Part shown: positions 1-37,780 of the stretch, in pieces | Layout of the letters: each line of letters opens with the position of its first letter | How positions within the stretch are numbered: position 1 is the first letter of the stretch | From: a virus | Taxonomy: Duplodnaviria; Caudoviricetes | Direction: 5' to 3' (one strand) | DNA length: 37,780 bases | Virus record (IMG/VR): IMGVR_UViG_3300020042_008470 | Coordinates: 1-37,780 of that record | The notes under the pieces: model-generated | Databases searched by the model: none | What the model was told of the DNA's origin: nothing | Seen by the model: only the letters and a program-made list of their open reading frames with translations | Position numbers and translations under genes: made by a program

Positions 1-121
1 ACGGCTACGGCAACGGCGACGGCAACGGCTACGGCGGGTAGTTATGGGTCCAAATAATCTGACTGAGTTTTTCTTAGGGTTTTTTAATCTAGTTATAATG
101 CTCGCCTATGTCGGGTTTTTA
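1..121. repeat. Terminal direct repeat, left copy (identical to 37660-37780)
   Basis: Base-by-base identity of acggctacgg...cgggttttta at both ends. Typical of a circular assembly overlap, giving a unit genome of 37,659 bp. Confidence 0.95.
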
Positions 122-151
122 ATGTTTTTATTTAACGTGGTGTTTTCATGA
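44..151 (+). CDS. Small hydrophobic membrane peptide, 35 aa (not in ORF track)
   Basis: Manual translation MGPNNLTEFFLGFFNLVIMLAYVGFLMFLFNVVFS*; ATGA overlap with ssb start. Confidence 0.6.
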   Translation: MGPNNLTEFFLGFFNLVIMLAYVGFLMFLFNVVFS

Positions 152-456
152 ACATAGCTATAATTGTAGGAAATCTGGCACAAGACCCAGAAATTAAAAA
201 ACTTGGCGAAAAATATGTGGTGACTTTAAGGCTTGCAACAAACGAGGGGAATCTTGCAACCGAATATCACACAGTTAAAGTCTACACAAAATATACCGCC
301 AAATTTGCAGACTACCAAAAAGGTGACCTTATAATGGTTGACGGATCTGTACAAAATCGCTCGTATGAAGTTGAGGGGAACAAGCGATGGGTAACAGAGA
401 TCAACGGCAAAAAGGTAGCGAAACTAAACAAAAGGCCGAAAACAGAAGAATGGTAG
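148..456 (+). CDS. ssb: Single-stranded DNA-binding protein
   Basis: OB-fold SSB motifs: IVGNLAQDPE, LRLATNE, KGDLIMVDGSVQNRSYE, RWVTEI. Confidence 0.9.
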   Translation: MNIAIIVGNLAQDPEIKKLGEKYVVTLRLATNEGNLATEYHTVKVYTKYTAKFADYQKGDLIMVDGSVQNRSYEVEGNKRWVTEINGKKVAKLNKRPKTEEW

Positions 457-797
457 TACTAGCTACCGACATTCTAGACGGCAAAGTGTTCACCTCACGA
501 CATCTCTGGGTCTTGTGCCAGGGCGATGAAAACAAATGGCTAAACCTAATGTCATCTGTTTTTAGCTCTGAAAATGTTGCAAATCGGTTAAAAGAATTAA
601 AAGAATTATACGTGTCTGATCTTTTTGAAGGTGTGATATTTTATCAATACATCGACAAATCACAAATACCGTTTGATAAGGAAAATGTTACAGAAACGCA
701 TATTCCTTTATTTAAAGAAATAGAATTCATCTATGGACAAGATGTCAAAGATCTTGATAAAAACCTAACGACTATGTATAAAGAGCGCCTCAACTAG
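387..797 (+). CDS. Hypothetical protein (true start possibly ATG at 450)
   Basis: ORF track; fills the gap between ssb and the Gp157-like gene. Confidence 0.6.
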   Translation: MGNRDQRQKGSETKQKAENRRMVVLATDILDGKVFTSRHLWVLCQGDENKWLNLMSSVFSSENVANRLKELKELYVSDLFEGVIFYQYIDKSQIPFDKENVTETHIPLFKEIEFIYGQDVKDLDKNLTTMYKERLN

Positions 798-803
798 AGG
801 TGT

Positions 804-1319
804 GTGGTGGATAAAAAGTCATTAATAGCGTTGGCCAAAGAGTCAGCCGAAATCGAACGTATAATCATCGAAAGTGAAGGCGAACTAACGCCAGACGTAG
901 AACAAGCCCTTGCGGTCAGTGAAATAACTTTACCCGACAAGGTTGAGGGCTATCACAACATTCTAGAACGTGTAGAGTTAATGACTGAGCATTACAAGCG
1001 ACAAGCTGAGTTTTTCGCTAAACTTAAAAAATCATGTGAAAACTTTGAAAAGGCTTTAAAAGAAAACATTAAAACCGCCATGCGCATAACAAAAACCGAC
1101 GAAATTCAGGGCAATACAATTGTTTATAAATTATGCCCATCGACGCCAAGCCTAGTCGTGTTTGACAAAGAGGCGTTGCCGGCTGAATACAAAAAACAAG
1201 TAGTTGAAACCGTGGTCGACAACAAAAGAATTAAAGAGCATTTAAGTGCGGGCTTAAGCGTTGATGGGGCCAGACTTGACCCAACCGACTCGCTACGAAA
1301 GTTTGGTAAAAAAATATGA
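804..1319 (+). CDS. Siphovirus Gp157-like protein
   Basis: Coiled-coil N-terminus, DKVEGY, C-terminal LPAEY..VDNKRIKEHL..G..VDGARL; lies with erf and ssb as is typical. Confidence 0.75.
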   Translation: MVDKKSLIALAKESAEIERIIIESEGELTPDVEQALAVSEITLPDKVEGYHNILERVELMTEHYKRQAEFFAKLKKSCENFEKALKENIKTAMRITKTDEIQGNTIVYKLCPSTPSLVVFDKEALPAEYKKQVVETVVDNKRIKEHLSAGLSVDGARLDPTDSLRKFGKKI

Positions 1320-1885
1320 TCTTTAGAATTATTTTTTCGGTTTTTACTTGGCTTGGCTTTGCGGTTTTTATTCGCTTGCCGTTAATTTTAATTGGCTTTG
1401 TCACTGTGCCCTTGGCGCTTTTGTTTCGGGCTTATCGACAAGAAGAGAGTCGTTATCACGTGGGCCGTCCTATCTACGTTTTTACGTGGCCATTTATGCT
1501 GCCATGGAACAACCCAGAAGATGGGTTTTGTTATAGCGGTTATTTTAACAATGGTTTTATTTTAACTTCACTTCGCTGGACGCTGATTAGAAACCCAGTC
1601 AATGGCTTGCGAGAGGTGCCTTTTTTATCGTGCAAAATTGAGCCGACAAAAGTGCGCCATGTTGGTTCGCTTGACGACATAAAGCTTTACGACACAAAAA
1701 TAGAGCAATGCTTTTATTGTTGGCATGGGCTTTACTCATGCTTTTATTGGCAATTCGATTTTTACGGTTTACGCAGACTTTGGATCGGTTGGGCCTTATA
1801 TCCGCAAGATAGTTTAGGATTAAGCCCGACAAGTTATAGAAGATTTGGCGCTGGGTTTAAAAGTCAGTTTAAACGTGTGAAATAA
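1316..1885 (+). CDS. Membrane-anchored aromatic-rich phage protein, unknown function
   Basis: N-terminal TM segment; W..RNP and RLWIGW motifs; ATGA coupling. Confidence 0.7.
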   Translation: MIFRIIFSVFTWLGFAVFIRLPLILIGFVTVPLALLFRAYRQEESRYHVGRPIYVFTWPFMLPWNNPEDGFCYSGYFNNGFILTSLRWTLIRNPVNGLREVPFLSCKIEPTKVRHVGSLDDIKLYDTKIEQCFYCWHGLYSCFYWQFDFYGLRRLWIGWALYPQDSLGLSPTSYRRFGAGFKSQFKRVK

Positions 1886-1937
1886 TTTACTGCCCTAGTG
1901 GTTTTGTGGTTTTGGGTTTGGAGAGGTCGAATTAGAG

Positions 1938-2408
1938 GTGAGTATGAAAATCTTGGATATGTCAGCTGGCAATCGGGCGATATGGTTTAATAAGACCCAC
2001 CCGTCAGCTGTATACTTGGATAAACGCGAAAGTGTTAAGCCTGATTTTATTTGCGACACAAAAAGCATACCCGAAAATGTAGGTAAAGATTTTGACCTGG
2101 TGGTTTTTGACCCGCCTCATTTAAACACTGGCAAAAATTCAAACATGGCGAAAGTTTACGGGCATCACACGACGCAAGAAATTTTGTCCACAATCGAAGG
2201 ATCTGGCAAAGAGGCCCATAGAATTACAAAAGAAAATGCGTTGATGGCCTTAAAATGGAATACGCACGACATAAAATTGGATCGAGTTTTTAAACTGTTG
2301 CCTGATTGGGAGCCTCTTTTTGGGCACCTAACAAAAGATGGCCCAAGATCACAAACTTATTGGGTGATGCTTAGGCGTTTAACCACCCCGACAAGCGAAG
2401 AGGCGTAA
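1938..2408 (+). CDS. Small SAM-dependent methyltransferase, probably DNA amino-methyltransferase (start likely ATG 1944)
   Basis: ILDMSAG (SAM motif I) and FDLVVFDPPH (motif IV). Confidence 0.85.
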   Translation: MSMKILDMSAGNRAIWFNKTHPSAVYLDKRESVKPDFICDTKSIPENVGKDFDLVVFDPPHLNTGKNSNMAKVYGHHTTQEILSTIEGSGKEAHRITKENALMALKWNTHDIKLDRVFKLLPDWEPLFGHLTKDGPRSQTYWVMLRRLTTPTSEEA

Positions 2409-2573
2409 ATGAGCTACGAAGAACGTTTAAAATTTTGGATTAACTTACTTGAAATGGAAGTCGAAGCCTTGCGCTCAGTATTGTCAGAATGCGACAGCGA
2501 TAAATTGGAACATACGCAGATGGTAAAAGCTAATGCGATTGAAGAACTTAAGAACTGTTTGGTGCGACCATGA
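2409..2573 (+). CDS. Hypothetical protein, 54 aa (not in ORF track)
   Basis: Manual translation MSYEERLKFWINLLEMEV...; abuts the upstream stop and has an ATGA overlap downstream. Confidence 0.6.
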   Translation: MSYEERLKFWINLLEMEVEALRSVLSECDSDKLEHTQMVKANAIEELKNCLVRP

Positions 2574-2701
2574 CTAACCTTCGCGACTGGCAGAAAAAGG
2601 CGAGAAAAGAAGCTGAGGTCGCGGCGTACGCCGAATTAGGCCGCACCACGCAAGCCCAAGTGCAGGGGCTTGTAGAAAAGTTGGTGAAAGATGAAAGTTA
2701 A
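2570..2701 (+). CDS. Hypothetical protein, 43 aa (not in ORF track)
   Basis: Manual translation MTNLRDWQKKARKEAEVAAYAELGRTTQAQVQGLVEKLVKDES*; overlaps neighbours on both sides. Confidence 0.55.
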   Translation: MTNLRDWQKKARKEAEVAAYAELGRTTQAQVQGLVEKLVKDES

Positions 2702-3131
2702 TCTGGATGATTGGAGAGATGCAGAAATGAGTGACGATAAAAAACCAATGAAATACGCCTACAATAAAATTACAAAAAAGTTTTTAGAGTTAGGCGATTG
2801 CCCGCATACAGGCGCGTTTGACGCCTTTTACTTAGATCCCGGGTGGATTGTGCTAAGGGATTACTTAGAGGCTGGGCGAACTATTGCGGCGCTTAAAAAA
2901 GAAAATGAAGAGTTGAATAAAAACATACAGCTTTTGGCGCACACAAATAAAGTCATGTCAGATGAAGTTTGTCTTTACATAAAAGAAAACGCCTCACTCC
3001 GCGCCTCGTTGAAATTGGCGGTTGAGGTCATAAAGTCTGTTATGTTAACATCAAGCGAAGGCAGTGAAAAGCACGAATGGTGCAAAGATGTTTTAGAGGC
3101 AATAAACGCCAAGCATGGTGACATCAAATAG
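2691..3131 (+). CDS. Hypothetical coiled-coil protein
   Basis: ORF track; operon continuity. Confidence 0.6.
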   Translation: MKVNLDDWRDAEMSDDKKPMKYAYNKITKKFLELGDCPHTGAFDAFYLDPGWIVLRDYLEAGRTIAALKKENEELNKNIQLLAHTNKVMSDEVCLYIKENASLRASLKLAVEVIKSVMLTSSEGSEKHEWCKDVLEAINAKHGDIK

Positions 3132-3152
3132 AACATAGGCTTTGATTTATAA

Positions 3153-3617
3153 ATGAAGCCTGACTTTTATATTTACTTGCCAGTCGATAAACACATTTCA
3201 AAAAAAAACAATCGCCCAATATGGCGCGGCCGCATTGGCAAATCAAAAGATTTACAAAATGCCGAAAAATACCTAACCCTTGCGTTTAAGTCGCGCAAAA
3301 ACGAATTAAAACTAAACACTTTACGTGGCGACATCTGGGTCATATTTAGGTTTTATTTTAAAAACTATCACACAAAACAGGGCGTCCGATCTGACCGGGT
3401 CAATGACTTATCTAACCTCTACGAATTGCCACAAGATTGTTTACAAGAGGCCGGCGTTATAGAAAATGACTCAGACATTGTGTCTCACGATAGGTCGCGA
3501 AGATTGCCAGGCAAAGAAAACGCCCTTGAAATAGAAATTTATAGTTTTAAAGAGTTTGAGCGCTTACCAACGCAAAGCACATGCCCAGTTTGTCAGTGCG
3601 CAATGCCGCCGATGTAA
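3153..3617 (+). CDS. rusA: RusA-like Holliday junction resolvase
   Basis: SKKN motif and DLSNL..LPQDCLQEAGVIENDSDIV, matching the RusA D-x-D-N...D...DD pattern. Confidence 0.8.
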   Translation: MKPDFYIYLPVDKHISKKNNRPIWRGRIGKSKDLQNAEKYLTLAFKSRKNELKLNTLRGDIWVIFRFYFKNYHTKQGVRSDRVNDLSNLYELPQDCLQEAGVIENDSDIVSHDRSRRLPGKENALEIEIYSFKEFERLPTQSTCPVCQCAMPPM

Positions 3618-3916
3618 CCCAAGAATAGCGCTGTTACAAACCAAGGCCAAATTTGCTTTTCTTCCGCTTCACACGGCACCGGGTTTTGATCTTTGTAACG
3701 ACACACGTCTAGCTCTTGTTTGTAGTACATGTAGCGCTCGTGTGGAACTAAAACGCCATTCCACGGAGCTTCGTCATTCGTTTGAAGTATTTTTTCTTGC
3801 GGCCCAATCTTTATTTGACTGATCGACCACGGACTGAACGTCAGTATTACGGTAATGATCAGCAATAGCGTCCAGATCTTTTTTCCATTTTTCTTCTCTA
3901 AGTCGTCTAATCTCAT
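3593..3916 (-). CDS. Lysis-cassette envelope protein, possible spanin component
   Basis: N-terminal signal/TM and C-terminal TM; overlaps the Rz-like gene out of frame; no lipobox Cys. Confidence 0.45.
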   Translation of the reverse strand: MRLDDLEKKNGKKIWTLLLIITVILTFSPWSISQIKIGPQEKILQTNDEAPWNGVLVPHERYMYYKQELDVCRYKDQNPVPCEAEEKQIWPWFVTALFLGYIGGIAH

Positions 3917-4037
3917 CGTTTAAACCCTTATTTCTATTCCATAAAATGGCGGCCCATGTGCAAAGCATAAACGTCAAACCTGAAATGACGATTGTCACGA
4001 AGCTACTCAGCAACGCCATTTTTCTTTGCCAGAACAT
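3774..4037 (-). CDS. Rz-like inner-membrane spanin candidate
   Basis: N-terminal TM followed by coiled coil; follows endolysin and holin. Confidence 0.5.
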   Translation of the reverse strand: MFWQRKMALLSSFVTIVISGLTFMLCTWAAILWNRNKGLNDEIRRLREEKWKKDLDAIADHYRNTDVQSVVDQSNKDWAARKNTSNE

Positions 4038-4194
4038 TCATGCCGGAATATAACGCCACAAGTGACGAGCTGGCACCTAAAACCATCATTAAAATTTCGT
4101 CGCCAATCTCAAGTTTTTTGTAAAGAATTGGCAAAACCAGAACGATTAGCGTTTGCACGACCGTAAGAATAAATTTGCGACTACCCCACTTCAT
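4003..4194 (-). CDS. Holin candidate (2 TM)
   Basis: SRKFIL start and two hydrophobic helices; directly after the endolysin. Confidence 0.65.
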   Translation of the reverse strand: MKWGSRKFILTVVQTLIVLVLPILYKKLEIGDEILMMVLGASSSLVALYSGMNVLAKKNGVAE

Positions 4195-4657
4195 TTTTAA
4201 CCCCTAAAGCTATTTTAAATTTATCAACATATTGTTGGTTAACGTAAAGCCCATCTTTTTTTCTAGGGCTTCCGGCGTTGTATGCCGCCACAGCATCCAT
4301 AGTATAATTATATTTACCGAGTAGTTGGCGAAATTTTAAAAGACCATACTTAAGGCCAATTTCAGGACGTGTTAACGTAAGTAAGCTCTCGGTTAAACCG
4401 CTCTCACGCGCAACCGCTCCCATGCACTGCATTAAGCCAAAAGATGTACATTGTAATACGTTTTCAGTTTCAAATGTGACGCCGTTTAGTTTTGAAAAGT
4501 ATGCGGGTTTGTAAATCCATTTGTAGTAAGGCTCATATCTAGCGGCCCACGCATCCCAATTACTTTCGATTTGTATAATTGCACAAATCCAGTCATAGCG
4601 AATGTTCATTTCTTCTGACATTTTTATAGCTAATGCCTGCAAATCTTCTTTTGTCAT
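4181..4657 (-). CDS. Endolysin, SLT-type lytic transglycosylase
   Basis: IIQIES (catalytic Glu), SFGLMQ, AVAAYNAG. Confidence 0.9.
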   Translation of the reverse strand: MTKEDLQALAIKMSEEMNIRYDWICAIIQIESNWDAWAARYEPYYKWIYKPAYFSKLNGVTFETENVLQCTSFGLMQCMGAVARESGLTESLLTLTRPEIGLKYGLLKFRQLLGKYNYTMDAVAAYNAGSPRKKDGLYVNQQYVDKFKIALGVKNEVG

Positions 4658-4845
4658 ATCGATGTTTTTTTATCTTCGTCAGTTTCGCGTGGATACTCAT
4701 CTTGTGGTTTTGGCAAATAACTATCTGCATGACGCTTTCGTCTTTTTTTAAGAGAGTCTGACAAAACGTCCTTTTCAGGGTTTTTTTTTGGATCATAATC
4801 GTCTTTCAATAAAAATGAGTTGTCAATTGACGCGAAATTATTCAT
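4654..4845 (-). CDS. Small charged hypothetical protein
   Basis: Overlap-coupled between the ejection gene and the endolysin. Confidence 0.5.
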   Translation of the reverse strand: MNNFASIDNSFLLKDDYDPKKNPEKDVLSDSLKKRRKRHADSYLPKPQDEYPRETDEDKKTSI

Positions 4846-6607
4846 CTTCTTTGGTCCCCAATAACCCAGCCGCTCGCGGTGCCGTAGAATACTTAAGTCG
4901 CGACTTAACCTCTGACGCCATTTTCTCGATGTCCGTTCGTGGCATGTTTTTGTTTAGTTCACGATTTATAACCTTAGAATAATAACCCTTAAATTTGTCA
5001 GGGTTATCTAAAATATATTTTCTGGCACTTGCTGACAACTCGGTCCACCAACGTGTAGGGCTAAATGGTGTAAACGCGACAAACTCACGGCCCTCAGGTG
5101 TGCCGCTTGGGCCAACCTTTTGATATGTGGCGTTGTATACGGTCTCGATGTCTTTTAAAGCCTGATCGGCCTCTTTACCAAAGATTAGCTCTTTAGCCTC
5201 GGGCGACATTTTTCTAGCATTACTGACAAGCTTAGAAATTGAAACCTCACCCTTGGTCACCGACTTATTGTATATGTCTGCAACCTTCGCTTTTCTCATA
5301 ACTTCAAACGACTCAGGAAATTGTTTTTCTAGCGCTTTTAAATTTTTAACATTTGATGGGTTAAATAATTTTGATACAAACTTCTCATCTGGCATTGATT
5401 CCATTTTGCGAATAAAATCACCATAGCTTTTTACGTTACCCATACCAGACGCGCGGCCAATCTCTTGTAAATCTTTAGAAACCTGAGAGTAAATTTTATT
5501 AGCCTTTTTGATCTCGCCGATCATTTCTTTGGCCACAGACCGGCCATGCTTAGGGTTTGCCGCCGCATCTAGAGCCGATCTTGTAATAGAGTTTTGTTCT
5601 AATTTGCTTAACCGTCCGTACATTTCGCCAGAAACCTCTCTCATTGTTGGCGATAGATTTTGATCACTAAACTGCTTGCCGACATACGACCTTAGATTGC
5701 GCAACTCTTCTAAGCTTTTAACCGATCTTAAGTTATCTGAAATTTGTCTAGCAAAGCCGGCCTCTTGTGACCCCTTAATTTTGGCAAATGGTAGGCCTTC
5801 AATATTTCGTGCAATTCTCTCGCTACTTTGTGGCGAAACGACAATGGCCCGAGCGTCGCCCTCAAGCTTTTTGTAAATCTCTTGCGCCGGCTCTACGTCT
5901 TTTAATATTTTCGCCTTGGCTGACTCTTTGGCCCGACCGGCCATTTGAATTTGTGACTCTGCCGTTTTGCCAGATGATAGCGCACCCTCACCGGCCGACT
6001 TTAAACCCTCTTGAACGTTTTCTAATTGTGTCGCTACCTGTTGGCCTGAATTTGTTGGCGTTTGCGCTAGACCTGATTCCATTTTTTGTACAAATTTATC
6101 GTCTGTTAGCATTCCACGAGTAGGCGTAACTCCAAGGCGCTCACCGGCTTCGGTAATTAGCGGGGCCGTTTCTTTGGCCGGTGCGCCCATGCGACCTAAA
6201 ATCCGCTCGGCCGGTTCTTTTACATACTTGCCAACCATGCCCGCGCCCTTGCCCACTAACCCGCCGACGCCCGCGCCGGCAGCTTCAAACGCGGCCTCTT
6301 TTATTGGCCCGGCATATATATCTTCTCTTGTTTTTTCATCGCCCAACATCGACTCGCCAATATTTTGTAACGCCTTACCACCGGCCGCGCCCAACATCCC
6401 GCCGCCCAAAATGCCGGCTGGGTTTAATGAAAGAGACCCAATGGCCCCACCGGCCAAAGCGCCGGCGGCAGGCAGTGCTTTTAAAGCACCGCGACCGTAT
6501 CTTTCAAGAGCGCCCATTTCTGGCACCGCTGACTTTGCAAGATAAGCGTCCGGGTCAAACCCGCCAGATTTTTTAGCTAAATATTCGTCAGGGTTAAAAC
6601 CGCTCAT
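4838..6607 (-). CDS. Putative DNA ejection / internal virion protein
   Basis: Repeated GF(N/D)PDxYLAK N-terminus, Gly-Ala hydrophobic segment, helical body; podovirus position after tail genes. Confidence 0.65.
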   Translation of the reverse strand: MSGFNPDEYLAKKSGGFDPDAYLAKSAVPEMGALERYGRGALKALPAAGALAGGAIGSLSLNPAGILGGGMLGAAGGKALQNIGESMLGDEKTREDIYAGPIKEAAFEAAGAGVGGLVGKGAGMVGKYVKEPAERILGRMGAPAKETAPLITEAGERLGVTPTRGMLTDDKFVQKMESGLAQTPTNSGQQVATQLENVQEGLKSAGEGALSSGKTAESQIQMAGRAKESAKAKILKDVEPAQEIYKKLEGDARAIVVSPQSSERIARNIEGLPFAKIKGSQEAGFARQISDNLRSVKSLEELRNLRSYVGKQFSDQNLSPTMREVSGEMYGRLSKLEQNSITRSALDAAANPKHGRSVAKEMIGEIKKANKIYSQVSKDLQEIGRASGMGNVKSYGDFIRKMESMPDEKFVSKLFNPSNVKNLKALEKQFPESFEVMRKAKVADIYNKSVTKGEVSISKLVSNARKMSPEAKELIFGKEADQALKDIETVYNATYQKVGPSGTPEGREFVAFTPFSPTRWWTELSASARKYILDNPDKFKGYYSKVINRELNKNMPRTDIEKMASEVKSRLKYSTAPRAAGLLGTKEDE

Positions 6608-7455
6608 TATTGACCCAGCCTTTTCATAATTTCTTTTGATCGTGGGTCATTAGGGTTAGATTGTGCCCACTGCATAGCTTGTTGATCCTCGGGCGACATT
6701 TGTTTAGCTTGCGCCTGTTGTGGACTTATACCCTGACCGACCAAACCTTGTTTTTTTTGATATTCAAAAGCGCGACCGGCCTCTTGTTCGATGCCCTGAG
6801 TTGCTGCCATTCTATTTTGGCGTTTTTGTTGTAAAACTTCCGGTGTATCGCCAACTCGAGGAAAATATTGTAAAGCTGCGTTTTCAAATTCGCCTGGGCT
6901 AATTGCGGCACCTGACTCACGTCGCAAAACCGAGTTGATAAAATTGCGCTCGGCTTGTTCTTGTTGTCCTGACTCTTTGCTTTTAGCGACCGGCAAAAAT
7001 CCACTTACTTTAGACCGAATACCCTCACCAACCGAAGCCCGGTCATAACCGCCTGACTCAAGTTTGTTAAAAATGTTTTCAGAGTCTTGCATACGCTTTG
7101 CAAACGTGACGGCTTTTCGCTCGCCTTCGGTGCCCCGGGCCTTTTCTTGATTTTCAGTTTGCAGGTTTTGAAGCTGCATTTGCTTAATTAAGCCATGCAT
7201 TGGGTCCGAAGCTTGTCGCGCTTGCATAACCGACTCATTAACGTCAGCGCCAATAATTCTAGTGCCGGCTTCATCGTATTTTGGCAAAAGCCCGGACTTG
7301 TAAAAATCGGCCTCAAGTGATTGCTGACGAAAGGCCCGATCGGCCTCAGACTGTGCTAACTGGGCGTCACGATCTTTTTTACGCTCTGACGCTTGAAAGT
7401 ATGAACCGATGCCTTGTTGTAGGGCGTTTATCAGCCCTGGGGTATAGTCAGCCAT
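6607..7455 (-). CDS. Putative internal virion / ejection protein
   Basis: Q-rich helical protein with LRRESGAAIS..E.....YFP..GD motif; synteny. Confidence 0.6.
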   Translation of the reverse strand: MADYTPGLINALQQGIGSYFQASERKKDRDAQLAQSEADRAFRQQSLEADFYKSGLLPKYDEAGTRIIGADVNESVMQARQASDPMHGLIKQMQLQNLQTENQEKARGTEGERKAVTFAKRMQDSENIFNKLESGGYDRASVGEGIRSKVSGFLPVAKSKESGQQEQAERNFINSVLRRESGAAISPGEFENAALQYFPRVGDTPEVLQQKRQNRMAATQGIEQEAGRAFEYQKKQGLVGQGISPQQAQAKQMSPEDQQAMQWAQSNPNDPRSKEIMKRLGQ

Positions 7456-7970
7456 TAGCCACCTCCCAATAGTCCACCAACGCCGCCGCCGATACCTGCG
7501 CCCACGGCCCCGCCAACTCCGGGCGCAATCATATTGCCTATAACCGCGCCGCCGATGGATCCAGCTATCCCGCCGATGCCGCCTTTGCCGGCACTTTTGC
7601 GTGCTTTACGTTCTGCCGCTCGCTGTTGTTCGGCCGCTTTGGCCCCCATAATACTACGTGCTCGCATATCCATTAATTGCTGCGGTTCCACCATGCGCTC
7701 GGCATATTCAAGCGGCATGTTTCTTTGACGAGAGTCTGATATGTCGCCCACCTGCTCGGCACTTTGCGCTTGAAGTTTTTGTGCAAGCCCGCCAGACAAC
7801 GCCGGCCCACCGCCGCCAAAGCTGGTTTTATTTTGTGATAAATAATCCATATATTTTTGCCGCATAGCCTCGGGCGACTCAGCCGCCGCACGGTCTAGAT
7901 ACAATCCTAGTGCATTTTTAGACGTGGCTAATTCATCCTGGCCTGTTTTAAGTTTTTCGCCAAACTTCAT
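7455..7970 (-). CDS. Putative DNA pilot / ejection protein
   Basis: C-terminal glycine zipper GGIAGSIGGAVIG...GAGIGGGVGGLLG. Confidence 0.55.
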   Translation of the reverse strand: MKFGEKLKTGQDELATSKNALGLYLDRAAAESPEAMRQKYMDYLSQNKTSFGGGGPALSGGLAQKLQAQSAEQVGDISDSRQRNMPLEYAERMVEPQQLMDMRARSIMGAKAAEQQRAAERKARKSAGKGGIGGIAGSIGGAVIGNMIAPGVGGAVGAGIGGGVGGLLGGG

Positions 7971-8794
7971 GCTAAACCCCCGTAATTTTTATAGCTTCCA
8001 CCACTTACAACTTGCTGCCCCGGCTGTTGAGTTAACTTGCCGGCCTGGCCACCCAAATAACTACCCGCCGCCTGACCGATCAACCCCATATAGCCGGCCT
8101 GATTACTCATCAAACCCTGAGTTGCACGATCACGTGCCTGTTGCACACCTTGAGAATACTGAGATTGTGCCTCTGATAAATTGGCGGCTGATTTAAGCGG
8201 ATTAACCGCCATAGACTGCGCTGCCTTTTCTGCCCCGCTTGCTATGTCACCGACACCTTGCGTGTATGCCGACTGCGCGCGATTAGCGGCCTCACCCTCG
8301 CTTTTTTGTCGTCGACCGCTGTACAACATACCCCTTGCGTTTTCGTTGGCCTTGATCGTGCCACGCGCTTCGGCTAATTGTGATGAAAGTGATTTTTTAA
8401 GAGCGCCGGCCTCTTGTTGAACGTATGTAGGAAGGTTTCGTCTGAAATCATCGGCCGCGCTTAGTTGATTTTGTTGTAATGTCTTTTGTTGAGCGGCCGC
8501 GTTGGCTCGCGTTTGATTGCGCGAATATAGCGCATACCCGCGGTCGCCCTCAGTCATAAACCGAACAATGTCTTTTAGCTCGTTTTCAGCCGCCCCACTA
8601 TTAAGGCCGCCCGTTCTGTATTTAGTGAGTTGAGCCATAAGCTCTGGGCTTTTTTTAAGAGCATCCAGCATGGCGCCTGAGTTTCGCTGTTTAAAGCCGC
8701 CAACGTCAACGCCCTGGCCAAACATATACTTGTTAAAAGCCGCGCGAAGTTTTTTATCATTACTGGCCTTCATGCCGGCGTTTGGTATATTCAC
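7967..8794 (-). CDS. Putative internal virion protein
   Basis: A/Q-rich helical, RGMLYSG motif; GGGG SD upstream. Confidence 0.55.
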   Translation of the reverse strand: MNIPNAGMKASNDKKLRAAFNKYMFGQGVDVGGFKQRNSGAMLDALKKSPELMAQLTKYRTGGLNSGAAENELKDIVRFMTEGDRGYALYSRNQTRANAAAQQKTLQQNQLSAADDFRRNLPTYVQQEAGALKKSLSSQLAEARGTIKANENARGMLYSGRRQKSEGEAANRAQSAYTQGVGDIASGAEKAAQSMAVNPLKSAANLSEAQSQYSQGVQQARDRATQGLMSNQAGYMGLIGQAAGSYLGGQAGKLTQQPGQQVVSGGSYKNYGGLA

Positions 8795-8803
8795 TCTATC
8801 CCC

Positions 8804-9139
8804 CTAAAATAAAAACACTCTTGCGGTGCCGATTGCAGAACTGCGCAAATAAGCAAAAGAGTTGTCGTTTGCCCTTGTCGCGTCGTAAATAACCATTTCT
8901 GCACTTAATCCACATACAAAATAATTTTGCGGCACAAACGCCAGTTGGTGTCTCACTTGCGTGTCCGTGTTTGCGGCCGTGAATTGAACCGTTACAAGCC
9001 CACCTTTTAAGTTTTCACTAACCGCAACGTTCTTGTTAATTACAGAGTATATGTCTTTTAAAAAAATAGTAATGGCGGCCATTTTTTGGTCTGGGTCCTC
9101 AATATTGTCAACATTCCACCAATTTCTAGGAAGCGCCAT
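8804..9139 (-). CDS. Tail accessory protein
   Basis: TAATG-coupled after the nozzle genes; VRHQLAFVP motif. Confidence 0.5.
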   Translation of the reverse strand: MALPRNWWNVDNIEDPDQKMAAITIFLKDIYSVINKNVAVSENLKGGLVTVQFTAANTDTQVRHQLAFVPQNYFVCGLSAEMVIYDATRANDNSFAYLRSSAIGTARVFLF

Positions 9140-11013
9140 TATACAGACCTCAAGTAACGACTTTCTAACGTGTAACCATTCACTATTATCGACTGAGACG
9201 ATTGAATAATAAACTCGACAGATAAACTTTTTGCCGATATTCCAAAATCAATCCTCTCTTGAAAAGATGAAACATTCAAACTCGAAACAACCGAAGCCGA
9301 ATCGGAGTAATTACTATAAAATCTTATGGTTACACCCTGGGTAGACCCAACCTCAGAGTCTATAAAGAGCCTGCGCCAAATTTCTTGAGTACTTTCGCCC
9401 AAACGCTTATGAAATCTTGTTTGGATAATCAGCGTTATCGCACTACCAAAGTCTGTGTTGAGCGAGTCATTAAACCGAGCCAAAGACTGAACTGATGCCC
9501 CTTGCACAAAATAAGAAATGTCTTGTGTGGTAGATCCATAGCTAAGTAAATCGGACCCAGTTTCAGCGTCTATTGCTACGTTATCGAAAATAGTCCAAGA
9601 TTTTACAAAATAGTCATAAACAAAGCACCGTTGGCCGGCGCAAAACCAAACCTGATTTTTTGACTTTAAATGAAACCCTCGAAGTATAGATTTGTCGACA
9701 AGATCTAGGTAGTCACCTATTGGCTCAGAAACTATTTTAATGTTTGAACCGTCATATTCGGCTATGCCCTTTTTATCGATAAACCACAGTTTGTTTTCAA
9801 ACTGCGCGACACCTTTATTGTTTAAACAGCCAAATTCGACAGACAACTCTCTGACTTGAAATGTTTCTTCGCTAGACCCGCGAAGCTCATACATTGAGTT
9901 ACCTTTAAAAATTATAAGTGCGTCTTGAAACTCGGCTAGCCCAGTTATAACGTCGCCAAACGTTGATTTTACCTGAAAGAAGTTTTCAGGCTCAGATGCG
10001 TCAGGCTCACCTAGGTTTGAATAATAAACCGTGTTTTGTTCATTGCTAGAACCATTTTGGCCGGCCCAGAAAAGAAAATTATTGTAAGACTCGGCATATT
10101 TGACGGTAAAACCAAAAGACTGTTGCTTAAAATCATCAAATTGATCAACGGTCAGGTTATCAAACTCTGCATGATACATCGTTACGCCGGCTGAAGTGGT
10201 TAAATAAAACCCAACTGGATTTTGATACAATATATTGGTCAGCCCAGCCGCTTGCCGAGCTAATGCCGGCACCACGAGGCTTATTGCTGATCCCGGCGGC
10301 ACCGTAAACCCAAAAATAACCCAGCGGCCCTCAGAAACCAGTGTGGACCCACGGCTTGTTATTAAAAACCTAGAGTTAAGCGTTAGCCCGGCCGCAAACA
10401 CTTTGCCCCCGGCTCTTTCAAACCCCAACTCTGTTTCAGCTTCACTAGCCTCAATTAAAGTTGTCATGCCGCGAGCATATATAAAGGCGGCGGCAAAAGT
10501 GCCAGACGGTATTGTGGCCGTTGGTCCGTCTGTAATGTTTGTGTTAAACGTAATGCCGGCCCCGGCTAAATAAGTAGTGAATTGACCCAAGCGATAGTTA
10601 TACGAAAGAGATCCGTTAAAAACCCCGGATACGGTGCCGTTTACAAAATACAGCCTATCATTTATTGCTTGAAAATCTATTACGCTAGCCAAAGTGTAGC
10701 TTGTCGATAACGACGCATAAATTAACGAAGGCCCTTCGGCTGTATAAAGATTAGACCCGGAGTCAAAAACCCTAAAACTTGCGCCGCTTGTTTGTAAAAA
10801 CTGATATAAGTTTGCGGGCTTTGTTATAAACGTGGCGCGTGAAAACGTTGTCCCGACACCAATCCCAGCCCGCGAAGTTAAAGCACCGGGCCTAACAAAT
10901 GTGTAATTTCTTAAGTTTAAAAACTGCGTGTCTGGCGTTTTATAGGTTGATACAATCTGGTTTATTCCACCCAAATTGTTGTACTGCTCTTCTTTTAGTT
11001 TTTCATAGGCCAT
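9139..11013 (-). CDS. Tail nozzle / stabilization protein (P22 gp10 / T7 gp12-like), paralog B
   Basis: GGIN N-terminus, beta-propeller-like YYSNLGEP, GDVITGL, GC motifs; follows the adaptor gene. Confidence 0.7.
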   Translation of the reverse strand: MAYEKLKEEQYNNLGGINQIVSTYKTPDTQFLNLRNYTFVRPGALTSRAGIGVGTTFSRATFITKPANLYQFLQTSGASFRVFDSGSNLYTAEGPSLIYASLSTSYTLASVIDFQAINDRLYFVNGTVSGVFNGSLSYNYRLGQFTTYLAGAGITFNTNITDGPTATIPSGTFAAAFIYARGMTTLIEASEAETELGFERAGGKVFAAGLTLNSRFLITSRGSTLVSEGRWVIFGFTVPPGSAISLVVPALARQAAGLTNILYQNPVGFYLTTSAGVTMYHAEFDNLTVDQFDDFKQQSFGFTVKYAESYNNFLFWAGQNGSSNEQNTVYYSNLGEPDASEPENFFQVKSTFGDVITGLAEFQDALIIFKGNSMYELRGSSEETFQVRELSVEFGCLNNKGVAQFENKLWFIDKKGIAEYDGSNIKIVSEPIGDYLDLVDKSILRGFHLKSKNQVWFCAGQRCFVYDYFVKSWTIFDNVAIDAETGSDLLSYGSTTQDISYFVQGASVQSLARFNDSLNTDFGSAITLIIQTRFHKRLGESTQEIWRRLFIDSEVGSTQGVTIRFYSNYSDSASVVSSLNVSSFQERIDFGISAKSLSVEFIIQSSQSIIVNGYTLESRYLRSV

Positions 11014-12833
11014 TATACAGACCTCAAAAATCTAGACTCTACCGTGTAACCGTTTACCGTTACCGCAGTCGATGCCTGAATGACCCATTTAAAAGACATG
11101 CTTTTTGCCGACAATCCAAAATCAAGTCTATTTTGAAACTGATTTGTTGAAAACCCGCGCGTTAATGAAACGTCAGAGTCATAGTTTGGTAAAAAGCTGA
11201 CCGTACAGCCGAGCGTTGTGCCGTTAGTATCAATGTCTAAAAATAATCTACGCCAAATTTCTTGAGTACTTTCGCCAAGGCGCTTGTGATAGCGGCTTTG
11301 TATTAATAGCGTTATCGGCAAGCCTCTGTCTGTATTTAATGAGTCATCAAATCTAGTAAAAGACGTAAAACTTGAGCCTGTGCTTATAAAGTTTATCGCT
11401 GGCGTTGTCGCGCCCGCCTGTATTAGTGCGGCCCCAAGATTGTTTTGTATTTCAAGCCGGTCATAAATAGTCCACGCATTTACGTCATAATCAAAAACAA
11501 AACACTCGTTACCAAAACAAAACCACACTTCATTTCTGTCTTTAACATGAAACGCACGACATTTTGATTTATCAACTAAGCTTAATTTTTGTTCAACAGC
11601 ATATGAAACGATAAATGTATTCGGGCCGTTGTATTCACAAATTCCCTTTTGATCACAAAACCAAAGCTTGTTTTCAAATGTGACGGCCCCTGTGCTATTT
11701 ACGCACCCATACTCATGAGTCATATTTTTTAAACTTAAATTTTGCGGGGCATCGCCATTAATTTCATGAACAGAGTTATTTTTAAACACGACAAGAGTGT
11801 CCTGAAACGTAATCATGTTTGTTATAACGTCGCCATTGTCTGTTCTTATTTCTACAAAGTTTTCAAGCTGAACCTGATAAGGCGCTCCCAGATCTGAATA
11901 CCACACGTTAGATGTTTGAGACGAAAACCCACCCATAAAAAGCATATTTTTATATGTCTCTAAATATTGAGGAACTAAAGTAAAGTGCGGTATTGTCTGG
12001 TATTCAGTGTCGAAATTAAAATCTTCAAATAAAATTTCGGGGTAATTGTATTGCGTCGTATCCAAGTTGCTAGGGGCTGTAAAAAAATCTGCCTGGCCCG
12101 GCCTCTTGATTTGCATTATGATGCCAACGCCGTAAGCCTCTGCCGCGTTTGTGTATCCGCTGACATACCAGCCGTTTGTTGCGATTGTTGCGGCCGTGTA
12201 ATAATATAAAAGCCCGCCAATACCAGTTAGTGTCGTGCCGGTTGGTTCGCCTAAAACACCGTCTTTTATGTACGTGTATCTAAACGCATAGGTTCCGGGG
12301 TTAATAATGTATGTTGCGCTATAGTCGATCAGCCCGGTAATAGTTGTGACGAACCTGGCCGCGCCTGGGCCATACCACCCGCCCGCCTGAGGTATAGAAT
12401 AAAGACTTGATATTAAAGTAGGCGCTGATAAATAAACATTTTGAAAGGTTCTACCATTAGCGAAATACATTTTATTATTTGCCGTTACAAAATCTACACT
12501 TGCAGACGTTGTTACATTTGCGGTTAAACTTTGCGCAAAAGCGACAGGCGGCGAAGATAAATAAAAAAGCGTTGGCCCAACATCAAAAACAACAAAGCTT
12601 GAACCGCTACCACTTATAAACTGATACATAGATTTTGGCGGTATTAAATACGTGGCGAGCGCCAAGGATGCAAAGTCAGCGGTGCCAGATCTTGAAGTTA
12701 AAGCGCCCGGCCGCTCAAAGCCATAATTACGAATATCTAAAAACTGGTTTGGGCCAGTTTGATATTTGGAGGATTTTTCATTAATCCCGCCAGTGTTATC
12801 GTAACTCTCTTCTTTCAGCTTCTCGTAGGCCAT
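11013..12833 (-). CDS. Tail nozzle / stabilization protein, paralog A
   Basis: Same motifs as 9139-11013 (MAYEKLKEE, RPGALTSR, HKRLGESTQEIWRRLF, NGYT.ESR.LRSV). Confidence 0.7.
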   Translation of the reverse strand: MAYEKLKEESYDNTGGINEKSSKYQTGPNQFLDIRNYGFERPGALTSRSGTADFASLALATYLIPPKSMYQFISGSGSSFVVFDVGPTLFYLSSPPVAFAQSLTANVTTSASVDFVTANNKMYFANGRTFQNVYLSAPTLISSLYSIPQAGGWYGPGAARFVTTITGLIDYSATYIINPGTYAFRYTYIKDGVLGEPTGTTLTGIGGLLYYYTAATIATNGWYVSGYTNAAEAYGVGIIMQIKRPGQADFFTAPSNLDTTQYNYPEILFEDFNFDTEYQTIPHFTLVPQYLETYKNMLFMGGFSSQTSNVWYSDLGAPYQVQLENFVEIRTDNGDVITNMITFQDTLVVFKNNSVHEINGDAPQNLSLKNMTHEYGCVNSTGAVTFENKLWFCDQKGICEYNGPNTFIVSYAVEQKLSLVDKSKCRAFHVKDRNEVWFCFGNECFVFDYDVNAWTIYDRLEIQNNLGAALIQAGATTPAINFISTGSSFTSFTRFDDSLNTDRGLPITLLIQSRYHKRLGESTQEIWRRLFLDIDTNGTTLGCTVSFLPNYDSDVSLTRGFSTNQFQNRLDFGLSAKSMSFKWVIQASTAVTVNGYTVESRFLRSV

Positions 12834-13492
12834 TAGTACCCAGCCGTATAATCATCATCCTGAGTTTGCACTATAGTTCGAGACTCATCCACGTTGCGCT
12901 CTTCTGCGTCTTGCTTAAATAGCTTTTCAAAGTATTCTTTTTTATTGAGCATTGCGCCAGGGTCACGACCGTCTTTGTATAACCCATCGAGTGTGGCCAA
13001 AACCGCTATATATTCGTGATAGTCAGCCGGGACGTCAGGCAAATCAGCGTCGTTAACCATATCAGCCGCGCGGTATAAATAAGTTAAACGTAAAGTTTTA
13101 GCCGCGTCAGGGGCCGGCACCACAACAACCTGATCACCCTTAAAATAATAAGTCTGTGGCGTGCCAGTTCTCTCAGGCATCAAATCTTGCTGGTTTTCTG
13201 TTATTTTAACCAATCTCTGACAGTCTTCGTTTTGAAACGTAGTGCCAGACAAAACCACCTCAAGACGTGACAACTTTTTAAAGTCAGTTGGCAGCTGATA
13301 CTCTCGCTGATATTGAACCAAGGTTGTTTGCACAACTTTTCTGTAATGACCCTCAAACGCTTGTATAACCATTTTCTGGGTTTCGCGTTGGGCGTTATTT
13401 AGCCACGTTTTGACTTCACTTAAAGTAAAATAGCCGTTATTTGTGTCATCAAGCCACGAAGAGACTAAAACTTGCAATTGAACAAAAGTCAT
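12833..13492 (-). CDS. Head-tail adaptor protein
   Basis: WLNNAQRE, EYQLPTDF, GTPQTYY, VPAPD, P.DYHEYI pattern typical of podoviral adaptors. Confidence 0.75.
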   Translation of the reverse strand: MTFVQLQVLVSSWLDDTNNGYFTLSEVKTWLNNAQRETQKMVIQAFEGHYRKVVQTTLVQYQREYQLPTDFKKLSRLEVVLSGTTFQNEDCQRLVKITENQQDLMPERTGTPQTYYFKGDQVVVVPAPDAAKTLRLTYLYRAADMVNDADLPDVPADYHEYIAVLATLDGLYKDGRDPGAMLNKKEYFEKLFKQDAEERNVDESRTIVQTQDDDYTAGY

Positions 13493-13504
13493 CGATTACC
13501 TTCC

Positions 13505-13792
13505 TTAGCAATCTTCAATATTATAAGTAGACCACGGCACCCACGTTGTTGAAATAGTATTACCCGCCATGAGTGACCACGTAGTTGAAATTGTATTCCC
13601 AGCACTCAGCGCCCAGCTAGTCGAGATTGATGTTGTCCCGGGACTGTTCCACGGCCCCCACCAAACATTATGACAAGACCAGATAAGGCCGTCTGTAACC
13701 AATCCTAAACCGTCGTAAGTATCCCAAGACGTAAGCCCATCGGTTTCTAAGGCCATTCCCTTAATCGTTACATCAAATGGTGGAATGGCCAA
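13505..13792 (-). CDS. Small Trp/Thr-rich repeat protein
   Basis: Three ISTsW/ISTTW repeats; strong GGGGG SD. Confidence 0.6.
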   Translation of the reverse strand: MAIPPFDVTIKGMALETDGLTSWDTYDGLGLVTDGLIWSCHNVWWGPWNSPGTTSISTSWALSAGNTISTTWSLMAGNTISTTWVPWSTYNIEDC

Positions 13793-13801
13793 AAAACCCC
13801 C

Positions 13802-16093
13802 TTATAAACCCATCTCTTGAGCTTCTCTTTCAATCTGCTTAATCATGGCACCACGTAGGCCGCCAAAATCAATAAAGTGATACGCAACTAGACGCCATGA
13901 GTGATCAAAACCGGTCATGTCGATTTTTTCCCACGCGCGGGAATCAAGGGCATAAAGCAGTTGTATCGCCCAAAGCTCCTTTTCTTCCGTCGTGTTAGCG
14001 TCCAAAAATAAAAGCTTTGCCCAACCACGGTCTGCAAAAGGCCTCAGTGTGTTTTTTAAGGCCCCAAGCTCGCGCGCAATCGCAAAGCAACCCGCGTACA
14101 TAGCTTCAATTGCCGTAATACAAAATGTTTCAATAAAGTTAGCCGGGTATAGCCACACTACGGCCTCTTTCATTTCGCGAGCTAGCGTTTTTTGGTCAAC
14201 GTTGCCGTGGTATTTAATCCAAGACTTAGACTTAATTAAATCTAAAAGCTTTTGGGCCTTTTCTTCAAGACCCGGCGCTTTTAATAAATTCTCAATGCCG
14301 TAGTAAACGTGAAGCTCCAAATCTCGGCCCGACTTTGCGCGAGCTATTTCTATAATATCAATCGCCCGCTCTAATCCACGATCAGGACTAGACGGCCACA
14401 CAATCTTGTTCTCGTTTTTTACAACCGTCATATCGAAGCGCTCTTTGTTAACGCCATTACTCGTGACCAAAATCTTTTCCGGTGGAATGTTTTGCGTCAC
14501 TTGTAAAAAGTTTTTATGAAACTCAGATAGCGCCAAAATCATTGTATAATTAGCGTGGTTTTCTGCGCCCGGGGTCATCAAGTCATGACACCACACAAAA
14601 GTAGGAGCGCTGGTTAATTTAACCGCATGTCGCCAAGCATAGTGAACTTTTGGTTCAAATTGTGCGAAGTATTCAAAGGCCTGTTGAGCCGGCCTGTAAA
14701 TAACGCCGCTCTCACATATTTTTTCACTTTCACGAGTGTTAAATACGATTACATTTCGCCCAGTGATTTTTTTAATGTGAGCCGCGACCTCGACAAGTGC
14801 CGTTTCGCTTCCACCAAAGCCTTTTGTTTTATAAAGCTCTTCGTCAAATGGGTAAGGGTGAGATCCTGGCAAACAAGTAAAAACAACGTCGTCGCATTTT
14901 TGTTTGTCTACGTTATCATTTTTTTCAATAGACGACTTCATATTTAAAAGCTCGCCCAATAGTTTTTTTGACTCATCATGACCGAAAAGCTTTACGCTTT
15001 CAGTTGCCACAACAATTGCTGATTCAATGTCTCCAAGCTTAAAGTGAATTCGTGCCATCATGTCGCGTGGAACATGCTCATACGCGGTGTGATTAACGTA
15101 CAAAAACCCCTGACCTTGGCCCGCTGGTTTTTTACATTGAACAGCCGCACCGTAAAGTGGTAACGCCTCTGTTTCTCTACCCATTTTTACTAAACAGTCC
15201 GCCGCTAAACAGTAAAACTCAGCACGGTTAGGTGCTAGCGCCATACCATTACAGGCAAGTGACAAACCTTTGGCGAGTAAAGTTGGGTCTTTTTTGTTTG
15301 CCGGTAAATGCTCCTGCTCGGAGTGGTATCTATGCAAACAAGCTCTGACCAAATACTCAAAAGTTAAAATGCGGTCATGGCCCTCAAGTTGCGGGTGGTC
15401 CGCCACCTGATCAAGCCATACGTAGCCCTCCGCAAAACGGCCCTTATCACAAAGCTCTTTACCGTAGTAAAACTTTAATCGTGGCGGCAACTCTTCAATT
15501 TTTGAGCGCTTTTCTAAAATAGTGACGTTGCGGTTAAAATCCACTTCGTAATCTTTTAATGTTCGCCTGTGGTTAACCGTCCAATTGTTTGCAAGCATGG
15601 CTTGAACAAATTCTTGCGCAATCATTCCTTCGTGAATAAAATATTCCCACTTAAACTTCTTTGTTGTGCGAATTACGCGTTCTCGTAAAAAAGTACAAAC
15701 AGGCCGGCCCTTATCGTCGTAAGCATAATTATATGGGGCAAGCCAGAAATCAGATAAAACCATGACTTCGTCACGCCACATTTTAAACGCCTCTTTACTC
15801 GACATGGCGTCATCAAGATCAAGCCACATGACATACTCTTCTGTAACGCCTTCCATTGAGTAATTTCTGGCAGCGGCAAAATCTTCAATCCACTTGAAAT
15901 GCTTTAACGTGACTGGGCAACCGGCTATTTTTTCAGCCTCACCACTTGTAACAACTTCGATTGTGCCGTCTGTTGATCCTGTGTCCGTTAAGTAAATGTG
16001 ATCATAACAACCCGCCACGCTTTCAAGCATGGGTCTAATGTGATCGATCTCGTTTTTCATGATGCATGCAAGTGCAATTGTAGGTCTGTTCAT
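13802..16093 (-). CDS. Bifunctional glycosyltransferase (GT2 - TPR - GT4/GT-B)
   Basis: IMKNE, DTGSTDGT, DFAAARN, WLDLDD, IHE (GT2); TPR-like PNRAEFY; GGSET, SSPDRGL, ETFCITAIEAM (GT4). Confidence 0.92.
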   Translation of the reverse strand: MNRPTIALACIMKNEIDHIRPMLESVAGCYDHIYLTDTGSTDGTIEVVTSGEAEKIAGCPVTLKHFKWIEDFAAARNYSMEGVTEEYVMWLDLDDAMSSKEAFKMWRDEVMVLSDFWLAPYNYAYDDKGRPVCTFLRERVIRTTKKFKWEYFIHEGMIAQEFVQAMLANNWTVNHRRTLKDYEVDFNRNVTILEKRSKIEELPPRLKFYYGKELCDKGRFAEGYVWLDQVADHPQLEGHDRILTFEYLVRACLHRYHSEQEHLPANKKDPTLLAKGLSLACNGMALAPNRAEFYCLAADCLVKMGRETEALPLYGAAVQCKKPAGQGQGFLYVNHTAYEHVPRDMMARIHFKLGDIESAIVVATESVKLFGHDESKKLLGELLNMKSSIEKNDNVDKQKCDDVVFTCLPGSHPYPFDEELYKTKGFGGSETALVEVAAHIKKITGRNVIVFNTRESEKICESGVIYRPAQQAFEYFAQFEPKVHYAWRHAVKLTSAPTFVWCHDLMTPGAENHANYTMILALSEFHKNFLQVTQNIPPEKILVTSNGVNKERFDMTVVKNENKIVWPSSPDRGLERAIDIIEIARAKSGRDLELHVYYGIENLLKAPGLEEKAQKLLDLIKSKSWIKYHGNVDQKTLAREMKEAVVWLYPANFIETFCITAIEAMYAGCFAIARELGALKNTLRPFADRGWAKLLFLDANTTEEKELWAIQLLYALDSRAWEKIDMTGFDHSWRLVAYHFIDFGGLRGAMIKQIEREAQEMGL

Positions 16094-16105
16094 TAATCCC
16101 CCCGA

Positions 16106-16801
16106 TTAGGTTTTAGTTACCTGCGTAGAAGATTGTGCGAGGGTTTTTTCAACAAGTAAAGTGCCGCCGCGCGTGCTAATAGCCCATGCCCCAGAAACTT
16201 TATTAAATGACTGATCGCCTTCTCTAAATTCTTGAGCACGCTTTAAATATCCAAACAAATCGCCTGGGTCCACAGACGTTGAACCAAATGCTGACGCAGT
16301 TGTCCCCACCCGAGCGTCTAAAGACGTGACAAGTGTAGAATTTATGCTAACAAGCGCAAAAATAGTGCCGCCGATTGCGAAATTTGACTCACCAAACGCA
16401 TAGTTGCTGTTGCCCCATGCATAGTTAGATGTTCCAAGCGCAATGTTTGATGTTCCAATTGCAATATTTGTCGTGCCGAGCGCAAAAAGCGTTGAGTTAT
16501 ATGCCGCAAGTGTAGACGATAACTCCGCGATTTGTTTATCAACCTGATGTACTGGGTCTAAAACGCCGTAAACATATCGATCAGATGTTGTGTTAACCGT
16601 CACGCCGTCTAATAAGAAATAAACGCTAAACGAAGCCGTGTAAGTGAAAAAATAAAGGCCGGTTGTCGACAATTGCGAGATTGCCGGCGGTGAAATGTCA
16701 AAATTATCTGAAATTCTCTTAAATGTTACAAACGACGGCGCAAGACTTGGGTAGGTTCGTGGGTCTGTTTGGTTAAATGCGACCGCGTAAAGTGTAGCCA
16801 T
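16106..16801 (-). CDS. Putative virion structural protein with heptad repeats
   Basis: GTSN[IY]A[LIWF] 7-residue repeats; position in the structural operon. Confidence 0.6.
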   Translation of the reverse strand: MATLYAVAFNQTDPRTYPSLAPSFVTFKRISDNFDISPPAISQLSTTGLYFFTYTASFSVYFLLDGVTVNTTSDRYVYGVLDPVHQVDKQIAELSSTLAAYNSTLFALGTTNIAIGTSNIALGTSNYAWGNSNYAFGESNFAIGGTIFALVSINSTLVTSLDARVGTTASAFGSTSVDPGDLFGYLKRAQEFREGDQSFNKVSGAWAISTRGGTLLVEKTLAQSSTQVTKT

Positions 16802-17013
16802 TAAATACCCCGCTCAATAAACATTTTTTCTAAGTCTCTTATCTTTGCGTGTGCCGCGTCTACGTCATGCCCCGTCTCTTCTAACTTTGAATGAAGCTTG
16901 CTTAAAAACCAAATCAGGCGGGCCACGCCAATTGCAACAGTAATAATAGTGCCGATGTTTGCAACAATTAAATAGCCTACCCATTCATTGGCGCTCATGG
17001 TGCGCCCACACAC
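16801..17013 (-). CDS. Small TM + coiled-coil protein (start likely MSANEW at 16998)
   Basis: Single hydrophobic helix followed by coiled coil; ATGA/TAATG coupling. Confidence 0.6.
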   Translation of the reverse strand: MCGRTMSANEWVGYLIVANIGTIITVAIGVARLIWFLSKLHSKLEETGHDVDAAHAKIRDLEKMFIERGI

Positions 17014-18884
17014 TGCAAGTTAAAATCAAAGGTCGTACACGCTGTTGACGCATCATCTTCACAGTCGACCGAAACAGCCGTTGAGCTTGACGATGCTGCT
17101 GACAAAATTAAGCCAGTTGCCGCAAATGCTGCGTTTGGAACCGCAAAGCAATATGGCGTAGTTGAAAACGCCCCGGCCAATGTAACGGCACAAGCGCCGC
17201 CTGATACGTTACCGATTGCTGACACGCCGTTTGCCGTTGTGCCGGTTTGCGAAGTAATTGCCGAGCCTGCGTCACAATTTAAGTTTGCATAAATAGTTTT
17301 TAAAACACCGCTACTGTTTGTTACCGACGAACCAGTCAAAACAGGCGCAGGCAGTGATTGGTCGATTTGGAATATGGACCAATCGATTGAAGGCACGATG
17401 TTTGCATTGACGCGAGTTAGAGAGATCGCGCCAGTGTCAGCTAATCCCTGGATAGTTAATGTTTTAGCCGAAGTGTTTGATGCTACGTAAATACCACATA
17501 AAGTTGTTGGGGCAAAATCTGTTACTCCGGTTGCGTTGATTGGCCTAAAACCATTTTCAGCAATGACGGTTGTGCCATCCCATAGTCTCAGACCAATCTG
17601 AGGATTTGTTGCCAATGATCCTATTGTAAATGTAGCACAAACCCAATATCGCCCAGCCCGTGAGGGGGCAAATGTGATCGCTGGCAAAACGGACCCACTG
17701 GCTGACACTGTTCCAAAGTTAGAGTTAGTTCTTTCAACTAAAGCGCACGAAGCGTCGGCGGTAAAATCACCATAAGCTGTATTGGTACGACTCCATGAAC
17801 ACGTATTGTCATGATAACCACTCCAAGAATTTGCCAGCTTGTCGGGCGTATAGGCTTGTTCATTTGATAGCGGGTAGCGGTATATAGCGAAATTGTTTTG
17901 CCGCAATGACGCGCCGTTACCCAGAGTAATGGTCCCAGATGCAGATGCGCCATATATTTCAAACGTTCGATTGCCTGCGGTAGTGTATTGAAAGTTTGCA
18001 ACGATAGTCATTTGCGCCGCTGTTGACGCATCTTGGTTTTGAGTTACAGTGCCGCTTGTTGTGGTTCCGTCGTTAATGGCAAGCGCTGCCGTCGCGGCTC
18101 CAGATTGGCCTAGATAGTTTGTTGAAACAACTTGATAGTTGCCAGGCGGCAAATTGTTTACAGTTATTTTAGGTAGGTCTGTGTCTGTTGTTTGAATAAC
18201 TCCAGGCCCAGGATTAAATTCTACTGTCGGGCCAGGGCAATCGGCGTCACTTGCGAACGCGCCCAAACCAGTATTTGTTCTAGTCCAACTGCCGCAATTC
18301 GTAGTCGTTGCAAAATAAGCCGAGCCAATAAATTGAGCCTGACTAATATTAGATAAATTGTAACCTTCGGCGGGGCCTAAATAACAATCGTCAATCGCAA
18401 TCGAAGGCTCATCAGCCGCCACAGAAATTAACCTAAGCGAAATATTCCCCGACGCTGGAAAAATAAAATTAACACTCGTGCGCGTTGGCGTTGTGCTTGA
18501 AGTAATCTCGACAGACGATAAAATATTCGTGCCGTCATATGCTTGTAATAATATTGTCTCAGTCCCGCTTGGCGTAGTAACCAGACATGAGGCCCCGCCA
18601 TTACGCCCATACATGCCCGCCGGTATTGCAACAGCCGTCGATGTTAACGTCTGAGACGACGCCGAAGAATTCCAAGTTACGTGCTGCCGACCGACCATAG
18701 GTGAAATCGTAGCCTTGGCAAAAGAACCGCCGCTGGATGTCCACTGCGCGATGCCGGCCTCAAACCCGCCGTTAACGAGTAGGTTTTTATTAAATATCTG
18801 AGGCTTATCAGCCTCGGTAAGCGTTGCAAAAGCCGTTTGAAAAAACAACAGATTGGATAAAATTAAACTTATAAAATACTTCAT
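16995..18884 (-). CDS. Signal-peptide-bearing beta-rich protein with carbohydrate-binding-module-like N-terminal domain (adhesin or tail-spike-like)
   Basis: MKYFISLILSNLLFFQTAFA signal peptide; NLLVNGGFE...W...IDD CBM-like pattern; duplicated C.SW.RTNT..G.F.ADA.C module. Confidence 0.6.
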   Translation of the reverse strand: MKYFISLILSNLLFFQTAFATLTEADKPQIFNKNLLVNGGFEAGIAQWTSSGGSFAKATISPMVGRQHVTWNSSASSQTLTSTAVAIPAGMYGRNGGASCLVTTPSGTETILLQAYDGTNILSSVEITSSTTPTRTSVNFIFPASGNISLRLISVAADEPSIAIDDCYLGPAEGYNLSNISQAQFIGSAYFATTTNCGSWTRTNTGLGAFASDADCPGPTVEFNPGPGVIQTTDTDLPKITVNNLPPGNYQVVSTNYLGQSGAATAALAINDGTTTSGTVTQNQDASTAAQMTIVANFQYTTAGNRTFEIYGASASGTITLGNGASLRQNNFAIYRYPLSNEQAYTPDKLANSWSGYHDNTCSWSRTNTAYGDFTADASCALVERTNSNFGTVSASGSVLPAITFAPSRAGRYWVCATFTIGSLATNPQIGLRLWDGTTVIAENGFRPINATGVTDFAPTTLCGIYVASNTSAKTLTIQGLADTGAISLTRVNANIVPSIDWSIFQIDQSLPAPVLTGSSVTNSSGVLKTIYANLNCDAGSAITSQTGTTANGVSAIGNVSGGACAVTLAGAFSTTPYCFAVPNAAFAATGLILSAASSSSTAVSVDCEDDASTACTTFDFNLQCVGAP

Positions 18885-18893
18885 ATAATCACC

Positions 18894-19433
18894 TTAAGAA
18901 AAACTAACCTCAGTGGCCAAATGAATAAATTTAATATCACCTGTTGCCGTATCCCCGTCACGATAAAGTCGAACGATTAGCAAATCCCCGGCCGATACTC
19001 CGACACTGTTAACCTGGCCGAGTGTCGAGGTTAAATCCCAAATTACTTTTTGCGGTTCGTTTGCGTTGCCGGCCGTCATTGTAATGGCCGAATTAGTCGA
19101 CGTTCTTTGATTTGTTGTTGAGCTAACAAGGTCTACCTCGGAACGAATTAAGGTCGTTTGTGTAGATAATAAAATAGTGCCAGACGTGTTGGCGTTATAA
19201 ATAAGGCCGCGCATGTTAATTTGTGAGCCTGACGCGTACGATGTCGGCACCCGAATGGACGCGTATAACTCTTGAACCACGCCAAGGCTATAACTGTAAA
19301 CTTCTATGTAGTTTTCAAATGAAGCTATTGCGTGGTTATCAATCTCTAAAAACTTTAAAGACCCACCGCCGCCGCCGCCGGACCCACCGCTACGCGGAGT
19401 AAATAATGGTATGCCGCCTGAAATTGTTGCCAT
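18894..19433 (-). CDS. Putative virion beta-sandwich protein
   Basis: Gly linker plus VSAGDLLIVRLYR motif; AGGTGA SD. Confidence 0.55.
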   Translation of the reverse strand: MATISGGIPLFTPRSGGSGGGGGGSLKFLEIDNHAIASFENYIEVYSYSLGVVQELYASIRVPTSYASGSQINMRGLIYNANTSGTILLSTQTTLIRSEVDLVSSTTNQRTSTNSAITMTAGNANEPQKVIWDLTSTLGQVNSVGVSAGDLLIVRLYRDGDTATGDIKFIHLATEVSFS

Positions 19434-19445
19434 TAATCACCTAAA

Positions 19446-19496
19446 TCGAGAAGCGCCTGGTCCCGGCAATCCCTCGCCGAAACCGAGCGCCCCCGA
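19446..19496 (-). promoter_or_regulatory. Long intergenic RNA hairpin after the head genes
   Basis: On - strand TCGGGGGCGC-TC-GGTTTCGGCGA-GGGA-TTGCCGGGACC-AG-GCGCTTCTCGA; several G-U pairs that only work on this strand; GNRA loop. Confidence 0.7.
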
Positions 19497-19505
19497 AAAA
19501 ACTAT

Positions 19506-19955
19506 TTAGATATCAAAAGACTTTTTAATGTCTTGAGTTGCTTTAATTACAAACGCCGCCACTAAACCAGTTGACGCAGTGTTTGCACCGCCTGATTTAA
19601 TCGCAAGAACGTCACCCGCTTGCAACGCTGCAAGTGAAGATGATGCCGCATAAGTTGCGCCATACGCCCCACCACTCACGCCAAACGCAACCGCCATAGT
19701 CACTGAACCGCCTGGGTCAATAACTGTTAGGCCGGCTGACGTCCAACGTTGAATTTGTACGTTGTAAAACGGCGCGCCTGACAAACCTTGACCCGCTACT
19801 TTAAATGCAAGTAGTTGGCCTGGGCTTGGCACAAGTGCCGCTTGTAAAGTCGCGCCAACTGCAACAACCGCTGGGGCTGAGTAGCTAAGCACGATATTTT
19901 GCTCCGAACTGTCTAAGTCTCTATTTACTATTGCCATATCTGATACTCCTATCAA
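19506..19955 (-). CDS. Putative capsid decoration / minor head protein (start likely MAIVNRD)
   Basis: A/G/S/T-rich beta protein just downstream of the capsid gene. Confidence 0.55.
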   Translation of the reverse strand: MIGVSDMAIVNRDLDSSEQNIVLSYSAPAVVAVGATLQAALVPSPGQLLAFKVAGQGLSGAPFYNVQIQRWTSAGLTVIDPGGSVTMAVAFGVSGGAYGATYAASSSLAALQAGDVLAIKSGGANTASTGLVAAFVIKATQDIKKSFDI

Positions 19956-20403
19956 ATTTACGTCTAGGGTCTTTTGTTTTATCCATAGACGAAGTGTTAA
20001 CGTCCTTTAATGCCTCTTTGTAAACCGCATGCGTCTCTTCGGCGATTCCTTCAAATTTATTCATCCGGTCGCGCCGCTTTTCTTCATCCAGTCTGTCTCT
20101 TTCCTTTTCTAATTCGCGCCTTAGCTCGTCCCTGCGACTCAATGAAATCTCATTAAGCTTTGCAAGAACCGGCAAAACGCCCCAAGAAACCCCATCGCCA
20201 AAACTAGACCAATTGTGAGTCAGTCCAAATACTGGCGATAGGTCATCATACGCATACCGAATTATTTGGCCGTCTAAATCAAAAGCGTCCCAACGTCTTT
20301 TCTTTTGGCATATTTGTATAACACCATGAATAGACCGCCTTGCAGACAAGTCTCTGTCGAAACGCCTTACTAATTTATTAAACCTAAATAACTCAGTATC
20401 CAT
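19921..20403 (-). CDS. Hypothetical head-associated protein
   Basis: ORF directly after the major capsid gene. Confidence 0.6.
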   Translation of the reverse strand: MDTELFRFNKLVRRFDRDLSARRSIHGVIQICQKKRRWDAFDLDGQIIRYAYDDLSPVFGLTHNWSSFGDGVSWGVLPVLAKLNEISLSRRDELRRELEKERDRLDEEKRRDRMNKFEGIAEETHAVYKEALKDVNTSSMDKTKDPRRKFDRSIRYGNSK

Positions 20404-20405
20404 AA

Positions 20406-21620
20406 TTATGGGCTAACGTAATCTACCATCACGCCAGTTGCAGCGGCTTGACAGTTGAAAAGGTTAAAAAATTGACGAATACGAACTTCAAAGCTGTCGG
20501 CAGAAGTTTGCGCGATATACATTGAACCTGTTTCGTCAGCGAATTCCATTTCACAAAGAACCATCTTCTCGATGCAATCTTGTGACAACATGAATACGCG
20601 TTTAGGACAATCTTTATCAGCAACCCATGGCACGCCGGCAAACTCAAGGTATGATGAATCTTTGTTTGAAAAAGTGCCATCGCCTTTAACTGAGTTTACA
20701 TAACGCTTATCGGCCGTTAATAATTTGTCATACATGCGCTCGCTATCGTGGTCTGAATAAACCGCTGACAACTTACCACCGCCACGCTGACGGATAAGGT
20801 TATGAAGTTGTTTTAAGCTATCCAAAGACATTTGCGCGCCGTTTAGATCAACTACGTTACCTTGTGTAATTGGGTAATCAGCACGAACGATGTTGAAAAC
20901 AGTGCTAGTTGCGCCGTCAAGCTGAGTCAATAAACCCTGCACTTCATTGTTGTATGAACCTGAACGCACAATTACATCGTCAGCCGATACAGTCACGTTT
21001 GTGTCCAAAACAAGAGTCGCAGTCGACGCAGTTGCCGATCCAGTGATTGAGTTAATAGTTACAGCTGTCGCAACAGGGTTTGTGCCGTTGTAAATATCAA
21101 GCGACATACCAACATCTAAAAACTTTAGTGCTGGTTCGCCATCTTCGCGACCTTTAACAACGATTGAAGTTGTAGGTCCAGCGCCGGCGTTACATCGTGC
21201 TAGATCGGCTGTACCGTCCCAAGACAATTGACGGTTTACATCAGATGATAAATCTTTGTAACCCATCTCAAGCTCATGAGCGGCCTGACGAACAAACGAA
21301 CCCTTGTCGTTAGCGCTGGCTTTAATCATTGGGCCAGTTACACCAAAACGTAGGTAGTTAAATTTTGCGCTGATCTGAGCTTGTACACCGGCTTGACGAC
21401 CGATAGTAGGCAAAGTGCCACCGTCAGTAGTTGCGCCAATGCCTGGGTTACGACGCACACGTAGTGGGCGAATAACCTGATAGCCTGACCATGAAAACTT
21501 TGATTTATCAGCGCCACGATAGATTGGTAGATCTTCGTTAAACTGATCTTTTAGTGGACCTTGGTAAAAATTCTTAAGGTTGTATAAACCCGAAGAAATC
21601 CCCTGAAATGCATTAGACAT
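20406..21620 (-). CDS. Major capsid protein
   Basis: 404 aa directly after the scaffold; strongest SD (AGGAG); MCP-like DVNRQLSWDG, EFAGVPWVADKDCP. Confidence 0.85.
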   Translation of the reverse strand: MSNAFQGISSGLYNLKNFYQGPLKDQFNEDLPIYRGADKSKFSWSGYQVIRPLRVRRNPGIGATTDGGTLPTIGRQAGVQAQISAKFNYLRFGVTGPMIKASANDKGSFVRQAAHELEMGYKDLSSDVNRQLSWDGTADLARCNAGAGPTTSIVVKGREDGEPALKFLDVGMSLDIYNGTNPVATAVTINSITGSATASTATLVLDTNVTVSADDVIVRSGSYNNEVQGLLTQLDGATSTVFNIVRADYPITQGNVVDLNGAQMSLDSLKQLHNLIRQRGGGKLSAVYSDHDSERMYDKLLTADKRYVNSVKGDGTFSNKDSSYLEFAGVPWVADKDCPKRVFMLSQDCIEKMVLCEMEFADETGSMYIAQTSADSFEVRIRQFFNLFNCQAAATGVMVDYVSP

Positions 21621-21634
21621 AAATTACTCCTGTT

Positions 21635-22519
21635 TTAAAATTGTGACGTAATAATATCGTCAGCAACATCTTTTAATTTCATACGCTTCGGCGCTTCGCC
21701 TGGTATGCCGCCGCCTGGCGGTATGTCGCTAGCCTTACTATTAGCGTCTCTGATTGTTTTTAGTTTATTGTTTTGCCAATCAGTGAAGCGTTTTTCAAAG
21801 TGATCGTTTACGCTTTTATAAATGCCGTCGACAACGCGTTCATTTAAGTCTTTAAAACCAAAATCGGCGTTTTCTTCGCGCATCTTTGCCGTGTATTGTT
21901 CCATTGCATGGTAAACACTTGCAATCTCAGCGTTAGGATACTTTTTAGTGAACTTCTGCTCCCACGTTTCTAACTGACCCATAATTTGGGTTTGTTCAGC
22001 CTTAGTTTTTTCTTCTCTGAGTGATGATAAAAATTCATCGTGCTCTTTAAGTTTATTTAAGACCTCTTGTGGTAGCTCTTGCTTGGCAACCGACTGTGGT
22101 TGTCCATCTAAAATAGCATCCAAATAAGCATGAAACTTTTGTGGATAAACTTTTTTAAACTCGTCAGCCAAAGTCGGATTTTGTTTTACACTCTTTAGAT
22201 CCACGTGAAGGTTATCAAAGAATTTCTTCTCTTGAGCCATTGACTCAACAGATTTACGTTCTTCGGCCAACGCTTGGGTTTTCTTAGTGTAATCTTGGTG
22301 ACGCATATAAGCTTTTTTCAAATCCTCATACGTCATTTCTTGACCTTCAAACATAATCTTTTCGGCTTTAGAAAGATCAAGCGTTGCGCTTGGTTTGCTT
22401 TCGGCGGCTTGGTGACTTTGTTCTTGTGTCGGTTGTGTCGTCGTCTCCGGCGTCGAGTCGCTGGTCGCGGTGCTCTCGGCTGTGGCGGCCTGATCGGCCA
22501 ATCCGTTGAAACCTGACAT
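21635..22519 (-). CDS. Capsid scaffolding protein
   Basis: Acidic disordered N-terminus, YMRHQDYTKKTQALAEERK motif; sits between portal and MCP. Confidence 0.85.
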   Translation of the reverse strand: MSGFNGLADQAATAESTATSDSTPETTTQPTQEQSHQAAESKPSATLDLSKAEKIMFEGQEMTYEDLKKAYMRHQDYTKKTQALAEERKSVESMAQEKKFFDNLHVDLKSVKQNPTLADEFKKVYPQKFHAYLDAILDGQPQSVAKQELPQEVLNKLKEHDEFLSSLREEKTKAEQTQIMGQLETWEQKFTKKYPNAEIASVYHAMEQYTAKMREENADFGFKDLNERVVDGIYKSVNDHFEKRFTDWQNNKLKTIRDANSKASDIPPGGGIPGEAPKRMKLKDVADDIITSQF

Positions 22520-22568
22520 TTCGTGCCCCTTTATTTAGACTTCGCATAATCGCGAGTGGTCTTTTATA

Positions 22569-22871
22569 TTAATCTTCGATTGCATCCATTTTCGCGCGGT
22601 CACTCAAGTTTTTTGGTAACACGCCCTGTTTTTTCTTGCGCTTCATGTTATGCATTTCATCTTCGCCCATCAAATCCTCAGGCAACATCATGCTGTCTGA
22701 CATTTCTTCTTTGTCATCTTTTTTATCACCCGGCGCAGGCGCAAGACCCTGGACTTTCATTTCTGTTTCTTCATCGCCCTCAACCGCGCTAGGCTCTAAC
22801 TCTATTTTTACAACAATATTGCCCTGGCCTTTTTTCATATCTAGAATTTGGCCTAAAATATCTTTTAACAT
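22569..22871 (-). CDS. Small charged hypothetical protein
   Basis: TAATG-coupled to the portal gene. Confidence 0.6.
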   Translation of the reverse strand: MLKDILGQILDMKKGQGNIVVKIELEPSAVEGDEETEMKVQGLAPAPGDKKDDKEEMSDSMMLPEDLMGEDEMHNMKRKKKQGVLPKNLSDRAKMDAIED

Positions 22872-24907
22872 TACATATCCCCCATCATTTGATCGTCCAT
22901 TAATATATCAGCACCCGGCCCAGCGGCCTCGTCAGGTGGTAATTCATCTTGTGGTAAAGCTTCGTCAACTGGCGGCATGCCAGGCGGCGGTGGACCGGCT
23001 TCGGCTTGCACCGCTTGCACAATAAAAGTCTTGTGCTCTTCTAAGTTAGCTAAAAATATTTGCTTAATCTCTTCCGGATATGCCAAGAATTTATCAGTCT
23101 TACGCACTCGGTTTTTATAATCAAAATGAGCTTGGTGGTCATCGTCAGGATGAATTTGTGGCATCATGCCCATCTCAATTTCTTCCATTGACCGCTTAAT
23201 TTGTGCGTCGTTAACGAATTGATCTTCCCAAATACCCGACACGTCGCCAAATTCTAAATGCTCTAACAGTTTTCTGCGAATTGTCGGGTCATTTGGATCG
23301 CCGAGTAAACCCTGTTGATAAGCGTTTAACAATTCTTGTCGTTTCAGTGTTTTACTGTTTGGTAAAGTTGAGCCTCTAACAACCACTACGTCGAATGACT
23401 CTTTTAAATCTTCGCCTGTAAATTCTTTGACCACATACTCGCCCGACTGGCCGGCCTCTTTTAGATAACGTTTACCGTTGTAATAGCGAGCGGCGTATTT
23501 AGCGATTAAGCGACCAACGTCAGCCCAAGAGTTTTCATTAGACTCGGTAACAATACCAATTCTAGTTTCATCAGCCTCTTGTAATAGCTGCATTCCAATT
23601 GCCGGGATTGAAGCCGAAGGCATTTGACCCTTCGATACTTCGCTAATACCAGAAATTTCAGCCATTTCGCCTTTTAGCGTCTCACCGTCAGTATACACAT
23701 ATTGTGGCAACTGCGGCGGCACAACAGACTTCGGCGCTTCGGCATTTGGCACCGGGTTATATTGTACAACCTCAGTGTTATCCGTTAATGCTGACTCGGT
23801 TAAGCCCGCACCCTTTGCCGCGATAAATTTTAAATTTAAACCCTTATTTAAAAACTCAGCTTTACGCCGTAAATTTCTATTAAATTGATCTTGTAATGGT
23901 CGAATGTGAGTGATCACACTCTCTGAATAGAATTTACCGCCGACTTGAATATCATCAAACTTTACGAAATTAATCTCACCGCAGGGCAAAGATTTATACG
24001 TTAACAATACACCGTTTGCGACCACAATCATGCGGCCCTCAGGGTAACGCTTTGAAGCCTTTTCGTAGTAGGCTATCTCAATCGCCGAGTCTTTCATGTC
24101 GGTGTCCATTTGCCCACCGCTTGATTTGCTCGACATGTTGTTAATCTTAATTAAATTTTGAATAGACGTGAGCCAAGCGCCCTCTTGTTTTACTTCTTTG
24201 CCCTTTTCGCCATAGTTATTTCTAAAGTAGGCAAGTTTACGAACCTTCGCTTGTATCAACCATTGTGCGTCACTCACTCGTTGGGCAAGCGTATCGATAT
24301 ACACTTCGAGTGGTGAGCACACGTCAAAACCAATATCACCTTCGTGCTCTATCTCACCTTCGGGCGTGGCAAACTGTTTGCCCTTCATGCCGTCCCAGTA
24401 AACTTTGCCCCAAGAGTGACCGCCTTGCTGCATCCACATATATAAGTGAATACGCTTTTCATTAATGCGCTCTTGATCCCACACATTATTAATAACTTTT
24501 AACGTTAATCGTGCGGCGTCTTTATCCTCTTGGCCGTTTGTGTTTGGGCGAACATCATATCGCGGCGGGTTTTTAGCAAGACGTGAAAGTCTATTTTGAA
24601 CCGTTGGCAAAATAAGGTTGGCGTGAACTCTAGATTTTTGCGGGTAACCCGCTAATCCAGAATATGGCCGTAGTTGACGAGAGCGAGAATCAAAATATAC
24701 AGAATCATACCCCAGTAAATAAGCTGTATTTGTGATGACGTTGTTCTCAAACGTAATACGAGCAGGGTTATTTTTTGACTCATCGACTTTATTTTTAATA
24801 AAATTGCATAGCTCTTTTTCATCTTGCCCGCCAAGCTCTAAATCTTGTTGTGGACTAGCATTTGTGAAAGACGCAATTTTATCTTGAAGGCCCTTAAATA
24901 GATCCAT
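22871..24907 (-). CDS. Portal protein
   Basis: 678 aa after TerL; NLILPTV, IRPLQDQFN, EISGIS..SKG, acidic/Pro-rich tail as in P22-like portals. Confidence 0.85.
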   Translation of the reverse strand: MDLFKGLQDKIASFTNASPQQDLELGGQDEKELCNFIKNKVDESKNNPARITFENNVITNTAYLLGYDSVYFDSRSRQLRPYSGLAGYPQKSRVHANLILPTVQNRLSRLAKNPPRYDVRPNTNGQEDKDAARLTLKVINNVWDQERINEKRIHLYMWMQQGGHSWGKVYWDGMKGKQFATPEGEIEHEGDIGFDVCSPLEVYIDTLAQRVSDAQWLIQAKVRKLAYFRNNYGEKGKEVKQEGAWLTSIQNLIKINNMSSKSSGGQMDTDMKDSAIEIAYYEKASKRYPEGRMIVVANGVLLTYKSLPCGEINFVKFDDIQVGGKFYSESVITHIRPLQDQFNRNLRRKAEFLNKGLNLKFIAAKGAGLTESALTDNTEVVQYNPVPNAEAPKSVVPPQLPQYVYTDGETLKGEMAEISGISEVSKGQMPSASIPAIGMQLLQEADETRIGIVTESNENSWADVGRLIAKYAARYYNGKRYLKEAGQSGEYVVKEFTGEDLKESFDVVVVRGSTLPNSKTLKRQELLNAYQQGLLGDPNDPTIRRKLLEHLEFGDVSGIWEDQFVNDAQIKRSMEEIEMGMMPQIHPDDDHQAHFDYKNRVRKTDKFLAYPEEIKQIFLANLEEHKTFIVQAVQAEAGPPPPGMPPVDEALPQDELPPDEAAGPGADILMDDQMMGDM

Positions 24908-24922
24908 TAACCCTATCCGTGG

Positions 24923-25183
24923 TTATAGTCGCGTTAATTCAGATAACGCCCCAAAATCTTCGACCTCGTCAGCCTGCAACTTAATTGTGTCCTGCTTTTC
25001 ATCGGGTTTCAACTCGGCTGACTTAAACTCGAAATAGTTCCTAGACATAAGTTTGTTTAGTAGCTTGTGAGTGTTTAAAACCCAGAAAACATTTGTCAGT
25101 ACAAGTAACCCGGCTAACACCAATTCACTTGCGGGCACTGCGAACCCCACATGAAAACTCATCTTTAGGAAATACGATCTCAT
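24923..25183 (-). CDS. Small membrane protein (start uncertain)
   Basis: TM segment plus KLMSRNYFEF; between TerL-C and portal. Confidence 0.5.
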   Translation of the reverse strand: MRSYFLKMSFHVGFAVPASELVLAGLLVLTNVFWVLNTHKLLNKLMSRNYFEFKSAELKPDEKQDTIKLQADEVEDFGALSELTRL

Positions 25184-25565
25184 GACAGTTTAACCCATCG
25201 CGACGCGCCAGATCCTCGGCTTGGCCGGCCAAACAAAGTCTAATGTTTTTATAAATGTAATAGCCTACTGGATGAATTTTGCCGCCATAGAAATGCTTTA
25301 ACACCGCTTCATCGACTTCAATCCAGTCTGATTTTGTGGCCTGAGCATAAGCTACCGCCGCGTCTAGTTGAATGATCTTTTCAGCAATCGCCATGCGCTC
25401 TTCGTGGCTAGCTTTGGTTTCTTGTTTACCGACAACGTCAGAGATACTGACAACGCGTTCAGTAGGCTGTTCACTCAAACTCTTCTCGATGGGTTTGCGC
25501 TTGGCCTTCTGTGAGTCGTCTAATGTATTGCTTTTCATAGTCGGGGTGGTTGGGATTTGTGACAT
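25125..25565 (-). CDS. Hypothetical protein
   Basis: AGGA SD; overlaps the TerL-C tail. Confidence 0.6.
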   Translation of the reverse strand: MSQIPTTPTMKSNTLDDSQKAKRKPIEKSLSEQPTERVVSISDVVGKQETKASHEERMAIAEKIIQLDAAVAYAQATKSDWIEVDEAVLKHFYGGKIHPVGYYIYKNIRLCLAGQAEDLARRDGLNCHEIVFPKDEFSCGVRSARK

Positions 25566-26295
25566 TTGTTTCTTCCTTTGGTTTATCTGGGTAAAACGCT
25601 ATCTCTTCTATACTTGCTAAAGCATCCAATAAATCATCATGCGCGCCTCTAGGAAAACTCTTGTACTCAACGAACAAATCGTCAAGACCTTCGTTTACAA
25701 ATATTTTGCCATACTCAAATCTTGGGACAAGTGATCGAATTCTAAGCGGCTTGGAGTTGTTAGACCGTTTGCCGCCGTCCGTTGTAATGTTTGAGCGTCT
25801 AACGCCCTTAATGGGCACAATTTGGTTTCTTCGCTGCATTTCTTCGCTAAGAAAATGTAATAAAGCTCGTTGATAAGCCACGTCTTCGACACCGATAACC
25901 GATGGATTAAAGGCAGTATGAACGTCAAAAATGTGTTTAACGGTATCTGTCGCAGTAATCCTTTGACGGTGGGCGAGCCTGACATACCAGTTCTTTTGCC
26001 AATCAACGTGAACAACCACTGTTGCAGTAAAGTCAGCGCCATCATTAAGGCTGATAGCAGGGTCAATAAAAGCGAAAGTGTAATAATTTTCAGGTAACTT
26101 ATCATATTGTTTAAACCACCCAGCTTTGAAGTCTTGTTCCTCATCCGGTATGACCTGATTGAGATACTGGCTTGTAAATTTATACACGCCTTGCGATTTG
26201 CGAAGCTCATCAAGCTTAGCCTGGTCAAGCTTTTCAGGGAAGAATAAAGATCCGTCGTCATTGTAAGCGCCCTGATAAACTATACCCCAACTCAT
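25471..26295 (-). CDS. terL: Terminase large subunit, C-terminal part (end of ATPase/lid region + RNase H-like nuclease)
   Basis: LFFPEK, FTSQYLN, FIDPAIS..DFTA, GVEDVAYQ, K..RI, FPRGAHDDLLDALA. Confidence 0.9.
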   Translation of the reverse strand: MSWGIVYQGAYNDDGSLFFPEKLDQAKLDELRKSQGVYKFTSQYLNQVIPDEEQDFKAGWFKQYDKLPENYYTFAFIDPAISLNDGADFTATVVVHVDWQKNWYVRLAHRQRITATDTVKHIFDVHTAFNPSVIGVEDVAYQRALLHFLSEEMQRRNQIVPIKGVRRSNITTDGGKRSNNSKPLRIRSLVPRFEYGKIFVNEGLDDLFVEYKSFPRGAHDDLLDALASIEEIAFYPDKPKEETNVTNPNHPDYEKQYIRRLTEGQAQTHREEFE

Positions 26296-26966
26296 TAACT
26301 CGACACCGCAAAAGCGTTTTCTGCCGCCGTCTTTGCTTTTCTTACTGTTTCGGCCGCGTTGCCGGTATCTGCATAATCAACAAGAATTGCTTCCCACACT
26401 GACGCCGCTAAACCCTCAGGGCTTAACTCGGTTGGGCCGCCGGCCTCTGCGACCATAAAAGCTTTTGCCGTCATGTCTACGTCAGGCGTTAACACACACG
26501 CACTTGTTGCCGTTGCCGGTATGATACCGCCTAGACTTGCGTCGGGTGTCATCGTCATTGTTGAGTCGGCAACTGCGTCGACACCGGCCGACATATTCGC
26601 ATCACTATTTGAAATTGCTAAAACTGCGTCGGCACTCATCGGCACAATTTGATCAGCTTGTGCGTTTGTGTTTGTGATCGCCATAGTTGACGACGCCACA
26701 AGCGCGCGGCCCATCTTTGCGTCAGCGCTAGACTTAACTAAATTTAATATTGCTGGGTTAAACGAAGCCATGCCGCCGGCTTTTAACGGTAGTACTATGC
26801 CGCCAGTATTGTAACCGTTTGGCATACCCGACTTATCGTCAATAGCGCCGTTGCCTGCATACATGTTTCGCAAAAGATCGAGCCTTTGAAACGCTACTTT
26901 GTTATCGCCTGCAAAGACGCAGCTTTGATAACTAAACGTGTTTACTCGGTTAGGTCTTAAAGCCAT
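26295..26966 (-). CDS. Putative virion structural protein
   Basis: A/S/T-rich beta repeats; ELSPEGLAASVW C-terminus. Confidence 0.55.
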   Translation of the reverse strand: MALRPNRVNTFSYQSCVFAGDNKVAFQRLDLLRNMYAGNGAIDDKSGMPNGYNTGGIVLPLKAGGMASFNPAILNLVKSSADAKMGRALVASSTMAITNTNAQADQIVPMSADAVLAISNSDANMSAGVDAVADSTMTMTPDASLGGIIPATATSACVLTPDVDMTAKAFMVAEAGGPTELSPEGLAASVWEAILVDYADTGNAAETVRKAKTAAENAFAVSS

Positions 26967-27875
26967 TTATCCCCACGCAAATTCTAAGGACCCTGAAATA
27001 ATGTTACCATTCGCGGCCGCACCTGACGGCTGATAAAGTAAATTCAAACACGCGCCGTCTTGTATTTGTGGCAAGCTCGGCACTGCGCTTAAGAAGTCCA
27101 TAACCACCGGCACGTTAGCCGTCGTTAGTGGTATCTCGGCAAGTGGTTGGCATATCACAAGGGCCATTGTACCAGTTGAAGCGTGCGGAGTCGTGACTGT
27201 TACAACTTCAACAGACTTAATACCAGTGTCACCCGATTGTAATGGTAGAAACGGTCCTCTATTGTTGGCCGACGTGCCAGACGATGGGAAGCGACCGATA
27301 CCAACCGAAGCTGTAAAAACAGTTGTCGCACCTAGCGCGCGGCCCGTATCGGTGCCGCCTGTTGTTTGTCTTGTGTAGTTTAACTGTACGCTTGGCGTGT
27401 TAGCGCCCGATGCTACCGTATGTACAAAATACGCCCTGTTACCATTGCCGTTTGTATATCTAGATAGCGCTGAGCCGGCCGTTAATGTTTGCGCAGTTGC
27501 CGACGTTGAAACGATTGTCGGGTAATAGAGAAGTGTATCAGTCAATAATAAAGTGCCAACCGCTGAAGCCGCCGCGTTTGCAACGGCCACCGCTTTTAAT
27601 AAATGCTTCGTATCACTAGCGACAGTATTGCCGTGATAAATACCCCAACCTGTTGTTTCAGTCGGCACGGTCCCAGTTAACGCAGACCCCGCAAAGGTGT
27701 TAGCAACTGGCGAGCCTGATAAAAGTGATAAGTCATACCAAGAGCCGGCCGTATACGCACCGTTTGCAATCGTTTTGTTAAAGTCGGCCCGGTACCTTTT
27801 ACCGTTTACCGTCATTTCGTTAATTAAATCGTCAATACTAGAAAAGCCCATGCTACCCCCACGTAGTTGAAACAA
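26967..27875 (-). CDS. Putative virion protein, paralog of 27853-28758 (start likely MGFSSID)
   Basis: Shares AG.W.DLS, L.D..LYYP and GPF.PLQ.GD.GI.SVE motifs with its neighbour. Confidence 0.65.
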   Translation of the reverse strand: MFQLRGGSMGFSSIDDLINEMTVNGKRYRADFNKTIANGAYTAGSWYDLSLLSGSPVANTFAGSALTGTVPTETTGWGIYHGNTVASDTKHLLKAVAVANAAASAVGTLLLTDTLLYYPTIVSTSATAQTLTAGSALSRYTNGNGNRAYFVHTVASGANTPSVQLNYTRQTTGGTDTGRALGATTVFTASVGIGRFPSSGTSANNRGPFLPLQSGDTGIKSVEVVTVTTPHASTGTMALVICQPLAEIPLTTANVPVVMDFLSAVPSLPQIQDGACLNLLYQPSGAAANGNIISGSLEFAWG

Positions 27876-28758
27876 GACCGCTGACTACCGCCGCCGATAA
27901 AGACGAGGTAGGTAAACAAATAAAATTTAAATAAGCGCTATCATCAATCGTCACGCCTGAAACAAAGTCATAAAAGTTATCGTACTGACTCGGCGTTGAA
28001 AAGGTAGCAGTAACTTCAGTCAGCCCAATTTCACAAATAGGCTTTACTAACACTAGCGCCAAAATGCCGCCGTTAGACGCCACAAAGTTAATCGACTCAA
28101 CTGATCTTATACCAAGGTCACCGGCTTGCAGCGGTATGAACGGACCAGACCCGCCGACGTGTGTGCCTGAGTGAACTATCGTTGCCGCAAGCGCCGCCGT
28201 GTTTGTCGTGACTGTTGGCGATACGCGGCCTGCGGTGCCGTTCTGGTTTGTGTATGTAATGCTAAATTGTGCGTTGCCCGAATAAGACCCTTGGCTGACA
28301 AGAATTGCTCGGACGCCTGCGCCTGTGTTTGTTCGCGACAATACCGGCGTATTATCTAACGCTTGGTCGCCAGTCGCGTCCCCATCGATAAATGGGTAAT
28401 ACAGTATGTAATCACAAAGCAAAAGAGTTGAAGATTGAAACGCAGTCGACGACGAGTAGGCCAACAGTTTTTTAATATACTTTTTATCTGTCGATACCGG
28501 GCCGCCGTGCCAGATGCCCTTATTAGACGGCAATGTTGCCGCAACTAATGGCTCAGTTGCGTAGAAGTTAGCGGCCGGATTGCCAGGCGAATAACTAAGG
28601 TCGCACCACGTGCCGGCAACCGTTGCGTTAGAAACAACTTTTCTAAACGACGAAACCCATGACTTGCCGTCAGTAGTGATTGAGTCATTAACATCTTTAA
28701 ACCTTTGAAACCCAGGCACCGGATTAATCCAACGTGAATGACAATGCGCCGCCGGCAA
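27853..28758 (-). CDS. Putative virion protein, paralog of 26967-27875 (start likely GTG near 28719)
   Basis: Shared motifs; both proteins end in WG. Confidence 0.65.
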   Translation of the reverse strand: MPAAHCHSRWINPVPGFQRFKDVNDSITTDGKSWVSSFRKVVSNATVAGTWCDLSYSPGNPAANFYATEPLVAATLPSNKGIWHGGPVSTDKKYIKKLLAYSSSTAFQSSTLLLCDYILYYPFIDGDATGDQALDNTPVLSRTNTGAGVRAILVSQGSYSGNAQFSITYTNQNGTAGRVSPTVTTNTAALAATIVHSGTHVGGSGPFIPLQAGDLGIRSVESINFVASNGGILALVLVKPICEIGLTEVTATFSTPSQYDNFYDFVSGVTIDDSAYLNFICLPTSSLSAAVVSGLVSTTWG

Positions 28759-29134
28759 ACTGTGGTTGAACCCCTGTTGTAACTGTGATCGGTGAATTTA
28801 ATTCGGCGTACACAATTACCGTGCCGGCACCACTTGAAGTCGTAACAATCGCGGCGTGAGTGATAATGTTAGAGCCTGACGTGCAAGCGGGGAACTGTTC
28901 TAAGTTTGCGTTTGAAACAGAGTTGCCGCTGACAGTGAAATCAGTCGCTCGGGCAACGGCCACACGCGCATAGCTACCATAAGTTGATACCTCATTCGTG
29001 ACAGCTGACCCGGCTTCGTCCGGCGTTGCGGTGTAAAGCGCAAGCCATAGATCGGTGTTACCATTCCATGATAGTGCGGTGCCTACGAATACTTGGTTTA
29101 AAACCGCTGTTTCTGCGGTGTTAGAAAATGACAT
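28724..29134 (-). CDS. Phage tail-fibre-associated / structural protein
   Basis: MSFSN.AE..L, LALYTATP, SYARVAV, ITHAAI, P.F.GGAL...D pattern common in phage tail modules. Confidence 0.65.
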   Translation of the reverse strand: MSFSNTAETAVLNQVFVGTALSWNGNTDLWLALYTATPDEAGSAVTNEVSTYGSYARVAVARATDFTVSGNSVSNANLEQFPACTSGSNIITHAAIVTTSSGAGTVIVYAELNSPITVTTGVQPQFAGGALSFTLD

Positions 29135-29143
29135 TTAGTCCCC

Positions 29144-29416
29144 CTAAAGCGTCGTTTGAATTATTTCATCTAATACATCATCAACGTAAACAAAATCTTT
29201 TCTAATAGTAGAAGCGCCAAAATAAACTGTGTCAATTCTTGTGAGTACGCCGTCGGTATAAGTAAACACTTTGTATGACCCATCGTCGTAATCAATTTGA
29301 GTTAACACCCCATCAACATACGTAAAACTAGGCCCGACTAATTCTTGCGTCGTGCTTCCGGTGCCTGAGCTACCTAGGCTACTGGACCCAATCGGTGGGC
29401 TACCCAGCCGGCCCAA
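29144..29416 (-). CDS. Small protein with three FxYxDGVLxxI (YD-like) repeats
   Basis: FTYVDGVLTQI / FTYTDGVLTRI / FVYVDDVLDEI. Confidence 0.6.
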   Translation of the reverse strand: MGRLGSPPIGSSSLGSSGTGSTTQELVGPSFTYVDGVLTQIDYDDGSYKVFTYTDGVLTRIDTVYFGASTIRKDFVYVDDVLDEIIQTTL

Positions 29417-29737
29417 TTAAACACCTACCGTTGCGCCAGACGAATAACCAATCAACATTGAAACCGTCATGGTTGCACTAGTTGCCGCTAGATAAATTCT
29501 TGCAGGCCCATCAACAAACACCGACTCGTTACTTGATATTCGATAACCCAGACCCCAACCCACCGCTAGCGTCCCTGATAAAGCAAGCGGCGGCGGTACA
29601 ACTTCAAGGGTGCCAGACCCAGTATGTATTTTAAAGTTTGTTGCATAGAGGTAGGCCGTTGGTTCAATCTTAACGATAGCCGATAGACCAACCGTTAAGA
29701 GTGACGCGCCAACCACCGCTATGTTTTGACTATTCAT
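29417..29737 (-). CDS. Small beta-rich structural protein, paralog-like to 29901-30209
   Basis: GTL, G.. and I/LY/F.A/S..AT.T similarity between the two. Confidence 0.55.
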   Translation of the reverse strand: MNSQNIAVVGASLLTVGLSAIVKIEPTAYLYATNFKIHTGSGTLEVVPPPLALSGTLAVGWGLGYRISSNESVFVDGPARIYLAATSATMTVSMLIGYSSGATVGV

Positions 29738-29904
29738 TAAATTCTCGTAATGAAGTGACTTTTTTCTTTTCTAATCTTTTTTACCGAAATGTGGATAAAC
29801 GCAAATAGTACCAACATCATGAAAGCTAAAAATGCCTGAATCATGAGAGTGATCGGCATAGCGTTGGCGAGTATTTGTTGTTTAATCTCTGTTAGTTCAA
29901 TCAT
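29737..29904 (-). CDS. Small TM protein, 55 aa (not in ORF track)
   Basis: Manual translation MIELTEIKQQILANAMPITLMIQAFLAFMMLVLFAFIHISVKKIRKEKSHFITRI*; ATGA and TAATG coupling. Confidence 0.65.
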   Translation of the reverse strand: MIELTEIKQQILANAMPITLMIQAFLAFMMLVLFAFIHISVKKIRKEKSHFITRI

Positions 29905-30209
29905 GGTGCGAGCGTTGTGCCTTGTGGCGCTGAGAGATAAGACACGATGTTTGCCGTTGCCGTTGCGCCACGTGAAGAGATAAAAAGCCGCCCGCCGCCC
30001 CAGATTTCATAGGCAGTTGAAGCGCTTGGAATAGCGACACCTACGGCCCCAGTGTTACCAAGAATGTGAAGGGTGCCACCTGTGTAGTTTAAGATTTGTC
30101 TTGATACTACGTTTGTATTTGGAAGCGCCACAACCAAAGATACGCCAACATCATAGGCCGCCATTGTGTAACCAACAATTTTAGTAACGTCAAACATTTC
30201 TAACCCCAT
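29901..30209 (-). CDS. Small beta-rich structural protein (start likely MFDVTK at 30197)
   Basis: GGGG SD before the second Met; overlaps the TerL-N stop. Confidence 0.55.
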   Translation of the reverse strand: MGLEMFDVTKIVGYTMAAYDVGVSLVVALPNTNVVSRQILNYTGGTLHILGNTGAVGVAIPSASTAYEIWGGGRLFISSRGATATANIVSYLSAPQGTTLAP

Positions 30210-30933
30210 TTAATTTTGGTTGTTTTTTAAACTCTTCTAAACTTTTAAAGCCAAGCTGGTTTTTAATCACCCAACCGATAATATCCTCTTCGTGGTATCT
30301 CGTTCCTATGATTGCATAAATGCCGTCAGTTTCAAGTATAGATTGATTGTACTGGTAATGATCAATAACTTTTTTTCGTTGATCAAGAGTTGAAGTGTTA
30401 GCAGGCGAGTTATAATCGTCACCTATAATTACATCGTAATGTTGCCCGACCTTGGTTGTGCCGATACCACCGCATGAGATTGACGGCTCTTTTAAAACCT
30501 TGTTGCGTTTACCGATTGTAATCTCTGAGTCATTCCAAGAATAACCTAGTTTCTTTTGCTGATCGGGCGACGGCATCCAATTGCTAAATAGGTCTATAAA
30601 CTCAGGCAGCATAACAAGGTTTTTAATCGCGTTTAGATAAGTGACTGAGTTGCCGTATAGCTCAGAGTCTATAAGTATGCGCAGGTTAGGGTCACGCATG
30701 AGTAGCCAAATAGGGTAGGCAATGGCCCCGATACTGGACTTAAACGTGCCACGTGGAACACAAATCATTTTGCGCTTACACGGACCCTCTAGAACTGAAA
30801 CTATCGGCTCATGGGTCTGTGCCGTCATGTCTTTAAACCCACACAAGTGTTTTGCCGTGGCGTATAGCGACTGTGTGTAAACTTGTTTAAGTGCTGCTTT
30901 AATTATGTGCGGAGGTTGTTTAGTTAGATCCAC
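30190..30933 (-). CDS. terL: Terminase large subunit, N-terminal ATPase part
   Basis: Walker A PRGTFKS, Walker B YDVIIGDD, motif III IIGTRYH..D; directly after TerS. Confidence 0.9.
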   Translation of the reverse strand: MDLTKQPPHIIKAALKQVYTQSLYATAKHLCGFKDMTAQTHEPIVSVLEGPCKRKMICVPRGTFKSSIGAIAYPIWLLMRDPNLRILIDSELYGNSVTYLNAIKNLVMLPEFIDLFSNWMPSPDQQKKLGYSWNDSEITIGKRNKVLKEPSISCGGIGTTKVGQHYDVIIGDDYNSPANTSTLDQRKKVIDHYQYNQSILETDGIYAIIGTRYHEEDIIGWVIKNQLGFKSLEEFKKQPKLNGVRNV

Positions 30934-31006
30934 AGAAAAAGATTAGAGTATAGAGCCAACCAATAAGCAACCCCATTGATATCAGTAGCCAATCCTCAAA
31001 CTTCAC
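30920..31006 (-). CDS. Small TM peptide, 28 aa (not in ORF track)
   Basis: GTGA overlap with the TerS stop; MKFEDWLLISMGLLIGWLYTLIFFCGSN*. Confidence 0.4.
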   Translation of the reverse strand: MKFEDWLLISMGLLIGWLYTLIFFCGSN

Positions 31007-31377
31007 TTCTTAAGAGCCTCGATAAGCTTTTGTGCTAGCGCCTCGGTCTGTTTACTGTCGCTAACGTCTTCGGTTTTAACTTCCATTTTTTCAGTCACCA
31101 CGCCAATAGATCTACGTAGCAAGAATTCACTGCGTAGCGTGTCACCCTGACCAATAGCGCGCGCCATGATTGAAATAACCATAAGCTCAATAGCCGGCGT
31201 TTGGTTTGGGTTTCTGATCAACTCTTTTAACTCGTCGTGGGTTTTATGCATGTACTTATAGATGATCTCTTCAAACATCGTTTTAGTGAGTTTGCGAACC
31301 TCAAATACTTCAGGCGCAACGAATTTGCCTTTTCTAATCTTGTCGCCCTTTTTTAGCCTATGCCCAACGTTTGCCAA
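31003..31377 (-). CDS. terS: Putative terminase small subunit
   Basis: Basic N-terminus, helical core, EFLLRRSIG...EKMEV tail; upstream of the TerL ATPase part. Confidence 0.6.
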   Translation of the reverse strand: MANVGHRLKKGDKIRKGKFVAPEVFEVRKLTKTMFEEIIYKYMHKTHDELKELIRNPNQTPAIELMVISIMARAIGQGDTLRSEFLLRRSIGVVTEKMEVKTEDVSDSKQTEALAQKLIEALKK

Positions 31378-31385
31378 TTGGCCCC

Positions 31386-31619
31386 CTATTTTAACGCATC
31401 TAGGCGTTGTTCTATTAGTTCTATCGTAACATCACCGGCGGGGCTTGAGTATGTGGCTTTTTTATCTTTCTGGACCTTTGCCCAAAACCAAGATGGGAAT
31501 GGGCTAGACGGTTTAAGCTTTGAGATTGTTGTCGACACACGGCCTGCGTATTTAAACTCTTTTGTGGTGCCGTCTGAGGTTATTTTAACGTGAGTTAAGT
31601 AATGCTGCATTTTAATCAT
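31386..31619 (-). CDS. Hypothetical protein
   Basis: Overlap-coupled to the methyltransferase gene. Confidence 0.5.
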   Translation of the reverse strand: MIKMQHYLTHVKITSDGTTKEFKYAGRVSTTISKLKPSSPFPSWFWAKVQKDKKATYSSPAGDVTIELIEQRLDALK

Positions 31620-32868
31620 GGTTCCACTCTATTTGTTTGCCGTTTTTCTTTATTTTAGTTTGGCCGGTGTATTTAGACCATCTTGATACAATAACGTCTA
31701 TGTAATGAGGGTCTAGCTCCATCATAAAACATTTGCGTTTTGTTTTTTCACAGGCGATTAGAGTTGAACCGGAGCCGCCGAATACATCAACGACAGATTT
31801 TGGATCATAATGATTTAATATGTCTACAAAAAGTCCCACTGGCTTTTGAGTAGGGTGGACACGCTTTGTAAGTTCGTCTTTTCTGTCGCCTTGCCTGGTC
31901 ATGCCAACCCATGTAAATTTAAAAACCTTAACTGCTTTTTTATCGACATTCGTCCATGCCAATTCAGCACCACTAAAGTCGGCACCTTCGGGTATTTCTT
32001 TATTCCAAACTATCCAATGTGGCGAGCAGGGCAATTTATCTGAAAAATGATTAGCACCCCATATTATTTTTAATTCAGCTAAATCCATCAAATGAGTCGG
32101 GTCATATGGCTTGTCGTCTCCTATTATTGGCCTATAAACGCCAACCTTTGCTTTGTGAAATTGAGACGCGCCAACCATGGTTCCATCCGGCTTAACAACA
32201 TTCATCCCATACGGCGGATCAGTAAAAACCATATCAGCCTTAACGCCACCCATCAGCTTTTCAACGGTAGCCTTATCAGTCGAGTCGCCACACAAAAGCC
32301 TATGCTCGCCCAGTTCATACAAATCGCCAAGTTTAGACACCGGGTCTTTAGGCACCTCTGGCACTTCATCTTCAATTTCTTCTTTGTCGGTGTGGTCTTG
32401 GCTAAACTCTTTTTCGACCTCGTCAAGATCAATACCGGGCAATGAAAAGCCGTCTTTTAAATCACCAAAATCAAGGCCTGCGTTGTGTGCAAATTCAGCC
32501 AAACCACCGGGCGTAATCTTGCCGTAAGTGCTAGCTAGACTTAACAAAATCTTATTGGCCTCTTTATAGGTTTTAGCCTTAATTCGATTAACCGGGACCG
32601 CAGGCACCGCATACCCTTTTTGTTCAACGTATTGTAATAACCGAAGGCGTTGTGTGCCCCCTAAACTACATAAAGCGCCGGCCGTGCCGTAGTGACCCTT
32701 GTCATCCACCCACACGTCGATAGGGTCAACAAAGCCGTTTTCAATCACGTTGGCTTCAAACTTAACAATGTCGTCTTGATGCAGGTCTTTTAAGTCGCCC
32801 TGAATGATTTTGATTTGGTGGTAAGGCACGCGGTCTTCAACAGTTGAGTTTATTTCGATTCTTTTCAT
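31612..32868 (-). CDS. ParB-like domain fused to N6/N4 DNA methyltransferase (beta class)
   Basis: GFVDPI..GTQRL ParB-like; HRLLCGDST, VFTDPPY, HPTQKPV, DVFGGSGSTLIA. Confidence 0.92.
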   Translation of the reverse strand: MKRIEINSTVEDRVPYHQIKIIQGDLKDLHQDDIVKFEANVIENGFVDPIDVWVDDKGHYGTAGALCSLGGTQRLRLLQYVEQKGYAVPAVPVNRIKAKTYKEANKILLSLASTYGKITPGGLAEFAHNAGLDFGDLKDGFSLPGIDLDEVEKEFSQDHTDKEEIEDEVPEVPKDPVSKLGDLYELGEHRLLCGDSTDKATVEKLMGGVKADMVFTDPPYGMNVVKPDGTMVGASQFHKAKVGVYRPIIGDDKPYDPTHLMDLAELKIIWGANHFSDKLPCSPHWIVWNKEIPEGADFSGAELAWTNVDKKAVKVFKFTWVGMTRQGDRKDELTKRVHPTQKPVGLFVDILNHYDPKSVVDVFGGSGSTLIACEKTKRKCFMMELDPHYIDVIVSRWSKYTGQTKIKKNGKQIEWNHD

Positions 32869-32890
32869 GTCTCAGATCGAAACACTCGAT

Positions 32891-32917
32891 TAAAGTTTAG
32901 TCAATAAAAGCCGATGA
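32891..32917 (+). promoter_or_regulatory. Sigma28 (FliA)-type promoter
   Basis: TAAAGTTT-N11-GCCGATGA versus consensus TAAAGTTT-N11-GCCGATAA. Confidence 0.75.
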
Positions 32918-32920
32918 GTA

Positions 32921-32938
32921 TATATAAGGCGGTCAACC
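32921..32938 (+). promoter_or_regulatory. Leader/RBS motif copy 1 (TATATAAGGCGGTCAACC)
   Basis: Immediately before ATG 32940; first 16 bp identical to 34668-34683. Confidence 0.75.
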
Positions 32939-32939
32939 T

Positions 32940-33260
32940 ATGAAACTATTTAATTTTTTTCATGAAACCACGTCTGGCACGATCGGCACGTTCTTCGGCG
33001 CTAAGGCCCATGTCTTGAGCCAATTGATTGCCGGTTTCTTCGCGGTTTTGTTTAACGTTAGAGTCAGCTCTAGCACCCATAGGCTTAAACCCATCCATGA
33101 AACCAGTCTTGAGCTTATTCCAAGTGCTTTTTTCTTCTTCACCCATACAATAGAATTTCGGGTTTTTAAGCGCGTTTGTAAAGTCCTATTTTATACGTTC
33201 TTTTTGTATATCGCTAACTGCTCTAGTTTTGATGTGGTGATTGCGAGTGTTTTAAGATAA
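32940..33260 (+). CDS. Possible antisense-overlapping ORF, 106 aa
   Basis: Has a promoter, the shared RBS motif and an ATG, but fully overlaps 32946-33146 on the other strand. Confidence 0.35.
   Translation: MKLFNFFHETTSGTIGTFFGAKAHVLSQLIAGFFAVLFNVRVSSSTHRLKPIHETSLELIPSAFFFFTHTIEFRVFKRVCKVLFYTFFLYIANCSSFDVVIASVLR
32946..33146 (-). CDS. Small hydrophilic hypothetical protein
   Basis: Natural-looking composition; same strand as the late operon. Confidence 0.55.
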   Translation of the reverse strand: MGEEEKSTWNKLKTGFMDGFKPMGARADSNVKQNREETGNQLAQDMGLSAEERADRARRGFMKKIK

Positions 33261-33262
33261 CA

Positions 33263-33289
33263 ACCTAAGAGTTGATCAGGCCCTTAGGT
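33263..33289 (-). terminator. Hairpin downstream of the HNH gene, possible weak terminator
   Basis: ACCTAAGGG-9 nt-CTCTTAGGT followed by TGTTATCTT on - strand. Confidence 0.4.
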
Positions 33290-33313
33290 GGTTACGGTGT
33301 GTGTGCAATTCTT

Positions 33314-33700
33314 TTAATCCAAAATAAAATTTAAATCAAGCGGTGGTAATTCGTATTTATCACGGCAATCGTTTATTCGTTCTCTGTAGCGAAGGTAAAA
33401 GGTTTTAATGCCTATGGTGTGGCGCTCGGTGTGACATTCCCGGCACAAGGCATTGAGGTTTGTTAGTGAGTCATCGCCCCCTGAGCCTTTAGTTTTAAAG
33501 TGATCGGCGTCGGTTTGATCGTCACCGCAAATAAAGCAGGGTAAGGATTTAATCAATGATAGATTTTCGCGACTCTCAATGCGTGTGCGTTTATTAATAG
33601 TCATGGCCGTGTAGGTGCTTTCGTGTGGTCCAGAAAAGGGCTGACGAACAGTCTGGGCAATCAACTTGTGTAATTTTAGCGTTGTCTTTTTGTATTCCAA
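33314..33700 (-). CDS. HNH endonuclease-like protein (start likely MTINKR)
   Basis: CFIC..DADH....GSGG.D...NL.ALCRECH.ERH. Confidence 0.8.
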   Translation of the reverse strand: MEYKKTTLKLHKLIAQTVRQPFSGPHESTYTAMTINKRTRIESRENLSLIKSLPCFICGDDQTDADHFKTKGSGGDDSLTNLNALCRECHTERHTIGIKTFYLRYRERINDCRDKYELPPLDLNFILD

Positions 33701-33890
33701 GTCTGTTGTACTGGCTATTGACGTGTTTATTATTACAAGCTTGTGACGTGCAAAAGGCCCTGGGCCTGGTTTCTGGCTTTGGTGCCGGCTTAGTTACAAA
33801 TTCGTCGTATTTAGTATGCTGATTATATGAAGATTTAAGTTCGATCATTGTAAAGTTTACCCACCAGAAATCCGTAGAGTCAATTACCAT
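33594..33890 (-). CDS. Zinc-ribbon hypothetical protein
   Basis: CTSQAC and CPDC pairs. Confidence 0.55.
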   Translation of the reverse strand: MVIDSTDFWWVNFTMIELKSSYNQHTKYDEFVTKPAPKPETRPRAFCTSQACNNKHVNSQYNRLGIQKDNAKITQVDCPDCSSALFWTTRKHLHGHDY

Positions 33891-33958
33891 GCCAAAGAGT
33901 GCCGGGGTGGGGCAATCCTCCTTGATGTCTCATCCCGGTTCTCACCTAAAGACATCTA

Positions 33959-33986
33959 TTGACATCTTGCGTTATTGTGCTATTCT
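33959..33986 (+). promoter_or_regulatory. Sigma70-type promoter
   Basis: TTGACA-N16-TATTCT with extended -10 TG. Confidence 0.65.
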
Positions 33987-33997
33987 AATGGTTACAA

Positions 33998-34010
33998 AGG
34001 CGGTCAAACC
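33998..34010 (+). promoter_or_regulatory. Leader/RBS motif copy 2 (AGGCGGTCAAACC)
   Basis: Before ATG 34012; exact 13-nt complement of 34472-34484. Confidence 0.75.
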
Positions 34011-34011
34011 T

Positions 34012-34167
34012 ATGAACTACAATGTATATCTAAAAATGTTTCAGATGTTAAAAGCCAAGGGCATGACAAAATTAGAGGCTCTTTCCTGTTTATCTTTTGA
34101 AGGCGATCAGATACTAGACGACGTTGAACTAAAGGCGGCGCTTGAAGATGTTTACGGCGGTGATTAA
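34012..34167 (+). CDS. Small hypothetical protein (start revised from 33889)
   Basis: Promoter and RBS motif sit directly before MNYNVY. Confidence 0.65.
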   Translation: MNYNVYLKMFQMLKAKGMTKLEALSCLSFEGDQILDDVELKAALEDVYGGD

Positions 34168-34169
34168 AC

Positions 34170-34445
34170 GTGAGTGAGACAGAAAAGCAGCGTGATTTTA
34201 ACGTCTACATTGAAAACGACCGATATTACGTTAGGGCCTATGTGACAGTCTATTTTAGACGAGTTGACGCAGGGTTTGACCATGAGTTTGGATTTAGACA
34301 GGAATGGGAATGGGAACCGTATCAGGTTATTATTGAGTCGGTTAGAAACCCCGAGACTGGCGAAGAGTGGGGCAAGGTTCCTAAGGACTTAGAAGAGTTA
34401 ATTGAAAATAAAGCGATTATTGAAGCTAATGAAATAGGACTTTAA
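34170..34445 (+). CDS. Acidic hypothetical protein
   Basis: GGCGGTGA SD; ORF track. Confidence 0.65.
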   Translation: MSETEKQRDFNVYIENDRYYVRAYVTVYFRRVDAGFDHEFGFRQEWEWEPYQVIIESVRNPETGEEWGKVPKDLEELIENKAIIEANEIGL

Positions 34446-34512
34446 TCCCAGCGGGTTTGGGCTATCATGTTGGTTTGACCGCCTCATAACTGCTCATTCC
34501 CGCTCGGGGTTA
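34443..34512 (+). ncRNA. Candidate antisense / riboregulator hairpin RNA
   Basis: Stems TAATCCC/GGGGTTA, AGCGGG/CCCGCT, TGGGC/GCTCA, ATG/CAT; loop TTGGTTTGACCGCCT; two G-U pairs favour the + strand. Confidence 0.65.
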
Positions 34513-34518
34513 TTTACT

Positions 34519-34626
34519 GTGGACCACCCATTTCTAACGTTTCTAGCATGGTTGTGCGCCTTTTTAGGGGCCGTCCTAGTGTGCTTTGTACTGATCGTTT
34601 TACTCTTGAGTGTGCTATCAATTTGA
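34519..34626 (+). CDS. Small single-TM peptide, 35 aa (not in ORF track)
   Basis: GTG start, MDHPFLTFLAWLCAFLGAVLVCFVLIVLLLSVLSI*; GGGG SD at 34506-34509. Confidence 0.55.
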   Translation: MDHPFLTFLAWLCAFLGAVLVCFVLIVLLLSVLSI

Positions 34627-34635
34627 TACGCTGCG

Positions 34636-34664
34636 TTGACTTATCTTAAATGATCTGTCATACT
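34636..34664 (+). promoter_or_regulatory. Sigma70-type promoter
   Basis: TTGACT-N17-CATACT with extended -10 TG. Confidence 0.7.
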
Positions 34665-34667
34665 TAT

Positions 34668-34686
34668 TATATAAGGCGGTCAAATC
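34668..34686 (+). promoter_or_regulatory. Leader/RBS motif copy 3 (TATATAAGGCGGTCAAATC)
   Basis: Immediately before ATG 34689. Confidence 0.75.
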
Positions 34687-34688
34687 TT

Positions 34689-34994
34689 ATGAAATATTTA
34701 ATTTGTACAATGTTTTTAATCTTAACGGCTTGTGGGTCATCTGACAAAACGTATGACTCAGATACAGGCTACCCAATTACACAACAATATGGGCGTCAAA
34801 TTATGGTGGACTTTGTAGATCAAAATTGTGGTGGTAACTATGATTTGGTTTGCGAAGATTTGTATCGTAGGTTTTTTGGCGACAAACTTATCGAGTTTTA
34901 TAACAAGCCGGCCAGTGCTTTAAAAATCATCGACCTAGACCCTGATCTTGCCTCAGACACTAAGCGCTTTGAGGACTACGTTCGCAATTACTGA
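34689..34994 (+). CDS. Lipoprotein, possible superinfection-exclusion factor (start revised from 34650)
   Basis: MKYLICTMFLILTAC-GSS: signal peptide II with LTAC lipobox. Confidence 0.75.
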   Translation: MKYLICTMFLILTACGSSDKTYDSDTGYPITQQYGRQIMVDFVDQNCGGNYDLVCEDLYRRFFGDKLIEFYNKPASALKIIDLDPDLASDTKRFEDYVRNY

Positions 34995-35003
34995 CGCTTA
35001 TTG

Positions 35004-35031
35004 TTAAGTTTGACAATCTGTGCGACGATAT
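35004..35031 (+). promoter_or_regulatory. Possible second sigma28-like promoter
   Basis: TTAAGTTT-N12-GACGATAT before the GGGGGTGA SD of 35049. Confidence 0.4.
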
Positions 35032-35048
35032 GTCTATGGGGGTGACCT

Positions 35049-35246
35049 ATGGATGTTATTCACAATAAAATTTTACAAGCTCTTATAAACGCAGGCGTTA
35101 AAGTTAAGGGTGTGTCTGAAACAGAGGACGGTATATTCATTAGCATTTCAGACTCAGGCACCAAATACCGTGTGTTTTGCGCTAAAGAAACGCCTATGCC
35201 ATTAAAACTAGTTAAAGAAGCCGAGCTTTATAATTTAGAATATTAA
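35049..35246 (+). CDS. Small hypothetical protein
   Basis: Strong SD GGGGGTGA. Confidence 0.65.
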   Translation: MDVIHNKILQALINAGVKVKGVSETEDGIFISISDSGTKYRVFCAKETPMPLKLVKEAELYNLEY

Positions 35247-35315
35247 AAAACGCCAAAAGGCCAAGAAGAGTGTCGAAACTAAAGTCAATGACCGTTAATT
35301 TTTCTCTTTTCGACC

Positions 35316-36146
35316 TCAAGGCATTAACTGATCATATCTAATTTGAATGGGTTTGTCTGACCCAACCGCCACTTGCATTGTACTTAAAACTTGGTTCCAC
35401 TCCATATTGGGCCAGATGCTTGAACATAATTGCATTAACTCAATGTGCGTGAATGTCCTGACATGACCAAGCTCTCTGTTGCGCCAATCAGACATGCCGC
35501 CGCCCATACATCCAAACGGAGTCGAAATCATAACCCCATTGGCCGGCACCTTAGATGCCCAGTGCTGTAGTGTGGCCTTAGTGTCCCAAAGATGTTCAAT
35601 CACTTCAAAACAAACAAATATATTAAACGTGTTTAGTTTCTTAACGTCGTGTTTTTTTAACAAATCCTCAACAGTCTGACTCACTTGCTTATTAACGTTT
35701 TCAAACCGATAGCCAAAGTCTAAACCACAAGCATCTAGATATTTAAGTACTGAAAAGTTACCTGGGCAAAACTCATACACGTTAACGTTAAAGCCCATTT
35801 TAATAATATCTTGAACGAAGTATTTTAAGATCGTAATGCGCGGGTAATAACGAAGGTCACGACCAATATCAAGACCATTCAACGGTTCAAATTCATCTGG
35901 ATCTCTAGAGTAATCGAATACCGTCCAAACCTTAGCTAACAAATCACGTTTTAGATTAACCGCTCTGACCGGCGGGTTTATTTTATACCAGGCCGGCATA
36001 CTCTCAAGCATTTGAAGAGCAAAGATTAACTCGTCAGCAACAATCATGTGCTCAACCGCATCTAGGTAAACGTCAGCGTCAAAGTAGTAGGGCCGGCCTA
36101 GGTTAGTCGCACTCATCTCTTCGTATTGTTTTTTAAATTGCATCAC
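35316..36146 (-). CDS. Class I SAM-dependent methyltransferase-like protein (non-DNA type)
   Basis: VYEFCPGN (motif I-like), FVCFEVIEHL, GVMISTP, GHVRTF. Confidence 0.7.
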   Translation of the reverse strand: MMQFKKQYEEMSATNLGRPYYFDADVYLDAVEHMIVADELIFALQMLESMPAWYKINPPVRAVNLKRDLLAKVWTVFDYSRDPDEFEPLNGLDIGRDLRYYPRITILKYFVQDIIKMGFNVNVYEFCPGNFSVLKYLDACGLDFGYRFENVNKQVSQTVEDLLKKHDVKKLNTFNIFVCFEVIEHLWDTKATLQHWASKVPANGVMISTPFGCMGGGMSDWRNRELGHVRTFTHIELMQLCSSIWPNMEWNQVLSTMQVAVGSDKPIQIRYDQLMP

Positions 36147-36568
36147 TAACCCCTGTTGTTAAAACTTTTACCCGGGAAGCGCAGGCTCATTAGGTCGGAA
36201 TCCCCCTACCCCCTTAACTAAAAGTTAGTCAAGAGATCCCTCTTTTACCCTCTCGCTTGGCTCGCCCGCCTCTGACTATAGTTTCTCTTTAGCACGTCTT
36301 GTGCAAGGTGGACTTAGCATGTCAGTCGCACACGGATTCGATATACCGTGCCCCCATATCTTGCCACAACTACACGGCTTAACCGTGGGTACAACTACAA
36401 ACTGCAATACTAGCTATTGTAATTGTTTCATCACTCACAACAGAGTCGATGGAACTGATACGTTTTTGGCTACCCTGGAATTATTTACAACCTTGTCTGT
36501 TATTATTTCAACTACTTGATTTATTTTAACCATAGCGTTAAGACCAAAGCCTCAAAAGGTAGGTGTGT

Positions 36569-37171
36569 ATGAAATTAGCGGGTGCGCTTTGTGCTGTTCA
36601 AAAAGAATTAAGGCCAATATTAAAGAATGCTGAAAACCCCCACTTTAGGTCAAGCTATGTCGACCTAGCCGGTGTTTGTGACGTTGTCTTACCGCTACTA
36701 TCTAAACATGGGTTGTCTGTTGCCCAAGTTGGTAAAATCATCGATACACGGTTTGTCTTAGTCACGCGCCTCTATCTAGGTGAAGAGTCTATTGAGTCTG
36801 AGTGGCCAGTCATATCAGATAAACAAACCCCGCAAGCCATCGGGTCCGCCGTTACATACGCCAGACGTTATTCTTTAATGGCTTTGGTTGGTGCTAGCTC
36901 AACAGACGACGACGACGGCAATGAAGCTTCATCACGAGAAGTGGTTAAAACGCCAAGTGTGCCGATAGCAGCGCGTTATGCCCCGCCCGCTCAAGTTGTT
37001 TTGCCGGCTCCAGATGAGTCGCTTATAAACCGAATAAACGCTATGGCTAAACGTAAGAACGTATCAAATGCAGACCTTAAAAAAATGATTGAAAACCTTG
37101 GTAAAAAGAAATCAACGGAGTGTAGCCCCGAAGAGCTTGGGTCAATTCTAGCTTTTTTAGAAAATAAGTAA
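36569..37171 (+). CDS. erf: ERF-family single-strand annealing protein
   Basis: NPHFRSSYVDL, PQAIGSAVTYARRYSL..L.G...DDDGN. Confidence 0.92.
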   Translation: MKLAGALCAVQKELRPILKNAENPHFRSSYVDLAGVCDVVLPLLSKHGLSVAQVGKIIDTRFVLVTRLYLGEESIESEWPVISDKQTPQAIGSAVTYARRYSLMALVGASSTDDDDGNEASSREVVKTPSVPIAARYAPPAQVVLPAPDESLINRINAMAKRKNVSNADLKKMIENLGKKKSTECSPEELGSILAFLENK

Positions 37172-37185
37172 AAGGGGGATAAAAA

Positions 37186-37455
37186 ATGAAAAATTTAGGC
37201 GTGCAGTGCGTAGTTTTACAAAGAGGATGGGTTGTTATTGGCTATCTAGAAAAGAACAAAGAAATGTATTCGCTAAAAAAAGCAAGTGTCGTTCGTAATT
37301 GGGGTACGACAAAAGGGCTTGGTGAATTGATTAAATCGGGGCCACTTAGCAATACGAAACTTGACCCAACAAACGGTACAGTAAGATTTCATGAATTAAC
37401 TGTTGTTATGCGAGTGAAATGTGATGAGGCGTTATGGTCAAAGCATCTAGCTTAG
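37186..37455 (+). CDS. Small phage beta-barrel-like protein of the type often found upstream of Gly-rich repeat ORFs
   Basis: RGWVVIG, R.WGTTKGLGEL...GP....LD motifs. Confidence 0.6.
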   Translation: MKNLGVQCVVLQRGWVVIGYLEKNKEMYSLKKASVVRNWGTTKGLGELIKSGPLSNTKLDPTNGTVRFHELTVVMRVKCDEALWSKHLA

Positions 37456-37700
37456 GCGAAGATAGTCAAACTATTGGATTAAATAACGGCGACGGCAACG
37501 GCTACGCCAACGGCGACGGAAACGGCTACGGCTACGGCAACGCCAACGGCAACGGCGACGGCAACGGCAACGGCGACGGCTACGGCTACGGCAACGGCTA
37601 CGGCTACGGCTACGGCTACGGCAACGCCAGCGGCGACGGCAACGGCTACGGCTACGGCTACGGCTACGGCAACGGCGACGGCAACGGCTACGGCGGGTAG
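37434..37700 (+). CDS. Gly-X (N/D/Y) dipeptide repeat protein
   Basis: Encoded by a GGC(T/A/G)AC hexamer array at about 37485-37695. Confidence 0.7.
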   Translation: MVKASSLGEDSQTIGLNNGDGNGYANGDGNGYGYGNANGNGDGNGNGDGYGYGNGYGYGYGYGNASGDGNGYGYGYGYGNGDGNGYGG

Positions 37701-37780
37701 TTATGGGTCCAAATAATCTGACTGAGTTTTTCTTAGGGTTTTTTAATCTAGTTATAATGCTCGCCTATGTCGGGTTTTTA
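37660..37780. repeat. Terminal direct repeat, right copy
   Basis: Identical to 1-121. Confidence 0.95.

Follow-up and report, generated by a model that had tools for sequence, protein, structure and literature searches.

A large terminase carried by two separate genes in a clade of uncultured phages

Known terminases and phage genes in pieces

A large terminase is usually a single chain. The T7-type-like terminases (PhiV-1, 8dgc chain E; T7 gp19, 4bij; NF033889; PHROG 38) resemble the proteins described here in folds, catalytic motifs and position upstream of the portal gene. However, they are the product of one gene, whereas the clade studied here uses two genes and adds a conserved C-terminal helix. 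In packaging models the lid acts as a lever or transmission (PMC5727402, PMC5389665 and PMC3012670), and T4 gp17 cut at the linker keeps its ATPase and nuclease activities while translocation is abolished (PMC3012670).

Terminase genes in several ORFs with intervening sequence, as here, are on record. In the Jug phages, and in Twort as annotated, terL is split by an intron, and a split-intein terL has also been described (PMC2677866). Nevertheless, Jug terL is re-joined by RNA splicing, as RNA reads show (PMC12880540), and the split-intein terL by protein splicing; no such signature was found here. Alternatively, an essential enzyme can be made from two co-transcribed genes without splicing, as in nrdA-a/nrdA-b of phage Aeh1 and the split gp43 of T4-like phages, which have new tails at the break (PMC3045599, PMC2677866), and in the N4-like RNA polymerase genes (N4 RNA polymerase II), with zero to eight genes between the parts (PMC5418858). 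The present clade is probably of this kind, yet the enzyme that is split is a force-generating motor. In the literature texts available to our search, split terminases occur only as intron- or intein-rejoined ones and splicing-free splits only in other enzymes; a split terminase is not mentioned in the accessible portions of PMC11564622, PMC7824862, PMC9915841, PMC3074133, PMC5418858 and bioRxiv 2025.06.11.659172. Splicing-free splits of other phage enzymes are already known, and the split itself is common within the clade.

One further record, MW202554.1 (Podoviridae sp. ctLwi270), carries its terminase as two annotated genes, separated by a small one. It is 29% identical and its break falls after the lid, at the linker, rather than before the lid as here, and it is therefore taken as an independent event. 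It follows that the break site described here is not the sole tolerated one, and that the T4 result alone does not explain it.

Two genes for one terminase in the window

The stretch of viral DNA analysed in full, hereafter the window (37,780 nucleotides), is a complete, podovirus-like, 38-kb genome without a second large terminase copy. An earlier note on its sequence proposed that the ATPase and nuclease halves are separate genes about 3.9 kb apart with eight genes between them, and the ORFs bear this out: the gap measures 3,894 bp and holds eight same-strand ORFs, so that ATPase and nuclease are not encoded as a single polypeptide. TerL-N (247 aa; 30190..30933, minus strand) is an ASCE ATPase core in which PRGTFKS (Walker A), VIIGDD (Walker B) and GTRYH (motif III) were read as the note had given them, and it ends 38 residues past the motif-III glycine, without a lid. 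TerL-C (274 aa; 25471..26295, minus strand) begins MSWGIVYQGAYNDDGSLFFPE and carries DPA, E137 and HDDLLDA. The note had called it the nuclease half; the nuclease is indeed there, but TerL-C is more than that, as the ATPase domain takes in its first ~50 residues. The proposed translational coupling is read directly from the sequence, with TAATG at 26297-26293 and an ATG at 30197 overlapping the stop of the ATPase half.

Aligned to the terminase profile phrog_38, TerL-N covers positions 280-469 (E 6.5e-36) and TerL-C 482-719 (E 7.4e-43), consecutive stretches of one profile without overlap. Two half-length families, PHROG 4758 and 5573, whose profiles have 243 and 250 positions, correspond end to end to the two halves. 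The T7-type equivalog NF033889, with a cut-off of 150 bits, gives 80.8 for TerL-N and 27.2 for TerL-C, both below it, as is a fused relative, P0255, at 90.3 bits. Pfam matches nothing in the ATPase half, and what it finds in TerL-C is below threshold.

The predicted model of TerL-N (pLDDT 94.9, pTM 0.91) has five core strands against six in subdomain I of T4 (PMC3012670), and TerL-N thus likely lacks the last strand of the ATPase core. Its top fold match is PhiV-1 TerL (8dgc_E; Z 22.4, rmsd 2.6, 225 aligned), with Z 14.8 for the nuclease against the T7-type-like fold. Solved nuclease domains align to the TerL-C model from residue 50-55 onward (Z 13-15); for the G20c nuclease the match has Z 15.2, rmsd 3.2 and 160 aligned residues. 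A PDB sequence search with the nuclease profile gave no significant match. Residues 191-415 of the full-length D6E terminase correspond to TerL-C 1-234, a range given by the first and last aligned residues only, and this alignment finds the lid subdomain and linker in TerL-C. The break maps to D6E 189|191, ahead of the lid (which includes Y213 and R224) and of the linker at 230-241 (PMC5727402), where the earlier note had suspected it. Therefore the product of the second gene carries, within its first ~52 residues, what is likely the last ATPase strand along with lid and linker, then the RNase H-like nuclease and, at its end, the clade-specific helix, which is conserved, extra relative to T7-type-like terminases and carries a tail motif.

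The eight gap genes, all on the minus strand, are of mixed kind. Next to TerL-N lies a ~98-aa gene (29901..30197) of a small family, c0 (profile E 1.7e-9); L001 and L002, two relatives at 86% identity, have no gap gene besides it. In the window it is followed by a 55-aa gene with a hydrophobic stretch (29737..29904; no Pfam or PHROG family) and a second c0 copy of 106 aa (29417..29737; profile E 1.9e-26). The second copy has unnamed viral clusters as ESM Atlas neighbours at 0.93-0.94 and, as a weak lead at 0.81, a cluster of which 32% is PRD1 P5 spike N-domain; it is possibly a virion decoration protein. A 90-aa gene without a Pfam or PHROG family (29144..29416) precedes a virion protein of the podophage GP4 fibre protein gp80 family (28724..29134; PF23140 over cut-off, E 2.5e-22; phrog_240). 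The sixth and seventh genes (26967..28758), for ~295-aa proteins, are paralogues with 35% identity across 298 aa (E 2e-35) and belong to an unnamed viral family; their ESM Atlas neighbours at 0.97-0.98 are viral clusters without Pfam. The eighth (223 aa; 26295..26966; no Pfam or PHROG family) overlaps the TerL-C start with its stop. The Aeh1-type splits have a free-standing homing endonuclease between the parts, but Pfam and PHROG find none among these eight genes. Across the clade c0 is the constant gap occupant, another difference from Aeh1, gp43 and N4, although nine of 64 gaps have no c0 match; a scan of 16 representatives out of 283 gap ORFs identified one HNH-AP2 family, which occurs in two of the 64.

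Directly upstream of TerL-N, in the window as in L001 and L002, an ORF (31003..31377, minus strand) without a match in Pfam, PHROG or NCBIfam is by position a candidate small terminase. The docking partner of the motor, a P22-like portal, lies at 22871..24907 on the same strand (PF16510, E 2.7e-24; phrog_156). A scan for sigma-70 promoters and terminators gave nothing above shuffles, and repeats are at chance level.

The break across the clade

The split is genuine, and it characterises a whole clade, with dozens of related uncultured phages. The same loop is broken in each of 64 related complete split loci, and the gap varies from -1 to 8,644 bp with differing content, as the earlier note had suggested should be sought. 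Among 80 metagenome loci none is fused; 24 have both halves as separate genes, 50 show the stop upstream and six end at a contig edge. TerL-N R61, G62, K65, R143, D172, D173, T211 and R212, TerL-C D78, E137, D221 and D224, and the lid residues F19, L28, G36 and N46 of TerL-C are kept in all 64 loci. Both halves are under purifying selection, with dN/dS of 0.02-0.08 where dS is measurable; one near-identical pair is the exception, with 0.17. In every locus TerL-C has a start codon of its own within 15 codons of W3 (at -1/-2 in 35), and an upstream stop abuts this start in 50 of the 64. Separate translation starts with selection on both parts, as in Aeh1, are hence found at the level of sequence. 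Inteins lie within 15 stand-alone ATPase halves, as they do in conserved essential sites.

The split proteins and one fused protein form one clade (support 99 in FastTree, 100 in SH-aLRT), and the split likely arose once. The fused protein, P0255, is the lone one-chain member; it has a degenerate clade tail and is nested inside the clade in two trees. The AU test does not reject it as sister to the split rows (p 0.81); the tree constrained to that position even had the higher score. Six lower-scoring half-length ATPase proteins (P0396, P0432, P0433, P0438, P0459, P0470) end at the same loop, as seen at the protein level. The half-length ranges gather 814 and 454 matches at E <= 1e-10, for part of which clade membership was checked. 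No clade member was found among 50,697 GenBank phage records, the best matches listed being ~24-33% identical. Three of 37 GTDB loci are members (L150-L152); their contigs are short or of phage size, and the bins are unrelated.

Contact between the halves is pointed to by covariation. In 94 split pairs (effective depth ~82; 30 joined through the equal length of their contigs), 15 of the top 25 covarying pairs fall in TerL-C aa 1-55, a segment with 21% of the columns. Shuffles place 4.5 there and kin swaps 6.8, and none of 40 controls of either kind reaches 15. The bounds of this strand block were set after the first covariation result was known. The top pairs between TerL-N and TerL-C are V59-F18, C52-G4, V59-G9 and F64-K22. 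Covariation is silent on whether the chains are separate, because a re-joined product would covary too.

How the two products may work as one motor

The reading we prefer, and consider probable on the comparative sequence evidence, is a two-chain motor held together by strand and lid docking without splicing. The terminase is encoded by two genes broken at a fixed loop that directly follows the motif-III helix, and the two proteins would dock into one working subunit. The N-terminal W-x-x-V-Y segment of TerL-C would complete the ATPase beta-sheet at its edge, next to the Walker A strand, and the TerL-C lid would close over the P-loop of TerL-N. Both chains would thus contribute to the ATP site, with lid, linker and nuclease covalently joined as in one-chain motors. 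By analogy with known terminases, the heterodimers would form a ring on the portal. Being co-transcribed and coupled stop to start, the genes likely yield the two halves in balanced amounts. A small c0 gene landing in a surface loop may have founded the split, a story weakened by the nine gaps without a c0 match; the gap has since come to accommodate a varying set of cargo genes, of which several are of virion type.

A looser association of the two chains, in which TerL-N forms a lid-less translocating ring and TerL-C docks briefly to cut DNA, is unlikely. It would suit the confident folding of TerL-N alone (the pTM given above) and P74-26, whose ATPase domain alone binds DNA and whose nuclease is flexibly tethered (PMC5389665). 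The TerL-N tail after motif III, 18-46 residues across members and conserved in one subclade only, has a G-V-Y-type motif in most of the window's subclade that might fill the slot of the missing strand. However, some tails reach just 18 residues past motif III, so this is no general replacement strand. Moreover, the nearly invariant lid residues of TerL-C covary with the P-loop region, and the lid of D6E and P74-26 contributes to the ATP site as well as to force generation (PMC5727402, PMC5389665). The halves might also be joined into one chain during or after translation, by ribosomal bypassing, frameshifting or protein trans-splicing. The split-intein terminase is a precedent, and in one locus (L016) the two genes overlap by one base. 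Yet intein Pfam families are absent from both halves, in line with the earlier note, and the extra ends, 18-46 and 1-15 residues, are too short for intein halves; hopping over multi-kilobase gaps full of coupled genes is implausible. Such joining is highly improbable.

Removal of the gap from the RNA, by an unrecognised self-splicing intron or by trans-splicing, would yield an ordinary one-chain terminase. The Jug phages give it a precedent and the covariation is compatible with it, but we regard it as quite improbable. Rfam, whose intron models can miss divergent subtypes, has no match in the window at the gathering threshold and finds no intron, only one tRNA, in 16 related loci; the earlier note had likewise seen no intron signature. 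Base conservation is seen neither ahead of the W codon nor beyond the last helix, the gap lengths fall in all three phases (18/23/23), and L016 leaves no room for an intron. TerL-C has dedicated start codons, and the TerL-N tails are conserved as protein: between the window and L001, 15 of the last 20 codons specify the same residue, four of them through a synonymous change. An assembly artefact or a decaying gene has next to no probability. The public runs listed as sharing words with the window are three DNA runs, with 8-11% of words each, and no RNA run. Their contigs partly cover the gap genes and the end of the ATPase half, and no listed contig bridges either junction by 31 bases; still, one independent contig (depth 2.7) has the ATPase stop unchanged and continues 14 bases further. 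Misassembly, which the note had named as fatal to its reading, is excluded because 64 loci on other contigs break alike and no metagenome locus is fused; purifying selection and the lack of a second copy in a complete genome speak against decay. The absence of flanking repeats also holds: of 43 direct-repeat families, the 20 largest have no pair that brackets the gap, and none of the 21 inverted pairs does so either.

We lean slightly towards a stronger form of the two-chain motor, in which two gene products jointly form the ATP site, P-loop and Walker B coming from one chain while the other contributes the last strand and the force-transmitting lid and carries the nuclease. It would be a natural split of the engine, kept through the history of the clade. 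Bacterial Avs sensors bind terminase, and, speculatively, the split may alter how they see it. TerL-based surveys likely miss or misplace this clade, with its hundreds of protein clusters, because Pfam is blank in the ATPase half and sub-threshold in TerL-C. A terminase pair that is naturally divided ahead of the lid would offer a direct test of which covalent links a packaging motor needs.

Two terminase genes in a complete genome

The record carries the class of direct terminal repeats with 100% completeness, and an exact 122-base terminal repeat (1-122 = 37659-37780) fits a circularly assembled complete genome of ~37.66 kb. A minus-strand structural operon encodes a P22-like portal, scaffold, major head protein, SU10-type adaptor and internal virion proteins; judged from this gene content, the phage is podovirus-like. 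Within the operon lies a 763-aa GT2-TPR-GT1 glycosyltransferase (13802-16093, minus strand), neighboured by a 629-aa gene without clear family. Upstream of the packaging genes, a ParB-like domain is fused to an N6/N4 DNA methyltransferase (31612-32868, minus strand), and at this position L002, an 86%-identical relative, has only a 172-aa ParB-like gene.

TerL-N, the ATPase half of the large terminase (30190-30933, minus strand, 247 aa), matches the phrog_38 terminase profile, and TerL-C, the half with lid, linker and nuclease (25471-26295, minus strand, 274 aa), matches the consecutive stretch of that profile. The two lie 3,894 bp apart with eight same-strand genes within, which bears out the split of about 3.9 kb and eight genes described in the earlier note. 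The second-half profile has a single match in the whole genome, and no longer terminase ORF was found in the complete sequence. The final 95 bases of the TerL-C gene are overlapped in another frame by a 146-aa gene (25125-25565, minus strand, from its first start codon), for which no family match was found; a like overlap is present in L001, the other 86%-identical relative, and in L002.

The split across related phages

The same break occurs in L001 and L002, with one 100-aa gene between the halves. Half profiles built from 109 and 118 half-length sequences were used to screen 186 fetched loci and the window, yielding 69 distinct split pairs, in 65 of which each ORF is complete, and 35 distinct proteins of the fused type. 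Over the 65 complete pairs the gap between the halves measures -1 to 8,644 bp (median 2,329 bp). Exclusion of L045, whose second ORF begins at profile position 36, leaves 64 split loci, a few near-copies among them. In 80 further metagenome loci, which overlap partly with contigs already screened, no fused gene was seen: both halves lie apart in 24, 50 carry an in-frame stop a short way ahead of the second half, and 6 meet a contig edge. Misassembly, which the earlier note had named as a possible refutation, is excluded by the shared break in these loci; the split is not an artefact.

Profile scores separate split from fused proteins cleanly, but since the profiles derive from split-type proteins, a tree is the fairer test. 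In a 141-row tree the 64 split pairs and one fused protein, P0255, form one branch with support 99, and a 42-row IQ-TREE run gave the split branch support 100. When 1.84 billion representatives were searched without regard to length, the result agreed with this grouping: the nuclease is absent from 14 of the best 15 rows, and the remaining row is P0255. This 508-aa protein, the sole fused one grouping with the split clade, exceeds the usual junction length of 39 by 12 residues and ends with a degenerate version of the C-terminal motif typical of the clade. P0255 may be a re-fusion or a one-chain sister of the split clade, a placement that the AU test does not reject (p 0.81).

The gaps hold 283 ORFs in 150 clusters (126 singletons), with ~98% of the coding length on the terminase strand; in related loci, as the earlier note proposed to seek, the same split comes with differing inserted genes. 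One small family (c0, ~100 aa; profile made from gap members) occurs in the gap of 55 of the 64 split loci, at no other place in them, and in none of the 35 fused loci. The window gap carries two copies. The rest of this gap is a block of higher GC content (0.49, against 0.41-0.43 in the terminase halves) that includes a gp80 fibre-family gene and two further genes paralogous to each other, and it is missing from L001 and L002. Among the cargo identified in other gaps, from a scan of 16 representatives, are a virion structural protein, an FkbM methyltransferase and an HNH-AP2 nuclease. In one relative (L070:1108-1188) a tRNA gene lies upstream of the split terminase. TerL-C ends in a clade-specific helix motif, present in 98 of 118 aligned sequences and, by a strict pattern, in 37 of 64 loci, and in none of three sets of long or fused proteins (0/104, 0/33 and 0/108). 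A role of this helix in binding to the portal, or else to the partner half, is conceivable.

Position of the break and contact between the halves

A median of 39 residues separates motif III from the lid FPE motif in fused relatives (77 of 104 measured). The split falls in a short loop between the helix following motif III and the next strand. In structural comparison TerL-N 31-228 aligns to D6E 9-189 (Z 12.6), and its match stops at or before P74-26 residue 212; TerL-C 1-234 aligns to D6E 191-415 (Z 14.2, rmsd 4.7), whereas nuclease domains taken by themselves match TerL-C from residue 50-55 onward only. In D6E, Y213 and R224 belong to the lid and residues 230-241 form the linker (PMC5727402); the P74-26 lid residues are R228-R245 (PMC5389665). 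TerL-C therefore starts ~40 residues ahead of the linker, and the break precedes the lid and linker, as had been surmised from the sequence. Subdomain I of T4 has six parallel strands (PMC3012670) and the predicted TerL-N model five; the missing strand would be W3-G-I-V-Y7 of TerL-C. W3 occurs in 63 of 64 split loci, and fused relatives mostly have F at that position.

Covariation was measured as mutual information with APC over 94 split pairs (64 from loci, 30 paired by equal length of source contigs; effective number ~82). Fifteen of the top 25 inter-gene pairs fall in TerL-C residues 1-55 (21% of columns), against 4.5 with shuffled partners and 6.8 with kin swaps, and 15 was reached in 0/40 of either control. 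The top pairs, including V59-F18, C52-G4, V59-G9 and F64-K22, link the Walker A strand and the P-loop with the lid and the newly created N-terminal segment. The strand block exceeds 99.98% of same-size windows, its bounds having been set after the first covariation result was seen. The covariation supports contact between the halves and says nothing for separate chains.

Two chains or a re-joined protein

Both halves are under selection. All 64 split loci keep Walker A, Walker B and motif III, together with R143 and the four acidic residues of the nuclease. Where dS is unsaturated (10 pairs), dN/dS is 0.02-0.08, except for one near-identical pair at 0.17. Split phage genes have precedents, some re-joined and some not: a terL split by an intron has demonstrated splicing (PMC12880540), the Twort terminase has three CDS (PMC13729910), a terminase split by an intein is described, and so are the splicing-free splits of Aeh1 nrdA and of gp43 (PMC2677866; PMC3045599). 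For the present split, Rfam introns were found neither in the window nor in 16 related loci, and no intein domain was found at the break in TerL-N or TerL-C of the window, in keeping with the earlier reading. No conserved base before the W codon or past the last helix was found across the split loci. The TerL-C start codon lies at most 15 codons from W3 in 64/64 (at -1 or -2 in 35/64), the stop of the upstream gene abuts this start in 50/64, and the gap phase is even (18/23/23). Among the 120 longer matches listed, 104 are fused, and 15 of the best 16 are intein-carrying stand-alone ATPase halves. The LAGLIDADG inteins of such halves (P0241-P0254, P0256 and L133:5869-7641) fall at two places, one around profile positions 62-65 and the other around 157.

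In the literature searched (few subscription papers, no supplements), no splicing-free two-gene terminase was found described. GenBank MW202554.1 (L190:3926-6463), from a podovirus unrelated to the window, likewise has a terminase annotated as two CDS: the first, of 551 aa, covers ATPase and lid and bears an intein-like insert, the second is a 229-aa nuclease, and a 62-aa gene lies between them. It breaks after the lid, at the linker, whereas the window breaks at a different site. This record, together with PHROGs 4758 and 5573, half-length families whose ends match, counts against uniqueness of the split. Six lower-scoring half-length ATPase proteins (P0396, P0432, P0433, P0438, P0459, P0470) end just past the motif-III helix; they may represent fragments, or else splits that arose independently at this loop. 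The genes of N4 RNAP have zero to eight genes in between (PMC5418858). The best structural match of the window terminase is an Avs3-bound terminase, and Avs2 binds TerL (PMC11564622); a link of the split to Avs immunity would be speculation.

The fission of the packaging motor, which cuts through its ATPase domain, is real, old and under selection. The terminase, encoded in two pieces rather than as one chain, is predicted to work in a TerL-like manner, and probably does so as a two-chain subunit, for which P0255 could act as a natural one-chain control.

Follow-up and report, generated by a model that had tools for sequence, protein, structure and literature searches.

In a stretch of 37,780 nt of DNA from an uncultured phage (the whole of which is called the window here), a hairpin at the 3' end of a predicted early transcript from promoter P2 is likely to be an antisense RNA. 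Its tip would pair with three predicted early messages and block ribosome loading, a reading to which we assign a probability of about 0.55. The complementary element, called the tag below, is an asymmetric repeat of about 13 bp lying over the Shine-Dalgarno (SD) site before start codons. Three copies are in forward orientation, and a fourth is inverted and intergenic. The tag covers three gene starts and its mirror copy occupies the tip of a hairpin that is kept in a relative, so this RNA probably binds those messages; of the readings considered, tip pairing at the three translation-start regions has the best support. An earlier note on this DNA had proposed an RNA-based immunity or timing switch, with the C4 and CI RNAs as precedents. 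Its pairing hairpin stands, supported by a distant relative (L050) and by target ranking, but the C4/CI link and the immunity role do not. The immunity role lacks support, since the 59 ORFs, many of which match no family at all, include no recognized integrase, repressor or helix-turn-helix (HTH) family. Timing or feedback is the more likely half of the original guess.

Table 1. Predicted features of the tag and hairpin region (positions in the window)
Feature	Position	Strand	Description
Target copy 1	32927..32938	+	AGGCGGTCAACC, one A short; SD-like AGGCGGT; 1 nt to ATG 32940
ORF1	32940..33260	+	106 aa, hydrophobic; antisense over conserved - strand ORF 32946-33146
Promoter P2, predicted sigma-70	33959..33986	+	TTGACA-16-TATTCT, TG present; 10/12 matches; 26/28 bases identical in L050
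Target copy 2	33998..34010	+	Perfect complement of hairpin tip; 1 nt to ATG 34012
ORF2	34012..34167	+	51 aa; homologue searches found none
Partial tag GGCGGT	34156..34161	+	Precedes ORF3 GTG; possible weak secondary target; net -10.7 kcal/mol, rank 5/53
ORF3	34170..34445	+	91 aa, function unassigned; stop codon forms first hairpin bases
Predicted antisense hairpin, 70 nt	34443..34512	+	3' end of predicted P2 transcript
Pairing arm	34465..34489	+	UCAU (anti-AUG) 34465-68; anti-tag 34472-84; U-turn-type loop UUGACC 34475-80
Promoter P3, predicted sigma-70	34636..34664	+	TTGACT-17-CATACT, TG present; 9/12 matches
Target copy 3	34674..34686	+	Single C-to-T change, giving G-U; 2 nt to ATG 34689
ORF4	34689..34994	+	Predicted lipoprotein, 101 aa; hydrophobic leader; Cys15 invariant in 8/8 aligned proteins

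All four reported copies of the tag, three on the + strand and one inverted, were recovered, and each forward copy lies just upstream of an ATG as had been described (Table 1). A 10-mer with at least five G+C that occurs four times within 1.8 kb is found once in the real genome and in none of 300 order-4 Markov simulations. With a looser count, of 13-mers with up to two mismatches, six occurrences are observed against a mean of 1.53, and one of 100 shuffles reached six.

On the + strand the hairpin folds with -33.0 kcal/mol (z -5.0), and none of 200 shuffled sequences is equally stable. The - strand fold reaches -25.3 kcal/mol (z -3.8), which bears out the claim that folding favours the + strand. 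The structure is a single unbranched stem with one complementary segment, both in the window and in L050. The 13-mer had been described as the apical loop. It does lie at the hairpin tip, but only six of its 13 bases (UUGACC) form an open loop, which is enclosed by a 3-bp stem (GGU 34472-74 with GCC 34481-83). In both phages this loop opens with UUGA, which fits the YUNR motif (PMC6562991); the fit is weak evidence alone because such 4-mers are common. Copy 2 lies 474 nt upstream of the anti-tag behind P2, with no terminator called in between, and the joint transcript is a predicted one. The hairpin itself is not listed by the terminator scan, and the U-tract 3' of it is weak. All three targets share its strand, at distances of 190-1545 nt.

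Pairing had been given as 13/13 for copy 2, 13/13 with one G-U pair for copy 3, and 10 nt plus a bulge for copy 1. The values for copies 2 and 3 are reproduced, and copy 1 forms 12 pairs around a 1-nt bulge. Missed at that stage was the extension of pairing into the start codon, where UCAU (34465-68) is complementary to AUGA in all three targets. Trans binding was evaluated by an opening-energy calculation, RNAcofold being unable to model loop pairing and thus uninformative for this purpose. Opening the pairing arm costs 5.9 kcal/mol, and net energies are -18.8 for copy 2, -18.5 for copy 3 and -16.4 for copy 1. When all 53 gene starts are ordered by energy with opening costs included, these targets take ranks 1-3, ahead of 50 others that average -3.4 and reach -11.1 at best; the ranking is partly circular because the motif was chosen for complementarity. 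The - strand hairpin reaches only -5.8 net. Cis pairing of the tip with copy 3 upon read-through has a probability of 0 in a nested model, which is blind to pseudoknots.

Each tag had also been placed 9-11 nt after a -10 element. This spacing applies to copy 2 (11 nt) and copy 3 (9 nt) but not to copy 1, where the promoter scan lists nothing on the + strand and the best hexamer by eye, GAGTAT, is 5 nt off. The P3 region lies outside the sequence of every relative fetched. ORF1 is the least certain gene because it runs antisense over a conserved - strand ORF. Its frame is open from the same start in a second relative, L046 (102 aa), and in P0005 (106 aa, 66% identical), and beyond the overlap 12 synonymous and 14 non-synonymous codon changes separate it from L046. 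No family was found for ORF1, and Atlas searches returned no usable family for ORF2 or ORF4. The ORF4 lipoprotein has seven relatives at 31-49% identity and no Pfam or PHROG family. A role for ORF2 as an autoregulatory repressor was set aside: it has no homologue or HTH match, and another gene takes its place in L050. A tRNA/tmRNA search found none.

L050 is distant enough that the adjacent gene has a third-codon identity of 0.34, with one of 16 fourfold sites the same. It nonetheless retains most of P2 (Table 1), 12 of 13 bases of the copy-2 tag and ten contiguous bases of the tip. Its hairpin (954-1006; -27.4, z -5.7) is again more stable on the + strand and starts at the same stop codon as in the window. 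The tag stays although the gene after copy 2 differs, being one of 93 aa in L050. Compared with the window, the apical closing pair changes from G-C to A-U, and a structure-fitted alignment adds at most four further double-sided stem changes. L050 is the one relative in which the hairpin was found, and its contig ends 3 nt past it. Among the four non-indel departures from perfect pairing (C>T in copy 3; A>G in the L050 tag; C>U and G>A in the L050 tip), three yield G-U pairs in + strand RNA and the L050 G>A change yields a C-A mismatch. Covariation of loop and targets, which the earlier note had put forward as a check, was not found: no Watson-Crick tip-tag pair is swapped, and the two comparable phages differ hardly at all in tip and tag. 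Cross pairs match cognate pairs in strength, the L050 hairpin reaching -15.1 on its own target and -16.8 on copy 2 of the window, and the window hairpin -19.2 on the L050 target.

For a model built from the window only, L050 is the best non-self match, a weak one (16.1 bits, E 0.43 in 765 kb; next 15.6). An exact hairpin pattern search of viral contigs gave no matches, and ORF3 or P0002 as query gave no confirmed relatives. With alignment A1 as query, at least one distant viral locus (50 of 64 parts scanned) and five metagenome loci were found, and among the latter only L050 has the system; genome contigs gave no match for A1 or for the terminase. Among GenBank phages there is no DNA relative and no lipoprotein match, capsid matches are below 30%, and Erf matches are at 35-40% among the matches listed. 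A match to Cobetia phage Carin1 was discarded, as it comprises a shared replication-gene start only. The coverage from a single DNA run is confined to two short pieces, both off the motif. Scanning for the tag plus ATG gave 44 loci, none similar to the window by blastn. A promoter-plus-tag scan gave 30 loci, none similar by tblastx, and an 8-mer complement lies 2-3.5 kb away in four of the 30, about what chance would give. A short tag-plus-ATG scan (51 of 64 parts) gave at least 119 loci, one of them the L046 contig, with a 9-mer complement in 0 of 119. This last scan is a weak control that adds no instance, 39 of the 119 loci having flanks of only about 300 nt.

Taken together, the predicted elements suggest how such a switch could operate. 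Host sigma-70 polymerase would start short-leader transcripts at P2 and P3, and probably upstream of copy 1; of these predicted starts, P2 is conserved. Read directly from the sequence, each tag combines a Shine-Dalgarno-like site with a private address reaching to the AUG. The P2 transcript would end in the hairpin, which may persist within the full-length mRNA or, after decay, as a stable 3' product. According to the computed energies, the U-turn-type loop would seed on the single-stranded leader, and pairing would then spread over about 18-23 nt including the AUG, with the basal stems remaining shut. Translation of the lipoprotein, ORF1 and ORF2 would drop as the RNA accumulates; action on copies 1 and 3 would be in trans, and that on copy 2 could be in cis or trans. 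The outcome would be delayed negative feedback that limits a pulse of early gene expression, and the RNA could also silence a sibling phage that arrives later.

Other explanations account for parts of these data. The 10-13-mer might be a protein site, either an operator near the transcription start or a site for an RNA-binding protein, with the fourth copy as an operator or decoy within a terminator-like hairpin. Asymmetric 13-bp stoperators of Cluster A phages act on transcription (PMC3203893), copies 2 and 3 sit at a usual repressor position after the -10 element, and the P2 spacer too is highly conserved, so a protein may read DNA here. On the - strand, copies 1 and 3 also serve as spacers of promoter-like sites (TTCATA-16-TATACT and TTCATA-16-TATAAT), a reading that is lost in L046 and L050. 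However, it is the gap to the ATG that is fixed, at 0-2 nt, whereas the gap to the -10 element varies (5, 9 and 11 nt, and 19 nt in L050). A DNA site has no need of the hairpin-tip position seen in both phages, and for an RNA-binding protein the fourth copy would be available only in the - strand fold, the less stable of the two. The missing HTH and repressor families also count against a protein, tempered by the many ORFs with no family. This explanation is unlikely, if the least unlikely of the alternatives. Regulation confined to cis is improbable as well. The 3' hairpin would then fold back on its own P2 leader, ORF2 being translated until the 3' end is made, and copies 1 and 3 would be unregulated duplicates of a promoter-RBS cassette. 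Copy 2 is the sole perfect match and the sole tag seen with the hairpin in a relative, and it pairs with the tip with a probability of about 0.95 in a fold of the 533-nt P2 transcript. That equilibrium fold dismantles the hairpin stems, however, which co-transcriptional folding would likely disfavour. Moreover, L046 keeps copy 1 as a perfect 13-mer directly before an ATG despite a changed upstream flank, and the change in copy 3 preserves pairing as G-U.

It is also conceivable, with a rather small chance, that pairing regulates nothing, and that a strong RBS cassette gave rise to three copies, with one inverted copy trapped in an ordinary 3' stabilizing or terminator hairpin. The AGGCGGT of the tag, which is one base off the SD consensus, would suit such a cassette. 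Read on the - strand, the hairpin looks like copy 1 for about 23 nt and continues into an ATG and an 8-codon ORF, as an inverted duplicate would, but this ATG is not kept in L050. Nor would a mere cassette account for ten tip bases that stay unchanged next to a gene with 34% third-position identity, or for the GGTCAA-CC extension, which none of the other listed gene starts carries. The least probable alternative reverses the direction of control, so that short 5' leaders invade the hairpin and its opening changes how the P2 transcript terminates, is read through or decays at its end. The tags do lie within a few bases of predicted 5' ends, and the U-turn motif is on the hairpin here but on the target in hok/Sok (PMC6562991). 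Control of read-through would gain little because the downstream gene has its own predicted P3, and the SD and AUG of the leader would be covered by pairing whichever strand is the regulator.

The antisense switches known from phages, C4 and CI, each govern a single operon, and both belong to temperate phages. If the preferred reading, an antisense hairpin with three targets, is true, a hairpin of 50-70 nt that recognizes one address common to several early messages, each with its own promoter, would provide a compact means, free of proteins, of timing early genes or excluding siblings, and it could be re-addressed by changing a dozen bases.

The likeness to C4 of P1/P7 (RF01695) and to P4 CI lies in a phage RNA with predicted co-transcription with a target and loop-target pairing, which in C4 covers the RBS (PMC5320573, PMC4825925, PMC10111431). 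C4 has three stem-loops with two recognition loops (a', b') and is processed by RNase P to an RNA of about 77 nt, and CI pairs with seqA upstream and seqC downstream to cause premature termination (same sources). Unlike these RNAs, the candidate is one unbranched hairpin with one seed, and its targets are separately promoted. Membership in the C4/CI group fails on the single stem versus three and on the absence of an Rfam match: the whole window has no C4 or isrK match at E<=1, region 32850-35100 gives only an unrelated snoRNA model at E 5.4, and L050 and L046 give none at gathering score. With hok/Sok and the pIP501 pair RNAII/RNAIII the hairpin shares a YUNR sequence (UUGA) at the 5' side of the loop, the likely first contact; in the former pair the U-turn loop lies on hok mRNA, where Sok RNA invades it (PMC6562991). 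Those pairs are encoded in cis on opposite strands (PMC6562991), whereas regulator and targets here lie on one strand at separate places.

Anatomically, the closest elements are the Start-Associated Sequences (SAS) of Cluster K mycobacteriophages, as an analogue rather than a homologue. The SAS is an asymmetric 13-bp motif over the SD, conserved beyond 16S pairing, that precedes the ATG of non-structural genes and has one inverted copy away from starts (PMC3203893); similar motifs occur in Microbacterium Cluster EF phages (PMC7302621). The tag likewise lies over the SD in a single orientation and, being kept in L046 and L050, is conserved to a degree that 16S pairing does not require, with one inverted copy off gene starts. 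It differs in sequence, in copy number (3 versus 11-19) and in the gap to the ATG (0-2 versus 3-7 nt; PMC3203893), and Cluster K phages are temperate, whereas no integrase is recognized here. ESAS inverted repeats lie upstream of about half of SAS sites (PMC3203893), and none of this type adjoins the tags among the 25 longest inverted repeats listed. In seven of seven K1-type phages checked, the inverted SAS lies in a 10-11-nt loop topping a long predicted + strand hairpin. Among four further Cluster K phages with intact SAS tags, two (Amgine and DarthP) have a drifted loop and two (Keshu and Pixie) lack it; in K3 and K6 phages the loop was looked for in the right-end 15-17 kb. Drift or loss with an unchanged SAS counts against the pairing reading, and a test for covariation between loop and SAS in Cluster K phages gave a negative result. 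The Cluster K evidence is mixed.

A general phage design can be put forward only tentatively, and we hold it more doubtful than not: early genes would carry a private SD-plus-address tag, and one mirror-image hairpin RNA would repress them as an RNA-only regulon with no repressor protein. Such a design would also account for the lone inverted copy of the SAS in Cluster K1 phages, unexplained since 2011, and would be testable in cultured phages on M. smegmatis. It would give SAS-type tags a concrete mechanism; their role is left open in papers from 2011, 2024 and 2025 (PMC3203893, PMC11373665, PMC12699233), the latter two still calling it unknown. Searches of the open-access literature brought up no description of the present element or of an anti-SAS hairpin.

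In mode of action, the best reading by analogy is with OppZ and CarZ of Vibrio cholerae, which derive from 3' UTRs, pair with their own transcript and inhibit translation, giving negative feedback (PMC7398697). In the window and in L050 alike, a hairpin at the 3' end of a predicted operon is complementary to the start of the gene in the ORF2 position. OppZ and CarZ are experimentally established chromosomal small RNAs processed by RNase E, whereas the phage element is a predicted hairpin that would seed through its loop and would have two further targets, both on separate transcripts. It would act most nearly as they do, as a 3'-end-derived antisense hairpin exerting delayed negative feedback.

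At the level of sequence, a 13-nt tag is clearly placed over the Shine-Dalgarno (SD) sites and AUG codons of three predicted genes, ORF1, ORF2 and ORF4; the earlier note had described its three copies and the inverted copy on a predicted hairpin. One G+C-containing 10-mer of the real genome is present four times inside a 1.8-kb span, a pattern seen in 0/300 order-4 Markov simulations. The hairpin is predicted to fold better on the + strand (-33.0 kcal/mol, z -5.0) than on the - strand (-25.3 kcal/mol), again in agreement with that note. The inverted copy does occupy the hairpin tip, but it is not one 13-nt apical loop: a 3-bp stem encloses an open loop of 6 nt, UUGACC. A -10 element had been placed before every copy; promoters are predicted at copies 2 (10/12 matches) and 3 (9/12), but there is none at copy 1. 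Since the region holds 17 promoter-like sites versus 15.1 expected by chance, only the conserved P2, before copy 2, is secure.

Coordinates of features in the window and in other phages
Feature	Position	Strand	Remark
Tag copies 1, 2, 3 (starts)	32927, 33998, 34674	+	each 1-2 nt 5' of ATG
Inverted tag copy	34472-34484		atop 70-nt hairpin
Predicted promoter P2	33959-33986		
Overlapping ORFs	32940-33260 / 32946-33146	+ / -	antiparallel
Large terminase, ATPase and nuclease genes	30190-30933 and 25471-26295 (-)		~3.9 kb apart
21-bp inverted repeat	6519-6539 / 12669-12689		perfect; arms 6.1 kb apart
Tandem paralogues	9139-11013, 11013-12833		flanked by repeat arms
Glycosyltransferase	13802-16093	-	two domains (GT2, GT1 with TPR)
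Gly-Tyr-Asn repeat ORF	37434-37700	+	88 aa
Small hairpin with GGU-UUGACC-GCC tip	L015, L017 ~3920-4065	+	also L029, L034 (-)
Inverted SAS in loop	L206:29871-29883 (JF704106 59870-59882), L207:13635-13647, L210-L213, L215		contrast L214, L216, L217, L208

Two relatives document the conservation of tag and tip. L046, ~75% identical to the window in DNA over the structural genes, carries a perfect 13-mer immediately 5' of the ORF1 ATG with an altered upstream flank; its contig stops short of the hairpin position. L050, a metagenome contig of 1009 nt, is syntenic with the window (a 98-aa - strand ORF, promoter, tag, then a homologue of the 91-aa ORF3). Its neutral sites are near saturation, with third-position identity of 0.34 over 86 codons and 1/16 fourfold sites the same, yet it keeps 26/28 promoter bases and 12/13 tag bases. 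In both phages the hairpin starts at the ORF3 stop codon, and 10 contiguous tip bases are common. The L050 hairpin (53 nt) has a predicted energy of -27.4 kcal/mol (z -5.7, 0/500 shuffles). Its apical closing pair is A-U where the window has G-C, and when L050 is aligned to a covariance model whose sole input was the window hairpin, up to four further double-sided stem changes appear. A search of 100/221 sources (765 kb) with this model returned L050 as top non-self match, though at only 16.1 bits (E 0.43; next 15.6), and one over 10 chosen loci gave E 0.036. Because the hairpin alignment is structure-fitted and comprises two sequences, synteny carries the weight. The L050 tag precedes a different 93-aa protein, so coding does not account for its retention. 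In the more distant ORF3 homologues, L051-L055, the tag is missing.

With opening costs of both partners included, the + strand hairpin is predicted to pair with copies 2, 3 and 1 at -18.8, -18.5 and -16.4 kcal/mol. This puts them first to third among the 53 starts tested, in a ranking that is partly circular. The remaining 50 starts average -3.4 kcal/mol, the best being 37434 with -11.1, followed by the ORF3 start with -10.7. The computed cost of opening the tip is 5.9 kcal/mol, basal stems remaining shut, and the predicted duplex spans SD-like site and AUG. The L050 hairpin and target would pair at -15.1 kcal/mol, and the - strand form of the window hairpin would reach only -5.8 kcal/mol. 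The start at 37434 belongs to a Gly-Tyr-Asn repeat ORF standing behind a DUF6948-like gene.

We favor, with a probability of roughly 0.55, a reading in which the hairpin would persist as a stable RNA and lower translation of the tagged messages, so limiting an early pulse. Covariation of loop and targets, to which the earlier note had looked, did not emerge between the window and L050: no Watson-Crick pair is swapped between tip and tag, a single L050 change introduces a mismatch at the duplex end, and cross pairs bind as strongly as cognate pairs, all of which counts against antisense pairing. A site for a protein is unlikely, if the foremost alternative; the P2 spacer, as conserved as the hexamers in L050, points to a further constraint, for example a protein site or a leftward promoter that overlaps it.

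Close behind in probability is fold-back in cis only. Within its predicted limits, the folded P2 transcript pairs copy 2 with the tip at a probability of ~0.95, so cis action is possible for this copy. Copy 1 lies 1.5 kb farther upstream, beyond - strand genes, and copy 3 follows downstream behind a predicted promoter of its own, so both would need trans action. An absence of any regulation is rather improbable. The reverse direction of regulation is the least probable of these.

ORF4 belongs to a real small protein family, with an invariant cysteine at the lipobox position (7 relatives). This predicted lipoprotein suggests a two-membrane host; an exclusion role is a guess by analogy with phage lipoproteins. 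Support for translation of ORF1 is moderate: in three phages its frame stays open from one shared start, but it overlaps a conserved - strand ORF. Both antiparallel ORFs are open in L046, and the + strand one also in another relative, P0005; they are a candidate overlapping gene pair. No ORF2 homologues were found.

The window is a complete circular phage genome, given that the same 121 nt stand at both of its ends and its assembly is a single contig. Family scans of its 59 ORFs found P22/SU10-like portal, major head protein, adaptor, two-gene terminase, SLT lysin, Erf, SSB, Gam/gp157, RusA and two methyltransferases. No integrase or repressor appeared at E<=0.01, which upholds the remark that no repressor gene is recognisable and leaves the suggested P1/P4-style lysogenic immunity without support. 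Many small ORFs lack a family, so a novel repressor is possible. No cultured relatives were found among the GenBank phages searched. About nine ORFs, including a Gp80-like fibre/head protein, separate the terminase halves; in L045 and L046 only one 100-aa ORF does. Both arms of the 21-bp repeat lie within virion-protein ORFs, and the glycosyltransferase gene is inside the virion block.

The hairpin's GGU-UUGACC-GCC tip also occurs in unrelated phages, in a small hairpin ~50 nt upstream of its complement. These loci were chosen by tag pattern, so the tip sequence is not independent evidence. The complement lies within a terminator-like stem just 5' of a replication gene starting MAGDWIK (followed in L015 by a DnaB-like gene), and a conserved leader ORF of 46-48 codons crosses the element and overlaps the replication start. 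This element, which has no Rfam match, is reminiscent of the leader-peptide/pseudoknot control of IncI plasmid replication.

The earlier note pointed to C4 and related families, and no Rfam match of C4/CI type was obtained for the window element. The phage antisense RNAs C4 and CI are defined in the available sections of PMC5320573, PMC4825925 and PMC10111431; the window element differs in having a single stem and no Rfam match, and membership was rejected on these grounds. Phage sRNAs with several targets include lambda PreS and Vibrio VpdS (available text of 10.1101/2024.10.31.621285). Open-access literature yielded no account of the window element or of an anti-SAS hairpin, a matter on which PMC2864571 S1, S3 and S7 and the PMC3203893 figures could bear; the accessible part of PMC12360218 holds nothing of relevance.

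The closest anatomy is that of Cluster K mycobacteriophages' Start-Associated Sequences (SAS), 13-bp tags 5' of ATG, accompanied in four K1 phages by one inverted copy; whether RNA or protein is their partner is left open in the sections available (PMC3203893). Their role is still termed unknown in accessible parts of PMC11373665 and PMC12699233, the latter without the words 'antisense' or 'hairpin'. Similar motifs of Microbacterium Cluster EF phages are treated in PMC7302621, and the YUNR (U-turn) loop type that UUGA fits is described in PMC6562991. The Cluster K genomes were compared over right-arm stretches. In Anaya and Angelica a long hairpin is predicted, with the inverted SAS in its apical loop. 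The region is contained in 137 GenBank records, and 5 of 8 more examined, from more divergent rows, have the exact loop. [quoted passage not shown] In several records a doubtful hypothetical ORF is annotated across it. In Amgine and DarthP the loop has drifted and is C/U-rich with SAS unchanged, Keshu and Pixie lack it, and with up to 2 mismatches allowed no such copy was seen in the TM4 stretch examined. No loop-SAS covariation was seen in the Cluster K phages examined. As a comparison of predicted structures, the SAS analogy is real in K1 yet not universal. The proposed mode of action would be like that of OppZ and CarZ, autoregulatory sRNAs derived from 3' UTRs, as described in the available text of PMC7398697.
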